A DNA stretch of 64,000 nucleotides, taken from the NCBI GenBank assembly GCA_016699445.1, contig CP064976.1:2222619-2286618 (forward strand). The letters are read 5' to 3'. Below are positions 1-64,000 of this stretch, one piece after another. Both the position numbers and the translations under genes were made by a program. The DNA comes from Deltaproteobacteria bacterium (lineage in GTDB: Bacteria; UBA10199; JACPAL01; GCA-016699445). A model generated the notes under the pieces. That model was not told the origin of the DNA. It worked only from the letters and a program-made list of their open reading frames with translations, and did not search any database. Positions within the stretch are counted from its first letter, which is position 1. Every line of letters begins with the position of its first letter.

Positions 1-84
1 GCAAAATGTTTTGAAACACAAGACTTAAAAGAAGGCCTCGCGGCCTTTTTGGAAAAACGCGCTGCTAATTTTAAAGGAAACTAA
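1..84 (+). CDS. Enoyl-CoA hydratase/crotonase family protein, 3' end (partial, starts upstream of window)
   Basis: Frame 1 translates to ...KCFETQDLKEGLAAFLEKRAANFKGN*, the typical crotonase C-terminal motif; stop at 82-84. Confidence 0.6.
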   Translation, partial: AKCFETQDLKEGLAAFLEKRAANFKGN

Positions 85-200
85 CCCCCACCACCGCCTT
101 CGGCGGAGCCTCCCCCATAAATGAGGGAGGCCACTAAGGACCCTCCCTTTTTAGGGGAGGGAATTTGAGATAAACGAAGGTATATGAGGGTGGGGTAGGA
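85..200. repeat. Structured intergenic repeat, family A copy 1 (multi-hairpin element, supplies RBS for the downstream gene)
   Basis: Near-identical to 3737-3853 and 4265-4397; contains CCTCCC..GGGAGG and CCCTCCC-TTTTTA-GGGAGGG hairpins; ends GGGTGGGGTAGGAG 6-7 nt before ATG at 208. Confidence 0.8.
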
Positions 201-207
201 GATAAAC

Positions 208-1350
208 ATGGACTTCAAATTATCCGACGAACAGAAAATGATTCAAAACATGGCTCGTGACTTCGCTCAAAAAGAAGTTGCGCCTAAAGCCATGGAGCTC
301 GATCACAAAAGTGAATTTCCAGCGATTCATCTCAAAAAGATGGCGGAGCTGGGATTGATGGGGATGATGGTTCCGACCGAGTTTGGAGGATCCGGACTCG
401 ATGCGGTTTCGTATGTATTGGCTTTGGAAGAAATTTCTGCGGCCTGTGCATCGACAGCGGTAACGATGTCTGTGAATAATTCACTCTACTGTGGACCGAT
501 TGTTAAATTTGGAACTCAAGCCCAAAAAGAAAAGTATGTGACACCTTTTGCCAGCGGACAAAAGCTGGGTGCTTATGCTTTATCAGAGCCTGGAACAGGT
601 TCGGATGCAGCCAATCAAAAAACAACCGCTAAAAAAGTGGGTAATAAATGGATTTTGAATGGTCGTAAAAACTTCATCACCAACGGACCTAATGCAGATG
701 CGATGGTGGTGTATGCGATGAACGATCCTGAAAAGAAGCACAAAGGGATTTCGTGCTTTATTGTTGAAAAAAACTTCCCTGGATTTTCAGTTGGAAAAGT
801 TGAAAAAAAATTAGGCATCTGTGCCTCAAGTACTTCTGAAATTGTTTTGGATAACTGTGAAGTGCCAGAGGAAAACGTGTTGGGTGAGATTGGTAAGGGT
901 TTTACGATTGCCATGGATACACTCGATAATGGACGTATCGGCATTGCCACTCAAGCAGTTGGTATTGCTCGCGCGGCTTTAGAGCAGGCGACGAGCTATT
1001 CTAAAGTGCGAGAAGCTTTTGGTCAGGCTATTTCTGAATTTCAAGCCATCCAACATTTTATTGCCGACATGGCCACACAAACAGACGCGGCCCGCATGCT
1101 CGTTTGGCGCGCAGCTTGGATGAAAGATGCAGGACTCAACATCAACCGTGAAGCTGCGATGGCAAAACTTTTTGCCTCAGAAGTTTGTGGTTTTGTGACG
1201 AATAAAGCTGTCCAAATTCACGGGGGTTATGGTTACATTAAGGAATATCCTGTGGAACGTTTGTTCCGTGATGCGAAGATTACAGAAATTTATGAAGGTA
1301 CGAGCGAAATTCAGAGACTTGTGATCGCTCGGAGTGTTTTGAAGGGTTAA
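208..1350 (+). CDS. Acyl-CoA dehydrogenase (short/branched-chain type)
   Basis: 380 aa; full-length match in character to butyryl-CoA dehydrogenases (YGGYGYIKEYPVERLFRDAKITEIYEGTSEIQRLVIAR C-terminus). Confidence 0.9.
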   Translation: MDFKLSDEQKMIQNMARDFAQKEVAPKAMELDHKSEFPAIHLKKMAELGLMGMMVPTEFGGSGLDAVSYVLALEEISAACASTAVTMSVNNSLYCGPIVKFGTQAQKEKYVTPFASGQKLGAYALSEPGTGSDAANQKTTAKKVGNKWILNGRKNFITNGPNADAMVVYAMNDPEKKHKGISCFIVEKNFPGFSVGKVEKKLGICASSTSEIVLDNCEVPEENVLGEIGKGFTIAMDTLDNGRIGIATQAVGIARAALEQATSYSKVREAFGQAISEFQAIQHFIADMATQTDAARMLVWRAAWMKDAGLNINREAAMAKLFASEVCGFVTNKAVQIHGGYGYIKEYPVERLFRDAKITEIYEGTSEIQRLVIARSVLKG

Positions 1351-1377
1351 GTTTCAACGTATTAAAAAGGAGTCTTT

Positions 1378-2126
1378 ATGAAAAACAAAATAAAAAGTCT
1401 TGGGCTCGTTTCAGCTACTTTGCTGAGCGTCGCCTTTTATCAACAACAGGCCCCGCTGGGTGCGGTGGGGGTGGTGGCGCTTCAACTATTGATACATCCG
1501 CTTCAGCGAGTGTAGAGCAAAGGCAACAAGTCGCTCTTCAAATTATATCTAACTTGGGTAGTAGTTCTTCAACAAACCCTGCGGGTTTATTATTAGGTTC
1601 TGATGCTCCTGCTTTAACTTTGGATACAACAGTTGCTGTACCTTGTGATTCAGGCTCAGCGACAATTGTTGTGAATCCAGGAACTCCAACAGCTATTACT
1701 TATGATCACTGCCGTTTTGGAGATTATACTATTGATGGTTTGGCCACGATCACAACGACGAGTTTACATCATACCACCATTACTTATACTAATGTGACTT
1801 ATTCGACCACCAGTTGTGGAGCTTATGGTTTGAATGGCACAATTGGCATTGATTCTTCAGCAGCTTCAACAACTACGTTTTTACCTGTGACTGTGACTTA
1901 TGGTTTAAGCACACAACGTGGTGGAAGTGTTGGAACCATTACAGGAACAGTGACACATAATACCGGTGATACTTTGTCAGGTAACATGAATGTGACCAAT
2001 CCTAATTTTACCTGCAACTACAGCAACACAGCTCTTACATGTCCTGCTTTGACTTCAGCCTGCAGCTTGTCTTCAGCTAGCTTGTGTAATGGAAATGATT
2101 TTCGAACGGATATTTGCTCTCTCTAA
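1378..2126 (+). CDS. Secreted Thr/Ser/Cys-rich protein, probable lipoprotein; frame change near 1445-1460
   Basis: AAGGAG RBS then ATG at 1378 encodes signal peptide MKNKIKSLGLVSATLLSVAF in frame 1; the Thr-rich body (ORF 1554..2126) is in frame 0 and open upstream (..PAGCGGGGGASTIDTS..); a 1-nt indel in the GCCCC run would join them. Confidence 0.45.
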
Positions 2127-2128
2127 AA

Positions 2129-3736
2129 ATGGAAAAACAATTTAAAGAACGCCTTCCCGAATTTACGACCCTCTCATCCAAAAAGATCGAGAGGGTCTAT
2201 AATTCTGACTCGATTGCTCATCTTAATCCTGAAAAGGATTTAGGCGAGCCTGGAGAGTATCCTTTTACGCGTGGCGCTTACCCGACCATGTATCGCGGTC
2301 GTCATTGGACCATGCGGCAGTTTGCAGGTTTTGGAACAGCAGCAGACACCAATGAACGCTTTCATTATCTTTTGAATCAAGGGCAGACAGGTCTTTCGAC
2401 AGCTTTTCATTTTCCCACATTGATGGGTGTAGATTCCGATAGTCCGCGTGCGCGCGGTGAGGTGGGTGTGTGTGGTGTAGCGATTGATACGCTGCATGAC
2501 ATGGAAGTCCTCTTTAAAGGAATCAATCTCGAAAATGTGAGTACGTCGATGACGATTAATACGCCTGCGCCGATCTTACTCGCGATGTATTTGGAAGTGG
2601 CGGCTAAACAAAATTTTCAGCAGAAAAAATTATCTGGAACGGTGCAGAATGACGTCTTGAAGGATTTTATTGCTCAAAAAACTTGGATCTATCCACCCGC
2701 TCCCGCCATGCGTTTGTGTACGGATCTTTTTGATTATTGCCAAACAGAAGTGCCTCGTTGGCATCCCGTTTCAATTTCGGGATATCACATTCGTGAAGCC
2801 GGTTCGACGGCAGCTCAAGAGTTGGCTTTTACCCTTCGAGACGGAATTGAGTATGTGGATTATTGTGTGAAGCGTGGAATGAAAGTTGACGAGTTTGGTC
2901 CCAAACTTTCTTTTTTCTTTAATGCTCAGAGTGATTTTTTTGAAGAGATTGCCAAGTACCGTGCGGCTCGTCGTATTTGGGCACGCACCATGAAAGAACG
3001 TTTCGGTGCGACTAATCCCGAAGCGATGCGTGTGAAGTTTCATACACAGACGGCTGGATGTAGTTTGACGGCTCAACAGCCCATGAACAATGTTGTGAGG
3101 ACGACACTGCAAGCTCTCTCAGGTGTGTTGGGTGGGACTCAGTCATTGCACACCAATTCGCTTGATGAAACTTTAGCGTTACCCACAGAAGCTTCTGTGC
3201 GCATTGCTTTGCGTACACAACAAATTATTGCCTACGAAAGTGGTGTGACCAATACCGTTGATCCTTTTGCAGGATCTTACTTTGTTGAAAAACTGACTGA
3301 CGACATTGAACGAGAAGCTTTGGCCTATTTTAAAAAAATCGACGACATGGGTGGGATGGTGCGTGCGATTGAACTTGGTTACCCTCAAAAAGAAATTATT
3401 GAAGCGGCTTACCGTTATCAAAAGCAGTTGGAGACTAAAGAAAAAATCATGGTGGGTGTACAAGACTTTGTGATTGAAAATGAGCCTCCGATTGACGTAC
3501 TCCGCATCGACCCTCAAGTGGAACAAAGACAGATTGAAAGTACACGGCAGGTAAAAGCCAAACGCAATAACGCTGCGGTGAAAGCGGCTTTAAGTGATTT
3601 GAAAAAAACAGCCGAAGGTTCGGCTAATCTCATCCCCAATATCCGCAATGCTGTTCGTGAGTATGCGACATTGGGAGAGATGATTGATACGATGAAGGAA
3701 GTGTTCGGGGCTTATAAGGATCCGGGGCATTATTAG
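2129..3736 (+). CDS. B12-dependent acyl-CoA mutase, catalytic (large) subunit, isobutyryl-CoA mutase-like
   Basis: ATG at 2129; methylmalonyl-CoA mutase family TIM-barrel domain without fused B12 domain; Phe in TMRQFAGF and Gln in DFIAQKTWIYPP at positions of MCM Tyr89/Arg207. Confidence 0.85.
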   Translation: MEKQFKERLPEFTTLSSKKIERVYNSDSIAHLNPEKDLGEPGEYPFTRGAYPTMYRGRHWTMRQFAGFGTAADTNERFHYLLNQGQTGLSTAFHFPTLMGVDSDSPRARGEVGVCGVAIDTLHDMEVLFKGINLENVSTSMTINTPAPILLAMYLEVAAKQNFQQKKLSGTVQNDVLKDFIAQKTWIYPPAPAMRLCTDLFDYCQTEVPRWHPVSISGYHIREAGSTAAQELAFTLRDGIEYVDYCVKRGMKVDEFGPKLSFFFNAQSDFFEEIAKYRAARRIWARTMKERFGATNPEAMRVKFHTQTAGCSLTAQQPMNNVVRTTLQALSGVLGGTQSLHTNSLDETLALPTEASVRIALRTQQIIAYESGVTNTVDPFAGSYFVEKLTDDIEREALAYFKKIDDMGGMVRAIELGYPQKEIIEAAYRYQKQLETKEKIMVGVQDFVIENEPPIDVLRIDPQVEQRQIESTRQVKAKRNNAAVKAALSDLKKTAEGSANLIPNIRNAVREYATLGEMIDTMKEVFGAYKDPGHY

Positions 3737-3853
3737 GGCCCCCACCACCCCTTCGGGGAGCCTCCCCCATAAATGAGGGAGGTCACAAAGGACCCTCCCT
3801 TTTTAGGGGAGGGAAATTGAGAGAATCGAAAGTAGTGATGGGTGGGGTAGGAG
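3737..3853. repeat. Structured intergenic repeat, family A copy 2
   Basis: GGCCCCCACCACCCCTTCGGGGAGCCTCCCCCATAAATGAGGGAGG...GGGTGGGGTAGGAG; ends 7 nt before ATG 3860. Confidence 0.8.
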
Positions 3854-3859
3854 AAAATT

Positions 3860-4264
3860 ATGGAAAGAAAACTTAGAATACTAGTCGCTAAACCCGGTCT
3901 TGATGGACATGACCGTGGAGCTAAAATTATCGCACGTGCTTTACGTGATGCTGGTTTTGAAGTGATTTATACAGGTCTACACCAAACCCCTGAAATGATC
4001 GCTGATGCCGCTTTGCAAGAAGACGTCGATTTAGTGTCTCTCTCTATTTTATCCGGAGCTCACAATCACTTAATGCCCGAAGTGATTCGTCTTTTGAAAG
4101 AAAAGGGAATGGGGGATGTGTCCATCATTGGTGGTGGTATCATTCCTCAAGAAGATATTGTGACGTTGAAACAACAAGGCGTGAAAGAAATTTTTACTCC
4201 AGGAACCGACACGCGTGATGTTGTGAAGTGGATCGAAACCAATATCCAACCACGAAGTTTATAA
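3860..4264 (+). CDS. Acyl-CoA mutase B12-binding (small) subunit
   Basis: 134 aa with cobalamin-binding DxHxxG motif ([15 protein letters not shown]) and Rossmann-like B12 domain. Confidence 0.85.
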
Positions 4265-4397
4265 TCCCCCACCACCCCTTCGGGGAGCCTCCCCCATAAA
4301 TGAGGGAGGCCAAAAAACAAAAAATCGCAAAATAAATGACCCTCCCTTTTTAGGGGAGGGAAGTTCCTATCATGAAATTATTGAGGGTGGGGTAGAG
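4265..4397. repeat. Structured repeat, family A copy 3 (with ~25-nt internal insertion); 3' arm overlaps the UbiA-like gene C-terminus
   Basis: Same 5' half as copies 1-2; the GGGTGGGGTAG arm read on the minus strand encodes the terminal ..LPHPQ* of ORF 4378..5238. Confidence 0.75.
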
Positions 4398-5238
4398 AAA
4401 TCCACACGCCTACAAAAAACAAGATCGAAATAATCCCGTTTACATTAAAGAAGGCCGCGTTGACCTTCGAAAGATCTTTGTCTGACACTAACGAATGTTC
4501 ATATAAAAACAATCCAGCAATTACGCTGAGAGTGATGAAATAAGTCCAGCCAAAGTGGTTTAAGATTCCGAAAGCTAAGAGCAGGAGTAAGGTGATCAGG
4601 TGAAAGAGGCGTGCGAGCAGTAGAGCTTTGCTAATACCCAGAGCCACCACCATTGAATGCAATCCTGATTGTTTATCAAAGTCATAATCTTGAGTAGCAT
4701 AAATCAAATCAAAACCCGCGACCCATAAAGTGACCGCAATACCTAAAAGGACAGGGATGAAAGCCACTTCTCCACGCATGGCGACCCAAGCGCCAATGGG
4801 AGACATGCCTAAAACACAGCCTAAGATAATATGAGAAAGAGATGTGAATCGTTTTGCCAACGAATAACCATAAGCGGCGCTCAGCGCGATGGGTGAGAGT
4901 TGAAATGCCAGAGTATTAATTTGTGTGCATAAAATGACAAAGAGGATTCCACAAAAAATAGAGGTGATCAGGACTGATTGTTTCGAGAGAATATTTTGAG
5001 GAATGTGACGCACCGCTGTTCGTGGATTTTTGGCATCGATGTCGGCATCAACCCAACGATTAAAAGCCATGGCTCCAGTGCGCAAAGCGACCATGGCTAA
5101 AACCATCAAAAATAAAATCCGAAAAGGCGGATGTCCTTGAGAGGCAATCATGAGAGAGGCGAGAGCAAAGGGAAGGGCGAAAATCGAATGCGAGAACTTC
5201 ACCATTTCGCCAAATTGTCTGATTTTCTTAATTTCCAT
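4378..5238 (-). CDS. UbiA-family aromatic prenyltransferase (MqnP/4-hydroxybenzoate polyprenyltransferase-like)
   Basis: 286 aa polytopic membrane protein with NRWVDADID (NxxxDxxxD) motif. Confidence 0.8.
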   Translation of the reverse strand: MEIKKIRQFGEMVKFSHSIFALPFALASLMIASQGHPPFRILFLMVLAMVALRTGAMAFNRWVDADIDAKNPRTAVRHIPQNILSKQSVLITSIFCGILFVILCTQINTLAFQLSPIALSAAYGYSLAKRFTSLSHIILGCVLGMSPIGAWVAMRGEVAFIPVLLGIAVTLWVAGFDLIYATQDYDFDKQSGLHSMVVALGISKALLLARLFHLITLLLLLAFGILNHFGWTYFITLSVIAGLFLYEHSLVSDKDLSKVNAAFFNVNGIISILFFVGVWISLPHPQ

Positions 5239-5782
5239 ACCGAGGCCTCAAGTCATTCCCAACCCCCAAATGATCCAAGACGCGAGCAATCACGGTATCT
5301 ACCGCTTCTTCAATCGTTTTGGGTTTTGAATAAAACGACGGAATCGCGGGAATGATCTCAGCTCCGGCCAAAGCCAAAAGGCGCATATTCTCAATATGAA
5401 CCAGGTTGAAAGGCGTCTCGCGAGGGACGAGAATCAACGTCTTCTTCTCTTTCAGAAACACATCGGCAGCCCGTGTCAGCAAGCTATCGGAATAGCCATG
5501 AGCGATCCGCCCCAAAGTGCCCATGCTGCACGGGATGATGACCATAGCGTCATAATGAGCTGTCACGGCGGAACCACTCGCAAAGGGTGCAGAAAAATCT
5601 TTTTGCCCAAAAAATGGAACGTCGAGAGATGTATAATCCGTGCTCATCTCATCAAGGCCGATTTGCAAAGCATTAGGACTCGCCGTGAGTTCGAGAGAAT
5701 GCCCAGCCTCTTTGAGGCAGTGAATAGTGCGCGTGGCATAAATAGCTCCGCTAGAGCCGCTGATTCCGAGGACAATTTTCAT
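5228..5782 (-). CDS. ubiX: Flavin prenyltransferase UbiX
   Basis: 184 aa, MKIVLGISGSSGAIYA N-terminus and full-length UbiX/Pad1 flavoprotein character; overlaps start of downstream UbiA-like gene. Confidence 0.85.
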   Translation of the reverse strand: MKIVLGISGSSGAIYATRTIHCLKEAGHSLELTASPNALQIGLDEMSTDYTSLDVPFFGQKDFSAPFASGSAVTAHYDAMVIIPCSMGTLGRIAHGYSDSLLTRAADVFLKEKKTLILVPRETPFNLVHIENMRLLALAGAEIIPAIPSFYSKPKTIEEAVDTVIARVLDHLGVGNDLRPRYGN

Positions 5783-5792
5783 AGGATGATTT

Positions 5793-7007
5793 TCATGCTT
5801 TCTCCTCAGGTGGTAAATGCCAAGGCTGTATGTTCATTCCAAGAAAGGGATAAGGATTTTCAAGAGGGACCATGAGGTAAAACTGGTTTGCTTTCTTCCC
5901 TAATTCTTTTTTGGCTTTCTCGAGTTGTTTCAACGTATCTTGAGTGATGGTGCGTGTACTTTTGATTTCATAAACGTCCCAGAGTGTTTGATTTTGGACC
6001 ATCAGATCAATTTCCAACGACGGCGTCTTGAGATAATAGTGTGGAGGCATTTCCCCTTGGCTCGTCCAATGTTTGATCAGATTAGTCACGACCAAGGTTT
6101 CAAAAAGAGGCCCAAACTGTGGAGAGCCTGCGATGAGTGAGGGATCCCGAAACCCCATTAAATAACAGGCAAGACCGACATCCATAAAATACATCTTGGG
6201 TGACTTCCGGATCCGTGACGAAATATTTTCATAAAAGGGTTCCACAAGATGGACTTGATAGGTTTGCACGAGAAGATTCAGCCAGCGCTGAGCGGTAGAA
6301 GGAGAGATGTTGGCGTCTCTGGCAAGATCACTGACGTTAAGGATTTGCCCAGTGCGGATAGCACACAATCTCACAAAACGTTCAAAGGAAAGAAGGTCAG
6401 CTACTTGTGCCAAAGAACGGATATCTCTCTCGAGATATGTATTCAAATAACTTCGATGCCAATCCGTAGGAAGGATATTTTGATCCCTCCATAATTCCGG
6501 AAAAAAACCTCGAAATAAAATTTGGGATAACGTGTCTTCCTGATGCCATTCTAAATCAATGGATGCGGAAATTTCTTTAACCGTAAGGGGATAAAGTGTG
6601 ATCAACCCAACACGTCCAGCCAAAGACTGAGTTACTTGTTCCATCATTAAAAAATTCTGGGAACCCGTCAGGATATACTGACCCTTTTCATCACGTTTTG
6701 CGTCGATACGACTTTGGAGATAGCTGGTCAGGTCAGGAACATTTTGGAATTCGTCAAAAATTACCGGAGGAGGGTAGCGATCCAAAAAGCTTTTGGGATC
6801 TTGCAGTACTTGCGCTCTCAGATCCAGGTCTTCAAGAAGGACATAATGATGAGTCTTGCAGTGCTCTTTGATAAAAGAGGTCTTTCCGACTTGTCGAGCC
6901 CCTGTCAGGATAATAGCGGGAAAAGACTTGAGAAAACGATCAAAAACACCCTCAAATTGCCTCGTAAACATTTGAAAAATAATAATATATGCAAATTGAT
7001 TATTCAA
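5793..7007 (-). CDS. AAA+ ATPase with DUF4143-type C-terminal domain
   Basis: Walker A GARQVGKTS near N-terminus; ~400 aa architecture typical of the ATPase/DUF4143 family; true start may be an internal Met. Confidence 0.7.
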   Translation of the reverse strand: MNNQFAYIIIFQMFTRQFEGVFDRFLKSFPAIILTGARQVGKTSFIKEHCKTHHYVLLEDLDLRAQVLQDPKSFLDRYPPPVIFDEFQNVPDLTSYLQSRIDAKRDEKGQYILTGSQNFLMMEQVTQSLAGRVGLITLYPLTVKEISASIDLEWHQEDTLSQILFRGFFPELWRDQNILPTDWHRSYLNTYLERDIRSLAQVADLLSFERFVRLCAIRTGQILNVSDLARDANISPSTAQRWLNLLVQTYQVHLVEPFYENISSRIRKSPKMYFMDVGLACYLMGFRDPSLIAGSPQFGPLFETLVVTNLIKHWTSQGEMPPHYYLKTPSLEIDLMVQNQTLWDVYEIKSTRTITQDTLKQLEKAKKELGKKANQFYLMVPLENPYPFLGMNIQPWHLPPEEKA

Positions 7008-7024
7008 TAATTAATTTGCATGAA

Positions 7025-7714
7025 TTATTTATCCGCCACGATTAAATGCGAAATACCACCCGTTTGTGCGGTAATTTTGATGTTCTTAAAGCCTGTTTGT
7101 TCTAATAATTTTCGGTACTCTTCCGTCGTGTAAAATTTCCGCACGGAATCGCGCAAATGTTCATAAGCCGACTTATTCTTAGACACTAAGGATCCTAATA
7201 CTGGAATGACAACTTCCGCGTAGGTGATGTTGAAAAGCTTCGGGAGAAGCTCCGTGGGCTTGAAGAATTCTAAGACCACGAGACGTCCGCCGGGTTTTAG
7301 CCATTCGTAAATATTCTGGAGTGCGAGGGGATTGTCTCCCACATTGCGCATTCCATAAGCCACCATCGCACCATCATAAGAAGAGCGGGGGATATCCAAG
7401 GCCAGTATATCCCCAATCTGAATTTGAATCTGCTTGCGTTCTTCTGGCGTCAAAAGGGCTTCACCTTTTTTGAGCATGTTTTCAGAAAAATCCACAGCGG
7501 TGATCTGAGTCATGGGATTGGTTTCCAAAAGTGTTTTGGAGAGAGCCAAAGTCCCGGCACAGAGATCCAGGATTTTCTGAAATTTTTTCGAATCAGAAAA
7601 TTCTTTCATCCCTTGCCGCCGCCACCGACGGTCGACTTGAAAAGAAAGCAGCGAATTCAACAAATCATATTGAGGCGCGATGGAGTCAAAAAGTTTCTGG
7701 ATGTGTTCGGACAT
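7025..7714 (-). CDS. ubiE: Demethylmenaquinone/ubiquinone C-methyltransferase UbiE/MenG
   Basis: 229 aa class I SAM methyltransferase with UbiE-type motifs (LDLCAGTL, VAYGMRNV). Confidence 0.85.
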   Translation of the reverse strand: MSEHIQKLFDSIAPQYDLLNSLLSFQVDRRWRRQGMKEFSDSKKFQKILDLCAGTLALSKTLLETNPMTQITAVDFSENMLKKGEALLTPEERKQIQIQIGDILALDIPRSSYDGAMVAYGMRNVGDNPLALQNIYEWLKPGGRLVVLEFFKPTELLPKLFNITYAEVVIPVLGSLVSKNKSAYEHLRDSVRKFYTTEEYRKLLEQTGFKNIKITAQTGGISHLIVADK

Positions 7715-7746
7715 GGGTCCGCCCTAACGAGGACGCCCTCACTTGT

Positions 7747-9810
7747 CTATCTTCCATTAGGTCTTGGAAATGGTCCGGCATCTGCCGCAAAACCTATACG
7801 TGTCGTTTCAGCTCTGAGTAATGCTACTCTCATTTGTCTGGCACGAAAAGCGTCTGGATGCTTGGCTTCTGCTAAATCATCAGGTTTGAAATGTTTTACG
7901 AGTGCGGCAAAAGCTGGACGGACTCCCAATGGTGAATAGCCAAACATATTATGAGGAGATCGAAATCCTGTAAGATCACGAGGTATATCGGGTGAAGGCA
8001 CAGCACCCACATGGAAATTATTAGCCATCATGATGCGTTCAGCATCAGGAATCTTATCATCTCTGACATGCATGCCAGCGATATTACGCCGTGGAATGTA
8101 TTCATTGGGCACGAAAAGCGCTCCCTTCCGACGAAGAGGCGCATAAGGTGAAGGGAAAGGAAATGAAGAGATTCGTGTGCCTGAATCAAATAAGGCATTA
8201 CTTCTTCCTCGTTTGATATTAGTTTTCATTATTTCATAAATCGCTGAAGGATCTTTGCGACTTAAAAATCCTCCTGTTGTATTCAATAAATGCCCTCTCA
8301 TCACAGGAACAAAATTAAATATTTTTTCGGCGATGATAGAGTCTGGTTCAAGACCGAAAAGATATAAAGAACCAATGATGCCACAATAATCAAAAGCTCC
8401 TGTGTGATCCCAGGCTGAAATATTCCCTTGGGAAGGTTGTCGTTGTTGATCATGTCCTGAAAAAAGAAGATCAGCTCCTAGGATATTTTCGATTCCTTCG
8501 GGAACTCGATGCCTAAACATAAAATCTTTATCTGATTCACTTCCAATGATTCGGATTCCTGAGTAAGCATTGACAAGCATGGGTAGCGCCCATCGATTCG
8601 CTATCTGATGGTCATACTCTTGCTGAGTCAGTTTGCCATTTCTCAAATCGCTAATAAGATGTCGAGGGTGAGATGTGAGCTCATATAATAACTCCAGTGA
8701 CTGCATTCCCGTAGGCCCTTGATCGATGCGGTACGCTTGAGTTCTGGAAAGAAAAGTTGTGATGGGAATTTGAATATCCCATTTTTTAAGTATTTTTTGA
8801 GCGGCTTCATGTAAGTTCCAAAGTGCATTAAAACTTTTTTCTTCTCGTTTTTTTCGTTCATTTTCACGAGCGTTTTTATCTCCACCAATCATGGTTTGAT
8901 TATAGGCTATGTAGTTTTCAGTGAGAGATTTGTAAGCATTTCGAGCTACTGTAAACTCATCACATTCTTGAGACGTAGCTCTGTCTTTAAATTTGAGAAA
9001 AACATTGTCGTAAACAGTCAGCTGCCATTCGAGCTCAATATTTTCTATTTTGAGATGAAGCGGAAGTGCTTCTTGCCAAAGCTTATACTCTCTTTCAAAT
9101 GAGTTTTCTTGAGTACTAGATGGTGAAGCAAAAAATAATTCACGATAATCTTCATTAGCTTCCAACGCTTGAGCGTATAAGCCCGAGAGTTTGTCTTGTA
9201 TCTCTTGTGGTAAAACTGCCATGACGCGATCGTAAGCTGCTTCACTCCATTCAAGATCCGCTGCATGAAAACGTTCATAAGACGCCCGTCTTTCAGCTGT
9301 TTCAATGTGTGAAGGAATCGCTTCATAAACAACTTTTTCTTCAACAAGTTTTCTAACGGCTGCAGGATCGGTGACCAGATGGGCAGGAGGGGGTGGGGAT
9401 TTAGGAAATTCGCGAATCAAGCGAGCTCCTAAATACCCTAAAACTGTAGAACTTTTTCTTCCCAAGGTATCAATCGCTTCAACTCCTGGAGCTTCACTCA
9501 CAGAAACATTCAAAGCTTCTGCAATATTTTTATTAAAAATAGGAGCCAAAGAAGGGTGATAACTATGAGGTTGAAGCGTCGTAAAAAAGTCTCGTGCTTC
9601 AGGGATGGTTTGAGGAGGCGTTGATGACAATCCCACTAGATTTTGATCCAAAGATTTTAGCTCTTGATGTAAGTACTGAGCGATAGCCATTATTGGCGCT
9701 TCGCTCAGTCTATCTGTTTTCTGTTGGGCTAAAAAATCACGAAAATTAAGTGTGGATAAAAAATGGCTCGTGGCAAAAGTCAGGGCTTGGTTTGTTGAAG
9801 GGGAAATCAT
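7747..9810 (-). CDS. Hypothetical protein, 687 aa, no recognised domain; polar uncharged N-terminus
   Basis: Long ORF, 28-nt spacing to upstream gene, N-terminus MISPSTNQALTFATS. Confidence 0.6.
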   Translation of the reverse strand: MISPSTNQALTFATSHFLSTLNFRDFLAQQKTDRLSEAPIMAIAQYLHQELKSLDQNLVGLSSTPPQTIPEARDFFTTLQPHSYHPSLAPIFNKNIAEALNVSVSEAPGVEAIDTLGRKSSTVLGYLGARLIREFPKSPPPPAHLVTDPAAVRKLVEEKVVYEAIPSHIETAERRASYERFHAADLEWSEAAYDRVMAVLPQEIQDKLSGLYAQALEANEDYRELFFASPSSTQENSFEREYKLWQEALPLHLKIENIELEWQLTVYDNVFLKFKDRATSQECDEFTVARNAYKSLTENYIAYNQTMIGGDKNARENERKKREEKSFNALWNLHEAAQKILKKWDIQIPITTFLSRTQAYRIDQGPTGMQSLELLYELTSHPRHLISDLRNGKLTQQEYDHQIANRWALPMLVNAYSGIRIIGSESDKDFMFRHRVPEGIENILGADLLFSGHDQQRQPSQGNISAWDHTGAFDYCGIIGSLYLFGLEPDSIIAEKIFNFVPVMRGHLLNTTGGFLSRKDPSAIYEIMKTNIKRGRSNALFDSGTRISSFPFPSPYAPLRRKGALFVPNEYIPRRNIAGMHVRDDKIPDAERIMMANNFHVGAVPSPDIPRDLTGFRSPHNMFGYSPLGVRPAFAALVKHFKPDDLAEAKHPDAFRARQMRVALLRAETTRIGFAADAGPFPRPNGR

Positions 9811-9838
9811 AAAATCCTCATTTTTATAGTTTTAGTTT

Positions 9839-11647
9839 TTATGCGGCTACTTGAAGAGGTATCGACTTATCGTATTCATACTTTTTCACAAGTTTAGAGA
9901 CTTCAAATAGAAGTTGTTGGATAGCCGCTTCATCTTTTTGTGAAGAGGTCAGATGTCTTTTCATTATTGATAGCAATCGTCGTTTCATTTCTTCTCGATC
10001 ATCTTTTGCTTTTTGAGGAGGGATAGCTCGGATGCGAGCAATGATAGTGAAATAACGTTCTTCTTCTGAAGTAAGTTTGGTTATTTCATCTTCACTTATT
10101 TCTGTATTGAGAGCCGATGACCATTGAGTGGCGAGATTTGCAAGATACTGATCTGCAGGGCTGTAAGCACGTATAAGTGCATGGACTTTATCTATGATTT
10201 CTTGATCGGGAGTGTCTGCTGTTACATAAAAACCACCCGTCTGACGAAAATCAATAGTTCCTCCCGTAATGATAGGCTGAATGAATGGAAAAGTGTCTGT
10301 GAATTTTGGATCAATCGTAGTGCCTCCTAAAATATCAATGACAGAAATAAATACAGCTTTATTCATTTTTGCAGAAGTAGCTTTTGCAAGTTTAATTAAG
10401 CCAAAAATATTATCATAACGTTCAGGATGTTCTAATTTTACCACATTGTCATACATCGTGGGTATATCTAGAGTACCATTGTCTCGATAAACACGTGGAG
10501 CTCGTCCTCCTTGAACAAAAACGGCTGGCTCAATACCGAGTTTTTCAACGTTGTTTACAGTTTCATTAAAAGCTTCGGTTTGTGAGTCTTTGTTAGTGTT
10601 ATCACCATTCTGTTTAATCGCTGGTGGGAGAGCTAATACATCCATTAACCAAGAAAATAGAATCATTTTAGCTGCACGATTATTTCTAAAATTACTAATA
10701 TTTGCCATGAATCGTATTAAAGGACGAAGCGCAAATAAAGTGTAATTCGTCCACATCGTATGTCCATAAAGAGCATGAAAGATAGGTGTTCCTTTTGAAA
10801 CGTTTATTAAATTATCGAAACCCTGAGATGTCATACTCATCTTGTAGATTCGTGCTTGTCTTTGAGCCCAATAACCTAAAGCGTACCCAATGGCTTGTGT
10901 AAACTCAGGTGTGGCTTTTGCTTTACCTCCCATGAAAACTGTAGCGATATTGACAACAGTTTGAACAAATCCTTCCGCATGGACAGACGTGCGTCTAGCA
11001 AGTCCGAAAATTGTAGAAGCAGTATTAAGAAGTCCTGCATAGAAAGCTTTTTCAGAAGGAATTCTTTCTACACCCTCTCCATAGCGAGGCATGTTATTTT
11101 CTAACAAGTCTTGATGTTCAAACTCTTTAGGAACATCAGCCCCCAAAACTCCCAGGGCATTATGCTCAAACCTTTCCCAAGCATCCATTGTCAGCATCGC
11201 TCCTGCCGCCATTTGATTTTTGATGATAGCGTTTTCAACTCTATTGCTGTGATCTAAGGCTGCTAATGTAGAACCTAAAACGGCAGCAGCTGCCATTTGA
11301 GCTGGGTGAGAACCATAAGCATAAGCTATAAAAGGCATTAGCAAAGCTCTCCAGGGACTTAATTTCGAGTCCATTCTTCCAAATCGTTCGTTCCAATAAG
11401 CGAGTGCAGAACTTCTTTCTGGATTCATTTGCTTTCTTAAATCATCGGGCAGGATGGGACGAAATCCTCTGGCTAAGAGTCTGAGAACGGGTACCGTATA
11501 AGTAAGAGTCATAAGAGCATCAAGTGCGTAATTCGTTCCTGTCAAAACAGGTGCTGCTTGAGCTAAAGCTTCAAGGGGTTGAGTGTAGGCCGCTATTCCA
11601 ACAGCACCAGGAAGTACGCGAGCTGTAATAGAGTTTGGAGATGTCAT
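9839..11647 (-). CDS. Hypothetical protein, 602 aa, no recognised domain; polar uncharged N-terminus
   Basis: Long ORF, N-terminus MTSPNSITARVLPGAVGIA; AT-rich 200-bp upstream spacer. Confidence 0.6.
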   Translation of the reverse strand: MTSPNSITARVLPGAVGIAAYTQPLEALAQAAPVLTGTNYALDALMTLTYTVPVLRLLARGFRPILPDDLRKQMNPERSSALAYWNERFGRMDSKLSPWRALLMPFIAYAYGSHPAQMAAAAVLGSTLAALDHSNRVENAIIKNQMAAGAMLTMDAWERFEHNALGVLGADVPKEFEHQDLLENNMPRYGEGVERIPSEKAFYAGLLNTASTIFGLARRTSVHAEGFVQTVVNIATVFMGGKAKATPEFTQAIGYALGYWAQRQARIYKMSMTSQGFDNLINVSKGTPIFHALYGHTMWTNYTLFALRPLIRFMANISNFRNNRAAKMILFSWLMDVLALPPAIKQNGDNTNKDSQTEAFNETVNNVEKLGIEPAVFVQGGRAPRVYRDNGTLDIPTMYDNVVKLEHPERYDNIFGLIKLAKATSAKMNKAVFISVIDILGGTTIDPKFTDTFPFIQPIITGGTIDFRQTGGFYVTADTPDQEIIDKVHALIRAYSPADQYLANLATQWSSALNTEISEDEITKLTSEEERYFTIIARIRAIPPQKAKDDREEMKRRLLSIMKRHLTSSQKDEAAIQQLLFEVSKLVKKYEYDKSIPLQVAA

Positions 11648-11850
11648 GATAAAATTCCCTTTCTATTAAGATTCTTCGTAATTCTTTTAAAGAAGTTGTG
11701 TTTTGTGTGAGAAAAAAATGAGATAATAAAAATTTTGTAAATATTATAGAGGGTTAGGATGAAAATTTTGTTTAAAAAATAAAAGTAAGCCTACGAAAAG
11801 AAAAAAAGATGGTGAGTTGAAGCTGGGACTGTTTGTTCTGAAAAAAACGA

Positions 11851-13548
11851 TTAGTAAAACCGAGTATTATTATTAGCCGCCTGAATTTTTCCTAATGTCA
11901 TCGCTTGCATGCGGATGGCAGCAATTTCTAAATTGCGGGCTGTTTCTGCCGCTGTGTCGCCTTGATAGTCACTTACTTTCAAAATCCCGCAAGGTGCTAT
12001 CATGACCGTTTGGTTTTGTTTAACCCCTTGACGTAAGACTTGTTTGATATTGGTTGGTAAAATTTGGCCTGTACCGCAGATAGCATAGACGACAACATAA
12101 GTATCATTTGAATATTTTTCATTTGTATGTGCTGCAAAATTAAAAGCTCCGGACCGAAAACGTAGAGCTCCAGTTTCTTCATTTCTATCGGGAGTCTCTT
12201 TTCGTTTGCCTTCAGGCATAACCCATACAGTAGCACTTTGATCTCCAGAATTATCCACCCATTGAGACGCTGTTTTTTCTAATTCTAAATAAGCAGCATT
12301 TCCACCTTCTCTATCCAGATAAAAATGAGGAAATGTTCTTATCGTGCTGTCGGCACTCCAAAGATCTCGATTTGCAGGGTGTAAAAAAGGGTTTTTGCCT
12401 AAAACAAGAGATGTCTCCAGTTCTTTTTTAGAAGCAAAAGCCCCAGGCTGAACTCCAAATAATAAAATGGGATCCAGATGAGCTAAGTGATTACTAATGG
12501 CGATAATTTTAGATCCTTTAGCGATCAATTGTTGAATTACTTCCATCAGGTTTAAATTGAGAAAAATAGGGCGCCAATTTTGATGTTGAAGTAAACTTAA
12601 AGACCCAACGCCTAAAAGTTTTTTATAATCGTGACGAGAGGGCGTATTTAGTGTGCTCGATGCCGCTAAAGCGGCAATATGCATAAAATCAGCAATAAGC
12701 GTTGTTAGAGCCCAATGACTATAATAATGTTTGCCTCCAGCCCCACAACTATCTCTAAAAGCCTCAAAAAAAGCATCCGCATCTGTCATCGTATCTCTAT
12801 GAGCAGAGTCTCGAGGAGGTAACTCTCCAAAATAATCGTCAAAGTCTCTTGTACTAATAGGTCCTTGGCTGACATGTTTTAAAAACCGTTTTACATGAGG
12901 GTGGTCTTGAAAAGCTTCGATGCCTCCACGAGCTAATATTTCTTCAGCTACTTTGGGATCTTTAGAGAGTAGTAAATGTGCAAGTTCAAAAGGTGTGTTT
13001 AAAGTGGGGTTTGCTTTTGCTAATTTTAAACTTTGAACGACACTTCTCCACAATCCATGATTAAATGTATGGGGGCTGGTTTGTGTGGGTAATTCCGATA
13101 ACCATTTTTCAGCTTCTGCTTGAATCCCACTAATATCAATAAGACTATCTCGAGAGTATTCAAAAAGCGCTCTTCTAACTTCTTCTTTCTGGCTTAAAGC
13201 TTTGCAAACACCCGCATGATCGGCAATTTCTCTAAGAGCCGACGCGGATTGATGAATATCAGAAGACGTAATAAGCTGACGATGTCGAAGTTTATTATTT
13301 AAGCGTTGTTTTTCAGGAAGATCGGGATGTTTTCTTAGGGTCCGTGTATCGATCGCAGAAACATATTCATTGGTTATTCCTAAAATAGACGACATTGTAT
13401 TGGTATAAGGATGTTTTGTCCCAGGAGTTAGGCGAAACAAATGATCGATCAAATGACTAAGTGCACGTTGGACATCAAGTCCGCTTTGGACACCATCCGC
13501 TAAAGCGGGAGAAAGAAAAACTCGGGTTGGTGCTACTGTTGATATCAT
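11851..13548 (-). CDS. Two-domain protein: unknown N-terminal domain + C-terminal lysophospholipid acyltransferase (PlsC/GPAT-like) domain
   Basis: HX4D motif in IAISNHLAHLDPILL, motif III-like VWVMPEGKRK, motif IV-like TYVVVYAICGTGQILP; paralogous to 15525..17198. Confidence 0.7.
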   Translation of the reverse strand: MISTVAPTRVFLSPALADGVQSGLDVQRALSHLIDHLFRLTPGTKHPYTNTMSSILGITNEYVSAIDTRTLRKHPDLPEKQRLNNKLRHRQLITSSDIHQSASALREIADHAGVCKALSQKEEVRRALFEYSRDSLIDISGIQAEAEKWLSELPTQTSPHTFNHGLWRSVVQSLKLAKANPTLNTPFELAHLLLSKDPKVAEEILARGGIEAFQDHPHVKRFLKHVSQGPISTRDFDDYFGELPPRDSAHRDTMTDADAFFEAFRDSCGAGGKHYYSHWALTTLIADFMHIAALAASSTLNTPSRHDYKKLLGVGSLSLLQHQNWRPIFLNLNLMEVIQQLIAKGSKIIAISNHLAHLDPILLFGVQPGAFASKKELETSLVLGKNPFLHPANRDLWSADSTIRTFPHFYLDREGGNAAYLELEKTASQWVDNSGDQSATVWVMPEGKRKETPDRNEETGALRFRSGAFNFAAHTNEKYSNDTYVVVYAICGTGQILPTNIKQVLRQGVKQNQTVMIAPCGILKVSDYQGDTAAETARNLEIAAIRMQAMTLGKIQAANNNTRFY

Positions 13549-13688
13549 TTAGAAAGCTCTTTTCCAGAAAACTTTTTATTAGTATTACATTGATGTCTTA
13601 AAAGTACGTTTAATCATTATCGACATTATAAATAAAAAAGTTGCCTAATATTTTTTTAAAAACTTTTATCCTTTTTAGATATTTCTCC

Positions 13689-15464
13689 TCATTTATTTCC
13701 TAAATAATAAGCCAATACGGGGGCTAATGAGTGGTAAATCATTTGAAAAGCTACCAGTTGAGAGGCTCGTGTGAATGCCATAGTTGGTTGGCTTCGCAAA
13801 ACTCTTCCGGTAATACCTGATCCTCGTGCATAAGCAATTTCTTGTAGAGCCGCTAGAATGACATAAGGAAGAGCTGCTGCCAAAGCGAAGGTCGCGATAA
13901 GAGCAGTAGGATTATTGAGCGGTTGTAAGAAGATTTCAGTTGCCACAAGGGGTGCTGTGATTCCCAGCGCGGAACGTGAGTCTTGGTACGTTTCTTTTTG
14001 TGGAGATAGAGACATAAGAAGAGAGGTCAAAATTCCTGCGGCTGCAGCCCTTAAAGTTTCATGAGTATTATGAGTCGGTGCTCCTGGGATATGTTGCTGT
14101 AAAAAGGATCCAGCAAAGGCTCCAGATGTCAAACCAACAGCTTCAGAAATTAAGCTTGCAGCTTTTTGGGGTATCGTTGGTAGTATAAGCGGATTTTCTA
14201 TTTGCTCACGAGTGATGAGAAAATGCCCTGGATGTCTTGGGTCGGATCTTTTAATGGTTCGATAACCGGCCAGTTCATGTACAATGCTTCCGTTATGTTC
14301 TTGGACCCACTTAAGAAGTTGAGGCTTGGAAGCATTGACAGCAAAGGTAATTCCATTTTTTCTTTCGGGATTAGCATGGTCTAAGGCAAATTGAAGCATG
14401 TCCATATCTGACGGGGAGTCGGTATACGCAGCAACTGTTTCCAGTTTTAATCCACGTTCTTTAAATAAATCTGAAAGTCTTGTGAGTGCCCGAGCTTTTT
14501 CAACATCATGAAGGTAAACCATTTCTCCTGATAGTTTTTGAGTTTGAGGATCTACGGTAAAACTAGTCCCCATGACATTTTCAGGCGGCAAGCCTAAATC
14601 GCGAGCATGATCTTCAATAAGAGGTTTAGGGGAGGCGGAAACAAGAAGGACAAGATGGCCCGCTTCATAATGCCGCACAATTTCATCACAGAGAAATTCA
14701 CTAATACCTTCTCGTCCATGAAGCCGATGCCAATGAGAGAGACTGGCTCCAATTTTGAGAGGGTCCATATCTTTGATCGTTTCAGCAATGAACTTTTGTA
14801 CTTCTTCACGATTGATATGTCCTTCTCTTACTTCTTTTATCCGGGCTTTAAGTGAGGGGATAAGGATCTTTAAAATCTCTTTCTCCGCACCGGTTTGTTC
14901 TTCTAATGTAGTTTTTTTAAATAAGACTTTGAAGGCAATACGCCCAATCCAATCCATCCATCCTTGTCCTGCTCGAGTCGTTCCATCAACGTCAATCAAA
15001 ACAACTTTTGGTGAGTTATCTTTGTATTTTTCAGGGTGAGTCAGGACATCTCCCAATGAAATAGGGGTCCGATAAGAGGAAGCATTGATGTCGACAATTC
15101 CTCGGATTTTGGCCCTTGCAACAGCGGTTTTCAATAAAATGCCTAGGGTGGTATCATAGGGAATTTTAGTGATAGTTTCTCCAAGTAAAATTTGGAGAGT
15201 GTGTTCTGGTCTCGTTAGTGGTGTTAAAAATTGAGAAGTTGTGTCTGTATTTGGTAAAAAAGTTTTCAGGGCATTAGGGATATATTCTGCAGGAACCCCT
15301 TGAGCCCCAAGTGCTTTAACGGCTGCGGTAATATCATTTTGAGCAAAAGCATCATTAATAATCGGTGTTAAGTTCTCTCTAATATTCGGAGGAAGATGAG
15401 GCATGTAAGCTCTAAAATCAAATATAGAACCTGCTGTGAGAGTGGGTCCTGTAATAGTATTCAT
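13689..15464 (-). CDS. HAD-IB superfamily phosphatase domain protein with hydrophobic C-terminal region
   Basis: Motif I VVLIDVDGTTRAG (DxDGT), motif II LVLLVSASP, motif IV AAYTDSPSDMDM; C-terminal 150 aa hydrophobic. Confidence 0.7.
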   Translation of the reverse strand: MNTITGPTLTAGSIFDFRAYMPHLPPNIRENLTPIINDAFAQNDITAAVKALGAQGVPAEYIPNALKTFLPNTDTTSQFLTPLTRPEHTLQILLGETITKIPYDTTLGILLKTAVARAKIRGIVDINASSYRTPISLGDVLTHPEKYKDNSPKVVLIDVDGTTRAGQGWMDWIGRIAFKVLFKKTTLEEQTGAEKEILKILIPSLKARIKEVREGHINREEVQKFIAETIKDMDPLKIGASLSHWHRLHGREGISEFLCDEIVRHYEAGHLVLLVSASPKPLIEDHARDLGLPPENVMGTSFTVDPQTQKLSGEMVYLHDVEKARALTRLSDLFKERGLKLETVAAYTDSPSDMDMLQFALDHANPERKNGITFAVNASKPQLLKWVQEHNGSIVHELAGYRTIKRSDPRHPGHFLITREQIENPLILPTIPQKAASLISEAVGLTSGAFAGSFLQQHIPGAPTHNTHETLRAAAAGILTSLLMSLSPQKETYQDSRSALGITAPLVATEIFLQPLNNPTALIATFALAAALPYVILAALQEIAYARGSGITGRVLRSQPTMAFTRASQLVAFQMIYHSLAPVLAYYLGNK

Positions 15465-15524
15465 AATTATCCTTTCATGAGTTTCTGTAGTCGCAGGTGA
15501 TTTGTAAAAGTTTCGAATATTTTT

Positions 15525-17198
15525 TTATTTTTTGTTTAGTAGTGAAAAAAGCTGATGATTTCCAGCTGCTTGAACAGCTCCGAGGCTAGCAGCATGTGCT
15601 CTCATTATAGCTCTATGGAGATTATCTGCAGCCTCACGAGGGTTAGCCCCCTCATCAATATGTTCTTGAAGAGGGATGAGCCCATCAAAGCTCACAACAA
15701 CAGGTTGTTTCCTCTGAACGCCTTCTTTCAATAATTGATTTATTTTTGAGGGTAGAGCTTCGGATGTGCCATAGAGAGACACAACAACTACATATGTATT
15801 TCCCTTTTCTCTTTGAACGCGTGCAGCAAAATTAGCAGCTCCATGATGAAAGAAAGATTCACCTACTTCTTGGCCACGTATATCAGAGGTTCGTGACCCT
15901 CCCGGAAACCAGCAAATGGTTTTTCCTTTTTCGATTTGTTTTAAAGCAGCTTGCTCTACTTCTTGATAAGCTTCAGATTTTTTGCTTCGATCTACGGGAA
16001 TATGATTTCCTATGCCTAGAAGAGAATCTTCATGCCATCGAGAAGGGTCTAAGGGGTGATTGAAAGGATTATTTCCAAGTATTGGAGCCTTCCAAAGCTC
16101 TCTTTTAGCTATAAAAACCCCTTTGAAAAGGGCATAGAGTATCAATGCATCGAAGTGACTTCGATGGTTAGAAATGGCAATAATATTGGCCCCATCTTTT
16201 TTTAGCTTTTCTATTTCTAGTAAAACTTCGTGGTTTAAAATAAAAGGCTGCCATTGTAGGTGTTGCATAAGGCTAACAGTCCCCATGCTTAAGAGCCTTT
16301 TATATGAAGTGCCGGATGGATCAATCAAATGACTTCGTGTGGTGAGAGCTCCTACTTGTAAAAAATTAAATACAACTTCGGCTATGCCAAGCCGACTCAA
16401 CGTTGGTACGCCTTCAGGTCCACGACTTCTTTTTATTGCCTCGATAATTTGCTCGGCCTCACTTTTTTCTGGAAAGAAGGGGTTGGCTTCTGGGGGTTCT
16501 AAGGCAAGATAATGAGCGATATCAAAAGGCCCAATAGGACTTTGTTTAGTTTTATGTAAAAGCTTTTCAGCATTGGAAAGACGTAAAATGATCTCTGATA
16601 TTGAGAGTCCTAAAGCACCTGCATAAAGGCTAAGTGTCGAAAGATTTAATTGATTATTAAAAAGCTGATATAAAAGTATGGAAGGCAATCCAATGGCATG
16701 AAGTGCTGATCCCATCTCTCCCCAATAAGCAGCTTGTTTCCATAGGCTGTTAGAAATAGGGGTTGGGATATAAGTCTGACAAAGGCTTTTCCAATACTCC
16801 ACTTCGCGACAGACTTGTGTTACGTTGGTTTTTGTATCTTCTAGGCTATCTTCAAGTGATTTAAGAAGTTCTTTTGAATTGTGTAAGAATACAACTAAGC
16901 TTGGGTAGTTTCCGATTTCTCTTAAGGCATGGGCAACATCTTCAGGTCGAGTCGATCTAAGCATGGCTCTGTGATGAAGATTTTTTTCTGAAGAAGGGTA
17001 TTTCTTCACATATTCTTCCACAGCTTTTGCAATCATAGTTGTAAGCGTTGGAAAAGGATTGTTTTTATTGAGTTCACTGGCTTCAAAAATATGATTGCTA
17101 AGCTGAAATAAGGCCGCTCTTGTATCATCTGTGCATTTGATGCCTTCTTTAAGTGAAGGTGTAAGGGGTAGTCGCGTTTGAGTAGGTGCAACAATCAT
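15525..17198 (-). CDS. Two-domain protein: unknown N-terminal domain + C-terminal lysophospholipid acyltransferase domain (paralog of 11851..13548)
   Basis: HX4D in IAISNHRSHFDALIL, motif III ICWFPGGSRTS, motif IV TYVVVVSLYGTSEALP; N-terminus MIVAPTQTRLPLTPSL parallels MISTVAPTRVFLSPAL. Confidence 0.7.
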   Translation of the reverse strand: MIVAPTQTRLPLTPSLKEGIKCTDDTRAALFQLSNHIFEASELNKNNPFPTLTTMIAKAVEEYVKKYPSSEKNLHHRAMLRSTRPEDVAHALREIGNYPSLVVFLHNSKELLKSLEDSLEDTKTNVTQVCREVEYWKSLCQTYIPTPISNSLWKQAAYWGEMGSALHAIGLPSILLYQLFNNQLNLSTLSLYAGALGLSISEIILRLSNAEKLLHKTKQSPIGPFDIAHYLALEPPEANPFFPEKSEAEQIIEAIKRSRGPEGVPTLSRLGIAEVVFNFLQVGALTTRSHLIDPSGTSYKRLLSMGTVSLMQHLQWQPFILNHEVLLEIEKLKKDGANIIAISNHRSHFDALILYALFKGVFIAKRELWKAPILGNNPFNHPLDPSRWHEDSLLGIGNHIPVDRSKKSEAYQEVEQAALKQIEKGKTICWFPGGSRTSDIRGQEVGESFFHHGAANFAARVQREKGNTYVVVVSLYGTSEALPSKINQLLKEGVQRKQPVVVSFDGLIPLQEHIDEGANPREAADNLHRAIMRAHAASLGAVQAAGNHQLFSLLNKK

Positions 17199-17326
17199 AA
17201 GTTTTTATTATTTCCTAATTATTTACAGTCTTTTATTAAGCATCGTATTGTCTTTTCAAAAGTTGCTAAGTAATTTTGAAAAAAATAAATAAAATCATGG
17301 ATTAGATTATTATCTTCTCATGACGT

Positions 17327-18517
17327 CTAGCATGATTTGCCCGCTGCCCACCCGGACGACCAGGCCCATTGGAAGTTGTAGCCGCCGAGTTCTCCTGTGA
17401 CGTCCAAGACTTCTCCAACAAAAAAAAGTCCTGATATGGATTTTGATTCTAGGGTTTTGGATGAGAAATGGTCAGTGTCGACCCCACCTCGGGTCACTTC
17501 AGCGCGTGCGTAGCCCACTGTTTTTTCGGGAGTCCATGTCCAATGATGAATTTTTTCCACGAGCTCTAGAATTGTTTGATTCGAAATTTCGACAAGCGGT
17601 TTGGAAGGAAATTCAAACACAGTGGCTAAATGCTCTGCCAAGCGGGATGGCCAAAAAATTCCCATGAGAGTTTTAAACGTTTTTTTTTCGCCCTGATTTT
17701 TTTTCTCCAAAAACCATTCTGACAGTTTTTGATTTTGACACCAATCAATCTCAATAGATTCTTTTTGCTTCCAATAGAGTGACGCTTGAAGAGCTGCTGG
17801 ACCGCTTAAACCTTGATGAGTGATGAGTAGGTCGTCTTCAAAATTTTTTGTTTTGGTTCGAATACACACAGGGGTTGAAAGACCTGAAAGCGTTTTCCAT
17901 AAATCCTGAAATTCAGGATTTCCACGAAAACCATCGAGGGCAGGGGATGTGGGGATGATGTTCATGTGAAACTGTTTAGCAATTTCATAGCCAAATCCCG
18001 TGGCTCCAATTTGTGGTAGCGACAGTCCACCCGTCGCGATGACGAGAGTCTCTGAAGAAAAATTTCCCTGTGAGGTTTCTGTTAAAAAATTTTCCGGATC
18101 TTTTTGAATCGAGAGGACTTTTGTCTCCAGAAGTATTTTGACCCCAGCCTGTTCGCATTCATGAAGGAGCATGTTTAAAATATCTTTAGCGGAGTTTTGA
18201 CAAAAAAGTTGTCCGGGTTTTTTCTCCACGTAAGCAATCTTGTGTTTTTGAATCAATTCCAAAAAATGATGAGGGGTATAACGAGAGAGGGCGGATTTGC
18301 AAAAATGAGGATTTTGAGAAACAAAATTTTCAGGAGTCGTGTTGAGATTGGTGAAATTGCACCGACCACCACCTGAAACCAAAATCTTCGCTCCCGCTTT
18401 GGTATTGTGATCGATGACGACAACTTTTCGTCCTCTTTTGGCCGCTTCAATCGCGCAAAAAAGTCCCGCAGCTCCAGCACCGATAATGAGTGTGTCGTAA
18501 TTTTTCTTAATATTCAC
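17327..18517 (-). CDS. FAD-dependent oxidoreductase, HI0933/BaiN-like family
   Basis: N-terminal dinucleotide fold YDTLIIGAGAAGLFCAIEAAKRGRKVVVIDHN and GGGRCNFTN motif. Confidence 0.8.
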   Translation of the reverse strand: MNIKKNYDTLIIGAGAAGLFCAIEAAKRGRKVVVIDHNTKAGAKILVSGGGRCNFTNLNTTPENFVSQNPHFCKSALSRYTPHHFLELIQKHKIAYVEKKPGQLFCQNSAKDILNMLLHECEQAGVKILLETKVLSIQKDPENFLTETSQGNFSSETLVIATGGLSLPQIGATGFGYEIAKQFHMNIIPTSPALDGFRGNPEFQDLWKTLSGLSTPVCIRTKTKNFEDDLLITHQGLSGPAALQASLYWKQKESIEIDWCQNQKLSEWFLEKKNQGEKKTFKTLMGIFWPSRLAEHLATVFEFPSKPLVEISNQTILELVEKIHHWTWTPEKTVGYARAEVTRGGVDTDHFSSKTLESKSISGLFFVGEVLDVTGELGGYNFQWAWSSGWAAGKSC

Positions 18518-19352
18518 CGTGCGGGTTTACAGCATGATCATGTAAATCATTCAAGAATGGAAGAAGGCCGGTTTCCACAGAGAGGTTGGGCATGATTGGT
18601 TGGCCACTAGAATTTTGACAAGTGATGGTGATGACTCCCGAAGTAAGACCACCATCCTGACTTAAAAAAGAAGCTTCAAATACTGCTTTGCCTAGAGGAC
18701 CTCTTTGATTCTGTTCAAATCCTGAAAAAATTAGTGCAGAAAGTGTGATGGTTGCTGGGGTTAAATCTCCAGCTGGGATGAGACCGGATCGTTGAGCTAA
18801 TTGATAGACGAGTGTTGGTATTTGCGCACTATGAGTCTCATTTCCAAAAAAAGCTTGTGCGATAGCCATCAAGTCGGGGTTAAATTTGATTCTAATACTG
18901 AGTTGTCCAGGAGAATCTGGACCAGGGCTGCTGGCGATTTCCGTTGTCACTCTGTATGAAATGGAAGCGCCTACACCTAAAATCAGTGTATCCGTGAATG
19001 AAAAAAGCGTTCCAGCATTTGCTTGATTTGGATCTAAACTCTTCCTGATCAATGAGATCTGTTTGTCACTGTCTTGATGGAGATAATTTATTTTTGAGAT
19101 TCCACCAGCGGTAGATGTGTTCTCTGACCAACCTGCGGGCACTGGAGGTCTTGGTTCTTCGTGAGAGCGGGCGAGTTGATGGTAAATAAATGGAAGGAGC
19201 ACATGTAAAGGATATTCTGTTTCCATTTTTTTATACATACTTGCAACGATGCCATCTGTATGTGCCGATAACGGAGGAAGGTTTAATCCTGTTGTAGGTT
19301 CGTAAGAAGCAGTGTTTAAAAAGCTTGTGACATATGGGGTTATTGTTGCCAT
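18507..19352 (-). CDS. Hypothetical protein, 281 aa; polar uncharged N-terminus
   Basis: ORF with N-terminus MATITPYVTSFLNTASYEPTTG; overlaps the start of the downstream oxidoreductase by 11 nt. Confidence 0.5.
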   Translation of the reverse strand: MATITPYVTSFLNTASYEPTTGLNLPPLSAHTDGIVASMYKKMETEYPLHVLLPFIYHQLARSHEEPRPPVPAGWSENTSTAGGISKINYLHQDSDKQISLIRKSLDPNQANAGTLFSFTDTLILGVGASISYRVTTEIASSPGPDSPGQLSIRIKFNPDLMAIAQAFFGNETHSAQIPTLVYQLAQRSGLIPAGDLTPATITLSALIFSGFEQNQRGPLGKAVFEASFLSQDGGLTSGVITITCQNSSGQPIMPNLSVETGLLPFLNDLHDHAVNPHGEY

Positions 19353-19470
19353 TATTTTCTCCTTAAACCTTATCGCACTGACATTGAAAAAGTTTCGTCT
19401 TTATTTATTTCATCTTTATATATTTCTTCTTGCCGAACTCTTGATTCAAGGGAATGAGTAGCCACTCATT

Positions 19471-20484
19471 ATGAAGAGAATTGATTCTAAACAGGCTCTA
19501 AATATTTGGGAAAGTGATTGGACGTCACTTCGATCTCAATCTCATGAAGCGCGTTGTGAACATTATCCTGATGGGCAGGCGAGCTATGTTGTCATGCGGA
19601 TTGTGAGCTATACCAATGTTTGTGTGGCGGATTGTTCTTATTGCGCCTTCTACCGTCGACCCAATGACGATGGGGCTTATGTCCTTTCGAAGGAAGATAT
19701 TTTTTCTAAAATTGACGGACTTCTAGCTGTTGGTGGGTCGGTGGTGGCTATGGAAGGGGGATTTAATCCCAAGCTTAAGATTGAACATTACGAAGATCTT
19801 TTTGCGTCCGTGCGTAAGCGCTATGGAGATAAGATTGAGATTTATGGGTCTACGATTGTCGAAGTGATTTTCATTGCGAAGAGTTCGCGTATTTCACTGG
19901 AAGAAGCTCTCATCCGTCTCAAAGAAGCTGGATTGCGTTGGATTCCGGGTGGTGGTGCTGAAATTTTAACCGATGCCTGGCGCGCAAAGCTTTCTCCTAA
20001 AAAATATTCGGTGAAAGATTATATTGAAGGCATGCGAGTGGCACAAAAACTTGGACTCGGTACCACAGCGACGATGGTGATTGGTTTTGGTGAAACAGTT
20101 GCCGACCGTATTGAGCATCTCGAACATATCCGTCGTCTTCAAGATGAGACAGGTGGTTTTGCGAGTTTTCTTTTGTGGACCTACCAACCCCTCAACACTC
20201 CCATGGGAGGCTCTCTCACCAGCAATGACGACTATCTTCGCTCAGTCGCCTTAAGCCGTTTGTATTTGGATAACATCCCTGTGATTCGTGCGTCTTTTCT
20301 CACTCAATACGACAAAGGCCCCGAAGCTCTCACTGCCGGTGCTCATGATTTTGATATCCCTCTAGAAGACCAAGTCACCCAACTGGCCGGCGCCAAGATT
20401 GAAGAAAATGTCGATCGTGTGTTGGAGTGGGTAAAGAAGTCTGGGATAACCCCTCAGAAAAGGCTCCCATTTTCTTTGAAATGA
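19471..20484 (+). CDS. Radical SAM menaquinone biosynthesis enzyme, MqnC/MqnE family (futalosine pathway)
   Basis: 337 aa; CxxxCxxC cluster motif in SYTNVCVADCSYCAF. Confidence 0.8.
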   Translation: MKRIDSKQALNIWESDWTSLRSQSHEARCEHYPDGQASYVVMRIVSYTNVCVADCSYCAFYRRPNDDGAYVLSKEDIFSKIDGLLAVGGSVVAMEGGFNPKLKIEHYEDLFASVRKRYGDKIEIYGSTIVEVIFIAKSSRISLEEALIRLKEAGLRWIPGGGAEILTDAWRAKLSPKKYSVKDYIEGMRVAQKLGLGTTATMVIGFGETVADRIEHLEHIRRLQDETGGFASFLLWTYQPLNTPMGGSLTSNDDYLRSVALSRLYLDNIPVIRASFLTQYDKGPEALTAGAHDFDIPLEDQVTQLAGAKIEENVDRVLEWVKKSGITPQKRLPFSLK

Positions 20485-20537
20485 TAAATTCCTATTGGAA
20501 TAAAATATTCTAATAGGAATATTTTATTGTAGATTGG

Positions 20538-20615
20538 CTGTCATCGCGAGCGAAGCGTGGCGATCTCCCGATATTAAGTGTGAGATCGCCACGCCCTTCA
20601 GGCTCGCGATGACAG
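20538..20615. repeat. Hairpin repeat, family B copy 1 (long imperfect inverted repeat)
   Basis: CTGTCATCGCGAGCGAAGCGTGGCGATCTC ... GAGATCGCCACGCCCTTCAGGCTCGCGATGACAG; related copy at 44448-44526; lies 3' of the MqnC/E gene. Confidence 0.75.
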
Positions 20616-20618
20616 GCA

Positions 20619-21438
20619 ATGTTTCCCTATATAAATATGAATCTTCATTGTTTAAAAATTAAAAGCCAAACCGCCCCTCATAAAACCTTCTTTTTCCTCC
20701 ACGGTATTATGGGACGTGGGAGAAATTGGCAGCGCTTTGCGACAGAGCTAGTTCAGCGAAAACCAGATATCGAAGCGGTATTGGTCGATTTGCGTTTGCA
20801 TGGCGAGTCTCAAGGTTTTGATCCACCGCATACAGTACGAGCTTGTGGTGAAGATGTGGTAGGGGCAATTCATGAATTGCCCTTACAAAATGAAAAAAGT
20901 GATCGTTGGACATTCGTTCGGAGGGAAGGTGGCTCTGGAAGTTGCGCGACTCGCTCCTGATTTACTTTCAGCAATTTGGCTCATTGATTCATTTCCAGGT
21001 TTGTCTGCAAGGCATGGTGATGCTTGGAAAATGATTGAATGGCTTCAAAAAAATGAAGGTCCTTTTACAACACGGACAGAAGTGCTTAAAAAATTAAAAG
21101 AAGCGCAATTTCCCGAAGCCATCGCTGCGTGGATGGCGACCAATCTAGAACCCGAAGGAAAACTTTTAAAATGGATTTTCCCCGTGAAGGGCATCGCGAG
21201 TCTATTAGATGATTACGCCAAAACAGATTTGACCGACACACTCCTCAATCCACCATGTCCTATACATGTCGTGAAGGGGACAAAGTCGCCTTTGATTACG
21301 GATGATTTAATCCAGAAAATCCAACATTCAAAAACCAGATTTCCAATTTCCCTTCACTTCGTCGAAGCCGGACATTGGGTGCATTCTGAAAATCCGAAAG
21401 AATTGCTAAGAATAATGATGTCATCTTTTAAAGGATAA
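20619..21438 (+). pseudogene. Alpha/beta hydrolase, reading frame interrupted by a 28-bp palindromic insertion
   Basis: N-part FFFLHGIMGRGRNW..DLRLHGESQ (frame 0) and C-part KKVIVGHSFGGKVA.. (frame 1, GxSxG nucleophile); deleting 20859-20886 joins ..GEDV to KMKKVIVGHSFGG in frame. Confidence 0.65.
20859..20886. mobile_element. 28-bp palindromic insertion element, copy 1 (one mismatch)
   Basis: GTAGGGGCAATTCATGAATTGCCCTTAC; same element at 25885-25912; exact excision restores the hydrolase frame. Confidence 0.75.
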
Positions 21439-21621
21439 CATTTCTTCAAAATTACGAGGAGATGAGAGAATTTTTCCCTCGGGTGAGAAATATAAGTGAA
21501 TGGATTTAAAAGCACGATCGGGGCCAATAAATAACAGTCCTCGGTTATGTGTGGCAAAGTCTTTAGTAAGTCCTTAAGGAATTAACTTGAAATATACTCT
21601 ATTTATCCTACTATTAGGAGT

Positions 21622-21852
21622 ATGAAAGTTAAGACATCTATCACCCTTTCGGAAGATCTGTTAAGATCTATTGATGAACTGACGAAAGATTTCAAAAATC
21701 GATCCGATGTTATAGAGCAAGCTTTGAAGGAGTTTGTTCATAAAAAACTGAAAGAGATTAGAGACGAGAAGGATCGGCAAATTCTTAATAAAAAAGCACG
21801 TCAGCTCAATGAAGAAGCTTCCGATGTTTTAGGGTATCAGGCGGATTGGTAA
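21622..21852 (+). CDS. Ribbon-helix-helix (CopG-like) antitoxin
   Basis: 76 aa, N-terminal beta-strand/helix pattern [18 protein letters not shown]; immediately precedes a MazF/PemK-like toxin ORF. Confidence 0.6.
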
Positions 21853-22190
21853 GATGAAACGCGGCGAATTGTATCGAGTCTACAAACCTAACAAGAGAGA
21901 TCCAAAAGAGTTTCGTGTTTTTGCTATTGTCAGTCGTCAGGCTCTGATTGATTCTCAGTTTTCAACGGTCATTTGTGCCCCCTATTTATTCTCGCTATGA
22001 TGGTCTTTCAACCCAAATAGAAGTCGGCCCAGCCGAAGGGCTGAAGCATGAGAGTGCTGTGCATTGTGATGAGCTTGTTAGCCTTCCTAAAAGTCAGCTG
22101 ACACATTTTGTAGGGATGCTTTCTTTGCAAAAAATAAGACAGTTAGGCCATTCCCTTAAGATAGCGATCGATGTCGAAGCCCCTCATTAA
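21853..22190 (+). pseudogene. MazF/PemK-family toxin, frame-disrupted at a C5 run (~21985)
   Basis: ATG 21853 gives [27 protein letters not shown].. then stop; frame +1 continues ..[29 protein letters not shown], which matches the MazF C-terminal pattern. Confidence 0.6.
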
Positions 22191-22219
22191 GTTCATCAAA
22201 ACTTCTTTTTGGTGAACTT

Positions 22220-23473
22220 TTACACTTTTTCTGTTTCTTTAAAAGGAATCCAAAAAAGTAATATCATCGATGGAATGCCAGCAAAAAAGCTTAAGATGAA
22301 AAGATTGGTGTAGCCGATTTTTTCAACGATGATGCCACTGAAGCCGCCGAAGAGAGTGGAGCCTAGGCTCATGATGGCGGTGCCGATTGCAAAATGGGCG
22401 GCTTTATAGCGTGTGTCACACAATCTCATGAGATAGACAGTTAAGGCTGCCGCGCCTAATCCGGCAGCGATGTTTTCGTAAGCATGAGTGAGGGCAATGT
22501 AGGTCATGCCTTGCAAGGTGTTGGGATCGGGATGGTAAATGGAGAGTAAAATATAAGCTGCGATGTTGATGTTCATGAGAATGGTCAGTGGCCAGATAGC
22601 TTTTTTTAAACCTTGTTTATGAATCCACCAGCCACCGAGCATGGTGCCAGCAATGGTTGAGAAGGCTCCAACAAAGCCACCTAACCAAGCGATTTGTGGT
22701 TTGCTCACACCCAGCTCTCTCATCAAAAATGGCGTATTCATGGCGAAGAGAATTTCGTCTCCTAATTTATAGGTGATGATGAATATAAGAATGAGAACGA
22801 TTTTGTGCTGCGCCAAATAAACACGAAAAGAATCAATAAAATCTTGTTTGATAGCCTCAAAGTTTTTTTGTCGAGGGTGCTCGTTTTTCTTCAAAATGGG
22901 GAGAAGTTTGGTGTGAAGTAAAAAGAAAAGACCCATCGTCACAGCTCCAACAGAAAATCCCCAAAACCAATTGGCTACACCGGCAATAGCCACCAAGATA
23001 GTGCGTGTGTAAATCACTGCTCCACGATAGGCTAAAGTGCGTAAGCCTGAGTAGGCCGCTTGTTCGGATTTGTCTGGTAATCCTTCCAAATAAAAAGCAT
23101 CGATGGCGATGTCGTTGGTCGCTGCCAGAAAAGCCATTCCTATAAAAAGAAACGCGATGATTTGAAGTAAATGAGGTGAAGAATTTTTATCCGCAAATCC
23201 TGCTAAAAAAGAAATACTAAGAATAATCAGCGTAATAAAAAGCTGCATGCGCAACAGCCATTGGCGTTTCGTAGAAAAAATATCCAAGAAAGGTGCCCAG
23301 AAAAATTTAAGATTCCAAGGAATCCCTAAAAAATTCAGGAAGCCGAGGAAGGATTCACGCACGCCCATATCGGTAAAAAACACAGACGAAAGCACGCGTG
23401 TGATCATGTAAGGAAGACCTTCAGTAAAATAGGTAGAGGCAATCCAGAGCGACGTTCGCGATTTTTTGGTCAT
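22220..23473 (-). CDS. MFS-type permease, AmpG/PAT-like family
   Basis: 417 aa, ~12 predicted hydrophobic helices; N-terminal WIASTYFTEGLPYMI resembles AmpG signature. Confidence 0.6.
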   Translation of the reverse strand: MTKKSRTSLWIASTYFTEGLPYMITRVLSSVFFTDMGVRESFLGFLNFLGIPWNLKFFWAPFLDIFSTKRQWLLRMQLFITLIILSISFLAGFADKNSSPHLLQIIAFLFIGMAFLAATNDIAIDAFYLEGLPDKSEQAAYSGLRTLAYRGAVIYTRTILVAIAGVANWFWGFSVGAVTMGLFFLLHTKLLPILKKNEHPRQKNFEAIKQDFIDSFRVYLAQHKIVLILIFIITYKLGDEILFAMNTPFLMRELGVSKPQIAWLGGFVGAFSTIAGTMLGGWWIHKQGLKKAIWPLTILMNINIAAYILLSIYHPDPNTLQGMTYIALTHAYENIAAGLGAAALTVYLMRLCDTRYKAAHFAIGTAIMSLGSTLFGGFSGIIVEKIGYTNLFILSFFAGIPSMILLFWIPFKETEKV

Positions 23474-23573
23474 TTTTTAGATAATTACTATTTTACAGCG
23501 TATCTGGCTAGTGATGAATGATTGTTATGAAACAAAAGTTTGACTCATCATATGAGTCATTTATACTCATCAT

Positions 23574-23819
23574 ATGAGTCAACGATTACAAGTATTGCTT
23601 CCAGCTCAGGAATATAAGCAGTTTCGGAAAGTCTCTAAAGAACAAGGGTTAAGTTTGGGGGAATGGGTGAGAGTGACCTTAAGACAGGCTGTATCTCGTT
23701 TATCTTCCCAACCTGCTGATAAAAAACTAGAAGCTATCCGCAAGGCCAGTCGATTTTCTTATCCTTCCGGAGATATTGATCAAATGTTATCAGAAATTGA
23801 AAAAGGTTATCTCTCTTGA
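23574..23819 (+). CDS. Ribbon-helix-helix antitoxin (VapB-like)
   Basis: 81 aa; precedes and overlaps a PIN-domain ORF by 4 nt. Confidence 0.6.
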   Translation: MSQRLQVLLPAQEYKQFRKVSKEQGLSLGEWVRVTLRQAVSRLSSQPADKKLEAIRKASRFSYPSGDIDQMLSEIEKGYLS

Positions 23820-24198
23820 TTTTCATCGATTCGAATATCCCCATGTATCTTGTAGGTCAGGACCACCCCCATAAAACAGAGTGTATCGTTTTGCTCGAAA
23901 AAATGATTGTTGAAAAAGCACGATTTGTGACCAGTACGGAAGTCCTTCAGGAAATATTGCATCGTTATACAGCCATTCATCGGAAAGAAGCTATTTCAGC
24001 AGCATTTGATTCTCTTTATGGGATCGTGGATGAAGTTTTTGAGGTGACAGAAGCTGATGTGTTGGAAGCCAAGGATTTATTGCTGACAAACGAATAGATC
24101 TCCGCTCGCGATGCCTTGCATGGAAGTCTTATGAAGCGCCTCAAAATAAAGAAAATTTTCTCGTTTGATAAGGGTTTTGATGCTCTGCCATTTATCAA
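23816..24198 (+). pseudogene. VapC PIN-domain toxin with in-frame TAG (24095-24097)
   Basis: MIFIDSNIPMYL.. PIN N-terminus; after the TAG the same frame continues ISARDALHGSL...FDKGFDALPF, the PIN C-terminal motif region. Confidence 0.55.
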
Positions 24199-24258
24199 AA
24201 GAATTTCTTCTATAAAATGTTCATAAACGCACTTGAAAGTGTTTTGCTGGAAAATTTT

Positions 24259-24651
24259 TTATTTAGGGCCAATGATTTTAGCATCTGTCTTTTTGAAATC
24301 ACTGTCTAAGGTAAGAATCGGGCAACGCTCTTCCATGGCTAAGGCATAGGCAAAACAGTCACCTAAATTGATGGGGTAAGTCAGGCGGGCTTTAGCTGCT
24401 GTAACTGATTGATTTGTTGAAGGGGGTATAAATTGGATACCTGATGAAAGGATTTCGTCTTTAATTTTGGAGAAGAGTTTGGGCTGCTTGTCCTGAAGAA
24501 GAATGAGGGTTTCAGTGAGGTTGACGGTGCTCATCAGAAGCTCATGTCGATGAGCTTCTAGCTGATCTTCAACCCAGACGGCATGAGTTTCATTTAAAAA
24601 AAGAGCTAAGAGAGCTGAAGTATCAATGACCATATTATTTCCAAAGGTCAT
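24259..24651 (-). CDS. VapC PIN-domain toxin
   Basis: VIDTSALLALF.. and C-terminal LTLDSDFKK PIN motifs; overlaps upstream antitoxin. Confidence 0.75.
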   Translation of the reverse strand: MTFGNNMVIDTSALLALFLNETHAVWVEDQLEAHRHELLMSTVNLTETLILLQDKQPKLFSKIKDEILSSGIQFIPPSTNQSVTAAKARLTYPINLGDCFAYALAMEERCPILTLDSDFKKTDAKIIGPK

Positions 24652-24868
24652 CTTGAGACTTAAATTTTGTTTTTAGATTGAGATGCTGTTGTAAGGCCAA
24701 ACCTCTCCAAGTTCTGAAATCAGTATGCCTTGAGCGATTGATCATTTCTACGGCATCATGAATAGCTTTCCGAACAGCTTCTGACTTTTGAGTGACTCCA
24801 CATTTTTTCATGTAAGTTTTGAGATCTTTTTCAAACTCGGGAGTCATGTTAATGTTTAGTTGTTGCAT
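24635..24868 (-). CDS. VapB-type antitoxin
   Basis: 77 aa small ORF upstream of and overlapping the VapC gene. Confidence 0.55.
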   Translation of the reverse strand: MQQLNINMTPEFEKDLKTYMKKCGVTQKSEAVRKAIHDAVEMINRSRHTDFRTWRGLALQQHLNLKTKFKSQDDLWK

Positions 24869-24926
24869 ATAGCCTTAAATATAGGCCAGATATAGGTTGT
24901 TTTCAACAATAAAACTGCCTGATCTA

Positions 24927-26215
24927 TTACAACACATCCATAAACGCACTCACCGAAAAGACGGCCTTGCCTAATCCTGCTTCTCCATAACCGGGTGGGA
25001 TGGGGAGTTTGTATTTGTAAAAAGTCTCTCGATACACTTGGAGGAGGCGTAAGTAATAATCCAGAGGTGGCGGGCCTTCGTTGGTTTTGGCCAATGTGGT
25101 GTTCGGTTCGACACACCACACGGTGAAGCGGGGGCAGATGGATTGTGACATGAAAAAATCTAAACCCTCTTGCGTAGATCGAATCGCAGCTTCGATATCC
25201 GTGAAGCCAAAAGGTTTGGCCATCTCGATGCCGGCAACAAAATTAGGAATGACTTTTTCAGGGCCGAAAATTTTGGCTCCAGCCAGAATGCGGCGGATCC
25301 ATTCTTTTGACCGACATAGCGTGTTTTACCAGGACAGACGTGGTTAAAAATCTTTTCATCCCAGACTTCATAATTCGGGTGATAAATTTGATAGCCGGAA
25401 TCTTTTAAAATTTTAATTTCGTCATCAGGCAATCCTTGCACCACAGCCTTGCCAATCCAACGCCCGGGAAATTTTGCCTCGATGGCTTGAGCATATTGAG
25501 CGTAAAACTGTGCCTCGTTCATGCCACCCAGTTGTGAAGTGATACTGCCTCCGGTGACGGTATAAGCATGGCTCAGTTTTTGAGGATCATGTTTTTCAAT
25601 AATCTGCAGGGCTTCGATGACTTCATCTAAAGATTTGATTCCTGTATAAGAACGACCTTCGGCCTTTTGTTGGCGGTAGTTGTGGTTGATGTCGCAAAAC
25701 GCACATTCTTCTTCGGCTCCAAAATACTGACAGAGACGGAAGGCGGTAATGTAAATCAAATATCCCCACTCAATCGTGGGTGTGATATCGCTGACAGGTT
25801 TTCCATTAGCGAGGGGTTGTGCGTAATAATCCGGAAATGATGGGAGAAGAATGTCGCAGATTTTTTCGTCGTGAAAAAATAATTGTAGGGGCAATTCATG
25901 AATTGCCCCTACGGTGATTCGATACGGCGATTCCGGATTCACACGTACAGAAACTATCGTACGTTTAAAATCAAAAGGTCCTCCAATGAGGGCAATTTCT
26001 TCAGGTGCTGATTTTTTTTCTAGTTGTGAAAGATCTTTTTGAGCGGTGCGATCAAAGGAAAAAATAAAATAGGATTTTGGTTTGGCAGCTTTGCAGGCTT
26101 CCAAGGCTTCATTTGAAAATGAAATACCTAAACGTAGTAGATCTGTTTTGATGATCGCTTCAAATGGAATATCGCAGTATGTCTCCTTCAATATTAAAAA
26201 ATCTTCAGGCTTCAT
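24927..26215 (-). CDS. Hypothetical protein with Cys cluster (CX8CX2C) and TGG motif, possibly radical-SAM-like; contains the 28-bp palindrome in frame and a frame change near 25310
   Basis: ORF 25160..26215 reads through the palindrome (..ITVGAIHELPLQLFF..); C-terminal continuation in the frame of ORF 24927..25223 (..RRILAGAKIFGPEKVIPNFVAGIEMAKPFGFTDIEAAIRS..). Confidence 0.4.
25885..25912. mobile_element. 28-bp palindromic insertion element, copy 2 (perfect palindrome)
   Basis: GTAGGGGCAATTCATGAATTGCCCCTAC; encodes VGAIHELPL in the host ORF, the same peptide as copy 1. Confidence 0.75.
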
Positions 26216-26952
26216 GATTTCAAAAGCTCCGCCTTAAAAATATAGTCTTTAAAAAGTGCGATCGCTTTTGTTTCTTCAGTTCCCAAAAAATAATTCAGAT
26301 TTTCAAGGTAGCTTTTGATTACTTCAAACGGAAGTGATGTTTTATGCGGAATCACAGAAGCAATATTTTTTACTCCTTGATCACGAGCTTGTTGAAGTTC
26401 TTGAATAGCTTTATCACTGACTTCAGGATGTCGGCTCATCCACGCGGCAAAGACAAAAGGAAGACCTGTCCACGAAGTCCATTCTTCTCCTAAATCTAAA
26501 GCAGGATTGGTTGGCAATTCCAGCATAGCCTTGTCGCCGATCAAAAGTTTTCCTTCGACATGGCGTGGGGGAAGGGGATGGAAAAACTGAATATCATTAA
26601 GATCACGACCATATTTAAACTTTAACAAAACCTTAAGAAGAAGAGCTGATGTTTTCGACTCCATGTCGAGATAGATGGTTTTAACATTATGAACAGTCAC
26701 TTCAGGAGATGTGAAAAAAAGTTTTACACTTTTAACAGCACCTCGAGAGCCAATACAAACACCGGGAATCAAAGTATAATGAGGATTTTCAAAAAGAGTG
26801 ACGATCGGAGCTGTAGCAATATCGATTTCCCCAATTTTTAAAAGTCGAGCCAGAGCCGCGGGCACTTCGAGACGAGGCTTTTCATCAAGAGGAAGATAAT
26901 GAATCAGCGGCAATGAATTCCAATAAGGCACAGCGCCAAGGTGATAGAGCAT
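26212..26952 (-). CDS. mqnA: Chorismate dehydratase MqnA (futalosine pathway), MqnA/MqnD family
   Basis: 246 aa; N-terminal LGAVPYWNSLPLIHYL resembles the MqnA periplasmic-binding-like fold signature. Confidence 0.7.
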   Translation of the reverse strand: MLYHLGAVPYWNSLPLIHYLPLDEKPRLEVPAALARLLKIGEIDIATAPIVTLFENPHYTLIPGVCIGSRGAVKSVKLFFTSPEVTVHNVKTIYLDMESKTSALLLKVLLKFKYGRDLNDIQFFHPLPPRHVEGKLLIGDKAMLELPTNPALDLGEEWTSWTGLPFVFAAWMSRHPEVSDKAIQELQQARDQGVKNIASVIPHKTSLPFEVIKSYLENLNYFLGTEETKAIALFKDYIFKAELLKS

Positions 26953-27042
26953 GAGGACCCGTAAAAAAGAGTCGTTCTTGTGTCAACGCTTCAAAATTAA
27001 AAAAGTTGAATTTAAATTTAGACTCCGATTAATGGCGCCGCC

Positions 27043-37660: not shown

Positions 37661-39256
37661 TTAAAAATCATTAATTAATGTATCCTTTTTGAAATTTTCC
37701 GAAGTGTTTGGCAAATCCAAATTGTAATGAAGTCCACGACTTTCCTGACGAGAAAGAGCACAGCGAATGATTAAATCGGCAACTGTCGCAATATTACGGA
37801 GTTCGAGTAGATCGGCTGAAACTTTAAAATTCCAATAATAATCATTAATCTCCTTCATCAAAAGATCCAGTCGACTTCGTGCCCGGAGAAGGCGTTTGTT
37901 GGTGCGTACGATGCCTACATAGTTCCACATGGTACGACGAATCTCGTCCCAGTTTTGAGTGATCACAACATTTTCATCACTGTCGACAGCTTGGCCTGAA
38001 TTCCAATCAGGAATATTTTCAGAAAATGAGATATTTTTTATTTCTTTCGAAGTTTCTAAATAAGCTTGATGAGAAAACACAACGGCTTCGAGAAGGGAAT
38101 TGGATGCTAAGCGATTGGCTCCATGCAAACCTGTGCAGGCCACTTCTACCGCCGCATAAAGCCCCGGAATATTGGTTTGCGCTTTGAGATTGGTGACCAC
38201 ACCTCCACAAAAGTAATGAGCAGCAGGAACCACCGGAATAGGTTGGGTGGCGATGTCAATACCGTAGGACAAACAGTTTTGATAAATCGCCGGAAATCGT
38301 TCGCGGATAACAGCTGCTTTTTTATGAGTGAGATCGAGAAAAACACAATCCTGACCTGTGCGTTTCAGCTCCTGATCGATCGCGCGTGCGACCACATCAC
38401 GAGGGGCTAGATCGCGCATGGGATGATAGGATTCCATAAAGGCTTCACCGGTTTGAAGTCGGAGAATACCCCCTTCACCACGCATTGCTTCTGTGATTAA
38501 AAATGATTTTGCCTGGGGATGGTAAAGACAGGTGGGGTGAAATTGGACAAACTCCAGATTGGCCATCGTGGCTCCTGCACGAAAAGCCATAGCCATCCCA
38601 TCACCTGTGGCGATGTCGGGATTGGATGTGTATAAATAAACTTTTCCAGCACCACCGGTAGCCAAAAACGTGATTTTTGAGTGGAGTGTTTTAATAGCTC
38701 CCTGTTTTTCATCTAAAACGTAAGCACCCAAGCAGCGATTGTTTGCAGAATTTTTATCCAACTTTTTAGTCGTTATGAGATCGATGACAAAATGATGTTC
38801 CAGCATCTGAATGTTGGATGAGCGTCGGATGGCTTCCAGAAGGGCTCGTTCAATTTCAGCACCTGTTGTATCTCGACTATGAAGGACGCGGCTTTCACTA
38901 TGACCACCTTCACGGGTCAGATCAAAGGTGTTGGTTTGGTTTTTGGAAAACTCCACGCCCCACTGAATCAAGCTTTGGATGGCTTGAGGCCCTTCATTGA
39001 CCACAAGTTTAACGACATCTTCGTGACAGAGTCCATAACCAGCACTCAGAGTGTCTTGAATATGGGAATCTACGGAGTCTTTTGAATTTACTGAAGACAT
39101 CACGGCTGCGATGCCACCTTGAGCGTAGTTGGTGTTGGATTCTGCTTTTGATTTTTTGGTGACAATGGTCACAGATCCTTTTTGTGCGGCTTGAAGGGCA
39201 AAAGTAAGTCCTGCGATCCCAGAACCAATAACTAAATAGTCGGTAGAAATAGTCAT
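37661..39256 (-). CDS. nadB: L-aspartate oxidase
   Basis: Start at ATG 39256 ([20 protein letters not shown] fold); FVQFHPTCL motif; ORF-track N-extension lacks support. Confidence 0.85.
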
Positions 39257-39299
39257 AGATGTCTCTTTCAGAAAAAAGCTTGGGCTTTTCAATGAAAAC

Positions 39300-40082
39300 A
39301 TGCATAAAAAAAATATGTCATCCGATAATTCCAACTTGGGGGGTATCCCTCAGGGACTTCCTCCGGTCGTCGGGGGGAGAAGTTCTCCCCCTGATTCTAA
39401 GTCGAGATCCGGCTTAGCCGGGCTCGACGAAGAAATCGACGAAGTGAGCGAAGTTTCAGCTCACATGGTACGCCGTCGACGCCGTAAACCTCTGACCAAA
39501 GATCAGCTTTTAGGCATCGCCAACTATTTGACTTATGGGCGTATTGCGATGGTGCCTTTTGTCGTCGCTGTGATGATGATGATTAATGATTCCAGTCCCA
39601 AACTAGCTTTAATGAAAAGTCTGAGTTGGTTGGCCATGGGGCTTTTTTCCGTAGCTCAATTTTCAGATATTATTGATGGGTATTATGCACGCAAATATGG
39701 TGTCGTTAGTTCATTTGGAAAATTTATCGATCCTTTGGCTGATAAACTCATGTCGATGTCGATCATGATCATGTTGATTCCTATGGATCGTATGGCTGCA
39801 TGGATGGTCGCTCTATTGATAGCCAGGGAAGTTTCTATTACAGCTCTTCGAGGTGTGGCGGCATCAGAAGGTGTGGAGATTGCGGCTTCTGATTGGGGTA
39901 AGAAAAAGACTTTTATTCAGTCTTTCGCTATGGGAGCCTTGTTGATTCATTATCCTTTTTTAGGGGTGGATCCTCATCGAATCGGTGAGGTTTTGATGTG
40001 GATGACATTGGCTATTTCTTTAGGTTCTGGATTGCACTATATCCTCACTTTTTTTGCCGAAGTTTTGAGAAAGAACAAATAA
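39300..40082 (+). CDS. pgsA: CDP-alcohol phosphatidyltransferase (PgsA-like); N-terminal ~55 aa extension uncertain
   Basis: [27 protein letters not shown] = D-G-x2-A-R-x8-G-x3-D-x3-D motif. Confidence 0.75.
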
Positions 40083-40118
40083 TCCTTCAGAAAATTTCAA
40101 ACAGATCCGTAAAGGGTT

Positions 40119-41039
40119 TTGGATAAGAAAATACGTTATTTTTTCAAAACACTTGGGGGATTTATGAGAAGTTTGAAAGTTATCACATCAATTTGTTTAT
40201 TAGGGATGTCTCAAATGGCTCTTGCGGCAACACTCGCTCCAGATAGGGGCACTGCAGGAGCACGCTCTTCGGGATATCAAAAACCCACAGATCTTTCGAT
40301 TCAGAAAACAGCCGACAAGCCTCTCGTGAATCGTGGAGAGGGTATCACTTTTAGTATTAAGGTGAAAAATGAAGGCCGAGAGAACGAAGCGCGAGATGTT
40401 GTGATCAACGACACTCTGACCCCAGATTTTACAAAAACAGCCGTTCATTGTCCTGATGGATCTGTCGATAACTCCAGTGGTAGTTTGGTGAGTTGCTTTA
40501 TTCGTTCATTACCTCCTCAGGAAACTGTGATTTTAACTATAGAAGCCAGAGCTGTGACCTGTACTGAAAAAACATGGAATACCGCCTCTGTCTGGAATCC
40601 CTATGATGATAACCCCTCAAATAACAGTTCAACCGTCAATCTTGCGACTTATTGCCCTCCTGAGACTCCACCAGAAAAAGATGCCCCAGTAAAAGAAGAT
40701 GTAGAAGGAACGACTTCTTCAACAAAAGGCACTACTTTCTCAACAGAAGGAACTTCTTCAAAAGGTTCTGCGTCTGAAGAACCACCTCTTCCAGCCTGCT
40801 ATGTGATTCATCCACCTTTGATCTCTGATAAAATGGATGTGAATACTGTTCATCGTAGGGATTGTTGCGAATCGCGATTTACGGTTTCTCCCGCTGATAC
40901 GGGTGAGACTTATAATGCTGTAGAATGTTGCATGGAAGGTTATGAATCTCCCGAGGCTTTGACATGTTGTACGGAAACTTCTCGTGCTGTCTCTACAAGT
41001 ACAAGTTATGTGAATCCTTTGGCTCATTGCTCTCGTTAG
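40119..41039 (+). CDS. Secreted protein with DUF11-like beta-sandwich domain and Cys-rich C-terminus
   Basis: Signal peptide MRSLKVITSICLLGMSQMALA; DLSIQKTADKPLVNRGEGITFSIKVKNEG segment; 14 Cys in last 120 aa. Confidence 0.5.
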   Translation: MDKKIRYFFKTLGGFMRSLKVITSICLLGMSQMALAATLAPDRGTAGARSSGYQKPTDLSIQKTADKPLVNRGEGITFSIKVKNEGRENEARDVVINDTLTPDFTKTAVHCPDGSVDNSSGSLVSCFIRSLPPQETVILTIEARAVTCTEKTWNTASVWNPYDDNPSNNSSTVNLATYCPPETPPEKDAPVKEDVEGTTSSTKGTTFSTEGTSSKGSASEEPPLPACYVIHPPLISDKMDVNTVHRRDCCESRFTVSPADTGETYNAVECCMEGYESPEALTCCTETSRAVSTSTSYVNPLAHCSR

Positions 41040-41060
41040 TTTTTTTAAACTGGCAAAAAA

Positions 41061-41088
41061 GGTGGAGAATGGTTCTCCACCTTTTTTT
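41061..41088 (+). terminator. Rho-independent terminator
   Basis: GGTGGAGAA-TGG-TTCTCCACC hairpin followed by TTTTTTT. Confidence 0.65.
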
Positions 41089-41156
41089 GTTTTTATTTTC
41101 ACTAGCATGAAGCAAAAGACTAGCTTAGGAGTTTCAAAACCAAACAAGGAGTCTTT

Positions 41157-41369
41157 ATGGCCGTAGCCCGTGTGACAGAAATTATTTCATCATCTAAAGA
41201 AAGTTGGGAAGATGCTGCTCGTCAAGGATTGAGCCGGGCTGCAAAGACTCTGAGAGGTATCACTGGCCTTGAGATCATCCGTCAGAATGCCAAAGTGGTG
41301 AATGGGCGTATTCAGGAGTATCGTGTTGAACTCCGCATCACTTTTGTCTTGGAAGATAATCAAAATTAA
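41157..41369 (+). CDS. Dodecin-family flavin-binding protein
   Basis: 70 aa; ARVTEIISSSKESWEDAARQGLSRAAKTLRGITGLEIIRQNAKVVNGRIQEYRVELRITFVLED matches dodecin pattern. Confidence 0.75.
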   Translation: MAVARVTEIISSSKESWEDAARQGLSRAAKTLRGITGLEIIRQNAKVVNGRIQEYRVELRITFVLEDNQN

Positions 41370-41455
41370 AAATATTTAATTTCCACTTCAGAAAATCCAA
41401 AATCCCTCCGTTATCTCCTTCATAACGCATTAAACAAACTTAAGAAGGGGATGGT

Positions 41456-43513
41456 ATGAAAAAACAACTATTTCGTTATAGTGGACTCTTGGCGACGAGC
41501 CTGGTTTCTGTGTTTATTTTAGGCACTGGTTTGGGAGCCGGTGGGTGTGGAGGCTCTTCGACAGGTAATGCTGGTGGTGGAGATACGGGTGGGACAACAA
41601 TCACCTTGAGTGGACAAGCCGCCGTTCGTGCTCAGGATGTTTCTGGACTTCGTCTCAGTGCGCTGACTCTTAAAAATAGTATCCTTGGATTCAGACCAAA
41701 ATTTGCAACGATCGGAGACACCGCTTTGGCTTCTGCCGATGTGACCCTGGTGAAAATTAATGCGGATGGTACCGAAGAAACAGTTTCTGGTGTGACGGCA
41801 ACAACAGATAGTGATGGAAATTATACCTTGTCTGATGTTCCTGTGACCGAGACAGGGAGTGGGGCCACGACAGATTTTTATTACGAAGTGAGAATTGATA
41901 ATGGAGATGGTTATATTGCCGCTCCAGTGGCTGCAGAAGCCGATGCCACCGTCAATGTTTCTCCGGAAACTAATCTTGCCGCTACGATGCTTATGGATGT
42001 CGCTCAAGCAGATGCTACAGGAGCCACCCATGTGGTTCCTTCGGAAAGCATAATTAATGATCTCCGTGAAGCCGCTTTAGATGAAGTGTCTGGAACCTTA
42101 GATGGCAAAGTCACTATTCCAGATGCAACAGATGCTGAGCAAACGGGGGAGATATTGAAAAAGCTGTGGAAGCCGTGGAAGCGGAAAAAAATTATTTAGC
42201 GCTTGAAAGCTCTACTGATGAAGCTGAAGTGGCTTCTTATTTGTCGAGTACAACTAAAGCAGCTTGTGATTATAGCTCCAATCTCATTTTGCCTCAGTCA
42301 GCAATGGAGACGATTGCGGGTCTTTTTGCTTCCGATACGACTGTGACAATGGCGGATTTAGTCGCAGCTTTTAATGCCAGCAATGGTTCTGATCCAGATG
42401 TGACCTCTGAGGCAGCGACCACGTCGTTGGATACGATGCTGGACAATCTTGATACCGCGCTTGTGGGTGATGCTCCTGTGGCAGATGCTGATAGTATTGC
42501 AGCTTTTGTCAAAAGAGATCTGACTTCTTCGACATTTGATAGTACCACCCCTTTAGAAATGGATCAGGCTTTGGCTTTTGTTCAGACCTTATTTCCGACT
42601 GATTGTAATAATAGTCATTTTCGATTTTATTACGTTTGCCAATGAGTTGGGTGGTAGTGAAGTGACAGCCAGTTCTGAAGTCATCGATGCTCAAATTTAT
42701 CACAACTCGATGGGATCTTGTCCAGGACAAGGACATCTTCAGGCCAATGTACGTGTTTATGCGGCTACTGGATTAACAACATCGGGTGTCGTTCTATCTG
42801 GTGGGACTTCTCCAGTGACATTATCAGCGGGTCCTGTGGTGGGGGATATTTCAACATGGACGATTACAGGAGATTCCTGCGTGACCTTACCTAGTGATGT
42901 CGATTACACCGTGACGGCGACTATGAGTAATGCCTCGACTGTGACGCTGAGTAAGACAGTGCCTCATCGCAGTGTCGATGAAGCCGCAATTAGTCTCGTA
43001 GCTGCGGATGGTACTGAGACGCCATTTTCGAGCAGCAGTCCTGTGTACAAAGTACCTGTGGCTCGTCCCACCTTTAAGTGGACTCCAGCACCAGGAACAC
43101 CCACAAGCGATTCTGTGAATGGAGATGTTCCAGAAAACACCAAGGTTAAGTTTATCTTTGAACTCGCTTACACCTTCAGTAGTGATTTTTTAGCGGGCCA
43201 CAGTGGCGCATCAGTTAGTCCTATTAATTACTGTGGTACAGGAGGCAGTGGTAATAAGTTGATGGATAAAAACTACTTCGTCTCTGATACGGATTGCGAT
43301 ATTGCAGCCTGTTTGGCCAGCATTCAAGAACATGCGACTGTATCTTTGAATACAGGAGATGTAAGCACCTCCGGCATTGAAACAACTGATATCGTCTGCC
43401 GCACGAACATCCAAACTTTCTTAGTGGATGATCTGGATAATATCATCGGTCAAGCTGCTGGAAATTTTCGTAACTACTGCGTGGATGCGGATGGAGATGA
43501 AGAATGTGATTAA
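41456..43513 (+). CDS. Large secreted lipoprotein (~685 aa) split over three ORFs by two frame disruptions (~42148, ~42590)
   Basis: Signal peptide + LGAGGC; ORFs 41456..42199, 42166..42645, 42578..43513 are serially overlapping; a G5 to G6 change joins ..AEQTGGDIEKAVEAVEAEKNY..; removing one T joins ..NNSHFDFITFANELGG.. Confidence 0.55.
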
Positions 43514-43538
43514 TTATTGATGACACATGAATTTAAAA

Positions 43539-43566
43539 GGGCCGGCAATTGCCGGCCCTTTTATTT
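43539..43566. terminator. Rho-independent terminator (likely bidirectional)
   Basis: GGGCCGGCAATTGCCGGCCC palindrome followed by TTTTATTT. Confidence 0.65.
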
Positions 43567-43630
43567 AAAACTCCCGGGCTCACCACAGGGCCCAGGAGTT
43601 TTGCGGTTTAACCGCTTTTAGGAGGGGGGG

Positions 43631-44314
43631 CTAATTAGTGGAATGATCGTGATCGGCTTCATTGAAAGCGTAGTAGGATCCATAAACATCCTGAAGCTCA
43701 GCCACGAGGTCTGTATCCAGAGTGTGAACGACTGTATTCATGCCATAATTAGGATTCATGATCGATCCAGCGATTGTCGTATGTTCTAAACCAAAGAAAT
43801 GTCCCATTTCATGAAGGAGATTCGTTTTGATATCATAGCGACCTTCGCGAACACGACAGTTAGACTCGCCAGCGGGGCAATTTAAAACGGCATAAGTTGC
43901 AGGATCTCTGAAAATTTCTATGTCGGATTCGATAATGGTGTTGCCGCTAAATTTGCGATAAGTCATTCCAAGGTGACCTTGAGTATCGCCTTCACGATTC
44001 CAGGAAATAACATTCTTTCCATCCCATTCTTTTTCAGCATCCGTACGACCACGGTATTCCACTAAGCTACGACCCACAGCTTCTTCCCAATCCTGAAAAG
44101 CTTCTTGGATCACAGGAACAAATTCATCGGGGACATTATTACTAATATAGTAAGGAACAGCTTCTTGCCCAACCCAGCTTTTTTGGAGCACAGCTTGTGT
44201 GTTGTTTTGTACATGAATTTCAACCGCATGATTTTCAATAGAGGATTGACCGCATCCGACCAAACTTCCCAAAACAACTGCTGTCATGATGATTTTTGAA
44301 AAACTATTTTTCAT
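43631..44314 (-). CDS. Matrixin-like (metzincin) zinc metalloprotease, lipoprotein
   Basis: HEMGHFFGLEHT (HExxHxxGxxH) plus Met-turn SIMNP; signal peptide with lipobox LVGC. Confidence 0.7.
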   Translation of the reverse strand: MKNSFSKIIMTAVVLGSLVGCGQSSIENHAVEIHVQNNTQAVLQKSWVGQEAVPYYISNNVPDEFVPVIQEAFQDWEEAVGRSLVEYRGRTDAEKEWDGKNVISWNREGDTQGHLGMTYRKFSGNTIIESDIEIFRDPATYAVLNCPAGESNCRVREGRYDIKTNLLHEMGHFFGLEHTTIAGSIMNPNYGMNTVVHTLDTDLVAELQDVYGSYYAFNEADHDHSTN

Positions 44315-44447
44315 CTCGTTCTCCCTAGGGCCTATAAGAGCAAGCAAGAGGCCAAAGAAAAAAGATGGTTAAGTTGATGAAATGATAGGGATTGATGCAG
44401 TGCGGCCAAGGTTAAAGCTGGGGTGAGAAATCCTCATAAAGAGTTGT

Positions 44448-44526
44448 GTTATGGCGAGCGAAGCGTGGCCATCTCCCGACCTTTATGAGATCACCACGTC
44501 GGCCTTCGGCCTCCTCGTGATGACAG
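44448..44526. repeat. Hairpin repeat, family B copy 2
   Basis: ..GGCGAGCGAAGCGTGGCCATCTCCCGAC..GAGATCACCACGTCGGCCTTCGGCCTCCTCGTGATGACAG; lies immediately 3' of efp. Confidence 0.7.
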
Positions 44527-44530
44527 AACA

Positions 44531-45091
44531 CTACTCAGCTCTTTCGACGTATTCGTTTGAGGATGTGTCGACTTTGACCTTATCTCCCACTTGGATAAAT
44601 TGAGGTACTTTTACTGTTAAGCCATTGTCCAGCACAGCTGGTTTGGCACTTCCAGAAGCGGTGGCACCCTTCATTGGAGGATCGGTGTCTTTGACTGTTA
44701 AAACCATCGTTCCAGGGAGCTCCACTCCGATCGGACGTTCTTCATAAAATTCGATCGATACTTTTGTATTGGGTTGAAGATAGTGAACGGCATTTCCCAG
44801 ATCTTCTTTGTTCATATGAATCTGTTCGTAGGTGGTAGAATCCATAAACACAAACTGCTCACCATCTTGATAAAGATATTCCATTTCCTTTTCAACAAAA
44901 GTGGCTTTTTCCACACTATCTTCTGCACGAAATCGATGTTCATTTTTTAGACCTGTGCGCATGCTGCGAAGCTGGGTCATGACTTTAGCGCGAAGATTTC
45001 CAGGAGTCAGATGGTCTACTTTAAGAACACGATAAAGCTCTCCATCAAGAACAAGAGCCATTCCGACACGAATTTTTGTTGCTGGTAACAT
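44531..45091 (-). CDS. efp: Elongation factor P
   Basis: 186 aa, full-length EF-P (KPGKG-type loop region, three beta-barrel domains). Confidence 0.9.
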   Translation of the reverse strand: MLPATKIRVGMALVLDGELYRVLKVDHLTPGNLRAKVMTQLRSMRTGLKNEHRFRAEDSVEKATFVEKEMEYLYQDGEQFVFMDSTTYEQIHMNKEDLGNAVHYLQPNTKVSIEFYEERPIGVELPGTMVLTVKDTDPPMKGATASGSAKPAVLDNGLTVKVPQFIQVGDKVKVDTSSNEYVERAE

Positions 45092-45148
45092 AATATCTCC
45101 CTGTGAATAAAATTGATTGCGCGCCTCTATCCATGATTATCCGAATTC

Positions 45149-46045
45149 ATGTCAAGATTTGTCATCCATATGACGCTGCTATTAGCCACTTTGTGTGTGA
45201 CATTGGTGTCTATCTGTGCAGGATTTGTCATCCCTCTATCACAGCTTAGATTCATCAACCCTAATCGTACGATGATGATGATTTCTAATGGTGATTTTTT
45301 CCCTGAAAAGAAATGGGTGTCGCTTTCGCATATTTCCAAAAGCTTACAGCAAACTGTCATCGCAGCAGAAGATGGACGTTTTTATGAGCATGAGGGTGTG
45401 GATTGGGAAGAGATGAGAAAGTCTTTTGAAAAAGACATGAAAAAGAAAAAGTTTTTGCGTGGTTCATCGACGATCACCATGCAATTGATGAAGAATCTCT
45501 ATCTCCCAAAACGAAAACTTTTACTGCGCAAAGCATTGGAAGTGGGGTTGGCTTTAAGTGTGGAAAAGATAGTCTCGAAAGAAAGACTTTTGGAAGTCTA
45601 TCTGAATGTGATCGAATGGGGCCCTGGTATTTATGGTGCCGAAGCGGCAGCTCAACATTATTTTAAAAAGTCAGCCGATCACATCAGTCACGACGAAGCT
45701 TTGTTTTTGGCAGCAATTATTCCCAATCCTGACAAATGGGGTGTGTGGCCGCCGTCTCGCTATGTGAAAAAAAGGGAATCTCTTATTGGGATGCGTTTGG
45801 GTCTTGTGGCTTCGAAAAAAACTCAGAACGTTGTGAAGACGAAGGAAGTTCACCCCCAGCCATTACCCGATTCGCCAGTGTCTGTTTCTCCAGCCCCAAT
45901 ACCATCAGCTGGTCCTGTTGACGCTGATACGGACGAAGAGTCAGACTCGTTACCACCAGAACAATCAGAAGCCACAACGGGTACAGCCACAGACTCTCAG
46001 CCACCAGTGACCAATCCAGAAATAAAAGAGAACTCGTCACAATAG
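45149..46045 (+). CDS. mtgA: Monofunctional peptidoglycan glycosyltransferase (GT51) with Pro-rich C-terminal tail
   Basis: AAEDGRFYEHEGVDWEEMRKS and RGSSTITMQL transglycosylase motifs; 3' ~260 nt overlaps an opposite-strand ORF. Confidence 0.75.
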   Translation: MSRFVIHMTLLLATLCVTLVSICAGFVIPLSQLRFINPNRTMMMISNGDFFPEKKWVSLSHISKSLQQTVIAAEDGRFYEHEGVDWEEMRKSFEKDMKKKKFLRGSSTITMQLMKNLYLPKRKLLLRKALEVGLALSVEKIVSKERLLEVYLNVIEWGPGIYGAEAAAQHYFKKSADHISHDEALFLAAIIPNPDKWGVWPPSRYVKKRESLIGMRLGLVASKKTQNVVKTKEVHPQPLPDSPVSVSPAPIPSAGPVDADTDEESDSLPPEQSEATTGTATDSQPPVTNPEIKENSSQ

Positions 46046-46736
46046 TCGGCAATCCAATCGAAAACGTTATCAATCGACCTGTTTGAACAAAGCTCAATGG
46101 GCTTTGGAGAATTTTGAAAATAATCCACAAAGGCAGCGCCAAAAATGGAATGAGAGGAAAAAGCGAAAACCAAAATGATGGGAAGATGACTAAGACGCTC
46201 AAAGCAAAAAGCTTGAGAAGAAAGCCTTCTTTATCCGTCTTCAGATAGTTAACAAGTTGGTCCGCCGATAGGTGAAATTTTGGAAAGAGAAAGTAGGGAA
46301 GGGGTTGAGCTGGTTTGCTTTCATCATATTTCACAAAAGCAGCATTTTTAGACAAGAGAAGCCCCAGAGAAGATCCCGTCAGTTTTGTCTGTTCACTTGT
46401 ATCAACGATGACGGGAAAACCTGTAAGATCAAAATGAATGGGTTGAGGAATGTCTTTGAGTTCGAGTGTTTTCTTATCGAGCGAAATATCAAAGTGAGGC
46501 GCCACTCGTTCGATCATAGACAAGGTATTATCATAGTGAGTCCAGACAATGACTAAAGCGATCAAGCTGACAATAAACCCTTGCAGAAAGGTAAAATAGA
46601 GAAAAAACTTAAAAGACGTGGGTTTAGGGTCATGAGCGACCTCCCTGAAATAGAGGGGGTCAAAGGATGTGTTAAAGACCAAATTTAGAAAAGAAAACAC
46701 GAGAGGTAGTGTATAGAAGCAATCGAGATTTGACAA
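45783..46736 (-). CDS. Hypothetical integral membrane protein (extent uncertain at 3' end)
   Basis: Multiple hydrophobic helices; C-terminal ~85 aa overlap mtgA on the other strand and may be non-coding. Confidence 0.4.
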   Translation of the reverse strand: MSNLDCFYTLPLVFSFLNLVFNTSFDPLYFREVAHDPKPTSFKFFLYFTFLQGFIVSLIALVIVWTHYDNTLSMIERVAPHFDISLDKKTLELKDIPQPIHFDLTGFPVIVDTSEQTKLTGSSLGLLLSKNAAFVKYDESKPAQPLPYFLFPKFHLSADQLVNYLKTDKEGFLLKLFALSVLVIFPSFWFSLFPLIPFLALPLWIIFKILQSPLSFVQTGRLITFSIGLPTIVTSSLLFLDWSLVAESLWLYPLWLLIVLVVTSLTLRPYQRQQDQLMVLGLEKQTLANRVMAGGELPSSSQRSEFFSKPQDPNASQ

Positions 46737-46779
46737 AACAAAATCTTATGCTATTGGCGGCAGACTTTTTTAGACTTAC

Positions 46780-46851
46780 GCGGGAGTAGCTCAGTGGTAG
46801 AGCGCCACCTTGCCAAGGTGGATGTCGCGGGTTCAAATCCCGTCTCCCGCT
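46780..46851 (+). tRNA. tRNA-Gly (anticodon GCC)
   Basis: Cloverleaf: acceptor GCGGGAG/CTCCCGC, D-arm GCTC..GAGC, anticodon loop TTGCCAA, T-arm GCGGG-TTCAAAT-CCCGT; no encoded CCA. Confidence 0.85.
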
Positions 46852-46989
46852 TTTTCTTTTTGCCTCACCGTCCGATTTTTGGACACTTTTCATTCTCAAA
46901 AAATCTTAAAATACTGAAATTACCTAGTTTCTCTCTTGGCTTGTCTCTTGCTCAAGTCCTCACCCATGTTTTCTTTCAAAATAAAGAAA

Positions 46990-47022
46990 TTGACGATAGT
47001 AACTTATAAGTTACACTAGGAG
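46990..47022 (+). promoter_or_regulatory. Putative promoter/operator of the HigB-HigA-like operon
   Basis: TTGACG, 16-nt spacer containing perfect palindrome GTAACTTATAAGTTAC, TACACT, then AGGAGG RBS. Confidence 0.35.
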
Positions 47023-47355
47023 GTGAGCGTGATATTTGAGCTTAAATGTTATCAAGAAGGCGGTCAGATTCCTTTTTCAGAATGGTTGGATGAATTGGAT
47101 GCTAGGACAGCAGGTCGTATTAGAGCTTATACTGAAAGAATGAGGAGTGAAAATTTTGGCGATACGAAAAATGTTGGACGTGGAGTTCTAGAGCTGAAGC
47201 TTAATTTTGGTCCAGGATATCGAGTATACTATCTGCGTGACGGTGTGTCGGTTGTATTGCTTTTGTGTGGTGGTGATAAAGGTTCGCAAGAGAAAGACAT
47301 TCAACAAGCTCATAACTTTGCTCAAAATTATTGGAGGCAACGTGAAAAAAAATAA
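47023..47355 (+). CDS. HigB/Gp49-type addiction-module toxin (RelE/ParE superfamily)
   Basis: 110 aa; ..GRGVLELKLNFGPGYRVYYLRDGVSVVLLLCGGDKGSQEKDIQQA.. matches phage Gp49/HigB pattern. Confidence 0.7.
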   Translation: MSVIFELKCYQEGGQIPFSEWLDELDARTAGRIRAYTERMRSENFGDTKNVGRGVLELKLNFGPGYRVYYLRDGVSVVLLLCGGDKGSQEKDIQQAHNFAQNYWRQREKK

Positions 47356-47671
47356 TCTACCATATGTTTCTTATGAAGAAGAGCAGATTCGTGAATTTCG
47401 TGAAGATCCTGAACGAGCGATGGAATATCTAAATGCTTGTGTTGAGGTGGCGTTTGAAGAAAACGAGCCTGAGTTAGTTTTGAATGCCTTAGCTGTTATT
47501 GCAAAAGCCTATGGTATTACAAAGTTGGCGAAAAAGACCCATATTCAAAGAGAAAGTATTCATCGCATGTTTTCCAAAGGGGGTAACCCAGAATGGAAAA
47601 GTATTTTTAAAATGTTTAGGGCTTTAAAAATAAGAATGAAGCTTGAGTTTTTAAACCCATTAGTTGTTTGA
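47342..47671 (+). CDS. HigA-type addiction-module antidote protein (HTH)
   Basis: GTG start overlapping toxin stop; FREDPERAMEYLNACVE...LALNALAVIAKAYGITKLAKKTHIQRESIHRMFSKGGNPEWKSIFKMFRALKIRMK matches antidote family. Confidence 0.7.
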   Translation: MKKNNLPYVSYEEEQIREFREDPERAMEYLNACVEVAFEENEPELVLNALAVIAKAYGITKLAKKTHIQRESIHRMFSKGGNPEWKSIFKMFRALKIRMKLEFLNPLVV

Positions 47672-47719
47672 AAAAATCTAAAACCTTGCACTCTTCAAAT
47701 CACTGACTAAATTGCACCT

Positions 47720-48643
47720 ATGACTAAAGACTATTATAAAATTCTTGAAGTAGAGCGTAGTGCTTCTCAGGACGATATTAAAAAAAGTTTTCGCAAACTC
47801 GCCAAAAAATACCATCCTGACGTCAACAAAGGGAATAAAAAGGCTGAAGAAAAGTTTAAGGAAGTTACCGAAGCTCATGAAGTTTTGGGAGATGCCGATA
47901 AGCGGAAAAAATATGATCAGTTTGGTTCGGCTGATTTTTCTGGTTTTGGAGGGGGAGGCGGGACCGGACCAGGTTATGCCCATCGAGCTTATTCATGGAA
48001 TAATCAGCAAGGTGCTCAGAATGGGGCTGATTTTAATATTGGGGATATTTTTGGAGATTTGTTTGGTGGAGCCGGTGGAGGCTTTAGTACAGGCCGCACG
48101 TCTCGATCACGAAAGGGAACTCCATTTTCAGACTACATGCAAGAAGCTCAAGAAGATGTAGAGACGTCCATTGAAATTGCTTTTGAAGAATCCATCAAGG
48201 GTGGCACGCGTCGTTTGACTTTGCAGCGTGGGGGTCGTGAAGAGAAGATTGATGTGAAAATTCCGGCGGGTATTCGTGATGGTGGTAAAATCAGAATTCC
48301 TGGAAAAGGAAATGGTGGAGATCTTTACATTAAAGTACGTGTGGCCCCACATCAGCTTTTTACCCGAGAGGACGACGATTTATTTGAAGAAGTGCCGATC
48401 ACATTTACTCAAGCGATTTTAGGCGACACGATGAAAGTCCCGACACTTGATGGAGCGATTAATCTAAAAATCCCTCCGCATACCTCTTCTGGAAAGAAGT
48501 TTCGCATTCCCGAAAAAGGAGCTCCTCATTTAGGGCAAGCAGGTCGTGGAGATCTGTTTGTGATTGCTCACGTCTACATCCCTGAAAAATTAGATGAAGA
48601 AGATATTGAAGCTATTCGAAAAATTCATAAGAAAATTTCGTAA
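47720..48643 (+). CDS. J-domain co-chaperone without zinc finger (CbpA-like)
   Basis: J-domain [36 protein letters not shown]-rich linker, DnaJ C-terminal domains; no CxxCxG repeats. Confidence 0.8.
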
Positions 48644-48644
48644 A

Positions 48645-50269
48645 CTAAAGCCCAAGAGTTTTGAAAAAATCATTCCCCTTATCATCAATTAAGATAAAGG
48701 CGGGGAAATTTTTCACGTCGATTTTCCAGACCGCTTCCATGCCGAGCTCAGGAAAATCGAGACATTCGACTTTATTAATATTTTCTTCTGCAAGGACCGC
48801 TGCAGGGCCTCCGATCGATCCTAAGTAAAATCCGCCATATTTCTTGCAGGCATCAGTAACTTGTTGGCTGCGATTGCCTTTGGCAATCATGACCATGCTG
48901 GCACCTTTGCTCTGTAAAAGATCCACATAAGAATCCATGCGACCTGCCGTTGTGGGTCCAAACGAACCTGAAGCTTTACCTTTGGGTGTTTTAGCAGGAC
49001 CTGCATAGTAGATGGGGTATTTTAAAAGATAATCAGGAAGAGGTTTGCCGGCATCGATAATCTCTTTAAATTTCGCATGGGCAATATCACGACCTACGAC
49101 AATGGTTCCTGTGAGAAGGAGGGCTGTGGAGACGGGGTATTGTGAAAGTTGAGCCAGGATTTCCTTCATGGGACGATTGAGATCAATTTTAACACCGATT
49201 TCATTTTTGGTGCGGTATGAAGGAGGAATCAAGCGGCCTGGATTGCGATCCAATTCCTCAACGAAAAGTCCGTCACGAGTGATTTTAGCTTTGATATTTC
49301 GATCGGCAGAGCAAGATACTGCCATCCCAATGGGGCAGGAAGCTCCATGCCGTGGCAGACGGATTACACGCACATCATGAGCAAAATATTTTCCGCCAAA
49401 TTGAGCTCCGATACCGATATGAAAAGCTTCATTTAATAATTTTTTTCAAGCTCGACATCACGAAAGGCTTGGCCATGTTCGTTGCCTTGAGTGGGCAGTT
49501 CATCCAGATAATGAGTGCTGGCCAATTTGACTGTTTTTAAGCACGCATCAGCGCTCGTGCCGCCGATGACAAAAGCCATATGATAAGGTGGACATGCTGC
49601 AGTGCCCAAGGTTTTCATTTTTTCGACCAAAAATTTTACGAGTTTTTCAGGAGTCAAAAGCGCTTTGGTTTCCTGAAAGAGATAGGTTTTGTTGGCAGAA
49701 CCGCCACCCTTGGCTAAAAAGAGAAATTTGTAGCTATCCCCATCGACGGCTTGAATATCAATTTGAGCGGGAAGGTTGGTTCCTGTGTTGATCTCATCAT
49801 ACATATTGAGCGCAACAGTTTGTGAGTATCGTAAGTTTTCTTCCGTATACGTTTTGTAAATTCCCAATGAGAGAGCTTCTTCGTCTTTTCCACCCGTCCA
49901 GATATTTTGACCTTTTTTGGCGATCACATGGGCTGTGCCTGTATCTTGACAGGTAGGGAGGCTAAAGTTGGCAGAAATTTCGGCATTGCGCAAAAAAGCC
50001 AAAGCGACACCTTTGTCGTTTTCCGAAGCTTCGGGATCATTCAGAATTTTGGCGACTGATTCATTGTGCTCAGCGCGAAGCAGAAAAGAAACATCGCGCA
50101 TCGCTTCATGGGCAAGTTGTGTGAGTGCTTCAGGCTGGATGCAAACGACTTCTTTTCCATTAAAACTTTGAACACTCACTAAGTTTTCAGAGTCTTCAAT
50201 TTTTCGATAACGTGTCGAGTCGTTTTGAAGTGGATACGGATTTTGATAAACAAAAGGTTTAGTCGTCAT
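48645..50269 (-). CDS. fumA: Fumarate hydratase class I (Fe-S), frame-disrupted at an A7 run (~49415)
   Basis: N-part with CQDTGTA; C-part [25 protein letters not shown]...[31 protein letters not shown]; alternate frame across junction reads ..[28 protein letters not shown].. Confidence 0.85.
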
Positions 50270-50337
50270 AGAATAGTCTCCTGAGATTTAAGAGTTTGCT
50301 GAATAAGAAGCCCGGATTACTGCGTCAAGTGACAACG

Positions 50338-52269
50338 TCATTGAGGCTGATTAATTGATAACAGTGGTGACATCCCGATTAAAGCTCTCGCTGTTGTAAA
50401 AATAACTTCAATAACAGCTTCTGCTGAAGGTGGAGTGCTATTTTTCGACAAGTTGGAAAAAAAACTATAACCAGCTCTCAGTGAAAAATGAGAGTTATGT
50501 GTTCTCAAAAGGACGTCCAATAATAGTGGATCTAGAAAGAGCGTTTCAGGGAATTGCCCTGGGTGCTCAATATACCTAATGTTTTGTTTTCCAAGCCAAT
50601 CATATACTTTGTCGAGGCGATCTCTCTGTATGGGGCCTATGCTTTGGATCAAGGTTTGAAGCTCTTTTTTAAGAACCTCCAACCTTTCGGAATCCCCTCT
50701 TAAAAGTGATTGAACAAATTGGTCTCTTAAATTTTTGAGTTTAATGATGATATTCAGAAGCTCTTGGTCTTCTTTAGTAAGTTTTGGATGCGGCGTTACT
50801 TCATCAGGAAGTGGATCTTGTGGAGTTTGATAAAGTGGAGATAGTCGATTCCAGTTTGATTCATGGAGCTGTGCTTTAGCCTGTTGTTTCCAAGCTAGGA
50901 CAGCAGGTAGGTTCGCCCAAGGTGACCATGAAAGATGCGCTCCAAGTAAAGTGAGCAACGGAGAACCTTTCTTCAAGAAGGGTCTTTTGCTTAAAAGTGC
51001 AATCAAGAGTGCCGGGTGTTGATCTTTTTCAATGATTTTTGAAATTATAGAAGCCGCGTAAGCTGCTTGATCTGTAAAAGAGGGTGGGGGTAAGCCCAAT
51101 GCTTCTGCTACTTTTTCCCATTGGGAGGTTTCTTGAGATAACTCCATCATGGACAGTATTAATTCTATGCAAATCAGACTTCTTTTTTCTTCTAAAACTT
51201 CTTCAAACCTATGCAGAAGAATAGAATGATAAATGTTCGTAATCCGTTCCCGTAGTCGTTTGATTTTATTACCTATGAAATGTTCAGAGCCATCCCTGCT
51301 TTTTTTTGTAAGTTGGGCCACTCTCAAAGAGTCCTTCTGATAATGACTGATAACTTCGCGGGTCCAAATAGCATAATCATTAGCTGTGGTAGATGCAGGT
51401 CTTGTAGCAGGATCTATAGTTATTAAGGGATCTTGATATCCATAAACATAAGGCCTTTCACTCCAGTTTGAATAGGAAGGTTGGAGATGCGTAAAGGGTA
51501 GAGGCGGGTTTGTAGCCTTCACTTCATCCGCATGAGGATAAGGATCGATAAAGCCAAAAAGAAGATAGAGAAATTTCGAATTGCTGTAGAGCTTATCTTT
51601 TAAAATATTAGGAATAGCTGTCCAAGCTTCTTGTAGGCGTCGACATAAATAATCAATAAGTGGGAAATTTTTTTCGGAGGCTTGCATGAGAATCTCTAGT
51701 ATCTCTAAAAGAGTTTCTAAACTTTTGTAAGAACAAGTATCCGGAGAAAGCAGATTTTCGATCCAAGTAATTGTTGCTGTAAAAGGGAGACTTTCTGATC
51801 TTGGAGGTTTCGATTCTTCATATTCTCCACACCATTGATTAGAGAATGTTCGCATTTCTTCTAAAACTTCTGGCAGAGAAAACCCTCGGGTGTACCAATC
51901 TCTCAACAAGGCATAAGGTTCCATTTCAATGACTTCAGGATTTCCAGTGAGCTGAGTCGGCCACAAAGGATCTTGTTGAGCCAAAAAGTTTATTCCTGAT
52001 GTACGAATTTGCTCAGCAGTGAGACTATTTGAGACCCAAATCTCAAATGAATCCGGTAATCTTTCATCTGAAGGTTTTAGACGGGGTGCTAATAACGCAC
52101 CAGCTCCTCCTAAAACAACTACAGCCACCAAACTAAGAAGAGGTGGTACTTGAGAAGTCGATAAAACGTCCTCCCCCTGTGAAGCTGGCTGTAAGTGAGC
52201 ATCAGCTGCAGGTGCAGAAGGAAAAACAGTTGCAGTCGGAGAACCTGTGATAACAAAAGGCGGTGGCAT
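50338..52269 (-). CDS. Hypothetical protein, 643 aa, single N-proximal hydrophobic helix; polar uncharged N-terminus
   Basis: MPPPFVITGSPTATVFPSAPA.. then LLSLVAVVVLGGAGALLA helix; no recognised domain. Confidence 0.55.
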   Translation of the reverse strand: MPPPFVITGSPTATVFPSAPAADAHLQPASQGEDVLSTSQVPPLLSLVAVVVLGGAGALLAPRLKPSDERLPDSFEIWVSNSLTAEQIRTSGINFLAQQDPLWPTQLTGNPEVIEMEPYALLRDWYTRGFSLPEVLEEMRTFSNQWCGEYEESKPPRSESLPFTATITWIENLLSPDTCSYKSLETLLEILEILMQASEKNFPLIDYLCRRLQEAWTAIPNILKDKLYSNSKFLYLLFGFIDPYPHADEVKATNPPLPFTHLQPSYSNWSERPYVYGYQDPLITIDPATRPASTTANDYAIWTREVISHYQKDSLRVAQLTKKSRDGSEHFIGNKIKRLRERITNIYHSILLHRFEEVLEEKRSLICIELILSMMELSQETSQWEKVAEALGLPPPSFTDQAAYAASIISKIIEKDQHPALLIALLSKRPFLKKGSPLLTLLGAHLSWSPWANLPAVLAWKQQAKAQLHESNWNRLSPLYQTPQDPLPDEVTPHPKLTKEDQELLNIIIKLKNLRDQFVQSLLRGDSERLEVLKKELQTLIQSIGPIQRDRLDKVYDWLGKQNIRYIEHPGQFPETLFLDPLLLDVLLRTHNSHFSLRAGYSFFSNLSKNSTPPSAEAVIEVIFTTARALIGMSPLLSINQPQ

Positions 52270-52418
52270 ATAGAGACTTATTCGGAAGATGAAAAAGTAA
52301 GTTGCGATTTTTCATCAGTCTTTATTTTGCTTTCATAAAAATCCGCAACTTTTGATGCTTGTTTGCCGATGACTAAGAATCATTAAAAAGATTTATTTGC
52401 CGTAACGCGTCAATTTCT

Positions 52419-53408
52419 ATGAGTTTTTGTCATGACTCTCGGGTTGACATAATCAGAGGGCGCAGGGTAACACCGCGCAAATTTTTTGTGAAAATAAACA
52501 AACTCAAAATCGTTTCTCTCTTATTGGTCCAGATTTTTCTGGCCTCATCTTGTAGTCTCTCCAAAATCGCATCGGACATGACTTCTGATATTTTTAAGGG
52601 TGGTGTTCCATCCTTTGAAATGGAAGGAGATGTCGAAGTGGCTGAAAATGCCGGCTTGGCGATGATCAAGACTTTGGAAATTTTTAATTACCAAAATCCT
52701 TCCAACAAAACCTATCTGGCTCTTCTCTCTCGTTCTTATGCTACGTATGCTTTTGGATTTTTGGAAAACCGCATGTTGCAGTATCAATATAAAGATCAGG
52801 AAAAATATAATCTCTATTTTAACCGAGCCAAACGTTTTTACACTATTGGTAAAAAATACGGGATGGATCTCTTGCAACGTTCTGACAAAAAGTTGGTCAA
52901 AGCTTTGGGGCAGGGTGTGGATGCCACGCGGGCTCGTATGAAGTCTTATGATCATCAAGAAGTGGAGCCGGTGTTTTGGACAGCTTTTAACTGGGGAAGT
53001 CTCATTAATCTTTCTAAAGATGATATCTCCGTTGTGGCTGATTTGGCTCTGGTGGAAGTGATGATGGCGCGCATTTTGGAAGTGCACCCCACATTTTATT
53101 TTGCCGGCCCACATCTTTTTTATGGTGTTTATTATGCGAGCCGTCCCGCAATGCTTGGGGGAAGTCCTGAAAAAGCTAAAAACCATTTTGAAGAAGCCGC
53201 TCGCTTAAACGGTGATAGGTCGTTGATTGTGTATGCTTTGGAAGCTCAGTTTTTAGCGGTACAGACAATGGATAAGACTTTGTTTGACGAATTGCTGGAA
53301 AAAATTAATGCAGGATCGATCGATGCTTTGCCAGAACAGAGACTCGCAAACTCACTGGCGAAAGATCGAGCGAAGTATTTGAAGGAAAATTCGAATCAGT
53401 ATTTTTAA
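52419..53408 (+). CDS. TRAP-transporter-associated TPR-like lipoprotein (TatT family); start probably internal
   Basis: Internal signal/lipobox IVSLLLVQIFLASSC; TPR-like helical protein immediately upstream of a DctP-type binding protein. Confidence 0.6.
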   Translation: MSFCHDSRVDIIRGRRVTPRKFFVKINKLKIVSLLLVQIFLASSCSLSKIASDMTSDIFKGGVPSFEMEGDVEVAENAGLAMIKTLEIFNYQNPSNKTYLALLSRSYATYAFGFLENRMLQYQYKDQEKYNLYFNRAKRFYTIGKKYGMDLLQRSDKKLVKALGQGVDATRARMKSYDHQEVEPVFWTAFNWGSLINLSKDDISVVADLALVEVMMARILEVHPTFYFAGPHLFYGVYYASRPAMLGGSPEKAKNHFEEAARLNGDRSLIVYALEAQFLAVQTMDKTLFDELLEKINAGSIDALPEQRLANSLAKDRAKYLKENSNQYF

Positions 53409-53426
53409 ATACAAAAGGGAGGTTGT

Positions 53427-54434
53427 ATGAATAAAGGTTTTTCTAAGATCGTCGCGGGTCTTGTGATGAGTCTCGCTGTTCTAGCAGGTTCAGCCGTTCA
53501 AGCTCAGCAGGCTTCTAATATCAAAGAATTGAAGTTTGCCACTTTAGCTCCCAGCGGATCGTCATGGGATAAGCTTTTTGTCGCGTGGAAAGATGAAGTG
53601 ATTCAACGCACGAATGGTCAAGTGGTTCCTAAGATTTATGCTGGTGGTGTTCAAGGTGATGAGAAAGCTGTTGTTCAAAAAATCCGCAGTGGTCAATTGG
53701 TCGGTGGTGGTTTGACGGGTTTTGGTTTAGGAATGATTGCTCCTTCCGTTAGAGCTTTAGAGCTCCCTTTTTTATTTAAAGATGGTGCTGAAGTCGATAC
53801 CGCTATTCAAAAAGTAGATACTTCCATGCGCGCGGCTTTTAATAATGGCAATCCTCAAGTGGAATTGTTGGGTTGGGCTGAAGCTGGTTTTGTTTACATC
53901 ATGTCCAATAAGCCAATTGCTAAGCTTGATGACATGAAGGGTGTGAAGATGTGGATGTGGGAAGGGGATCCTGTAGCCGAAGCCCTGTACTCTTCACTCA
54001 ATGTGACTCCTGTTCAGCTTTCTATCGCTGACGTTTTAACGTCACTTCAAACCAGCATGATTGAAGCTGTGTATGCGCCTCCCATGGGTGCTGTGGCTCT
54101 TCAATGGGCGTCTAAAGTCAAATATGTGACAGATCTTCCTTTGGCTAATTCCATTGGTGGTTTGGTGATGAGTAAAGCTGAATTTTCTAAGCTGACTCCG
54201 GAACAACAGAAAATCTTAAAAGAAGTTTCGCAAAAATATTGTCGTCAAATTGTGGAACAAACACGAAAAGATAATGCAGCAGCTTTTGACTCCCTTGTGA
54301 AGTTGGGTGTTCAAAAGGTTTCTGTAGCTGATGCAGATAAACAAGCTTTGGTTAATTTGACTGTAGGTGTGGGTGATAAGCTTGTGGGTAAACTTTATGA
54401 TCAAGCCACTCTATCGAGTGTGCGCGGGAAATAA
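53427..54434 (+). CDS. TRAP transporter substrate-binding protein (DctP family)
   Basis: Signal peptide then DctP-family periplasmic binding fold, 335 aa. Confidence 0.85.
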   Translation: MNKGFSKIVAGLVMSLAVLAGSAVQAQQASNIKELKFATLAPSGSSWDKLFVAWKDEVIQRTNGQVVPKIYAGGVQGDEKAVVQKIRSGQLVGGGLTGFGLGMIAPSVRALELPFLFKDGAEVDTAIQKVDTSMRAAFNNGNPQVELLGWAEAGFVYIMSNKPIAKLDDMKGVKMWMWEGDPVAEALYSSLNVTPVQLSIADVLTSLQTSMIEAVYAPPMGAVALQWASKVKYVTDLPLANSIGGLVMSKAEFSKLTPEQQKILKEVSQKYCRQIVEQTRKDNAAAFDSLVKLGVQKVSVADADKQALVNLTVGVGDKLVGKLYDQATLSSVRGK

Positions 54435-54436
54435 TC

Positions 54437-54934
54437 ATGAAGCAACAATTGAATAACTTGAATGAACTGATTGGCAAGATCGAGACGTTTTTTGTCTCGA
54501 TCTTGCTGTCTGTGATGATCGTTTTAGCATTTCTCCAAGTAGTGATGCGCAATGTTTTTAATGAAGGCATTCCTTGGGCTGATAGTGTGGTGCGTTTGAT
54601 GGTGCTGTGGGTGGGATTGTTTGGTGGTTGTTTGGCAACCAAACTGGAACAAAATATCACAATAGAAGTGATGACCAAATACATGCCAGAGCGTGGTAAA
54701 CATTTGGTAGGTGTTTTGGTGAAGAGCTTTGCTGTGATTGTTTGTTTGTATCTTTTTAAAGCCTCTTTAACCTTTATTCAGAATGAAAGTAGTTCTGGAA
54801 GTGAGTTTTTACATCTCTTCCCTGATTGGTGGACTGTCACTATTATCCCTATCGCTTTTATTCTGATCCCTTTTCACTTGTCCTTTAGTATTGTGAAAGA
54901 TGCTCAGTATTTTCTGAAAGGAAAGAAATCGTGA
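54437..54934 (+). CDS. TRAP transporter small permease (DctQ)
   Basis: 165 aa, four hydrophobic helices, positioned between DctP and DctM. Confidence 0.75.
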   Translation: MKQQLNNLNELIGKIETFFVSILLSVMIVLAFLQVVMRNVFNEGIPWADSVVRLMVLWVGLFGGCLATKLEQNITIEVMTKYMPERGKHLVGVLVKSFAVIVCLYLFKASLTFIQNESSSGSEFLHLFPDWWTVTIIPIAFILIPFHLSFSIVKDAQYFLKGKKS

Positions 54935-56203
54935 CAACTCTCTTGGTGGTTTTGATTGTTTTAGCGGCAGCTTTTGGGGCTCCGCTTTTTTCCATTTTTG
55001 GGGCAGGTTCTTTAGTGGGTTTTATCAATGCAGACATCAATCCGTCGGCGATTATTATTCAAATGACACAATTGGTTTCAGCGCCAGCGCTAGTGGCTAT
55101 TCCTCTTTTTACTTTTGCCGGCTACATGATGGCAGAAAGTAAAATGCCAGAGCGTTTGGTGAATGTTTCTCAAACTCTCTTAGGTTGGATGCCGGGTGGT
55201 TTGGCATTTGTCACTCTCTTTGCTTGCTCTTTTTTTACAGCGTTTACTGGTGCTTCAGGTGTGACAATTATTGCTTTGGGAGGACTTCTCTATCCTATCC
55301 TTGTTAAACGAGGTTATCCTGAACACTTTTCATTAGGAATGATGACCTGTTGTGGAAGTTTGGGGCTGCTGTTTCCACCGAGCTTGCCTATCATTCTTTA
55401 TGGGATGGTGGCAGGAGTGGATGTTGATAAGCTCTTTATGGCAGGTCTTGTTCCAGGGATTTTGTTGATTGTCATGATTGCAGCTTACTCACTTTATATT
55501 GGGCGTGGTCATGCCATGAGAGTGCCTTTCAAGTTGAATGCTACACTCAAAGCTTTGAAAGCTGCAGGTTGGGAAATTCCTTTGCCATTTTTAGTTTTGA
55601 TTGGCGTCTATGGTGGATATACGACCGCTTCAGAAGCGGCAGCAGTCTGTGCAGCCTATGTTTTTATTGTCGAAGTTTTCATTTATAAAGATCTAAGTCT
55701 GACTAAAGATGTTCCCCGTGTGATGAAGGATAGTATGGTTTTGGTGGGGGGGATTTTGGTGATTGTGGCTGTGGCCTTGGGTTTTACCAATTATGTGATC
55801 GATCAAGAAGTGCCGATGAAGCTTTTTGCTCTTACGAAGAAGTATATCTCAAGTCCCTACATGTTCATGACGATTTTAGATCTCTTCCTTTTAATTGTGG
55901 GTTGTTTGATCGATATTTTTTTCAGCTATTTTGGTTATTGTTTCAATTATTGTTCCGGTGGCGATGGGGTATCATATTGACCCTGTTCATTTAGGAATTG
56001 TCTTTTTGGCCAATATGGAAATCGGTTATTTGACGCCTCCTTTTGGTCTAAACCTTTTCTTGGCTGGGTATCGTTTTAAAAAGCCTGTGGCGAAAGTGTT
56101 TGTGGATTCTTTGCCTTTTATTATTATTTTGCTGACAGGGCTGGCCTTACTCACTTATTTCCCCATTATCAGTACCTATTTAGTAAATAAGATTTATCAT
56201 TAA
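54931..56203 (+). CDS. TRAP transporter large permease (DctM), frame-disrupted at a T7 run (~55920)
   Basis: ORFs 54931..55980 and 55931..56203 overlap; T8 instead of T7 gives continuous ..LIDIFFSAILVIVSIIVPVAMGYHIDPVHLGIVF..GYLTPPFGLNLF. Confidence 0.8.
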
Positions 56204-56228
56204 CCTCAAAAAATCAGGAGCGAAGATT

Positions 56229-57404
56229 ATGACAGAAACAGTCATCGTGAGTGCTACACGTACAGCCATTGGTTCTTTTCAAGGAGCTTTGGCCGAAGTG
56301 GGAGCGACAAAGTTGGGAAGTATTGCCATTGCCGAAGCTTTAAAAAGAGCTGGTTTAAGTGGTGAAGATGTCAATGAAGTGATTATGGGCAATGTATTGA
56401 CCTCAGGAATTGGTCAAGCTCCAGCCCGCCAAGCAACTCTCTATGCAGGATTGCCTCAGGGAACTCCCGCGCTGACGATTGGAAAAGTTTGCGGATCTGG
56501 ATTGAAGGCTGTGATGTTGGCCGATCAAATCATTCGTTCAGGAGATTCTGAAGTGATCATCGCGGGTGGTATGGAGAATATGTCTCAATCTCCGTATTTG
56601 CTGCCTAAAGCGCGTAATGGCTATCGCATGGGCCACGGCGAGATTATTGATAGTATGATCAAGGATGGTTTGTGGGACGTGTACAATAATTTCCACATGG
56701 GTACGGCGACGGAGATGTGTGCGAAGAAGTATGAAATCAGCCGTGAAGATCAGGATAAGTTTGCCGCTTTAAGTTATACACGCGCTCAAAAATCAGTCAC
56801 CGATGGTGTTTTCCAAAAAGAAATTGTTCCTGTTTCAATTGAATCCAAAAAGGGCACGGTGATTTTTGATAAGGACGAAGAGCCTTTCAAGGGTAATATT
56901 GAAAAGCTCGCCACCTTGCGTCCTGCTTTTGATAAAGCGGGTACTGTGACGGCTGGAAATGCTTCGGGTATCAATGATGGTGCAGCAGCTTTTGTTTTGA
57001 TGAGTGCCGAAGCCGCGAAGAAGAAGGGGTTGAAACCTTTGGCTCGTATTATCGGACAAGCTCAAGCGTCTTTGGATCCAGCTTGGTTCAGTATGGGTCC
57101 TGCTGAAGCTATTAAGAAAAATTTGGCGAAGTTGAATTTAAAAACTTCTGATATCGATTTGTGGGAAATCAATGAAGCTTTTGCAGCTGTCGCGATTGCT
57201 AATAACAAAGTCTTGGGTCTTTCAGAAGATCGCGTGAATATCCGCGGTGGTGCTGTGGCTTTGGGTCATCCAATCGGAGCCTCAGGCGCTCGCGTATTAG
57301 TGACTTTGGTTCATGCGCTTTTAGAAACTAACGCCAAGAGAGGTTTGGCTTCTCTGTGTATTGGTGGTGGTGAAGGTGTATCGTTGGTGATCGAAAGATT
57401 ATAG
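56229..57404 (+). CDS. Acetyl-CoA C-acetyltransferase (thiolase II)
   Basis: 391 aa; active-site Cys region [10 protein letters not shown]-terminal [13 protein letters not shown]. Confidence 0.9.
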
Positions 57405-57409
57405 AAATT

Positions 57410-57491
57410 GTAGGGGCGCCATTCATGGCGCCCCTTTATTTACTGCGATAAATTAGGGCGTGATGAACACGCCCCTACCGTGGGGGTAGGG
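57410..57491. repeat. Three tandem GC-rich hairpins related to the 28-bp palindrome
   Basis: GTAGGGGCGCCATTCATGGCGCCCCT; AGGGCGTG-ATGAAC-ACGCCC; CCCTACC-GTGG-GGGTAGGG; directly 3' of thiolase stop. Confidence 0.6.
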
Positions 57492-58259
57492 TATGAAAGA
57501 TGCTCTTTTAGCTATTATTGTTGGGCTTTATTGGGAGTCATGGTTTGCTTTGGTGCGTTGCAGTTGAGAAGCGACAAAGACAAAACCACTTCTCTTATTC
57601 CTGTTTCAAAAAACTCTTCAGAGACAACAAAAACAATTTCAGCTTCTGCTAGTAGTTTTGTGATGGCAAAGCCAGACGTAGCTATTTTAAGTATGGGTAT
57701 TGAAAGTCGAGGCCCAAAGTTGGAAGCTCTACTAGCTGAAGTAAACCAAAAAAACTCACTTCTGATGCAAAAAATAAAAGAGAGTGGTGTTGCAGAAAGA
57801 GATATTCAATCTAATCTATCGACATATCCTCAGTACAGTAATGGTGGTAAAGGTATTCCTCCTAAAATCATCGGTTATGAAGTGAGAAATAAGATTGTTC
57901 TTAAAATAAGAAGTCTTTCAAAAGTAGGTGAGACTCTTGATCTTGTCATTTCTGGGGGTATTAATTCTTTAGATAATATTCAGTGGGTGATTGAAGATGA
58001 TGAAAAATATAAATCTCAAGCACGGTCAGCTGCTGTACGTTTAGTTATGAATAAAATTAAAGGAATGTCGGATGCCGCTGATGTTAAAATTGGAGATATC
58101 GTTTCCCTTCATGAAGATTTTAGCTCTCAAGAAGATCCAAGTGACAACATCACTCTTAATAAAATGTCTGCATCATCTGGATTAGCGCAGGGTGCTGTTT
58201 CTGAAAGTGGAATGATTAAAGTGTCTGCGCAAGTTTCAGTGAATGTCGAGATTCAGTAG
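57480..58259 (+). CDS. SIMPL-domain (DUF541) periplasmic protein; N-terminus possibly frame-disrupted
   Basis: Body matches SIMPL pattern; ATG 57493 in frame +1 encodes signal-like MKDALLAIIVGL.. that would join the main frame with a 1-nt indel. Confidence 0.6.
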   Translation: MGVGYERCSFSYYCWALLGVMVCFGALQLRSDKDKTTSLIPVSKNSSETTKTISASASSFVMAKPDVAILSMGIESRGPKLEALLAEVNQKNSLLMQKIKESGVAERDIQSNLSTYPQYSNGGKGIPPKIIGYEVRNKIVLKIRSLSKVGETLDLVISGGINSLDNIQWVIEDDEKYKSQARSAAVRLVMNKIKGMSDAADVKIGDIVSLHEDFSSQEDPSDNITLNKMSASSGLAQGAVSESGMIKVSAQVSVNVEIQ

Positions 58260-58841
58260 TTATTTTAAACAACACTTCTTGTATTTTTTCCCACTGCCGC
58301 AAGGACAAGGATCATTACGGCCCGTCTGATTTTCGTTGATAATAGGCTGAGGTGCTGTGGGAAGGACAGGGGCTTTTTTGAAATATTCTTTCATGTCATC
58401 TTTGGACATGGCGATGACTCTGTCTTTTTCTGATTCAGAAATGGATTGTTGCCACCAGTTGATTCCGGGTCTCATGATTTCCGCAAGGCCTTCCATGTTT
58501 TTGGGAATCTTTTTGCCGGTTTCTTCTTTGTAACGTTCCAAAATAATTTTAGCTAAAATCTCCTGAGCTTTATTGGTTTTCTCATGCTTGTCTTTAGCTT
58601 CTTTGGTGGAAATTTTACGACGCTCCGCAATATCTTTGATGGTGCAATCATAACACATAATGATCGCAACTGGATTTTGTTGAGTGGGTGTCGTGGTTGA
58701 ACCAAACTTGCCTTTGTTGTTACAGACTCCGCAAATACAGCGGCCCCATTTGAGAATTTCACCTTTGATTGATGCTTGTTGCTGGACGATTTTTTGTTGT
58801 TGCATGCGGGCGTAACAAACAGGAATTTTTATAAGGGTCAA
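58260..58841 (-). CDS. SEC-C-motif protein with N-terminal Cys-rich region
   Basis: C-terminal [20 protein letters not shown]; N-terminal CxxC-type clusters ([12 protein letters not shown]). Confidence 0.55.
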
Positions 58842-59686
58842 GAGTTTCGTTTCAAAACAAGGTTGGCGTCTTGGTAACCTTGAAGAATTGAGGCCTTAAT
58901 TTTTTTGAGATTGGTTGTCATGCGTGAAGCGATGGGTTTTTCTTGAGGTTGAATGACTCTTAAGCGTGCGGGAAAGTCATTGGTTTCAATCTTTTCAACA
59001 ATGGTATTGTAGCGTTGGTGTCGAAGGCGAATTTCTTCTGCTAACAATGGAAAAGATTTTTTGTAATAAGCCGGCATCAAATCAATTAATGGAGATTTTT
59101 TTCGATAGCCTTTTGGGCGAGTGAGAAGGACAAAAATTTCTTCACAACCCTCTTCAATTGCCTTTTGGATGGGAATGGCGTCGGACAAACCTCCGTCGAT
59201 ATAAGAATCATTTTCGATGATCACGGGTTGACGATAAGCTATAGGGAGTGCTGCAGAGGCTTTGAGTGCGGGGAGTATCGGATCAGTATGCCCTTCAAAA
59301 TATTTTGGCTTTCCGGTCTTACAATGAGTTGCGACGATATAAAATTGCGTTGAGCTTTCTTGAATGGCTTGAGTGTTGAGAGGCGCTGTATTAGCAAAAA
59401 CCTGATCGATTAAGTAATCTAAATCCATCAGAGAAGAAGATCGCCGGGTGAGATTTCGATAGTTGATAAATCGAGTCCCATGAAGGTGTTCTGTCCAAAT
59501 TTTGGGCAACATATCAAACTGCCGACTTACCAAAAAAGCAGACGTACAAGCCCCTGCCGAAGTCGCCGCAACAACCTCAAACTCCCAAAACCCATTTTCA
59601 ACCAGAGCCATCAAAGCCCCGCAGCTATGAGATCCACGCATCCCACCACCTTCGACAATCAGGGCTCTTTTGGGTTGTTGTTTCAT
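58838..59686 (-). CDS. Patatin-like phospholipase
   Basis: Oxyanion GGGMRG, nucleophile elbow ATSAGA (GxSxG), catalytic Asp in DGGLSD; start at internal Met ([15 protein letters not shown]). Confidence 0.75.
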
Positions 59687-60882
59687 ATCACCTGCACAAT
59701 CCAGCATTGTAAATAATGAGATTCTGGAAAATTCATTAAGACTGGATGGTCCGAAGCGGCGCCGCGCACTTCGAGGATTTGAATTTCACGTCTGGCATCG
59801 CGAGCGGCTTCATGGAGAGTGGCTGCAAAAAGTGCGGGCGTAAAATTTTGAGAACAGGAAGCCGTGATTAAGACTCCATCAGGTTTAAGAAGCTTCATGG
59901 CTCTGAGATTAATTTCTTTATAACCTGCCGGAGCGGATTCTTTTACTTTTTTACTTTTCATGAAAGGCGGAGGGTCCAGAACAATCGTATCAAACTTTTC
60001 TCCACGATCGGAGAGCTCTCTTAAATAATCAAATCCATTAGCTTCCACAGGAATAATTTTTCTCTGATTGCGTTGAGCATTGCTCAGCATTTTTTTGAGC
60101 GCTGGTGCTGAAGAGTCAACAGCTGTGACTTCATCGGCTGATTGTGAAAGGGGAAGGGCAAAGCCCCCCTGATAAGTAAAAATATCTAAAGCACGCCCCG
60201 AAGCATAACGACGAGCTATTACATGATTTTCAGACTGATCTAAAAAGAGACCTGTCTTTTGTCCTTCGAGAGGGTCCACAGAGAAAAAATTATCTCCTTC
60301 CCGAACCTCAAGATCTTGAGGGATCTCTCCTGAGACAATTCCTTTTTGTTTCAACAAACCTTCCAGTTCCCTGACAGAAACATCATTTCTTTCTACAAGA
60401 GTTGTGAGATTGGTTTCTTCTTGGATAATTTTCAAAATCAATTCTCTCTTCAAATCGATTCCTGCACAGAGAGTTTGGAAAACCAGGACGTCACGATAAC
60501 GATCTACGATCAGGCCTGGAAGAAAATCTGATTCTCCATAGATGAGCCGAATGCCTTGATCCTCAGAATAGTTTAAGGCTTTGCGACGATGTATCGATCG
60601 TCTAATTTTTTCTCTCAAAAACTGGATATCTATAGAACTGTCTTTGTTGGTTAAAAATCGAAGTGAAATTTGAGAGAGGGGATTAAAAAAAGCTTGGCCT
60701 AAAAATTGTCCTTTTTTATTTTGAACCGAAATAACAGCCCCTGGTTGATGATCTGTTGGGGCATCGACAATGTCGGAACGAAAAACCCAAGGGTGACGAT
60801 GCAGAACCCTCTGTGTGCCTTTTTCATTGATTATCACATGTTTCATAATAGATTTACTAAGTGAGGTTATTCTTTTACTCAA
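59683..60882 (-). CDS. Class I SAM-dependent rRNA methyltransferase, RlmI-like (PUA + MTase)
   Basis: 399 aa; SAM-binding LDLFTYQGGFAL and VLDPPPF motifs. Confidence 0.8.
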   Translation of the reverse strand: MSKRITSLSKSIMKHVIINEKGTQRVLHRHPWVFRSDIVDAPTDHQPGAVISVQNKKGQFLGQAFFNPLSQISLRFLTNKDSSIDIQFLREKIRRSIHRRKALNYSEDQGIRLIYGESDFLPGLIVDRYRDVLVFQTLCAGIDLKRELILKIIQEETNLTTLVERNDVSVRELEGLLKQKGIVSGEIPQDLEVREGDNFFSVDPLEGQKTGLFLDQSENHVIARRYASGRALDIFTYQGGFALPLSQSADEVTAVDSSAPALKKMLSNAQRNQRKIIPVEANGFDYLRELSDRGEKFDTIVLDPPPFMKSKKVKESAPAGYKEINLRAMKLLKPDGVLITASCSQNFTPALFAATLHEAARDARREIQILEVRGAASDHPVLMNFPESHYLQCWIVQVI

Positions 60883-60913
60883 TGAAGAAGTGTGTTAGGG
60901 AGCCGCAACTTAT

Positions 60914-61858
60914 ATGACTCAAAAAACAATTATTATCGGGACTCGTGGAAGCCCTCTGGCACTTTGGCAGGCTAATTTCGTAAAAAATTTACTGTTGGAA
61001 GAATATGCAGACCTGTCTATTGAGCTCAAAATTATCAAGACGACAGGGGATAAGATTGATCAGATCCCTTTGGCTGAAATTGGTGGGAAAGCTCTCTTTT
61101 TAAAAGAAATCGAAGAACAGCTTTTAGATGGGAATGTTCATTTGGCTGTTCACAGTATGAAAGATGTGCCGACAGTTTTTCCCAAAGGCCTTAGGCTTGC
61201 GGCTGTATTGAAACGAGAAGATCCACGAGATGTGATGATTTCGCATAAATATGCGTCGTTGGCAGCACTTCCCAAAAAGGCTGTGGTGGGAACGAGTTCT
61301 TTGAGAAGAAAAGCACAGCTTAAAAATTGGCGTAGTGATTTGGAGATTGTTCCTATTCGTGGAAATGTCGATACACGACTGAAGAAGCTTGAAACAGAAA
61401 ATATGTCGGCCATTATTTTGGCTTCAGCAGGGATGACCCGATTAGGTCTTTCAAATCATATTACAGAATATATTAATCCTGAAACGATGTTGCCGGCTGT
61501 AGCTCAAGGAGCGATCGGGATTGAAGTTCGTGAAAAAGATGAAGACATTTTAAACTTGGTCAAATGCCTCAATCACCGCGAGACCGAAATCTGTGTAACC
61601 GCTGAAAGATCATTTTTGAAAACCATTGAAGGGGATTGCCAATCTCCCGTGGCTGCACATGCGGTTTGTCATGGAGAAACTTTAAAAGTAGAAGGAATGG
61701 TTTCGACTTTGGATGGTTATGAAGTAATCAAAGATTCCGTTTCCGGATCCATTGATGCCCCAGGCCTTTTGGGTGAGCAACTCGCTCGAAAAATATTATC
61801 TCAAGGTGGAGACACTATTTTAGAAAGATGTCGTCTTAATCATTATACAAAGTCTTAA
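60914..61858 (+). CDS. hemC: Hydroxymethylbilane synthase (porphobilinogen deaminase)
   Basis: IIIGTRGSPLALWQANFV N-terminus; full-length HemC 314 aa. Confidence 0.9.
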   Translation: MTQKTIIIGTRGSPLALWQANFVKNLLLEEYADLSIELKIIKTTGDKIDQIPLAEIGGKALFLKEIEEQLLDGNVHLAVHSMKDVPTVFPKGLRLAAVLKREDPRDVMISHKYASLAALPKKAVVGTSSLRRKAQLKNWRSDLEIVPIRGNVDTRLKKLETENMSAIILASAGMTRLGLSNHITEYINPETMLPAVAQGAIGIEVREKDEDILNLVKCLNHRETEICVTAERSFLKTIEGDCQSPVAAHAVCHGETLKVEGMVSTLDGYEVIKDSVSGSIDAPGLLGEQLARKILSQGGDTILERCRLNHYTKS

Positions 61859-62334
61859 ATAGAGACGTTCTCTAAGAATTCTCGACATGAATAAATCTCT
61901 CGATAAATTTTCTTCCCAGCTCTGAGAAATCTTTCATCAGATGTGATAAACGGAATTTTTCGATTCATGGCTACAGCTAGATAGCTACAGTCGTAGATTC
62001 TCTTGAGGTCTAGCCGAGAAGCTAAGTCTGTGGCTGTTTTAAGAACAGAGGCCTGCCATTGAAAGATCAAGTTAGTATGGTAAAAGATATCGATAGCCGT
62101 ATCTCTCTCTAAATGGCTCATTCCCTCTTTTTGTGATTTTTGATGAAGTGCTGAAATAACTTCAAAAAAAACAAGACCAGGTTCAAAAAGATCTATCGAT
62201 TCTTCATCAATTTTATCCCAGAGCTCTAGTGCCGCTTGATGGAGTGGTTCCACTTTAACGAGTGCTGCGATGAAAATATTAGCATCCAAACATATCTCTG
62301 TTGGTACTAAATGCATTTTATCCCCCTTCCTCAC
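61855..62334 (-). CDS. PIN-domain protein (VapC-like toxin)
   Basis: CLDANIFIAAL and C-terminal PFITSDERF motifs; probable start at internal Met MHLVPTE. Confidence 0.65.
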   Translation of the reverse strand: MRKGDKMHLVPTEICLDANIFIAALVKVEPLHQAALELWDKIDEESIDLFEPGLVFFEVISALHQKSQKEGMSHLERDTAIDIFYHTNLIFQWQASVLKTATDLASRLDLKRIYDCSYLAVAMNRKIPFITSDERFLRAGKKIYREIYSCREFLENVSI

Positions 62335-62410
62335 GAATTTGATTAATCAGGTCAGCAGCTGAAAATGGTTTCATATGAGGATGTTTTTTGCCAGCTTTTC
62401 AGAAAACTCT

Positions 62411-62605
62411 CTAGCCATGGAAGCAAATGATTTTCTTTTTAGGTCGTGTTGATTGCTTCCAGTTTTCATAATCGAGAATAACCGCAATAGGTTTCCCATG
62501 TTTTTTAATGAGTAAAGGTTCGTGTTTGGTGAGTACTGACTGTAAATAATCTCCAAACCTATTTTTCACATCTGTGGCCGTCGCTGTATTGGGTTGATTT
62601 CTCAT
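62411..62605 (-). CDS. Phd/YefM-type antitoxin (C-terminus uncertain)
   Basis: ATDVKNRFGDYLQSVLTKHEPLLIKKHGKPIAVILDYENWK; upstream of the PIN gene. Confidence 0.55.
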   Translation of the reverse strand: MRNQPNTATATDVKNRFGDYLQSVLTKHEPLLIKKHGKPIAVILDYENWKQSTRPKKKIICFHG

Positions 62606-62699
62606 TTTTAAATAATAGCTAAAATAGCTAATTTGTCAAAAGTTAATCCTGGGAAGCAACTAATTGGTAGGTTTGACGATAATGTAATAAAGTTTATTT

Positions 62700-64000
62700 A
62701 TGACAATACCAGCGACAATACAGACTGTTTCACCTGAACACCTCTTCTTCAATACTCAACTTATAAGTGCTGTTGAAGCGGTGGTTGAGGAACCCCTATC
62801 TCAGACCCAATTTTCTCAGGAGGCTTTTCAACAACTTGCTATTAGAGGTTTCAAGAATGAACTTGCTTGCTCTCGCTTCCAATCTAAAGCGAGAGCACTT
62901 GTAGCTGCGCATGGGATTCCTAGTGGGTTGTCTTGGAGTGCGTCTTTCTTTGAATTTCTTGGGCGTAGGGCCGATGAAAGAGGCGAATTACCTGCGATGA
63001 TGCAATCAATGCTGACATATCTAGGCCCAGCATTAGAACACTACCAAACTATTTATGCCTATAAAAGAGGGGAGCTTACTGATGATGAAATCAAAACTCG
63101 TATTGATTCAGGTCAGCTATGGAATCCTCAAAGGGAATCTGCACCTTCACTCCCCATAGGAGTTCGTCACTATGGTGATAGTGGTGGTTTTGTCCTGTCG
63201 TTAGATTTCGATATGCAGAAAGTGCAAGATGAGCAGCACGTTTTAGATTATCTAAAGCGGTTGAGCATGCACCCATCAGGGCTTTTGTTTAAAACGATTA
63301 TATTTAGGAAAGCTGTCCCTAATGATCAATTTATCAGAAAAATTTTTGAAGTTACTTCTGTTTCCTCAATCAACATTGATTGTATTCAGTCTGAAGCTGC
63401 CAAGAATCTGAATAGCTTTTTTAGAGCGATTCCAGATGACAGACTAACTTGTTTAACAATTAATAATGTCAAATCACTTTCTGTGCAGGACTTGGCTAAT
63501 TGTCAGTTTGTCAGGGGGCTTAGAGAACTTCGAATCGTGCAAACACGTGTTAGTGTCGATGCAATTCGAGAATTATCAGAACTAAATTGGGTGAAGTTAA
63601 AGAAACTTTCTTTAAATGGTTGTCAATTAACGGTCGAGGCTTTGGAGGCTTTAGTAAACTCAGGTATGCTGAATGGAATGACTGAGTTAGACCTTTCTGA
63701 AAATGATTTTGGTGATGTTAGGGACGAGTGTTTGACTTCATTAAATTGTCCCACACTTGAAATTCTAGTTTTGAGAGCATGTGAGCTTACAGATGGTGGG
63801 TGTATTGCATTGGGCAATAGTAGTATGGTTAGATTAAAAAAGTTGGATATCAATCAAAATCCAAGAATTGGCGATCAAGGGATTTGTGCATTAGTTGAAA
63901 ATAGCAAGGCTCTAGAAGATATTGCATTGGGCTATACTCAAGTTGGGAGGGCAGGTGTCGAAGCATTGAGTCGTTTAACTAATTTAAAGCGATTGCATTT
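62700..64000 (+). CDS. Leucine-rich-repeat protein, ribonuclease-inhibitor-like repeats (partial, continues past window end)
   Basis: ATG 62700, frame open to window end (not in ORF track); C-terminal LxxLxLxxCxLT repeats (LKKLSLNGCQLTVEALEAL.., LEILVLRACELTDGGCIAL..); N-terminus MTIPATIQTVSPE. Confidence 0.7.
   Translation, partial: MTIPATIQTVSPEHLFFNTQLISAVEAVVEEPLSQTQFSQEAFQQLAIRGFKNELACSRFQSKARALVAAHGIPSGLSWSASFFEFLGRRADERGELPAMMQSMLTYLGPALEHYQTIYAYKRGELTDDEIKTRIDSGQLWNPQRESAPSLPIGVRHYGDSGGFVLSLDFDMQKVQDEQHVLDYLKRLSMHPSGLLFKTIIFRKAVPNDQFIRKIFEVTSVSSINIDCIQSEAAKNLNSFFRAIPDDRLTCLTINNVKSLSVQDLANCQFVRGLRELRIVQTRVSVDAIRELSELNWVKLKKLSLNGCQLTVEALEALVNSGMLNGMTELDLSENDFGDVRDECLTSLNCPTLEILVLRACELTDGGCIALGNSSMVRLKKLDINQNPRIGDQGICALVENSKALEDIALGYTQVGRAGVEALSRLTNLKRLH

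Follow-up and report, generated by a model that had tools for sequence, protein, structure and literature searches.

Paralogous PlsC-fold acyltransferases with a new N-terminal module, encoded beside a HAD phosphatase and late menaquinone genes

Two genes in the window, the whole 64-kb stretch of bacterial DNA analysed here, are best explained as paralogs that diverged long ago within a very rare family of acyltransferases, confined to one lineage and of membrane-interface type. They encode W565 (565 aa; 11851..13548) and W557 (557 aa; 15525..17198), on the minus strand like every other feature given below. Both are very probably PlsC-fold acyltransferases carrying a new N-terminal module, with acyl transfer as the predicted activity. 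A sequence-only reading had placed two ORFs at these positions, quoted their N- and C-terminal peptides and claimed that they align over their full length. Indeed, both ORFs were found exactly there with those peptides, and residues 1-564 of W565 were aligned with residues 1-551 of W557 by BLASTP with 30% of positions identical and 50% positive (E 2e-80), well outside what chance would give. The PlsC/GPAT-like character that it assigned to the C-terminal half is also borne out, by the PlsC fold and by PF01553, the gathering threshold of which (23 bits) is exceeded by W565 (37.6 bits) and W557 (46.6 bits).

The PlsC/LPLAT-fold domain covers residues 266-557 of W557 (15528..16403) and 11854..12732 of W565. 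The HX4D and PEG/PGG motifs named in the same reading are found in it as NHLAHLD (12472-12492) and MPEGKR (12202-12219) in W565, and as NHRSHFD (16149-16169) and FPGGSR (15891-15908) in W557, the first of each pair being block I. In the alignment, H345, D350, R404, G434 and R436 (W557 numbering) are invariant in all 13 divergent family members; H345 and D350 form the catalytic His-Asp pair of HX4D, R404 is the arginine of block II (xDR), and G434 and R436 make up block III (xGxR). Block III of the window copies departs from EGTR (PEGKR in W565, PGGSR in W557). Block IV is VP in most members and VV in W557, W565 and P0002, which is a W565 ortholog of 45% identity (another, P0001, is 96% identical). 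The family also has its own insert of about 14 aa after block II (NPFxHPxDPxxW) and a conserved C-terminal helix (LxxIQAxMN). By structure comparison, TmPlsC is aligned with the family fold over 215 of its 232 residues, including the two-helix N-terminal motif, and the acyltransferase fold is about equidistant from LPAAT and GPAT structures. No PlsB structure was among the fold matches, and likeness to PlsB was judged by sequence model only. The more specific models were not reached: the canonical PlsC/AGPAT model TIGR00530 gave 29-44 bits (cutoff 103), the NCBIfam models for YihG and OlsA 12 bits (cutoff 260) and 21.5 bits (cutoff 300), and the PlsB-specific model 11 bits (cutoff 618). Since these scores are far under the cutoffs for canonical PlsC, OlsA, YihG and PlsB, something other than a classical lysophospholipid may be the acceptor.

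The N-terminal module corresponds to residues 1-265 of W557 (16404..17198) and residues 1-272 of W565 (12733..13548), and the two align end to end. In W557 it consists of a helical bundle (about residues 8-140), a hydrophobic helical hairpin and a conserved R-S-x-G-x-G-G-x-P linker. The sequence-only reading had proposed a novel N-terminal domain of about 330 aa. Its novelty stands, as searches of Pfam, NCBIfam, PHROGs, PADLOC, PDB sequences and PDB folds matched nothing to the module, the fold comparison being made against solved structures only. The length does not: the PlsC-like fold begins around residue 266 in W557 and 272 in W565, so that the unexplained part is about 265-270 aa. A match to a known N-terminal part of standard enzymes, which would tell against that novelty, does exist for some of the proposed domain: the other 60 aa or so are the two-helix membrane-interface motif of PlsC itself. 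The extra domains of plant GPAT and human GPAT1 are unlike the module, and these structures align over the catalytic domain only (237-252 residues). In an AF2 model built from the 13-sequence alignment (pTM 0.83), the all-helical module packs on the catalytic domain, and at the N-terminus both structure and conservation set in at about residue 8 (LSPxL motif; pLDDT about 90). The hairpin, a putative membrane anchor at residues 150-220 or so of W557 (16539..16751), was located by Kyte-Doolittle peaks; helices in this region, at 152-168, 171-180 and 186-219, are modelled with low confidence. Most family members have it; in P0005, P0006, P0010 and P0012 the region is plainly hydrophobic with two lobes, and W565 and P0009 have no such region. 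The two different substrate specificities that the sequence-only reading suggested for the paralogs are a possibility; the sole structural difference demonstrable between them is that W557 has the hairpin and W565 lacks it. Across the family the module is always paired with the acyltransferase domain. It would most likely position or gate the catalytic domain at the membrane, or bind partner proteins.

When 1.84 billion protein representatives were searched exhaustively with a profile, only 13 family members were recovered, the carriers being a few uncultured bacteria, and the acyltransferase domain is present in every full-length one. This search was needed because word-indexed homolog searches, even when queried with an alignment, gave near relatives only. 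Scanning a genome collection returned a single MAG, a previously known carrier, and a metagenome scan added one further full-length member among 273 PlsC-type matches. The module of about 265 aa thus has no detectable relative outside the family in that collection of proteins, and could be described as a new domain family. The genomes of the window, L001 and L002 each carry at least two paralogs. dN/dS against a near-identical strain is 0.16-0.63, which indicates purifying selection, and is elevated relative to neighbouring genes. Acyltransferase orthologs are 27-45% identical as against 74-84% for MqnC, so that the gene module changes at two to three times the rate of the genes around it. Such rapid evolution is unusual for core lipid enzymes.

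The paralogs were also said to flank a HAD phosphatase, and an intact HAD-IB ORF of 591 aa does lie between them (13689..15464). It has an uncharacterised N-terminal region of 150 aa and a hydrophobic C-terminal tail. It matches PF12710 (E 9e-16, 59 bits against a cutoff of 27) and, under the cutoff of 98.3 bits, TIGR01490 (E 1.6e-15, 57.9 bits). HAD motifs I-IV, namely DVDGT (14979-14993), SASP (14628-14639), K323 and TDSPSD (14406-14423), are all kept in its ortholog. HAD orthologs are directly upstream of the acyltransferase gene in L087, and HAD-like genes are placed likewise in L089 and L090. Phosphatase and acyltransferase are separate ORFs in all loci, and no fused HAD-PlsC protein was found. 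A third, degenerate PlsC-like family, overlooked in the sequence-only reading, is probably represented by W687 (7747..9810; HTGAFD at 8389-8406, SGTR at 8173-8184). This orphan protein matches PF01553 weakly (E 0.028), and the top PDB match of its family profile is TmPlsC (E 0.002, spanning blocks I-III). By hhalign its family motifs are in register with those of the acyltransferase family, and its relatives adjoin that family in L001, L005, L007, L091 and L092. The PlsC fold would then be used three times in one small module, alongside a HAD phosphatase. W602 (9839..11647) is another orphan, with no family match and no sequence relative in the PDB; a weak relative (686 aa, E 9e-11) is upstream of the acyltransferase gene in L088. 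Between near-identical strains, one W602 allele has given way to another. Profile comparison related the acyltransferase family neither to the HAD protein nor to W602. The orphan W281 (18507..19352) has an ortholog, L1_294 (35% identity), at the equivalent position in L001, and its weak match to a PHROGs family of unknown function (E 7e-4) is the sole PHROGs match in the cluster, where PADLOC gave none. Genomes differ in module content: the partners may be HAD, W687-like or W602-like proteins, and the acyltransferases number one or two.

Five consecutive genes of the cluster are preceded by a promoter-like motif not noticed in the sequence-only reading, G[CA]AAC-TTT..N..CGA[TA]: W281 (19373..19394), W557 (17243..17264), the HAD gene (15491..15512), W565 (13620..13642) and W602 (11676..11697). 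The chance values of 0.002-0.006 per region overstate its significance, because the pattern was set after the sites had been seen. No copy was detectable for W687, which begins 28 nt after W602, for the L089 acyltransferase gene or at loci L091-L094, and none was seen in the 32 nt upstream of UbiE. The motif recurs ahead of family genes in L001, L002, L005, L006, L007, L087, L088, L089 and L090, so that nearly all related loci examined carry it, over a GC range of 42-67%. A generic scan for sigma-70 promoters and terminators gave no more sites than shuffled sequence did. Judged from its sequence, the motif is a putative promoter of alternative-sigma type. An AAC/CG signature is typical of ECF promoters, and the motif shows the same. 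Compared with the sigma-28 (FliA) consensus, TAAAGTTT-n11-GCCGATAA (PMC2859248), the motif (G[CA]AACTTT-n11/12-xxCGATAA) matches in spacing and -10 core, whereas its -35 element is AAC-TTT, not AAAGTTT. No sigma factor gene is among the screened ORFs of the window.

Downstream of the module are late menaquinone genes (4378..7714): UbiE/MenG (7025-7714), UbiX/MqnM-like (5228-5782) and UbiA/MqnP-like (4378-5238), interrupted by an AAA_14/DUF4143 gene (5793-7007). The futalosine pathway of menaquinone synthesis is discussed as an antibacterial target, and we know of no step in it that requires acyl transfer or a phosphatase. Its late steps are largely predicted from genomics: homologs of UbiA, UbiD and UbiX found together with mqn genes are predicted to be MqnP, MqnL and MqnM, which would act late in it (PMC4746308). 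In all 11 distinct loci with downstream sequence, the module is directly upstream of such late genes, a placement likewise overlooked in the sequence-only reading. The acyltransferase gene is followed by Amidohydro_1, UbiD, UbiE, UbiX and UbiA, or by UbiE at once, the gaps are operon-like (-8 to 47 nt), and MqnC is divergent and upstream. These eleven loci differ widely, with GC contents of 42-62% and housekeeping identities of only 50-78%. DnaK, which is unrelated to quinones, is likewise syntenic across related loci, so that the block may be kept by descent.

A membrane glycerolipid acylation and dephosphorylation module under sigma control is the mechanism that we tentatively propose. In PlsC/GPAT enzymes two arginine motifs bind the phosphate of the acceptor, and from this we infer that the acceptor is a phosphate-bearing glycerolipid. 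At the cytoplasmic membrane surface, the acyltransferases would move an acyl chain from acyl-CoA or acyl-ACP onto such an acceptor (glycerol-3-phosphate, lyso-PA or another lysophospholipid). Each paralog would have its own position or chain preference and its own anchoring, W557 being held by its hairpin and W565 being peripheral. The HAD enzyme would strip phosphate from the product or the acceptor to give MAG/DAG-type or remodelled lipids, and a dedicated sigma factor would switch on the whole set for conditional remodelling of membrane lipids. Speculatively, a Kennedy-type route to triacylglycerol (GPAT, LPAAT, PA phosphatase and a DGAT-like enzyme) fits the gene content as a sub-case. The paralogy, the invariant catalytic residues, the packing of the N-terminal module on the catalytic domain with which it is always paired, the hydrophobic hairpin, the intact HAD catalytic motifs, the HAD or HAD-like gene directly upstream in three loci, the shared promoter motif, purifying selection and the plant precedent given below count for this mechanism. 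The block III deviations, the missing block IV proline, the low scores with the canonical models, the fast evolution and the lack of a sigma gene among screened ORFs count against it, as does the adjacency to menaquinone genes, which generic lipid remodelling does not explain.

That adjacency would be accounted for if the acyltransferase, HAD and W687-like proteins were not general lipid remodellers but accessory enzymes that serve late futalosine steps or the handling of menaquinone, since the module would then have its fixed place heading the operon in every carrier genome. The substrates might be a prenylated naphthoate or menaquinol intermediate, the prenyl donor, or a lipid needed by MqnP, MqnL, MqnM or MenG. 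The operon-like gaps in 11 of 11 loci, and their persistence over such differences in GC content and housekeeping identity, speak for this. However, no acylation or dephosphorylation is known to be needed in the pathway, descent may explain the block as it may for DnaK, the module has a promoter motif of its own that is not seen before UbiE, and its content varies among genomes. The conserved phosphate-binding arginines, moreover, suit a glycerophosphate acceptor. We regard such a role as rather unlikely, for those substrates as for the pathway in general. If it were real, the pathway would gain an accessory machine or a lipid-acylation step that had not been expected; if not, the module would still illustrate cleanly, in uncultured bacteria, a lipid-remodelling regulon under the control of a sigma factor.

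The complete catalytic motifs, a fold about as near to LPAAT as to GPAT structures and the two or more paralogs carried by the genomes of the window, L001 and L002 are also compatible with a housekeeping route to phosphatidic acid, in which one paralog is a GPAT and the other an LPAAT, replacing or complementing PlsB/PlsY and PlsC in this lineage. This is improbable, because the family diverges very fast compared with adjacent housekeeping genes, its dN/dS is above that of the neighbours, its copy number is variable, and the promoter is of alternative-sigma and not of housekeeping type. The orphan, fast-evolving and lineage-restricted nature of the proteins raises another question, that of exported effectors or toxins that acylate or dephosphorylate the membrane lipids of a host or prey. 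Inclusion-membrane (Inc-like) proteins have a two-lobed hydrophobic region, which the moderately hydrophobic hairpin recalls; no cluster protein has a signal peptide, all have N-termini enriched in Ser, Thr, Pro and Ile, and the swap of the W602 allele would also fit. Nevertheless, the window has no secretion-system genes and resembles a free-living Gram-negative bacterium in its gene content (TRAP transporter, fumarase, thiolase, HemC, MtgA), PADLOC gave no matches, and a fixed chromosomal site in a biosynthetic operon is atypical of effectors. The structured, conserved N-terminus also argues against export, and the effector role is very improbable. A main reading of the Ser/Thr/Pro-rich N-termini as type III secretion signals was dropped because of that folded N-terminus and the window's lack of secretion genes.

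The lipid-module reading can be set beside known enzymes. Compared with canonical PlsC, the family has about 265 extra N-terminal residues, the 14-aa or so insert and the conserved C-terminal helix. With the plastidial GPAT of squash (PDB 1K30/1IUQ), only the 250 or so residues of the catalytic domain align; the plant enzyme is soluble, and the N-terminal module here is far larger and without detectable similarity to it. Pairing with a phosphatase has precedents. The phosphatase domain of plant sn-2 GPATs is HAD-like, and Rv2483c of M. tuberculosis is annotated as a HAD-PlsC fusion. In land plants, the sn-2 GPATs GPAT4/6/8 couple a PlsC-superfamily acyltransferase with a phosphatase to yield 2-MAG, a dephosphorylated acylglycerol (PMC5945757), and a list of conserved PlsC homologs includes Rv2483c (PMC10593935). 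The present module would pair the two activities likewise; here, in contrast, they are assigned to separate genes, the activity is predicted from sequence, and the HAD protein has its own uncharacterised N-terminal region and hydrophobic tail. The catalytic half is ordinary. Out of the ordinary are the N-terminal module, the probable triple use of the PlsC fold with a HAD phosphatase, and the strict conservation of both position and promoter directly ahead of late futalosine genes.

Between 7.7 and 19.4 kb, the window carries one run of minus-strand ORFs, all in the same direction. They encode the orphan W281 (18507-19352), a HI0933-like flavoprotein (17327-18517), the acyltransferase W557 (15525-17198), a HAD protein of 591 aa (13689-15464), the second acyltransferase W565 (11851-13548) and the orphans W602 (9839-11647) and W687 (7747-9810); UbiE/MenG (7025-7714) follows on the same strand. 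As the sequence-only reading had proposed, W565 and W557 are full-length paralogs, with 30% identity end to end (E 2e-80). Both exceed the Pfam threshold for PF01553 in the C-terminal ~230 aa, which bears out the PlsC/GPAT-like assignment of that half, and the motifs quoted for the two ORFs were found as stated. The phosphatase said to be flanked by the paralogs is indeed a HAD-IB hydrolase, whose four catalytic motifs are intact and kept in its ortholog. In a neighbour-joining tree, W565 and its ortholog L1_593 pair up, with W557 as their sister and the family protein P0009 next. Because of this placement, the duplication is older than the split from the organism of MAG GCA_964555055.1.

With a family alignment of 13 sequences as input, AlphaFold2 gave a confident model of W557 (pLDDT 80.8, pTM 0.83), and at the sequence level the family profile matches the solved PlsC structure TmPlsC over blocks I-IV (E 4e-10). 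When the HX4D motifs are put in register, the PlsC fold begins around residue 266 in W557 and 272 in W565, and PlsC's own two-helix membrane motif falls inside the part so delimited. Thus, the unexplained N-terminal part claimed earlier is real, and its length is ~265 aa instead of ~330 aa, the remainder being the two-helix motif. This N-module has three pieces. Residues ~8-140 form a helical bundle that is predicted well (pLDDT ~90), residues ~150-220 a hydrophobic helical hairpin that is predicted poorly, and the third piece is a linker with the conserved sequence I-R-x-S-x-G-x-G-G-x-P-x-x-S-R. The hairpin is two-lobed and clearly hydrophobic in several relatives, weaker in W557, and deleted from W565 and P0009. 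It is the single concrete structural difference between W557 and W565; a division of labour between the paralogs, like a role for the N-module, is something we infer.

An exhaustive HMMER search of 1.84 billion protein representatives with the N-module profile gave 15 matches, two of them repeat-protein artefacts. Eleven of the 13 family members have the N-module and acyltransferase architecture (424-593 aa), one is a 143-aa fragment, and P0015 (371 aa), probably cut off by a contig end, has no more of the N-module than its C-terminal part. A metagenome scan with the block-I pattern returned 273 PlsC-type loci, among which L007 alone covers the N-module, and when genomes were scanned, one for each species, a single MAG came up, GCA_964555055.1, labelled 'uncultured Pseudomonadota'.

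Relatives of W687 (7747-9810, minus strand) adjoin the acyltransferase family in L001 (8601-11669, 1022 aa), L005 (42-1181), L007 (41-5155, 1704 aa), L091 (1-744) and L092. The top PDB match of a profile built on the core they share is TmPlsC (E 0.002), with an alignment running through H-x4-[DE], the AK/AQ block, the R and GTR, of which H-x4-[DE] and GTR are invariant in the family. In addition, hhalign places the same motifs in register with those of the acyltransferases, and W687 itself has a weak PF01553 match. From this we conclude that W687 has a third, degenerate PlsC-like domain; together with its relatives it makes up a second orphan family, whose PlsC-like core is degenerate. Immediately upstream of the acyltransferase, L087, L089 and L090 carry HAD orthologs or HAD-like genes, and in L088 the acyltransferase is preceded by a weak relative of W602. 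HicAB pairs are present in L087 and L089; the window has a PIN-domain toxin-like gene (61855-62334, minus) and, separately, an HI1420-type antidote-like gene (47207-47671, plus). W602 (9839-11647, minus) is only 75% identical to its ortholog at L002 6695-8500 (dS 0.92, dN/dS 0.19), from a strain otherwise 96-100% identical in protein. Neighbouring genes have dS of 0.002-0.23, a mosaic along the region, and W602 looks like an allelic replacement by recombination. Other orphans in the window include two neighbouring, ~41% identical minus-strand ORFs made of internal repeats (...YEIFGQ...; 35840-36919 and 36822-37505), the larger with a long Gly/Ser-rich tail at its end, and, among several large ORFs with no family match, 33935-35737 (Q/P/T-rich), 41456-42199 and 42578-43513.

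A motif, G[CA]AAC-TT(T)-N-xCGA[TA], with an A-rich stretch ahead of it, occurs on the minus strand 20-71 nt upstream of W281 (19373-19394), W557 (17243-17264), the HAD gene (15491-15512), W565 (13620-13642) and W602 (11676-11697). Against shuffled upstream DNA, the chance probability per site is 0.002-0.006, which overstates the significance because the pattern was set after these sites were seen. Independent support is conservation across genomes: the motif also stands ahead of orthologous or family genes in L001, L002, L005, L006, L007, L087, L088, L089 and L090, over a GC range of 42-67%. No copy was found ahead of the acyltransferase gene in L089, nor in L091-L094, where the upstream stretches examined were short. 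It agrees in spacing and -10 core with the sigma-28 consensus, TAAAGTTT-n11-GCCGATAA (PMC2859248). We regard it as a candidate alternative-sigma-type promoter, and no sigma gene was seen among the window ORFs screened. Its AAC/CG signature is ECF-like as well. The same motif occurs at 52282-52303 (minus), ahead of a 643-aa orphan that has a TM segment at its N-terminus (50338-52269), at 52347-52369 (plus), ahead of a TatT-type TRAP component (52419-53408), and at 31040-31061 (plus), ahead of a protein of the Hydrolase_4 family (31107-31979), to which lysophospholipases and monoglyceride lipases belong; these three may be further regulon members.

Futalosine-pathway genes surround the module: MqnC (19471-20484), the MqnA/D family (26212-26952), UbiE, UbiX and UbiA. 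UbiA, UbiD and UbiX homologs co-occurring with mqn genes are predicted to be MqnP, MqnL and MqnM (PMC4746308). Wherever a related locus has downstream sequence, the module is followed directly by UbiE (L001 and L087, as in the window, and L004) or Amidohydro_1 (L005, L088, L089/L090, L091-093, L094 and the P0013 contig), with gaps of -8 to 47 nt. In the contigs long enough (L089, L091, L094), Amidohydro_1 is followed by UbiE, UbiX and UbiA, with UbiD between Amidohydro_1 and UbiE in L091 and L094 only. A role of the module linked to menaquinone is the main rival explanation, and it would account for this linkage, which lipid acylation leaves unexplained. Housekeeping proteins of the related loci are 50-84% identical to those of the window, and the acyltransferase, HAD and W687-like proteins only 22-45%. 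Since DnaK is also syntenic in L089, the conserved position may be in part by descent, and we consider the menaquinone-linked role possible, if rather unlikely. The extended syntenic block (4378-26952), shared with L087, L089, L091 and L094, all uncultured bacteria with no more than 50-78% identity in housekeeping proteins, runs DnaK, MqnA/D, a protein of 351-449 aa weakly similar to radical-SAM proteins, MqnC, module, (Amidohydro_1), (UbiD), UbiE, UbiX, UbiA; in the window, UbiE and UbiX are separated by an inserted AAA_14/DUF4143 gene (5793-7007). DnaK models align only from ~38 codons into its ORF (27942-29966, minus), so that the true start is probably downstream of the listed one. Two overlapping plus-strand ORFs (20619-20960, 113 aa; 20872-21438, 188 aa) look like one alpha/beta hydrolase split in two. 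In L001, an undivided 265-aa gene aligns with the second of them (56% identity). The probable cause is a frameshift, meaning a pseudogene or a sequencing error.

Our tentative preference is for an acyltransferase and HAD phosphatase module expressed as the regulon of one alternative sigma factor. At the membrane interface, W557 and W565 would acylate a glycerolipid acceptor that bears a phosphate, and they would be coupled to a HAD phosphatase tethered to the membrane; the donor and product, like the acceptor, are presumed. What the data show directly are the catalytic residues, the fold, the hairpin, the partnership of the genes and the conservation of the promoter. That the acyltransferases serve housekeeping phosphatidic-acid synthesis seems improbable, and that the proteins are exported effectors more improbable still. 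The catalytic part is ordinary; the rarity of the family, a fold used three times, the promoter conservation and an unvarying position ahead of the late futalosine genes add up to a somewhat surprising package that can be tested. An acyltransferase working with a phosphatase to give monoacylglycerol has precedent in plant GPAT4/6/8 (PMC5945757). All the PlsC/LPLAT defining features that could be tested were found in the paralogs, block IV excepted, and both belong to that superfamily. They are not members of the canonical PlsC, YihG, OlsA or PlsB groups, and their N-module is a new domain family joined to a known catalytic domain.

Follow-up and report, generated by a model that had tools for sequence, protein, structure and literature searches.

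Paired hairpin repeats downstream of mqnC and efp in a deltaproteobacterial genome resemble REP/REPIN elements and are built from a widespread self-folding unit

Two hairpin-forming repeats, one behind an mqnC-like gene and one behind efp, are probably non-autonomous palindromic repeats of the REP/REPIN kind: inverted pairs of a tagged, self-folding unit that have been inserted at their present sites, and of which the single-stranded DNA form would be handled in trans. They lie in the same 64-kb window (the whole stretch of 64,000 nucleotides analysed here), and the features of the two loci are listed in Table 1. An initial annotation of the window had reported both as imperfect inverted repeats of about 80 bp, and direct reading of the sequence confirmed that they are real, with ends that differ from those first given by no more than 1 nt. 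The 25-nt core that had been noted in them, CGAGCGAAGCGTGGCGATCTCCCGA, does recur, at 20547–20571 without mismatch and at 44455–44479 with one mismatch.

Table 1. Repeat units and neighbouring features at the two hairpin loci (positions are those of the window; units on the − strand are written as read on that strand).
Feature	Position	Strand	Description
mqnC-like gene	19471..20484	+	radical-SAM/CofH_C; upstream of copy 1
AT-rich hairpin with T-run	20488..20529	+	intrinsic-terminator-like, mqnC; found by scanner; conserved in L198
Copy 1	20539..20614	+	dimer of two inverted units, tags outward; 76-nt near-perfect hairpin
U1	20539..20567	+	TGTC-ATCGC-GA-GCGAAGC-GTG-GCGAT-CTC; own hairpin predicted with DNA parameters
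Spacer between U1 and U2 tails	20568..20581		loop of the long hairpin
U2	20582..20614	-	TGTC-ATCGC-GA-GCCTGAAGGGC-GTG-GCGAT-CTC; longer apical hairpin
alpha/beta-hydrolase gene	20637..21438 (start about 20637)	+	downstream of copy 1
Peptidase_M10 gene	43631..44347	-	downstream of copy 2; synteny kept in relatives
Copy 2	44447..44525	+	inverted pair of units that differ in subtype; 5 nt past the efp stop codon
U3	44447..44475	+	TGTT-ATGGC-GA-GCGAAGC-GTG-GCCAT-CTC; outer stem ATGGC/GCCAT
U4	44487..44525	-	TGTC-ATCAC-GAGGA-GGCCGAAGGCC-GACGTG-GTGAT-CTC; outer stem ATCAC/GTGAT
efp	44531..45091	-	precedes copy 2 in the direction of transcription

Matches to the core number two in the window against none in 100 dinucleotide-preserving shuffles, and neither blastn-short nor a scan for the unit pattern revealed a third copy within the 64 kb. 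Nothing apart from the presence of just two copies in 64 kb speaks for chance inverted repeats, or for hairpins that evolved independently in place; besides the empty shuffles, a 26-nt unit is shared by hundreds of unrelated loci, and we regard this explanation as refuted. Calculated folding energies indicate a very strong hairpin at copy 1 and a weaker one at copy 2. As RNA, copy 1 reaches −60.2 kcal/mol (z −9.8), and copy 2 reaches −37.9 for the + strand (z −3.8) and −32.4 for the transcribed − strand (z −1.7); with DNA parameters the values are −39.8 for copy 1 (z −11.3) and −17.8 for copy 2 (z −2.9). A search of Rfam at gathering score returned just a tRNA in the window, and at E<=10 nothing meaningful was found around copy 1.

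Read 5' to 3', the general unit comprises a YGTC tag, a 5-bp outer stem starting with AT, the GA side of an internal loop, a mini-hairpin at the apex (either GCGAAGC or a variable stem with a GNA triloop), a GNR sequence, the closing side of the stem and a C(T/C)N tail. Its length is ~26–39 nt in the family and 29–39 nt for the four units of the window, which carry the tags TGTC (three units) and TGTT (one unit), a CTC tail in every case and the AT...AT stem start in 4/4. Across 430 family units the base before GTC is T in 235 and C in 172 (Y in 407/430), and the commonest tails recorded are CTC (215), CCA (96) and CCG (51). The loci fetched contain 442 units, 167 of them distinct, and where units are adjacent their tags point outward in 80 cases and inward in 9, the other 38 being direct. 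The apical hairpin of U4 is GGCC-GAA-GGCC. What had been described as a GGCC-UUCG-GCC tetraloop in copy 2 is this triloop mini-hairpin of the − strand seen in complement; if copy 2 is read as C-UUCG-G, the next outward pair would be C.C.

Compensatory change keeps the predicted small hairpin of each unit, not the long hairpin. At the third position of the outer stem, the 5' side of which was never specified in the search pattern, 203/210 units are Watson-Crick, with T-A, C-G, G-C and A-T all present, and the others divide into 3 T.G and 4 other mismatches, with no enrichment of G.T. A survey that began from loosely defined heads found nine outer stems that pair with their own complement, namely ATTGC (325/379), ATCGC (89/97), ATCCT (8/13), ATTCT (8/10), ATTCC (6/7), ATGGC (4/4) and ACTGC (3/4), with one instance each of ATCCC and ACTCT. 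There are 131 different apical centres, mostly self-complementary, and their triloops are GAA, GCA, GTA, GGA or AAA. Over 86 distinct units, paired cells amounted to 92.5% against 87.8+/-0.4 in shuffles, and double-change cells to 19 against 4.0+/-1.8; the observed pairing or double-change value was matched in 0/500 shuffles, and slid controls paired at 16–63%. Pair 5-26 is AU in 71 of these 86 units and pair 6-25 is UA in 74.

The dimers allow the unit hairpin and the long hairpin to be set against each other directly. Where the arms are discordant, the left 5' stem base fits the 3' stem of its own unit in 28 cases and the opposite arm in 3, a comparison for which solely unambiguous anchors were used. 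The two outer stems of copy 2 are each perfect, while pairing between its arms includes a G.G mismatch, and copy 2 is thus a pair of different unit subtypes and not a decayed form of copy 1. Nearest-neighbour DNA parameters give lone units little folding stability (z −0.1 to −1.9), so that the unit hairpin is supported by comparison and not by thermodynamics. Hairpins of the type d(GCGNAGC), closed by a GNA triloop, stand out for their stability as DNA but not as RNA. The GNA triloop and the tandem G.A positions of the unit would fit a form that acts as single-stranded DNA.

The gene in front of copy 1, which had been named as MqnC/E, specifies a radical-SAM/CofH_C protein with homologues named cyclic dehypoxanthinyl futalosine synthase, in agreement with MqnC, and the EF-P identity of the gene preceding copy 2 was likewise confirmed. 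Comparison with related genomes establishes both copies as lineage-specific insertions into intergenic spacers without target-site duplication. The gene order Transgly / efp / Peptidase_M10 is common to relatives with 89–90% identical EF-P, and their efp–peptidase spacers can be aligned with that of the window to the left and right of a single gap, where the window has the element and a few further bases and the relatives lack ~80 nt. No direct duplication was found at the junctions when the filled and empty versions of this spacer were compared. After mqnC, the closest MqnC relative (the 90% relative, L198) keeps the AT-rich hairpin and TTTATTG and lacks the element. The 90% relative, in which the terminator hairpin is present, has a different gene downstream; in an 84% relative, the start of the hydrolase gene overlaps the mqnC stop. 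Locally, the terminator hairpin and copy 1 together separate mqnC from the hydrolase, two genes that overlap in the 84% relative. Related phages also differ in the presence of a unit, in the spacer between the capsid and adaptor genes (L003 compared with L066).

A 19.5-kb short-read contig from Logan (SRR12404947, L001) with an identical efp stops inside copy 2, 35 nt past the stop codon (L001 3561–3596), and this end is an assembly break at the repeat. The hydrolase gene behind copy 1 looks split, with ORFs at 20619–20960 and 20872–21438 and a change of frame in an A6 run at 20893–20898. Removal of one A from this run restores ..LQNEKVIVGHSFGGKV, which agrees with the peptide of the orthologue. 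A hydrolase pseudogene produced by insertion of the element was considered and rejected; the frameshift, which falls within the A6 run, is probably an indel of the assembly.

Judged by matches in sequence collections, the unit forms a very widespread family that extends across bacterial phyla, phages and GTA-like clusters. The pattern GCGAGCGAAGCGNNGCNATC, in which the tag and the 5' half of the stem were left unspecified, matched at least 120 IMG/VR contigs, and GTCATT stands directly upstream in almost all of the matches listed. The variant specific to the window, GCGAGCGAAGCGTGGCBATCTCC, was found in 76 stretches of 33 genomes from about ten phyla, at loci with a G+C of 40 to 67%. Outside the element, none of the 76 stretches coincides with the window. 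Its carriers are Halomonas, Porticoccus, Thiotrichales, Alphaproteobacteria, Desulfocapsaceae, a 'Deltaproteobacteria' MAG, Clostridia/Eubacteriales, Rhodothermales, Fodinibius, Chloroflexi/Anaerolineae, Acidobacteriota, Aminicenantes, Omnitrophota, Patescibacteria and Fidelibacterota. Among cultured carriers are Novosphingobium (at least 40 places on one replicon), Methylosinus, Methylocystis, Aulosira and Halomonas, and the matches in them are all unannotated.

A location mostly inside genes, which had been named as evidence against the hairpin proposal, was not seen: by crude ORF calls, 61/76 copies at the genomic loci are intergenic, compared with about 18% of non-coding DNA. Such counts do not represent independent events, since a sequence pattern was used to pick the loci and many of them share a genome or belong to related phages. 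In the window, too, both copies lie between genes. The family uses spacers between tandem, convergent and divergent genes, and relative to the flanking genes 15 copies in genomes are co-oriented and 12 are anti, the corresponding figures for viral single units being 42 and 40.

Most of the viral matches listed belong to one of two groups defined by synteny: tailed phages that combine an SPP1-type portal with an HK97-type capsid, and GTA-like clusters. Lone units are strand-uniform within phage contigs (73/78). Five of these contigs (L064, L066, L013, L117 and L012) carry single units with varied apical hairpins in several intergenic gaps, and 10/0 and 15/0 are examples of the strand counts per contig. 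Units of the L003/L066 group are co-oriented with the genes, and those of L012 are antisense to confirmed terminase, portal and methylase genes. When strands were assigned by local GC skew, the C-rich strand carried the canonical units in a ratio of 82:43 in viral contigs (L002–L121) and of only 38:28 at genomic loci. This excess may reflect a strand bias of replication or transcription, but the relatedness of contigs and the orientation of genes are confounding factors.

Several other arrangements were observed among the fetched loci. Direct head-to-tail arrays of units, with a period of 37–45 nt and spacers of about 11–19 nt, occur in L012 (2670–2856 and 12666–12781), L020 and L091; they superficially resemble CRISPR, but the spacers are far too short. 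Within the window, CRISPR was rejected on inspection (no array), as were an integron attC site (no RYYYAAC/GTTRRRY cores) and a k-turn (a bulge of 1 nt rather than 3 nt). In the MAG nXXbin1 (JADGCS01; L144, L157, L172, L179, L188, L190 and others), a ~170-bp repeat that has terminal inverted repeats of its own, TAGTGTCTGTCGGGAAA ... TTTCCCGACAGACACTA, encloses the YGTC dimer in its middle, and several contigs end there. Units with the same tag and other outer stems stand beside canonical units in L040 (8283–8700) and in a spacer of L109 (CGTCATCCTGAACTTGATTCAGGATCTC, GTCATTCCCGAATGC..CGGGAATCC and TGTCATCCTGAGCGCAGTGAAGGATCTC), which hints at a wider superfamily with head and tail in common.

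Both hairpins had initially been seen as following a stop codon in an orientation that suggested a terminator-like role or an mRNA-stabilising REP. Both copies are indeed downstream of a gene, but the claim about orientation does not hold: the two have the same + strand orientation, mqnC is on the + strand and efp on the − strand, and the copies therefore face opposite ways relative to transcription. The assignment to REP-type repeats is borne out in kind, while the functional role is weakly supported and would be secondary at most. Copy 1 lies 17 nt behind the AT-rich terminator-like site and is followed by GGCAAUGUUUCCC, where a canonical U-tract is absent. On the − strand, copy 2 is followed by CAACUCUUUAU, a weak U-rich stretch that is offset by 3 nt and that relatives already have at their empty sites; the terminator scanner, by which loops >8 nt are not scorable, picked up only the separate AT-rich site, at 20488–20520, and reported none at copy 2.

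It is unlikely, in our estimate, that the elements are primarily RNA hairpins, serving as Rho-independent terminators or as barriers to 3' exonucleases that stabilise the upstream mRNA. REPs of E. coli protect 3' ends, and a role of this sort would suit the strong hairpins formed on either strand, the position of both copies downstream of a gene, the start of copy 2 5 nt past the efp stop, the absence of any other terminator-like site near it, the U-rich stretch that follows it, and the single, co-oriented unit found directly after the major capsid gene in one phage group. It sits poorly with the opposite directions of the two copies relative to transcription, with the independent, conserved terminator ahead of copy 1 and with the lack of a canonical U-tract at both. 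In the wider family there is no orientation bias with respect to genes, divergent spacers are used too, and 15/15 units of phage L012 are antisense to confirmed genes; the covariation of unit hairpins rather than the long hairpin, and the G.T pairs that are not enriched, also argue against such a role. Like intrinsic terminators, the element is a GC-rich hairpin after stop codons, but it differs from them in having no U-tract, in the identity of its sequence at unrelated loci and in unrelated phyla, in that its orientation is irrelevant, and in that copy 1 comes after a separate terminator. An incidental effect on the 3' end of efp is possible, and a dedicated terminator role is not supported.

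The preferred reading, an inserted REP/REPIN-like repeat, invites comparison with described families. The generic features of REPs are all present, since the unit is an imperfect palindrome of 20–40 nt that is repeated and mainly extragenic. The text of the paper on CGTC-tagged REPs (Di Nocera, De Gregorio & Rocco 2013, BMC Genomics 14:522, PMC3733652) describes a CGTC, TGTC or CCTC tag, a stem that starts with A-T and, mostly, a CCA tail. According to the same text, these repeats are mostly inverted dimers, intergenic, spread over five phyla and without a dedicated transposase; Neisseria dRS3 and Rickettsia RPE-4/RPE-6 are members, and CGTC-1 to -4 have contiguous stems of 8–9 bp with loops of 4–5 nt. 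As far as these descriptions go, the present unit is alike in its unpaired CGTC/TGTC tag at one end (here Y at the first base), in a stem that begins A-T, T-A, and in its occurrence as intergenic inverted pairs capable of forming one larger hairpin, in several phyla and without a linked transposase. Its short tail would be a further likeness, with CTC here the commonest form and CCA the next. It differs from them in having a 5-bp stem, a GA/GNR internal loop, an apical stem of 2–8 bp and a 3-nt GNA loop, and in a wider range that takes in Clostridia, Chloroflexi, Acidobacteriota, Patescibacteria, Omnitrophota and phages. The sequence strings of the unit are absent from the accessible text and supplements of PMC3733652, and literal unit sequence and peptide strings gave no match in the searchable literature. 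Set apart by the descriptions in the text of that paper, the unit is probably a REP-like repeat nearest to the CGTC-tagged superfamily and a distinct family rather than one of CGTC-1 to -4.

Other REPs and dRS3 have been described as integration targets or protein sites. The hairpins could correspondingly be a DNA site used by the host, bound or cleaved by gyrase or a nucleoid protein or targeted by an IS110-type element or filamentous phage, and kept for that role and not as a selfish element. We consider this quite unlikely, although the tag and AT-start stem are, by the published descriptions, common to CGTC-tagged REPs such as dRS3, the conserved internal loop resembles a protein-recognition feature, and the copies adjoin housekeeping genes. 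In close relatives the corresponding sites are without the element and show no visible replacement, no IS-interrupted copies were noticed, and the near-identity of units in phages and about ten phyla argues for horizontal spread and against a host-specific site.

GTAG-tagged REPs and REPINs, as found in E. coli and Pseudomonas, are mobilised by RAYT (Y1 HUH) transposases. The present elements share with them a short imperfect hairpin beside a 4-nt tag, inverted doublets as the common form, the absence of target duplication, and the coexistence of singlets, doublets and clusters. They differ in that the tag is YGTC, not GTAG, in that no RAYT gene lies near any copy examined, and in that the unit is cross-phylum, whereas REPINs are confined to a genus or species. 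Identity with the GTAG/RAYT REPINs was rejected on account of the wrong tag.

Searches for a linked enzyme covered several sets of flanking genes. No RAYT (Y1_Tnp) gene was found within about 4 kb of the copies in 33 other genomes, and Pfam detected no transposase or HUH protein in 113 flanking ORFs or in 126 ORFs of unit-dense phage contigs. All-vs-all clustering of ORFs from 33 genomes in search of a mobilising enzyme yielded only histidine kinases and ABC ATPases as shared proteins. The genes adjoining the copies belong to 160 Pfam families and are housekeeping genes, for example those for GyrB, release factors, MetRS and citrate synthase, and where two elements enclose genes, these are ordinary ones of the phage or host.

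With MITEs such as Correia/NEMIS, RUP and ERIC, the elements have in common that they are small non-coding repeats with inverted ends that form a long hairpin and lie between genes; they differ in having no target-site duplication and in being made of self-folding sub-units that are also found alone. A classical MITE would be a deletion derivative of an insertion sequence with a DDE transposase, mobilised via its terminal inverted repeats. The inverted outer 11–12 nt (TGTCATCGCGAG / CTCGCGATGACA), a fitting size of ~78 nt, the multi-copy occurrence with insertion polymorphism, and the dimer of nXXbin1 inside its larger repeat are all in keeping with such an origin, which we nevertheless hold to be very unlikely. 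The clean comparison of empty and filled sites is without target-site duplication, TIR-dependent transposition does not account for the single units and direct arrays that are common, the arms are often of different subtypes, and no IS with these ends was seen in about 200 loci. A strict MITE identity was accordingly rejected, the inverted ends being present but the target duplication not.

In the favoured REP/REPIN-like reading, each element consists of two inverted units with tags outward and tails facing a short spacer, and we propose a mechanism for them. By analogy with REP-RAYT, the unit may act as a folded single-stranded DNA hairpin beside its short tag, and an enzyme with its gene at another place could recognise and move it in trans, an HUH/Y1 (RAYT-like) nuclease being the best analogy. 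Pairs of units may arise from doublets or move as such. Effects on neighbouring mRNAs, such as 3' protection, partial termination or the uncoupling of mqnC from the hydrolase, would then be a by-product of the insertion of a strong hairpin.

A further interpretation, which we put forward tentatively and rate as rather unlikely, is that of a pan-bacterial, phage-borne single-stranded DNA hairpin element, the mobilising or maintaining machinery of which is not encoded beside it. If so, either a new class of hairpin-recognising enzyme would be involved, or copying linked to replication or packaging, with phages and GTA-like particles as vectors; these suggestions follow from the cross-phylum near-identity, the strand-uniform placement in several intergenic gaps of some phage contigs and the heterodimeric pairing. 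A REP-like repeat that is nearly unchanged across distant phyla and phages, with no linked transposase, sharpens the question raised in 2013 of what moves the CGTC-type REPs, and the covariation at the level of the unit provides a concrete biochemical substrate, consisting of the tag, the internal loop and the GNA loop. In practical terms, hairpins of this type break short-read assemblies, seed spurious ORFs and can pass for terminators; once the unit is recognised, they can be masked and catalogued.

Other repeats are also present in the window. A GTAG-tagged palindrome of 28–30 nt, GTAGGGGCAATTCATGAATTGCCC(T/C)TAC(AA), lies inside two coding regions, at 20859–20888 and 25883–25912, and at both sites is in frame as the decapeptide VGAIHELPLQ. 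The hosts are the alpha/beta-hydrolase, in which it replaces RLMKDYGDG of the L199 orthologue, and an ORF at 25160–26215 on the − strand. These palindromes look like RPE-like intragenic REP insertions. A third GC-rich family of hairpin repeats occurs at 87–212, 3739–3864 and 4266–4365, with the sequence CCCCCACCACCCCTTCGGGGAGCCTCCCCCATAAATGAGGGAGG... followed by GACCCTCCCTTTTTAGGGGAGGGAA, and is presumably the family that the initial annotation had counted as its first. Finally, five diverged direct repeats of ~49 nt, spaced 195–384 nt apart between 36255 and 37447, fall within the − strand ORFs 35840–36919 and 36822–37505, which suggests a repeat-domain protein.

What the first reader, a model, noticed from the sequence alone, without database searches (positions are those of the whole stretch)
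20859..25912. 28-bp perfect palindrome inserted inside two unrelated protein-coding genes
GTAGGGGCAATTCATGAATTGCCCCTAC is at 25885-25912 and, with one mismatch, at 20859-20886. Because it is a palindrome it encodes the same peptide (V)GAIHELPL(Q) in both host ORFs although they are on opposite strands. In the alpha/beta hydrolase gene, deleting exactly these 28 bp restores a continuous frame (..GEDV|KMKKVIVGHSFGG..), showing it is an insertion that split the gene. In the second gene the frame reads through it. This behaves like a miniature version of the in-frame palindromic elements described in Rickettsia; a related palindrome lies at 57410-57435.
Basis: seen in the sequence. Interest (0 to 1): 0.75.

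Follow-up and report, generated by a model that had tools for sequence, protein, structure and literature searches.

The report
Translated 28-bp "double-foot" REP palindromes
The 28-base palindrome is a copy of a known kind of tiny bacterial mobile repeat (a "double-foot" REP, moved by a RAYT/TnpAREP enzyme) that sits inside two genes and is read as protein; the kind is already described, but this exact 28-mer occurs unchanged in well over a dozen bacterial phyla.

Summary
GTAGGGGCAATTCATGAATTGCCCCTAC lies at 25885-25912, with a one-mismatch copy at 20859-20886; none is expected by chance.

It is a "double-foot" REP: a 5' GTAG, a hairpin with a G/C base, and a 3' CTAC. Quentin et al. 2018 described this type for RAYT/TnpAREP subclass 2.4. 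Its 20-nt core occurs in at least 120 stretches of species-representative genomes from at least 15 phylum-level groups, and conservation stops exactly at GTAG and CTAC. RAYT genes abut or contain the same 28-mer in 4 of those loci. Of 80 metagenome loci anchored on RAYT relatives, 34 carry a GTAGGGGC...GCCCCTAC palindrome, 29 of them inside the RAYT gene.

Only one of the three frames is free of stops, and it is the same on both strands. That explains the shared peptide.

The claim that the insertion split the hydrolase gene is wrong. A near-identical relative carries the same copy in frame, with 12 synonymous and 2 non-synonymous differences. The window's frameshift is a 2-nt difference in the adjacent poly-A run. 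Removing the 28 nt would leave the protein too short.

In the radical-SAM-like gene, orthologues carry at least five different palindrome cores at the same codon.

No RAYT lies in the window. This is a known kind of element and of moderate interest.

The parts
25885..25912 (.). Perfect 28-nt double-foot REP: GTAG foot, GGGGCAATTCA stem with centre CATG, CTAC foot. It is translated on the minus strand as VGAIHELPL(Q) within the radical-SAM-like gene.
   Evidence: Predicted DNA hairpin -11.9 kcal/mol, z = -6.4. The AF2 model puts GAIHELP at the tip of a beta-hairpin, E98-102 / E110-114.
20859..20886 (.). Copy of the same REP with one substitution in the right foot region (CCCTTAC). It lies in the alpha/beta-hydrolase gene and is read on the plus strand as VGAIHELPL(Q).
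   Evidence: The substitution is shared with relative L125 and is synonymous (CTA>TTA). Predicted hairpin -8.4 kcal/mol.
20887..20898 (+). A-rich run (AAAATGAAAAAA) just after the REP. It is 2 nt shorter than in the near-identical relative (AC AAT AAA AAA AAA). This is the actual site of the hydrolase frameshift.
   Evidence: DNA alignment A3; codon view.
20619..21438 (+). Alpha/beta-hydrolase gene (Abhydrolase_6/Abhydrolase_1), present as two overlapping ORFs, 20619-20960 and 20872-21438.
   Evidence: Window versus L125: 12 synonymous and 2 non-synonymous differences.
24927..26215 (-). Radical-SAM-like gene next to mqnA. ORF 25160-26215 carries the REP. The C-terminal part continues in ORF 24927-25223 after a 1-nt frameshift in an A-run near 25305-25308.
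57410..57435 (+). Single-foot canonical long REP (GTAG + GGGGCGCC-ATTCAT-GGCGCCCC) directly after the stop of the upstream gene and followed by TTTATTT. It looks like an intrinsic terminator.
57456..57478 (-). Inverted partner REP (minus strand GTAGGGGCGTGTTCATCACGCCC). With 57410-57435 it forms an inverted REP dimer (REPIN-like) with the feet on the outside and a 20-nt spacer.

Best explanation
Both 28-mers are non-autonomous 'double-foot' REP elements. Each has a 5' GTAG foot, a hairpin whose base is G/C pairs, and the mirror-image foot CTAC. This is the REP type associated with RAYT/TnpAREP (HUH-Y1 single-strand DNA nuclease/ligase) subclass 2.4, which is Bertels group 4.

Shown here:
- The unit is exactly 28 nt.
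- It folds as a 12-bp hairpin on either strand.
- The identical unit is dispersed through many genomes, both between genes and inside them.
- It has no target-site duplication.
- It is physically linked to RAYT genes in other genomes, flanking them and sitting in frame inside them.
- Palindromes with the same feet but other cores are specific to each genome and each RAYT.

Inferred, by analogy with E. coli TnpAREP and IS200/IS605 TnpA: a RAYT encoded elsewhere in this genome, or formerly present, recognises the GTAG guide plus hairpin on single-stranded DNA. It cuts and rejoins there and so copies the element to new sites.

Inside genes only one of three phases lacks stop codons, and it is the same phase in both orientations. 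Surviving intragenic copies therefore all encode VGAIHELPL and sit where the protein tolerates them. Here those places are a beta-hairpin tip in the radical-SAM-like protein and the end of a helix plus the following loop in the hydrolase.

Copies are then inherited vertically and either decay or are replaced. The radical-SAM site has been occupied by at least five different cores in different lineages. The hydrolase frameshift is a separate homopolymer indel or sequencing error.
For: 1. Unit and spread. My own estimate of the chance expectation is about 0.5 matches. GTAG is kept in 102-108 and CTAC in 100-114 of 121 copies, and positions -5 and +5 are unconstrained.
2. RAYT link from the REP side. 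L013 has a RAYT flanked on both sides. L022, L091 and L093 have a REP inside the ORF. Pfam Y1_Tnp scores 20-35 bits against a cut-off of 23. NCBIfam REP_Tyr_transpos is the best family.
3. RAYT link from the RAYT side. Of 80 metagenome loci, 34 carry a GTAGGGGC..GCCCCTAC palindrome, 29 inside the ORF and 13 within 300 nt. Inside and flanking copies share the same core.
4. Motifs. NH[FI]H, WQ and YIxxNP, together with 'double foot' REPs and REPs 'inserted in tnpAREP', match the published description of subclass 2.4 (PMC6006769).
5. Insertion signature. No target-site duplication: 1 of 199 copies has direct-repeat flanks of 3 nt, against 3.1 expected.
6. Presence or absence among orthologues. 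In a transaldolase-like protein the element adds a net 8 and 9 residues at two sites.
7. Genome-specific cores. Within a contig, 10 of 24 pairs share a core, against 2.6% of pairs between contigs.
8. Tolerated positions in the proteins and purifying selection on the REP-bearing hydrolase allele.
Against: - No RAYT gene lies in the 64-kb window (tblastn). The rest of the genome could not be read.
- Only two double-foot copies and one inverted single-foot dimer are visible here, so abundance in this genome is unknown.
- Transposition of REPs by RAYTs has never been shown directly for this subclass. The link is by association.
- In both window genes the element adds little or no net length (0 residues against the 65%-identical hydrolase orthologue; +2 to +6 residues in the radical-SAM loop). 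A simple 28-nt insertion does not explain that.
- Perfect symmetry through the central 4 nt (81 of 148 family members) is not explained by hairpin stability alone.
- NCBIfam scores (60-70 bits) are below the RAYT equivalog cut-off of 80.
Confidence: 0.8

Rival explanations
1. Minimal MITE: two 14-bp terminal inverted repeats of a DDE-transposase insertion sequence joined together and moved by cut-and-paste.
For: It is a perfect palindrome with sharp ends, as two joined inverted repeats would be. Half-elements occur in tandem in some viral contigs.
Against: There is no target-site duplication: direct-repeat flanks of 3 nt or more occur in 1 of 199 copies, against 3.1 expected. No DDE transposase was seen beside the copies; no dedicated search for DDE genes was made. 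The only transposase-like genes found beside the copies are HUH-Y1 RAYTs.
Confidence: 0.04
2. The palindrome at the radical-SAM site is one ancient insertion that evolves in place. Arm-to-arm correction (template switching in a quasi-palindrome) or selection for the hairpin keeps it perfect while the core drifts. There is no repeated re-insertion.
For: Orthologues hold different cores at the same codon and phase, with a constant right junction CTAC|AA TTA. Within genomes, variants differ by compensatory double changes. L124 and L263 share a core, as expected for vertical descent.
Against: The feet and GGGC base are identical in all five orthologues although the 12-nt cores share almost nothing. 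The hydrolase copy and the L273 remnant show that resident copies pick up uncorrected mismatches. The cores found at the site are variants that also occur elsewhere in the family (GCATGGCCATGC; the GACCGGCCGGTC-like core). The window's two copies have the same core.
Confidence: 0.2
3. The element is a host-selected functional site (protein operator, RNA-stability hairpin or terminator) that is no longer mobile and is kept for what it does.
For: The single-foot copy at 57410-57435 looks like an intrinsic terminator. REPs are reported to affect mRNA stability and termination (PMC3733652).
Against: The intragenic copies have no T-run. The core is highly variable between genomes (74 cores in 148 instances), so it is not a fixed binding site. 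The link to RAYT and the presence/absence pattern point to mobility. The two readings are not exclusive for intergenic copies.
Confidence: 0.1
4. Sequencing or assembly artefact, such as adapter or chimeric sequence.
For: The palindrome is identical in many metagenome-assembled genomes. The window has at least three homopolymer frameshifts.
Against: It is present in isolate genomes (Nostoc, Phormidium, Pseudanabaena, Tychonema) and on megabase contigs. Mutated copies are shared by relatives. It lies in frame under purifying selection and has a specific gene association.
Confidence: 0.01

Closest known systems
'Double-foot' REP sequences of TnpAREP/RAYT subclass 2.4 (Quentin et al. 2018, PMC6006769; Bertels et al. 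2017 group 4, PMC5581495)
   Same: 5' GT[AG]G with its reverse complement C[TC]AC at the 3' end. A long stem whose base is three or more G-C pairs. [quoted passage not shown] Found in cyanobacteria and scattered across many phyla. RAYT motifs NH[IFV]H, WQ, YIxNNP.
   Different: The window holds no RAYT. Not found in the papers read here: that one 28-mer is identical across at least 15 phylum-level groups and occurs in IMG/VR contigs; that the family is symmetric through its very centre; and that different cores succeed one another at one orthologous codon.
GTAG-tagged REPs and intragenic REPs (Di Nocera et al. 2013, PMC3733652)
   Same: A GTAG tag plus a stem-loop. Single units and inverted dimers occur. 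Some copies lie inside ORFs and encode extra residues in otherwise intact proteins.
   Different: In the classical families the GTAG is unpaired at one end only. The 28-mer sequence was not found in that paper's text or in the supplementary files held as text. The family figures could not be read.
REPINs (Bertels & Rainey 2011, PMC3116915)
   Same: The dimer at 57410-57478 is two inverted REPs with a spacer, which is the proposed mobile unit. [quoted passage not shown]
   Different: The 28-mer is a single hairpin, not a doublet. REPIN populations are described as lineage-specific and vertically inherited, whereas this 28-mer is shared between phyla.
Rickettsia palindromic elements (RPE; cited in PMC3733652 as its refs 13 and 14)
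   Same: Palindromic repeats inserted in frame in protein-coding genes and translated, apparently at tolerated positions.
   Different: From my own knowledge, RPE-1 type elements are about 100-150 bp and are confined to Rickettsia. The short RPE-4 and RPE-6 are classed as CGTC-type REPs. There is no sequence relationship and no known RAYT link.
Small dispersed repeats of Nostoc (Elhai et al. 2008; paper not held)
   Same: From memory: repeats of 21-27 nt, some of them palindromic, nested inside other repeats and occasionally inside genes. Here many Nostoc copies sit within a larger shared repeat, and 10% of all copies sit at the centre of longer palindromes.
   Different: I could not check whether any SDR family equals this 28-mer.

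Membership tests
Double-foot REP of RAYT/TnpAREP subclass 2.4 | 5' GT[AG]G foot at the base of a hairpin | tested here: met
   GTAG at 25885-25888 and 20859-20862. It is kept in 102-108 of 121 copies elsewhere.
Double-foot REP of RAYT/TnpAREP subclass 2.4 | Reverse-complement foot C[TC]AC at the 3' end | tested here: met
   CTAC at 25909-25912 and TTAC...AC (CCCTTAC) at 20880-20886. It is kept in 100-114 of 121 copies.
Double-foot REP of RAYT/TnpAREP subclass 2.4 | Long stem with three or more consecutive G-C pairs at its base | tested here: met
   GGGGC/GCCCC. Predicted 12-bp stem, -11.9 kcal/mol as DNA.
Double-foot REP of RAYT/TnpAREP subclass 2.4 | The same REP flanks or lies inside a subclass 2.4 RAYT gene | tested here: met
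   Met in other genomes: L013, L022, L091, L093 and L277. Of 80 RAYT loci, 34 carry family members, 29 of them inside the ORF. RAYT motifs match.
Double-foot REP of RAYT/TnpAREP subclass 2.4 | Cognate RAYT encoded in the same genome | not testable with these tools
   None in the window (tblastn E<=1e-5 against all held DNA and E<=1e-3 in an earlier run).
Double-foot REP of RAYT/TnpAREP subclass 2.4 | Many dispersed copies within the genome | tested here: inconclusive
   The 64 kb hold two double-foot copies with an identical core and one inverted single-foot dimer. The genome-wide count is unknown.
Double-foot REP of RAYT/TnpAREP subclass 2.4 | Mobility: presence or absence at orthologous sites | tested here: met
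   Hydrolase orthologues L126 and L127 lack it. Distant radical-SAM orthologues have a 20-24-residue loop with no palindrome. Net gains of 8 and 9 residues in P0241.
Rickettsia palindromic elements (RPE) | Sequence and size of an RPE family; Rickettsia host | tested here: not met
   The element is 28 nt, is GTAG-tagged, and occurs in a non-Rickettsia genome and in many phyla. Only the in-frame habit is shared.
MITE (derivative of a DDE insertion sequence) | Terminal inverted repeats flanked by a target-site duplication | tested here: not met
   Direct-repeat flanks of 3 nt: 1 of 199 copies, against 3.1 expected.
REPIN (inverted REP doublet) | Two REPs in inverted orientation, separated by a short spacer and able to form a long hairpin | tested here: met
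   This applies to 57410-57478 only: feet on the outside, 20-nt spacer, predicted -22.9 kcal/mol. The 28-mers themselves are single hairpins.

The most novel reading that the evidence does not exclude
Double-foot REPs behave as exchangeable cassettes. Each genome's RAYT repeatedly overwrites a resident copy at its GTAG/CTAC feet with its own current core. One codon of a conserved gene is therefore re-occupied again and again: at least five cores at the radical-SAM site, and a perfect copy in the window where the closest relative holds only a decayed half.

A few RAYT-REP pairs, such as the AATTCATGAATT type, spread between phyla with the 28-mer unchanged. Phage-like elements may carry them, since 19 IMG/VR contigs hold the core. 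The symmetry through the exact centre would then reflect a strand-symmetric copying step that has not been described for HUH-Y1 enzymes.
Probability: 0.25. Interest if true: 0.6.

Novelty: new member of a known kind. Interest (0 to 1): 0.35.

Why it matters
As filed, it matters little. It is one more case of a published class: double-foot REPs linked to RAYT subclass 2.4, and REPs translated inside genes.

It is a useful caution for annotation. The peptide VGAIHELPLQ and its relatives (VGAxxxxPLQ) in unrelated proteins are repeat-derived, not homologous motifs. The apparent gene split here is a homopolymer indel.

Three side results could be worth a dedicated study if they hold:
- One 28-mer is conserved base for base across many phyla, while its RAYTs are only 40-50% identical to each other.
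- Cores are specific to each genome and each RAYT, and they turn over at a single orthologous codon. That gives a natural system for asking how RAYTs choose targets and whether they replace resident copies.
- The family is symmetric through its centre, which hints at how the copies are made.

Tried and rejected
- Looked for a RAYT in the window by motif regex and tblastn: none.
- Tried to identify the source genome by exact look-up of the window's MqnA protein: not on record. blastn of the window against the 120 genome loci: no overlap.
- An Rfam gathering-threshold scan of the whole window found only a tRNA at 46780-46851. No RNA family covers the palindromes.
- A literature search for the string GTAGGGGC gave only primer-type hits.
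- Elhai et al. 2008 could not be read.
- Di Nocera's text and held supplements do not contain this sequence or peptide.
- Considered a 'replacement' mechanism in which 28 nt overwrite 28 nt, because the hydrolase keeps its length. I did not adopt it as general, because two sites in the transaldolase-like protein P0241 show net gains of 8 and 9 residues.
I used the relative P0121 instead.
- A protein-motif explanation was rejected: most copies are intergenic and occur in both orientations.
Full report
**1. The observation**

GTAGGGGCAATTCATGAATTGCCCCTAC is at 25885-25912. A copy with one substitution (CCCTTAC) is at 20859-20886. No match with up to three mismatches appeared in 100 shuffles of the window.

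The first copy lies in a minus-strand ORF (25160-26215) that reads straight through it as VGAIHELPLQ. The second lies in a plus-strand alpha/beta-hydrolase gene that appears as two overlapping ORFs, 20619-20960 and 20872-21438.

The sequence itself shows why the peptide is the same. Frame 2 of the palindrome contains TAG and frame 3 contains TGA. Only GTA GGG GCA ATT CAT GAA TTG CCC CTA is open, and the reverse complement is the same sequence.

As single-stranded DNA the unit is predicted to form a 12-bp hairpin with a 4-nt loop. The energy is -11.9 kcal/mol (z = -6.4) for the perfect copy and -8.4 kcal/mol for the mutated copy.

**2. How widespread it is**

The 20-nt core GGGCAATTCATGAATTGCCC was searched in one genome per species of bacteria and archaea. 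By my own arithmetic about 0.5 chance matches are expected in 596 Gb.

The record titles cover:
- cyanobacteria (Nostoc, Chamaesiphon, Pseudanabaena, Phormidium, Tychonema);
- Chloroflexota (Anaerolineae, Dehalococcoidia, Chloroflexia);
- Planctomycetota (Scalindua, Brocadiaceae, Thermogutta);
- Omnitrophota, Nitrospirota, Nitrospinota, Zixibacteria, Patescibacteria;
- Acidobacteriota (Aminicenantes, Terriglobia) and Spirochaetota;
- Bacteroidota and Ignavibacteria;
- Coxiellaceae and Spongiibacteraceae;
- Desulfosporosinus, Geobacter and other 'Deltaproteobacteria';
- Sumerlaeota, Glassbacteria and Binatia.

Several are isolates, and some hits lie on megabase contigs, so this is not an artefact of binning.

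In 121 copies with flanks, the four bases before the core are G/T/A/G in 102-108 cases. The four bases after it are C/T/A/C in 100-114 cases. The next positions outward are unconstrained. The unit is therefore exactly the 28-mer.

Nineteen IMG/VR contigs also carry the core. One has ten copies in 14.8 kb of 60% G+C DNA.

**3. What it is**

A motif search of the fetched loci found four ORFs of the IS200-like Y1 (HUH) type:
- In L013 the gene is flanked on both sides by the 28-mer or a compensatory variant of it. The nearest copies are 59 nt upstream and 5 nt downstream.
- In L093 one copy lies 53 nt upstream of the tblastn match (37 nt before the ORF) and one lies in frame inside the gene.
- In L091 a copy lies inside the gene.
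- In L022 the 28-mer lies 199 nt away, and a different palindrome with the same feet lies inside the gene.

Three of the four proteins pass the Pfam Y1_Tnp cut-off. Their best NCBIfam family is 'REP-associated tyrosine transposase', though below the equivalog cut-off. They are 40-50% identical to each other.

I then approached the link from the other side. Eighty metagenome loci were fetched with an alignment of these proteins. Of these, 34 contain a GTAGGGGC...GCCCCTAC palindrome with at most one mismatch. In 29 loci it lies inside the RAYT coding region, and in 13 it lies within 300 nt of the gene. Inside and flanking copies of a locus usually share the same 12-nt core.

This is what Quentin et al. 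2018 describe for TnpAREP subclass 2.4, which is Bertels group 4. Its motifs are NH[IFV]H, WQ and YIxNNP. [quoted passage not shown] REPs are inserted within the tnpAREP genes without disrupting the frame (PMC6006769). GTAG-tagged REPs inside unrelated ORFs were catalogued by Di Nocera et al. 2013 (PMC3733652).

The window also holds the other REP type of this subclass. This is a single-foot long REP at 57410-57435, directly after a gene, followed by a T-rich run and terminator-like. It has an inverted partner at 57456-57478. Together they form a REPIN-like dimer.

No RAYT gene is present in the window.

**4. The family around it**

The pattern GTAGGGGC-N12-GCCCCTAC was searched in IMG/VR and gave 148 instances with 74 different cores. 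Of these, 81 are perfect palindromes through the central four bases and 114 have at least five of six pairs. AATTCATGAATT is the most common core.

Cores are specific to a genome. Within a contig, 10 of 24 pairs are identical, against 2.6% of pairs between contigs. Several within-contig differences are compensatory double changes.

Among 199 non-redundant copies there is no target-site duplication: one copy has 3-nt direct-repeat flanks, against 3.1 expected. Twenty copies sit in the middle of a longer palindrome (inverted flanks of 4 nt or more), against 0.8 expected. The base before GTAG is a pyrimidine in 143 of 199 copies.

**5.

The closest relative (P0121/L125) matches the read-through translation at 98%. 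It carries the same element at the same place with the same C>T substitution plus one more substitution. There it is read in frame as ...GEDVVGAIHELPLHNKKKVIVGHSFGG.

The window differs by two bases in the A-run immediately after the element: AAAAT--GAAAAAAGTG against ACAATAAAAAAAAAGTG. That difference is the frameshift.

Across the shared 708 nt there are 12 synonymous and 2 non-synonymous differences. Both substitutions inside the element are synonymous. The REP-bearing allele has therefore been under purifying selection.

Orthologues at 65% and 58% identity (L126, L127) have no palindrome but have 17 and 15 codons between the conserved DV and GHS. L125 has 17 and the window's read-through has 16. 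Deleting the 28 nt would leave 7. That the deletion restores the frame is a coincidence of 28 and -2 both being 1 modulo 3.

An AF2 model of P0121 (pLDDT 90) places the REP-coded VGAIHE at the end of a helix and LPLHNKKK in the loop before the strand that leads into the GHSFG nucleophile motif.

Two more frameshifts lie within 5 kb, and both are in homopolymers. One is in the radical-SAM-like gene, in an A-run near 25305-25308. The other is in a MazF-like gene, in a C5 run at 21978-21982. Whether these three are real mutations or sequencing errors cannot be decided from the sequence.

**6. The radical-SAM-like gene**

Its orthologues are about 420-440 residues long and lie next to mqnA in all the loci read. 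They have a hypervariable loop exactly at this site.

Distant orthologues have a 20-24-residue beta-hairpin with no palindrome. Closer ones carry, at the same codon and in the same phase, with the same right junction CTAC|AA TTA/CTT, palindromes with different cores:
- window: AATTCATGAATT
- L124: GCATGGCCATGC (perfect)
- L260: TCAATATATTGA (perfect)
- L261: GCGATTAATCGC (one foot mismatch)
- L262: AACCGGCCGGTC (one mismatch)
- L122: a degenerate copy
- L263: two fused copies

The closest orthologue, L273 (84% amino-acid identity), keeps only the right half, GAATTTCCCTTAC|AATTATTTTTT, with two mismatches. The same core was probably there in the common ancestor. It has decayed in L273 yet is perfect in the window.

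The AF2 model (pLDDT 81) puts GAIHELP at the tip of a beta-hairpin, with a local dip in confidence.

Two readings remain: repeated re-invasion or overwriting of a resident copy, or evolution in place with arm-to-arm correction. I favour the first for three reasons. The feet stay identical while the cores share nothing. Resident copies visibly decay. The window's two copies share one core.

**7. Insertion or replacement**

In the Omnitrophica transaldolase-like protein P0241, which has three in-frame copies, two sites show clean net gains of 8 and 9 residues over orthologues. The element therefore does insert.

In the two window genes the net change is about 0 and +2 to +6 residues. Either neighbouring codons were lost, or an older copy was overwritten. 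The data do not settle which.

About a fifth of the sampled copies (24 of 122) lie in stop-free stretches of at least 150 codons. The hosts include a GltB-like, a SelA-like and a type III restriction-enzyme-like ORF, named from my own reading of their sequences.

**8. Mechanism, with status of each step**

Shown:
- the anatomy of the unit;
- its dispersal, and the absence of a target-site duplication;
- its link to RAYT genes;
- genome-specific cores;
- the single open frame;
- tolerated positions in the two proteins;
- vertical inheritance followed by decay.

Inferred from E. coli TnpAREP and IS200/IS605 TnpA, as summarised in PMC6006769:
- recognition of the GTAG guide plus hairpin on single-stranded DNA;
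- cleavage and rejoining by the HUH-Y1 enzyme.

Unknown:
- the source of the enzyme in this genome;
- how the centre of the palindrome is kept symmetric;
- how one 28-mer remains identical across phyla.

**9. Verdict**

The kind is already published, and this is a new instance with some undescribed population-level features. Interest 0.35.

Noticed in passing
window 20540-20617: A second, unrelated composite palindrome lies between the mqnC-like gene and the hydrolase start. Its outer arms are GTCATCGCGAGC / GCTCGCGATGAC and its inner arms are GCGTGGCGATCTC / GAGATCGCCACGC. Its first 18 nt occur in 9 IMG/VR contigs, most of them inside a similar MITE-like palindrome of about 80-100 nt that ends ...CTCGCAATGAC. 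It looks like another widely dispersed repeat family.
   Followed up: partly
window 20887-20898, about 25305-25308, 21978-21982: Three frameshifts within 5 kb, all in homopolymer runs. They affect the hydrolase (poly-A), the radical-SAM-like gene (A4 where A5 is expected) and a MazF-like toxin (C5 where C4 is expected). They are either assembly errors or recent slippage mutations.
   Followed up: partly
window 20719-21438 versus L125: Divergence from the near-identical relative is uneven. There are 11 differences in the 168 nt up to and including the REP, but 3 in the 540 nt after it. Upstream of window 20719 the relative's contig is unrelated. This suggests recombination breakpoints, one of them at or near the REP.
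   Followed up: partly
window 21622-22190, 23574-24097, 24259-24868: Three toxin-antitoxin-like pairs, judged from ORF sequences only: antitoxin + MazF-like, antitoxin + PIN-like, and VapBC-like. They are packed between the menaquinone (futalosine) genes. Orthologous loci L260 and L273 also have PemK or PIN genes next to the radical-SAM-like gene.
   Followed up: no
window 24927-26215 and loci L121-L124, L260-L263: The radical-SAM-like protein (about 430 residues; weak or no Pfam hit) is adjacent to mqnA (VitK2_biosynth) in all the loci read, and a CofH_C-type radical-SAM gene lies nearby in most of them. It may be an uncharacterised enzyme linked to the menaquinone pathway.
   Followed up: no
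L135, L143, L144 (IMG/VR): Half-elements occur in tandem with full copies, for example ...GAATTGCCCCTAC ATGAATTGCCCCAAC. This hints that the 14-15-nt half is a unit of duplication or cleavage.
   Followed up: no
L136 (IMG/VR, 14.8 kb, 60% G+C): Ten copies of the A/T-cored 28-mer lie in one putative viral contig, several of them beside another short repeat (taaatcctgt-type). Density is far higher than in the window.
   Followed up: no
L017, L018, L029, L035, L102, L106 (Nostoc); L013, L014, L055 (Chamaesiphon): In cyanobacteria the 28-mer often sits at the exact centre of a longer repeat shared between loci, or of a longer palindrome with inverted flanks of up to 19 nt. It is nested inside other repeats.
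   Followed up: partly
window 27878-27915, 41055-41087, 43534-43563: Other long perfect hairpins or palindromes without GTAG feet: an 18-bp stem, a 15-bp stem flanked by A and T runs, and a 30-nt perfect palindrome TAAAAGGGCCGGCAATTGCCGGCCCTTTTA. They are probably bidirectional terminators.
   Followed up: no

Follow-up and report, generated by a model that had tools for sequence, protein, structure and literature searches.

Seven toxin-antitoxin modules in 64 kb of an uncultured deltaproteobacterium: a toxin frame break most likely due to homopolymer error and a toxin stop codon that is plausibly real

The stretch of deltaproteobacterial DNA analysed here, 64 kb in all and called the window below, carries seven toxin-antitoxin (TA) modules scattered between housekeeping genes. 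Two of the toxin genes bear lesions, both confirmed in the sequence as an initial annotation had described them: an extra C in the reading frame of a MazF-like toxin (21978-21982) and an in-frame TAG in a VapC toxin (24095-24097). Our reading of the whole, which we consider likely, is that the seven are ordinary TA operons, that the MazF break is a long-read homopolymer error, and that the VapC TAG is a recent and real knock-out.

The initial annotation had placed three modules in 21622-24868 and four more elsewhere in the window, with toxins of the PIN, MazF, ParE and HigB families. All seven are present, and profile searches bear out the toxin families: every toxin exceeds its Pfam gathering score (MazF after frame repair), giving four PIN/VapC proteins, one PemK/MazF (repaired frame), one ParE and one HI1419-type RelE/ParE protein. 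The VapCs score 57.3, 77.5, 57.8 and 57.4 bits with PF01850 against a cutoff of 23.6, and D5, E46, D99 and D118 are invariant in an alignment of these four PINs with six homologues. The antitoxin names held in part: four proteins (RHH_1, Phd twice, HI1420) pass the thresholds of Pfam and NCBIfam, whereas the three called "VapB" (23574-23819, 24635-24868, 33230-33541) have no above-threshold match in either collection. In all seven pairs the genes are small, adjacent and co-oriented, stop and start overlap or abut, and one partner has a toxin domain. The features, with the match or position on which each call is based, are:

21622..21852, plus strand: module 1 antitoxin, ribbon-helix-helix (CopG/MazE-like), 76 aa, intact; RHH_1
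21854..22190, plus strand: module 1 toxin, MazF/PemK, split in the window; PF02452 on the repaired frame
23540..23582, plus strand: module 2 predicted promoter/operator; -35 TTGACT, 16-nt spacer, -10 TATACT
23574..23819, plus strand: module 2 antitoxin ("VapB"), 81 aa, intact; position, with sub-threshold profiles only
23816..24226, plus strand: module 2 toxin, PIN/VapC, 136 codons, in-frame TAG at 24095-24097; PF01850
24259..24651, minus strand: module 3 toxin, PIN/VapC, intact, 124-130 aa depending on start; PF01850, 77.5 bits
24635..24868, minus strand: module 3 antitoxin, 77 aa, intact; position only, directly upstream of the PIN gene
32515..32820, minus strand: module 4 toxin, ParE, 101 aa, intact; PF05016, 49.2 bits vs 23.0
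32807..33088, minus strand: module 4 antitoxin, Phd/YefM, altered C-terminus; PF02604, 30.6 bits vs 29.8, marginal
33230..33541, plus strand: module 5 antitoxin, ribbon-helix-helix-like (sub-threshold); RHH_8, 18.9 bits vs 25.4
33543..33932, plus strand: module 5 toxin, PIN/VapC, 129 aa, intact; PF01850, 57.8 bits
47029..47355, plus strand: module 6 toxin, HigB-like, RelE/ParE superfamily (HI1419 type), first in operon; TIGR02683
47342..47671, plus strand: module 6 antitoxin, HI1420-type antidote (HigA-like), 109 aa; PF21716, 58.2 bits
61855..62316, minus strand: module 7 toxin, PIN/VapC, 153 aa, intact; PF01850, 57.4 bits
62318..62605, minus strand: module 7 antitoxin, Phd/YefM, truncated in the window; PF02604, 46.9 bits

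Judged by sequence, these are seven conventional type II TA operons, standing alone or a few together amid core housekeeping genes; the remaining genes of the window yielded no further TA module. TA genes occupy 8.5% of the coding sequence, toxins 5%, and their GC content is below that of their surroundings. Seven modules in 64 kb is high beside a genome-wide figure such as the 79 TA loci of M. tuberculosis (PMC5517426). At least two of the toxins are already named VapC/PIN in the NCBI annotation, that of module 5 (QQR80120.1, "PIN domain-containing protein") and that of module 7 (QQR80145.1, "VapC family toxin").

Comparison was made mainly with a second strain, the Logan assembly of SRR12404947 (loci L007 to L011), which aligns with the window over ~57 kb at 95.6-98.4% nucleotide identity. 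All seven modules lie at the same sites there, and 14 of 14 TA genes are intact. Divergence between the strains is 0.71% in the TA modules vs 2.2-3.1% in their surroundings (permutation P = 0.05), a difference that is no more than borderline, since divergence is mosaic throughout. The MFS protein, dodecin, the Phd at 32.8 kb and HigB had no match in exact-sequence look-ups, and scans of GTDB and JGI metagenomes with the MFS protein found only relatives at 37-70% amino-acid identity; four of the relatives' loci (L001, L002, L012, L014) share no gene order with the window, have no TA neighbours, and do not bear on the time of insertion of the modules. A search on the sequencing run, the locus tag and one protein accession found no relevant literature.

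The module 3 VapC keeps the four acidic residues and is also found in the second strain, where the antitoxin is identical; this antitoxin matches no Pfam or NCBIfam profile, and a promoter-like site lies at 24906-24878. In module 5 the antitoxin stop and the ATG that opens the PIN gene are 1 nt apart, and the acidic residues of the toxin are conserved. Both module 6 proteins are recognised by NCBIfam models, the toxin by TIGR02683 (105.1 bits vs a cutoff of 62.85; Pfam Gp49, 27.0 bits) and the antitoxin by TIGR02684 (66.8 bits vs 53.7); in the second strain (L010) the toxin differs by one amino acid and the antitoxin is identical. The idea that this module belongs to an island integrated at tRNA-Gly was rejected, the 3' end of the tRNA being repeated nowhere in the window.

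The first of the two lesions is in module 1. Its antitoxin (RHH_1, 25.9 bits vs a cutoff of 20.5, with a weak NCBIfam MazE match) follows a promoter-like site at 21587-21614 and is identical in two other samples; the initial description of it as intact stands. In the toxin gene one extra C, in the C5 run at 21978-21982, divides the frame into ORFs of 48 and 80 aa. With one C removed the protein scores 40.6 bits with PF02452, the match covering positions 1-107 of the 109 in the profile, and among solved structures its nearest relative is M. tuberculosis MazF3 (E = 4.5e-5). The orthologue in L007, from a strain 97.5% identical, is an intact 111-aa PemK with C4 at the run; a third sample likewise reads through the site, so MazF is intact in both other samples, and the tract around the break has 2 substitutions in 569 nt relative to the second strain.

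This break is one of many. The window differs from the second strain by 24 one- or two-base indels, 17 of them deletions in the window; 20 of the 24 lie in runs of >=4 bases, which hold only 11.4% of all bases. Eighteen are in coding sequence, where they break or alter 12 genes: nine outside the TA modules, one toxin and two Phd antitoxins. Among the genes broken are dnaJ (within the J-domain, just before HPD), a class I fumarase, DctM, an MqnE/CofH-like menaquinone radical SAM gene and a hydrolase, and the broken genes have pN/pS values of 0-0.18, like intact genes. Toxins receive one of the 18 coding indels against ~0.9 expected, that is, without enrichment, and TA genes as a whole receive four (binomial P ~0.06). 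Indels affect 18 of 472 coding runs of >=5 bases vs 6 of 52 intergenic ones; being ~3-fold rarer per run in coding sequence, part of the set is probably genuine strain difference. The MFS gene carries a +1/-1 pair that restores the frame after 11 codons and looks like selected compensation. Real slippage mutations favour homopolymers as well.

The source is a metagenome-assembled genome (MAG) in a single contig of 2,746,553 bp, and from this single megabase contig we infer a long-read platform. Homopolymer indels are the known residual error of Nanopore assemblies (Sereika et al. 2022, PMC9262707). The window is similar: its changes are of 1-2 bases in runs >=4, mostly deletions, and split conserved genes, and the source is likewise a megabase single-contig MAG; unlike in the textbook picture, the indels here are often closely paired. 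Since the MazF break is one of 18 coding indels that also break dnaJ, fumarase, DctM and antitoxins, it is most likely a homopolymer consensus error of the assembly with nothing toxin-specific about it. What looks like decay would be a one-base run-length error, like ~17 others in the coding sequence of the window.

The same events undo the proposal that toxins have decayed while antitoxins remain intact, for in two modules it is the antitoxin that is hit. In module 7 two A-run deletions (-1 at 62383, -2 at 62435) leave the Phd with 64 of its 96 aa in the window, beside an intact VapC that is identical in L008; the second strain (L008) encodes the full 96-aa Phd, and these two indels, with 0 substitutions, are the only differences across 61866-63968. 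An intact VapC next to a truncated antitoxin would, if real, harm the cell. In module 4 the loss of 1 nt from a run at ~32834 changes the last ~9 residues of the Phd, making it 93 aa in the window vs 90 aa in the second strain, next to a ParE that is identical in L009.

The second lesion, in module 2, is of another kind. Two 17-nt palindromes ACTCATCATATGAGTCA, 22 nt apart, extend over promoter and start codon; the second strain keeps their half-sites, with different spacers, and their position over a near-consensus promoter fits autorepression by the antitoxin. The antitoxin, described at the outset as intact, is so: it shows 0 non-synonymous changes relative to L007. It has only sub-threshold matches, to RHH_5 (E = 0.16) and DUF6290 (E = 0.084). 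Its single-sequence AlphaFold model is of low confidence (pLDDT 66); models of the two unassigned antitoxins made in this way reach pLDDT 62-66, too poor for structure search. The stop codon of the antitoxin gene and the start of the toxin gene overlap (TTGA). The PF01850 match of the toxin (57.3 bits) spans the TAG, which is codon 94, so that the predicted product is 93 aa and lacks catalytic D99 and D118. In the intact orthologue of the second strain (P0001/L007) the codon reads CAG (Gln), a C-to-T change at a variable position, and no other internal nonsense substitution occurs among the ~1,700 substitutions in the ~57 kb compared. That TAG might be a sense or recoded codon was rejected, as it is the stop of 12 of 53 long ORFs in the window. 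A PDB sequence search with this VapC gave no match.

We take the TAG to be plausibly a real and very recent inactivation of the toxin, though it too could be a consensus error, in which case both lesions would be errors and all seven modules intact in the organism, with none decaying. This reading, which we hold to be rather improbable, draws on the many errors that the assembly clearly holds, on the undamaged frame beyond the TAG (D5, E46, D99, D118 and F121 are all still encoded), and on the CAG of the second strain in a tract only ~0.5% diverged. The error signature of the assembly, however, is one of homopolymer length and not of substitution, as in the undiverged 2.1-kb tract with its two indels and no substitution; and we put the chance that one random substitution error makes a stop in a toxin, at 5% of coding sequence, at roughly <1%, whereas a real knock-out would have a chance of several percent. 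Substitutions are no more frequent around GATC or CCWGG methylation motifs, which lends no support to a methylation-linked basecalling error beside GATC.

The initial annotation had taken both lesions as real, a selective decay of addiction modules in which the toxin goes first and the antitoxin is kept. One accepted way for a TA module to decay is to lose its toxin and keep its antitoxin. Solo toxins and solo antitoxins are common (PMC2701414), and both lesions do lie in the sequence beside intact, conserved partners. The model is plausible for the VapC TAG, the sole nonsense substitution, and fails for MazF, where the C4-to-C5 change stands against an intact sister-strain gene in a nearly undiverged tract and where nine non-TA genes, dnaJ and fumarase among them, and two antitoxins with intact toxins are hit in similar fashion. 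For the two lesions together we therefore find it very unlikely. Consensus error, which that annotation had itself named as the case that would refute it, very probably applies to the MazF break.

Least credible of all is that the frameshifts are real throughout the genome, slippage mutations allowed by relaxed selection or a mismatch-repair defect and perhaps rescued in part by slippage during transcription or translation at the runs: all events do sit at slippage-prone runs, some cluster in pairs and the MFS pair restores its frame, but the pN/pS of the broken genes remains as low as that of intact ones, other signs of decay are absent (one nonsense substitution; 64 kb free of large deletions and IS elements), the indels sit in tracts otherwise identical between the strains, and the cell would be left without core functions such as DnaJ (the partner of DnaK), fumarase and menaquinone synthesis. 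Its corollary, that such runs switch genes on and off, or that slippage of polymerase or ribosome rescues them, so that MazF and the two Phd antitoxins belong to phase-variable modules, we regard as a long shot of the same order.

On the favoured reading of seven ordinary operons, each would encode a small DNA-binding antitoxin of RHH, Phd or HI1420 type which, by analogy with studied systems, would bind and neutralise its toxin and repress its own promoter. Of the toxins, the four VapCs would be RNases, MazF an mRNA interferase, ParE a poison of gyrase, and the RelE/HigB-like protein a ribosome-dependent RNase. In module 2 the TAG would leave a 93-aa VapC fragment, two of its four catalytic acidic residues gone, beside an intact and still regulated antitoxin.

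Each module has close counterparts among known systems. Like VapBC of the M. tuberculosis type, four have a PF01850 toxin of 124-153 aa with four acidic residues and, directly upstream, a small gene whose stop codon abuts or overlaps the start of the toxin; unlike it, their antitoxins are mixed, one of Phd type, one weakly RHH_8-like and two of no recognised family, and the VapC bearing the TAG has no solved-structure relative by sequence. Module 1 resembles MazEF/PemIK (Kis-Kid) with an RHH antitoxin, in that an RHH_1 antitoxin is followed after 1 nt by a PemK-family toxin nearest to MazF3, but the window's toxin frame is broken by the extra C where the sister strain is intact. Module 4 has the arrangement of ParE with Phd/YefM (hybrid ParDE/Phd-Doc type), PF05016 and PF02604 above threshold in overlapping genes with the antitoxin first; it differs in that the Phd C-terminus varies between strains through a run-length change. 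Module 6 passes both equivalog-level models of the HigBA-like HI1419/HI1420 pair (TIGR02683/TIGR02684) and has the toxin-first order of HigBA, but Pfam puts its toxin in Gp49 (PF05973) and not in HigB_toxin, so "HigBA" here describes an architecture and not membership of a family. As to grouping, TA pairs that differ in class and lie close together form TAS "islands", which occur in significant excess in many genomes (Makarova, Wolf and Koonin 2009, PMC2701414). The window is similar in having MazF, VapC and VapC, two toxin classes, within 3.3 kb, and ParE and VapC within 1.4 kb (32.5-33.9 kb), with the GC content of TA genes lowered; it differs in that conserved housekeeping genes stand between its modules, which do not form one mobile block.

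The TA genes of the window are thus further members of well-known families in an uncultured bacterium, and clusters of mixed class have been described already. What they bring out is that pseudogenes in a long-read MAG should not be taken for decay before homopolymer errors have been excluded, for example by means of a sister strain; small genes such as toxins and antitoxins are especially at risk because a single run-length error destroys the frame. If the run lengths were true, an environmental deltaproteobacterium would have phase-variable TA modules. If the VapC TAG is true, it makes a clean single case of a toxin knocked out very recently while the autoregulated antitoxin beside it is conserved.

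The seven toxin-antitoxin (TA) modules proposed in the initial annotation are real, and the four that lie outside 21622-24868 are found at the coordinates it assigned to them. That interval itself holds three modules, with an MFS transporter gene (22220-23473) between the first and the second.

Toxin-antitoxin modules along the window
Module 1, 21622-22190: a 76-aa ribbon-helix-helix gene, then a MazF/PemK gene 1 nt on
Module 2, 23574-24226: an 81-aa gene and a PIN gene, the stop of the first overlapping the TTG start of the second
Module 3, 24259-24868, on the strand opposite to modules 1 and 2: a 77-aa gene, then an intact PIN gene
Module 4, 32515-33088: ParE with a Phd partner
Module 5, 33230-33932: VapBC
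Module 6, 47023-47671 (the pair also given as 47029-47671): HigBA-like
Module 7, 61855-62605: VapC with a Phd partner

All seven toxins exceed the Pfam gathering score: that of module 1, in its repaired frame, matches PemK at 40.6 bits, the PIN toxins of modules 2, 3, 5 and 7 score 57.3, 77.5, 57.8 and 57.4 bits, module 4 has ParE at 49.2 bits, and module 6 matches Gp49 at 27.0 bits, its two genes being recognised by NCBIfam as an HI1419/HI1420 pair (105 and 66.8 bits). Acidic residues D5, E46, D99 and D118 are present in all four aligned PIN proteins. Family assignments made from the sequence held for every toxin and for four antitoxins (RHH_1, Phd twice, HI1420); the three antitoxins called VapB have no above-threshold profile match in Pfam or NCBIfam, and structures modelled from single sequences for two of the three were of too poor quality for use. 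The seven modules add new members to known families, and their arrangement is of a known kind. The remainder of the window carries core metabolism and chaperone genes, and no additional TA genes were found in it. The sole Rfam match in the window is a tRNA-Gly(GCC) at 46780-46851, about 180 nt upstream of the module 6 pair; the window contains no repeat of the 3' end of this tRNA, and hence nothing points to module 6 being an integrated island.

The modules account for 14 of about 60 genes in 64 kb, a density several times the genome-wide one of M. tuberculosis, the classic example of a TA-rich genome, with 79 loci (PMC5517426); if uniform, it would correspond to about 300 modules in the 2.75-Mb genome. 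In many genomes, TA pairs of differing classes are clustered locally to a significant degree ("TAS islands"; PMC2701414). In the window, conserved housekeeping genes lie between the modules, and the arrangement is stable between two strains. Module GC content averages 38.7%, against 42.2% for the window (permutation P = 0.0006), each module lying below the window mean (range 36.7-40.9%), which fits a horizontal origin.

The second strain came to light when homologues of the repaired module 2 VapC were sought: the search returned an uninterrupted protein, P0001, 98% identical and encoded on L007, from a contig assembled from run SRR12404947. Four further loci of this run were recovered (L008, L009, L010 and L011, of which L008 and L010 lie on the same contig), and the loci jointly cover about 57 kb of the window in alignments of 95.6-98.4% identity. 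The SRR12404947 strain has all seven modules at identical positions, with 14 of 14 genes intact. It differs from the window by about 1,700 substitutions, whose distribution is strongly mosaic (20691-25912 and 51866-63968): substitution-free tracts, the longest about 2 kb, adjoin tracts about 10% diverged (e.g. 55066-55865), suggesting within-population recombination or strain-mixed assemblies. Because divergence is mosaic throughout, its lower value in the TA modules, 0.71% against 2.2-3.1% elsewhere, is only of borderline significance (P = 0.05).

Three other genes also vary between the strains. A 698-aa ORF without a Pfam match (41456-43516), present as three ORFs in the window, is hypervariable, with -31-nt and +1 indels, several in-frame indels, and about 83% nucleotide identity past 42145 compared with about 98% in the flanks. 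A 602-aa hypothetical protein (9839-11647) has several 3-6-nt indels in a patch at about 9940-10600, and a 600-aa Gln/Pro/Thr-rich low-complexity protein (33935-35737), adjoining the VapBC module at 33.2-33.9 kb, has in-frame -3 and +9 indels.

Indels of 1 or 2 bases between the window and the SRR12404947 strain number 24, of which 17 are deletions in the window and 20 fall within homopolymer runs of at least 4 bases, which make up just 11.4% of bases. Eighteen lie in coding sequence and break or alter 12 genes, all of them whole in the SRR12404947 strain.

Genes broken or altered by short indels in the window
Acyltransferase, 15536-17198: indel 15545
Alpha/beta hydrolase, 20709-21438: indel 20898
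MazF, module 1 toxin: indel 21978
MFS gene, 22220-23473: indels 22863, 22897
MqnE/CofH-like radical-SAM gene adjoining a menaquinone gene, 24927-26215: indel 25304
dnaJ, adjoining dnaK, 30026-31110: indel 30085, a frameshift in codon 22, immediately ahead of the HPD motif
Phd partner of ParE, module 4: indel 32834
610-aa protein, 35840-37671: indels 36922, 37526, 37603
Class I fumarase, 48645-50269: indel 49439
DctM, 54931-56203: indel 55916
SIMPL protein, 57493-58259: indel 57526
Phd partner of the last VapC, module 7: indels 62383, 62435 (96 to 64 aa)

Several points favour consensus errors in the window as the source of these indels. In the broken genes pN/pS is 0 to 0.18, as in intact genes, and the indels strike genes whose loss is improbable in a free-living bacterium. 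Indels are present in tracts otherwise identical between the strains: the 2.1 kb at 61866-63968 contain no substitution, yet include both of the indels that break the module 7 Phd gene, a truncation that leaves an intact VapC beside a shortened antitoxin and would be harmful if real. The 306-aa dnaJ ORF, where the window has an A5 run and the sister strain A6, is an N-terminally truncated artefact of the frameshift. The source genome is a MAG in a single contig of 2,746,553 bp (locus tag IPJ69_, proteins QQR80098-QQR80145); a single megabase contig suggests long reads, and the residual error known from Nanopore assemblies is the homopolymer indel (PMC9262707). Some points count against error alone. 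Per run, indels in coding sequence are about 3-fold less frequent than those between genes, so some are probably real strain differences. Close pairs, 34-77 nt apart, also exceed uniform expectation, with four seen (22863/22897, 37526/37603, 57481/57526 and 62383/62435) against about 0.7; the first, in the MFS gene, is a +1/-1 pair that returns the gene to frame once 11 codons have been altered, and the SRR12404947 version is the closer match to a distant homologue. The pairing could stem from a locally poor consensus, from strains mixed during polishing or from real compensation.

The MazF break consists of one surplus C in a C5 run at 21978-21982, which divides the gene into ORFs of 48 and 80 aa; removal of one C yields an unbroken 111-aa PemK reading frame. 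The SRR12404947 strain has an intact MazF, and in a third sample, ERR12160659, an ORF of at least 97 codons reads past the break site. The gene is situated in a 569-nt tract with two substitutions between the strains. The break is very probably an assembly error.

Nor is decay specific to toxins. Of the 18 coding indels they take one, where about 0.9 would be expected. As a pattern, the "decaying addiction modules" read from the sequence are refuted; for MazF that reading most likely rests on an assembly error. TA genes as a whole take 4 of 18, against their 8.5% of coding sequence (binomial P ~0.06), and antitoxins receive three of these four. Counted by gene, TA genes supply 3 of the 12 affected and make up about a quarter of all genes. 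Of the two toxins thought inactivated, the VapC of module 2 is left as a plausible single case, judged from sequence.

Its lesion is a TAG at 24095-24097, codon 94 of the PIN gene, with catalytic D99 and D118 still encoded in frame downstream. TAG is an ordinary stop in the window, where it terminates 12 of 53 long ORFs, and the CAG to TAG change at 24095 is the sole internal nonsense substitution in the comparison with the SRR12404947 strain. Since this change differs in kind from the indels and has no counterpart in the comparison, since a stop-making substitution error would be improbable in the toxin-encoding 5% of coding sequence, and since toxin knock-outs are tolerated, we lean towards a real and very recent mutation.

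The module 2 promoter is near-consensus (-35 TTGACT, -10 TATACT, 16-nt spacer), and the end of its -10 at 23567 implies that the transcript may be leaderless. Two perfect 17-nt palindromes, spaced 22 nt, overlap it (23540-23582), the second covering the antitoxin ATG; their half-sites are conserved in the SRR12404947 strain and their spacers differ. By analogy with their families, each antitoxin would bind its toxin and repress the promoter from which it is transcribed. Should the TAG be real, the products of module 2 would now be an inactive fragment of the PIN toxin and an orphan antitoxin that regulates itself.

Follow-up and report, generated by a model that had tools for sequence, protein, structure and literature searches.

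The window (the whole 64,000-nucleotide stretch of DNA analyzed here) ends inside a gene that sequence comparison establishes as real, intact, and under purifying selection overall. Its product, IPJ69_12600, is a fast-evolving, lineage-restricted protein carrying a horseshoe of leucine-rich repeats (LRRs) that is very probably a genuine binding module of the CC class, with binding itself a prediction. IPJ69_12600 and six to seven orphan or extension-bearing genes have in common a promoter motif, low GC3, and an N-terminus rich in Ser/Thr/Pro and free of acidic residues, and the gene probably belongs to a co-regulated set. Already deposited as hypothetical, the protein by itself belongs to a common class of bacterial LRR proteins; the three independent signatures jointly mark lineage-specific genes in a complete genome of UBA10199 / bacteriap25.

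The reading frame, its full-length product, and an ortholog

A first-pass annotation of the window had described an open frame running from ATG 62700 to the window end and missing from the list of open reading frames. All 433 codons are indeed open, and the frame is missing because the listing program drops frames running past the window. An in-frame TAA lies 12 nt 5′ of ATG 62700, which makes 62700 the earliest possible start.

62700–64000, plus strand: coding sequence, codons 1–433 of 651 (IPJ69_12600), with 218 codons beyond the window end

Extension to the whole gene, proposed in that annotation, identified a 651-residue NCBI protein, 'MAG: hypothetical protein IPJ69_12600 [Deltaproteobacteria bacterium]', to which the entire fragment is 100% identical. 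The same frame is unbroken for 651 codons in the full-length product. The gene sits on CP064976, a circular metagenome-assembled genome (MAG) of 2,746,553 bp recovered from activated sludge and belonging to candidate phylum UBA10199 / SILVA bacteriap25.

An ortholog, P0002, is 647 residues long and shares 72% amino acid and 83% nucleotide identity with IPJ69_12600. In the nanopore-derived assembly, dnaJ, dctM, and probably the gene for a Phd antitoxin carry frameshifts, as would suit a non-functional frame or an assembly artefact. Against this stand the 651 open codons, the ortholog, which comes from an independent short-read assembly and shares the start, frame, and stop region with whole-codon indels only, and a dN/dS of 0.62 between the two genes, significantly below 1 (p = 0.002). 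Both readings are thereby effectively refuted, and the probability left to them is negligible. Scanning metagenome contigs with the two-ortholog alignment gave no further copy, and genome contigs of species representatives (the source MAG not among them) gave no relative with the fragment as query.

Repeat class, fold, and origin of the LRR domain

The part of the LRR domain within the window comprises two features:

63192–63293, plus strand: probable N-terminal capping unit of the LRR solenoid, residues 165–198 (AlphaFold, moderate confidence)
63294–64000, plus strand: LRR units 1–9 and the start of unit 10, residues 199–433 (repeat table, Pfam, AlphaFold)

In the AlphaFold model the capping unit consists of a strand (167–171) and a helix (178–189), and the full protein has 17 LRR units reaching residue 651. 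These are 25, 25, 25, 26, 27, 26, 26, 26, 24, 27, 26, 26, 26, 26, 28, 31, and 33 residues long (median and mode 26) and follow the consensus LxxLxLxxNx(I/L)(G/T)DxGxxAL. Leu is found at positions 1, 4, and 6 in 13, 12, and 10 of the 17 units, respectively; Asp13 and Gly15 each occur in six and Ala18 in nine. Position 9 is Asn, Cys, Thr, or Ser in 11 units (N 5, C 2, T 2, S 2). The first-pass annotation had proposed ~28-residue repeats with Cys/Asn at conserved positions. Its three quoted peptides are all present (LSLNGCQLTVEALEAL, residues 303–318; LEILVLRACELTDGGCIAL, 353–371; LKKLDINQNPRIGDQGICAL, 379–398), and repeats there are, but with a period of 26, and Cys and Asn both fall at position 9, which they share with Thr and Ser.

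The suggested LRR profile search matched Pfam LRR_6 at 47.4 bits for the fragment and 62 bits for the full protein (cut-off 23.4), and a full-length Pfam scan returned LRR families only. AlphaFold predicts an alpha/beta horseshoe of 19 strands alternating with helices (pLDDT 80–93 over residues 270–651) that structurally matches ribonuclease inhibitor (RI), NLRPs, Ralstonia RipG4, and FBXL2. Mammalian RI (3tsr, 1a4y, 1dfj) provides the top Foldseek matches (E ~1e-14 to 1e-15, TMt 0.64–0.69; 3tsr_E, E = 3e-15, TMt 0.69; 1a4y_A, E = 1.2e-14). The earlier assignment to the RI type holds for the fold and for Pfam LRR_6, which RI shares, but fails for the repeat: RI has alternating 28/29-residue units, no extra domain, and 16–20% identity to IPJ69_12600, in which a single one of the 17 units has 28 residues.

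The 26-residue period and the N/C/T...I-G/T-D...G..AL motif therefore place the domain in the CC-LRR subfamily rather than the RI type, the CC-LRR consensus and 26-residue period being those of the update by Kajava et al. 2008 (PMC2244805). With this subfamily (Skp2/FBXL type, GALA-like included; PMC2244805) it has in common the period, N/C/T at the ladder position followed by I-(G/T)-D, Gly three residues on, and a helix on the convex side. It differs in having no F-box or other recognizable partner domain, in favoring Asn over Cys at the ladder position, and in an LGDxGxxAL stretch that leans to the RI consensus. CC-LRRs are also present in bacteria without an F-box, namely Legionella, Gemmata, and Parachlamydia (PMC2244805). 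The IpaH/SspH effectors are distinct, with a C-terminal NEL domain and 20–22-residue LPX repeats, neither of which is found in IPJ69_12600.

Differences between the orthologs concentrate on the concave β-sheet face. In this comparison of two sequences, 43 of 85 concave x positions (51%) differ, as against 86 of the 283 LRR positions off the concave face (30%) and 18 of 85 core positions (Fisher p = 0.001), and in the portion inside the window the concave positions have a dN/dS of 1.19 and the remainder 0.56. The variability predicts the concave face as the site of partner binding on the LRR, and the partner may be a rapidly changing protein.

Such a partner could be a toxin or nuclease, the bacterium's own or incoming, which the horseshoe would block in the manner of RI with its concave face engaged in an arms race. 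The hypervariable face would suit a neutralizer of this kind, as would the RI–RNase complexes as best structural matches and a PIN-domain toxin gene directly upstream. However, the PIN gene lies on the opposite strand with its own Phd/YefM antitoxin, PADLOC defence models gave zero matches, the repeat period is unlike that of RI, and the ortholog adjoins no toxin gene at a locus where upstream synteny is absent. A neutralizing role is accordingly improbable, and a functional link to the PIN toxin was rejected, adjacency not being kept at the ortholog locus.

A recent eukaryotic origin, raised in the first-pass annotation, finds no support in the relatives of the domain, the best of which are bacterial. 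A search of 5.8 billion clusters returned, besides the ortholog, metagenomic proteins with 25–31% identity as the best LRR matches, and many of the nearest relatives contain the bacterial repeat-companion domain TIGR02996. The closest LRR sequences are those of TIGR02996 (rpt_mate_G_obs) / STM4015-family bacterial proteins (60–80 bits, 25–31% identity). NCBIfam places the TIGR02996 domain over its cut-off in relatives P0010, P0011, and P0014 and detects none in IPJ69_12600, which scores 51.3 bits against the STM4015 family cut-off of 275. Literature searches on TIGR02996 and on SRR1027651 returned no paper.

Recent gain of an FBXL/RI/NLR-type LRR from a eukaryote, yielding a protein that imitates host F-box adaptors as the GALA/RipG effectors do, was weighed against these matches. 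The GALA/RipG protein RipG4 is the top PDB sequence match (PDB 9j7j; phmmer, 52 bits, 2.9e-13), a bacterial protein scoring above pig RI (43.9 bits), and FBXL17 and FBXL2 match too. The RipG4 LRR is also the best-fitting solved LRR, with the highest target-normalized TM-score (0.74, rmsd 4.1 Å, 24% identity), and GALA/RipG proteins resemble IPJ69_12600 in being bacterial, in having a non-LRR part before the LRR, and in an export-signal-like N-terminal composition. However, the RipG proteins of Ralstonia solanacearum have an F-box, 24-residue repeats, and proven status as T3SS substrates, whereas IPJ69_12600 has 26-residue repeats (a 24-residue unit occurs once in 17) and export that is only predicted. 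No F-box, F-box-like, U-box, BTB, or NEL domain was detected, and residues 1–198 are without a Pfam match at E ≤ 10. Eukaryotic proteins (Capsaspora NOD3-like, a chytrid F-box protein, LRRC31, RanGAP) never exceed ~30% identity or 60 bits, below the bacterial scores, and the GC content and codon usage of the gene are within the range of the same genome's other accessory genes. Recent eukaryotic gain is thus very unlikely.

The N-terminal region

Two overlapping features precede the capping unit:

62700–62744, plus strand: N-terminal segment MTIPATIQTVSPEHL, residues 1–15, Ser/Thr/Pro/Ile-rich, predicted disordered
62700–63191, plus strand: orphan alpha-helical N-terminal region, residues 1–164 (AlphaFold, low confidence)

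IPJ69_12600 would on this model be a two-part protein, with 15 disordered, charge-poor residues and orphan helices to about residue 165, followed by the 17-unit CC-class horseshoe. The first charged residue of MTIPATIQTVSPEHL is E13, and pLDDT is 28 over residues 1–10. Helices are predicted at 12–29, 40–50, 54–71, 78–94, 97–122, and 128–136 (pLDDT about 54). A profile of the region run against 1.84 billion representatives retrieved P0002 only, plus two spurious matches to repeat proteins, and a Foldseek search of the domain against the PDB gave a best E of 1.9, with no fold assignable. The region is 79% identical to that of the ortholog, with a dN/dS of 0.55.

The likeness of this N-terminus to a polar motif of proteins encoded in a cluster in the window, put forward in the first-pass annotation, stands as a matter of composition and not of homology, as BLASTP against the window ORFs revealed no paralogy. 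Among 59 ORFs ranked for a Ser/Thr/Pro-rich, charge-poor N-terminus, IPJ69_12600 is fourth and all five cluster proteins fall in the top nine; a combined N-terminal filter is passed by seven of 48 genes, none of them housekeeping. A homolog search with the 557-residue cluster protein found a single copy, 99% identical.

A Sec, Tat, or lipoprotein signal was considered and rejected, with no basic n-region, uninterrupted hydrophobic core, RR, or lipobox present; the maximum 12-residue hydropathy of 1.04 is under that of the signal or transmembrane segments of other genes. Substrates of the type II secretion system (T2SS) require a Sec or Tat signal, so IPJ69_12600 was also rejected as a T2SS substrate, despite a T2SS operon near the ortholog. 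The N-terminal rules for substrates of the Pseudomonas syringae type III secretion system (T3SS) are not strictly required even there (PMC3338616). These rules are compositional and were derived for an organism distant from this host, and IPJ69_12600 agrees with two of the three: positions 3 and 4 are aliphatic and Pro (I3, P4), and the first acidic residue, E13, follows the acid-free first 12. Ser makes up 8% of the first 50 residues (Ser + Thr 18%), below the >10% of the remaining rule.

A shared promoter motif and the candidate role

Sequence similarity between the two loci begins 48 nt upstream of the start codon, at a 36-nt block that is better conserved than the coding sequence, and none is found farther upstream. 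The block contains a motif resembling promoters of ECF sigma factors, G[CA]AACT-N15/16-CGA:

62652–62687, plus strand: 36-nt upstream block GGAAGCAACTAATTGGTAGGTTTGACGATAATGTAA, near-identical in ortholog locus L001 (2 differences)
62656–62684, plus strand: promoter motif GCAACT-N15-CGATAATG of IPJ69_12600, its CGA ending 21 nt before the ATG

The ortholog locus has GCAACT-N16-CGATAATG. There is no Shine-Dalgarno sequence between the motif and ATG 62700. A sigma-70 scan upstream of the gene found no plus-strand site, only the antitoxin promoter, and no terminator; Rfam and tRNA scans showed nothing close to the gene. Further matches precede other genes of the window:

11676–11699, minus strand: ACAACT-N15-CGA, 29 nt 5′ of orphan gene 9839–11647
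13620–13644, minus strand: GCAACT-N16-CGATAATG, upstream of 11851–13548 (acyltransferase with N-terminal extension)
15491–15514, minus strand: GAAACTTTT-N-CGAC, upstream of 13689–15464 (HAD hydrolase with extensions)
17243–17266, minus strand: motif upstream of 15525–17198 (acyltransferase paralog)
19373–19396, minus strand: motif upstream of orphan gene 18507–19352
36930–36953, minus strand: weaker motif ACAACT-N15-CGAC, 11 nt 5′ of orphan gene 35840–36919
52282–52305, minus strand: motif 13 nt 5′ of orphan gene 50338–52269
52345–52369, plus strand: motif on the opposite strand of the intergenic region that precedes 50338–52269, ahead of the TAtT/TRAP transporter operon 52419–55980

Gene 7747–9810 belongs to the same operon as 9839–11647, 28 nt downstream of it. 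The window holds 18 motif matches, compared with 4.8 ± 2.2 in 200 dinucleotide shuffles (maximum 13), and nine of the 18 are intergenic, correctly oriented, and 11–72 nt ahead of a start codon. In a position weight matrix (PWM) built from six other sites, the target site ranks eighth of 127,910 positions and second among non-training positions (score 17.5; background −18.4 ± 7.7), although it is the weakest of the seven motif sites. The motif precedes seven of the eight genes in the N-terminal class and two of 40 others (Fisher p = 3.7e-6, for a class defined after inspection of the data). GC3 of the gene set is low, at 0.288 versus 0.381 (Mann-Whitney p = 1.2e-6).

The shared promoter form has AAC in the −35 region and CGA in the −10 region, 16–17 nt apart. 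Hallmarks of ECF promoters are AAC, in a subset of ECF groups a T-tract by the −35 region, CGw in the −10 element, and spacers of 14–17 (PMC5758882). The target site, GCAACT-N15-CGATAA or AAC-N16-CGA, displays the AAC, the CGw, and a spacer in this range, and has no T-tract beside the −35 region (AACTAATT). AACTTTT is present at the sites of 11851–13548, 13689–15464, 15525–17198, 18507–19352, and the TRAP operon, and the tract is absent at 9839–11647 (AACTTCT) and 50338–52269 (AACTTAC). A single alternative sigma factor of the ECF type would switch on this regulon, IPJ69_12600 included. The arrangement parallels the HrpL (ECF sigma) regulon of P. syringae in joining an ECF-type promoter to an acid-free, Ser/Thr/Pro-rich N-terminus with an aliphatic residue or Pro at position 3 or 4; the motif sequence differs and the organism is unrelated, making this an analogy only, drawn here from window genes alone.

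By this analogy the common N-terminus may direct Sec-independent export of the type III kind, and because it is read as an export signal, the protein would act outside its producer, on another cell. Our preferred reading, offered tentatively, is of a co-regulated, possibly exported, target-binding protein. That it is an exported effector, as the link drawn in the first-pass annotation to effectors of host-associated bacteria would have it, is conceivable on the comparisons made here, with real reservations. The fullest version, in which the LRR protein is part of an exported effector repertoire switched on by an ECF sigma factor of its own and recognized by an unstructured N-terminal signal common to its members, in a lineage that attacks or inhabits cells, is doubtful. 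The TRAP operon shares the motif, which fits an ordinary stress regulon and counts against an effector, and its genes have no shared N-terminal feature. The planctomycete/myxobacterial type of the nearest LRR relatives likewise counts against an effector; such relatives are not known to be effectors.

These points suit a different protein, an intracellular or envelope-associated LRR scaffold, part of an ordinary stress regulon under an ECF sigma factor, that stays in its producer and binds a bacterial partner, much like the abundant, uncharacterized TIGR02996-type LRR proteins of planctomycetes and myxobacteria. On this view export would not be what makes the N-termini similar; the likeness would come from composition, or from constraints on translation initiation, shared by AT-rich accessory genes. 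The closest LRR relatives are indeed bacterial TIGR02996-domain proteins, and envelope stress is the classic role of ECF regulons (PMC5758882). Among the regulon candidates are lipid acyltransferases, a TRAP transporter, and a HAD hydrolase whose C-terminus is hydrophobic, and the 64-kb window has no secretion apparatus (sct, flagellar), chaperone, or sigma-factor gene. GC3 is low across the class, which would allow composition to shape the N-termini. By itself, though, composition falls short as an explanation, because the codons for Ser, Thr, and Pro are not rich in A and T. Such an N-terminus occurs in zero housekeeping genes of the window. It would also be unusual for a housekeeping scaffold to have a dN/dS of ~0.6, variation on the concave face, and just two members. 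The scaffold is nevertheless a credible, if not favored, alternative.

Were such an exported effector repertoire confirmed, the widespread, uncultured UBA10199 / bacteriap25, with a reduced genome of 2.75 Mb, would attack or inhabit protists or bacteria, and the promoter motif and N-terminal pattern could serve to read out the whole effector set from the genome. The literature on bacteriap25 comprises amplicon surveys only, and an exported repertoire would provide the first testable hint on the lifestyle of this lineage. If the genes form a stress regulon instead, the same rule delimits that regulon.

The LRR gene and its ortholog

The frame opening at ATG 62700 contains 433 codons without a stop and reaches the window end, as the first-pass annotation had described. 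Its absence from the ORF list is genuine but trivial, as the lister skips frames that run off the sequence. The nearest in-frame stop 5' of the ATG is a TAA 12 nt upstream. The full-length product called for at first pass is encoded on a 2,746,553-bp contig: NCBI entry 'MAG: hypothetical protein IPJ69_12600 [Deltaproteobacteria bacterium]' (651 aa) is 100% identical across the entire fragment, and 218 codons therefore lie past the window end.

A single ortholog, P0002, was identified in a Logan assembly of SRR1027651. It has 647 aa, 72% identical in amino acids and 83% in nucleotides, with identical start and frame and whole-codon indels only. No further copy turned up in GTDB genomes or JGI metagenomes, leaving two known members of the family. 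The agreement in frame matters because reading frames elsewhere in the window are broken, in dnaJ and dctM and probably in the Phd antitoxin. Conserved genes with apparent frameshifts are:

29960-31110: dnaJ, J-domain out of frame with the remainder of the coding sequence
48645-50269: class I fumarate hydratase, two ORFs, the end of the N-terminal domain opening the second
54931-56203: dctM, continued in another frame
62371-62605: Phd antitoxin, C-terminus in another frame

The frameshifts are probably indel errors of a nanopore-derived assembly rather than marks of pseudogenes.

A CC-class LRR module with an orphan head

IPJ69_12600 is the product of a real gene and joins an orphan N-terminal region to an LRR binding module of the CC class. 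Pfam LRR_6 matches the fragment at 47.4 bits and the whole protein at 62 bits (cut-off 23.4), in agreement with the LRR assignment made at first pass. The LRR comprises 17 units (residues 199-651) of 25, 25, 25, 26, 27, 26, 26, 26, 24, 27, 26, 26, 26, 26, 28, 31, and 33 residues, with the consensus LxxLxLxxNx(I/L)(G/T)DxGxxAL, preceded by one further element:

Residues 165-198: probable cap unit of the solenoid, before unit 1

The median unit length is 26, not the ~28 residues first proposed. Judged from the repeats, period and motif agree with the CC-LRR subfamily in its 2008 redefinition by Kajava et al. (PMC2244805), and do not fit the 28/29-residue units of the ribonuclease-inhibitor (RI) type. 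The AlphaFold2 model is a confident α/β solenoid of 19 strands (pLDDT 80-93 over most of residues 270-651). Its best Foldseek matches in the PDB are mouse RI (E=3e-15) and human RI (E=1.2e-14), with NLRP proteins, the Ralstonia RipG4 LRR (24% identity, TMt 0.74), COI1, FBXL2, and a Legionella LRR protein also among the best; PDB sequence matches rank RipG4 (2.9e-13), pig RI (8.8e-11), FBXL17, and FBXL2. The RI-like character seen at first pass thus holds for the fold but not for repeat period and motif, and an RI-like inhibitor is one of the less likely readings of the protein.

Relatives of the LRR part by itself were sought among 5.8 billion clusters, in a search pre-filtered by shared words. 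Matches besides the ortholog do not exceed ~31% identity or 80 bits. The top ones are metagenomic proteins assigned to the 'TIGR02996 family' by JGI naming; of the nine best, an NCBIfam scan finds three that pass the cut-off for the TIGR02996 repeat-companion domain and two that come close to it. This domain was not found in IPJ69_12600, which also fails the STM4015 family cut-off (51 vs 275). Eukaryotic matches (Capsaspora, a chytrid F-box protein, LRRC31, RanGAP) rank lower, so recent transfer from a eukaryote is unsupported, and the label 'eukaryote-like' applies at the level of repeat class only.

For residues 1-198, Pfam gives no match up to E=10, and the region is therefore without an F-box, U-box, BTB, or NEL domain; an F-box mimic, to which the FBXL2 and FBXL17 matches might point, is likewise less likely. 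A two-sequence profile of the N-terminal region searched against 1.84 billion representatives retrieved the ortholog only, plus two spurious repeat proteins. AlphaFold gives six or seven low-confidence helices for this region, in the whole protein and alone, and Foldseek finds no match (best E=1.9). No Sec, Tat, or lipoprotein signal was detected by sequence and hydropathy.

Over 433 codons, the two orthologous genes differ with dN=0.165, dS=0.267, and dN/dS=0.62, significantly below 1 (p=0.002). Their fast evolution is concentrated on the concave face, the solvent-exposed x positions 2, 3, 5, 7, and 8 of each unit on the β-strand face. Within the window, concave positions have a dN/dS of 1.19, compared with 0.56 in the remaining LRR and 0.55 in the N-terminal region, from small counts. 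Across the whole protein, 43 of 85 concave sites differ, against 86 of 283 elsewhere in the LRR (Fisher p=0.001), 18 of 85 core positions, and 41 of 198 N-terminal residues. This suggestive pattern, drawn from two sequences, would be expected if the concave face were a ligand-binding surface tracking a changing partner.

N-terminal composition, GC3, and a shared promoter motif

Three independent signatures tie the LRR gene to a set of lineage-specific genes. This class of eight consists of the LRR gene, 18507-19352, 50338-52269, and the five genes of one cluster:

7747-17198, - strand: five large genes in a row (687, 602, 565, 591, and 557 aa), all with low GC3 and with N-termini rich in Ser/Thr/Pro and poor in charge

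The cluster encodes two paralogous PlsC-type acyltransferases, each with a ~330-residue N-terminal extension, a HAD hydrolase whose C-terminal region is hydrophobic, and two proteins without a Pfam match. A search of the big database with the 557-aa protein found no homolog beyond a 99% identical copy.

The first signature is the N-terminal likeness to the cluster proteins noted at first pass, which composition bears out. Scored as Ser+Thr+Pro minus charged residues over positions 2-13, the LRR protein ranks fourth of 59 ORFs (>=150 aa), and the top nine include all five cluster genes, 18507-19352, and 50338-52269. A combined filter (aliphatic/Pro at position 3 or 4, first 12 residues acid-free, first eight charge-free, no hydrophobic signal-like segment) passes seven of 48 genes, all in the class, and zero housekeeping genes. 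Two of these rules are published patterns of Pseudomonas syringae T3SS substrates (PMC3338616); the LRR protein fails a third, with 8% Ser. The second signature is GC3, which averages 0.288 in the eight genes and 0.381 in the remaining 40 (Mann-Whitney p=1.2e-6).

The third is a motif, [GA][CA]AACT-N15/16-CGA, found by comparing a 36-nt block kept upstream of both orthologs with other upstream regions; it is also present at the ortholog locus. The window has 18 copies, compared with 4.8 ± 2.2 expected (200 dinucleotide shuffles, maximum 13). Nine copies are intergenic and directed toward a start codon at a distance of 11-72 nt, and class genes follow seven of them; the eighth class gene lies 28 nt downstream of a motif-bearing gene in the same operon. 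The association is 7/8 class genes versus 2/40 others (Fisher p=3.7e-6). A PWM built without the LRR gene's site ranks that site eighth of 127,910 positions, next in order behind the six sites used in training and that of the TRAP operon. Two copies lie outside the class:

52345-52369, + strand: copy upstream of the TAtT-DctP-DctQ-DctM TRAP transporter operon (52419-55980), divergent from the copy serving orphan gene 50338-52269
11 nt before the ATG of orphan 35840-36919 (359 aa), - strand: weaker copy

Hallmarks of ECF-sigma promoters, such as TGAAAC-N16-CGTA, are a -35 region with AAC, an adjoining T-tract, and a CGw-type -10 region (PMC5758882); the motif shares these hallmarks and this spacing, with the T-tract in most copies only. 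As BLASTP detects no homology between the LRR protein and the cluster proteins, the three shared features were not co-inherited from a common ancestor gene.

One ECF-type sigma factor may control the set, and the common N-terminus may act as a non-Sec export signal, in which case the LRR would bind its target beyond the producing cell. A parallel, by analogy and not membership, is the HrpL regulon of P. syringae. The main rival, an ordinary stress regulon of non-exported proteins, is nearly as likely as export, partly because the transporter operon carries the same motif, and that copy suggests that the putative regulon extends beyond orphans.

The 359-aa ORF is one of three adjacent or overlapping ORFs at 33935-37505 (- strand; 600, 359, and 227 aa) without a Pfam match. 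A 190-aa ORF at 1554-2126 (+ strand), also without one, begins MGSSSSTNPAG, Ser-rich and uncharged over a stretch of 16 residues; G2 and S6 are as in eukaryotic N-myristoylation sites, the TTG start is uncertain, and no ECF-like motif was found upstream. The 193-aa product of 58260-58841 (- strand) has a SEC-C motif at its C-terminus and a FliS-like match below threshold (20 bits, cut-off 26.7), and could be a chaperone candidate should an export system be found.

Source organism and genomic surroundings

As an LRR protein the product is ordinary; what lifts the finding above that is regulon-like linkage in the complete genome of an undescribed phylum. CP064976 is the circular EsbW_18-Q3-R4-48_MAXAC.279_cln (CheckM completeness 89.8%, contamination 0.65%), assigned to p__UBA10199; o__2-02-FULL-50-16 in GTDB, to Myxococcota; bacteriap25 (98.2%) in SILVA, and to Oligoflexales 0319-6G20 in MiDAS (Singleton et al. 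2021, supplementary table; PMC8012365). The closest DnaK among 185,579 species representatives is merely 80% identical, and the literature on bacteriap25 yielded amplicon surveys only.

Upstream of the LRR gene lie:

61855-62605, - strand: Phd/YefM-PIN toxin-antitoxin pair, opposite and directly upstream
Next beyond, - strand: hemC

The pair is missing from the ortholog locus (L001), where the gene, within 1-9601, adjoins a 599-aa orphan bearing a Sec signal peptide and an apparently complete operon for type II secretion (GspF, G, pseudopilins, K, L-like). Similarity between the loci starts only 48 nt 5' of the ATG, with no synteny upstream of 62652, and neither neighborhood therefore informs function. 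The toxin-antitoxin pair has an 11/12 sigma-70-like promoter at 62639-62612, and a direct repeat (AATAGCTAA, two copies; 61855-62639, - strand) could be the antitoxin operator. Elsewhere, the window has genes of the futalosine route to menaquinone (19471-20484, 26212-26952, and 4378-5238), for a radical-SAM enzyme of CofH/MqnC type, a VitK2_biosynth protein of MqnA type, and a UbiA prenyltransferase, and its sole Rfam/ARAGORN match is a tRNA-Gly(GCC) at 46780-46851 (+ strand).
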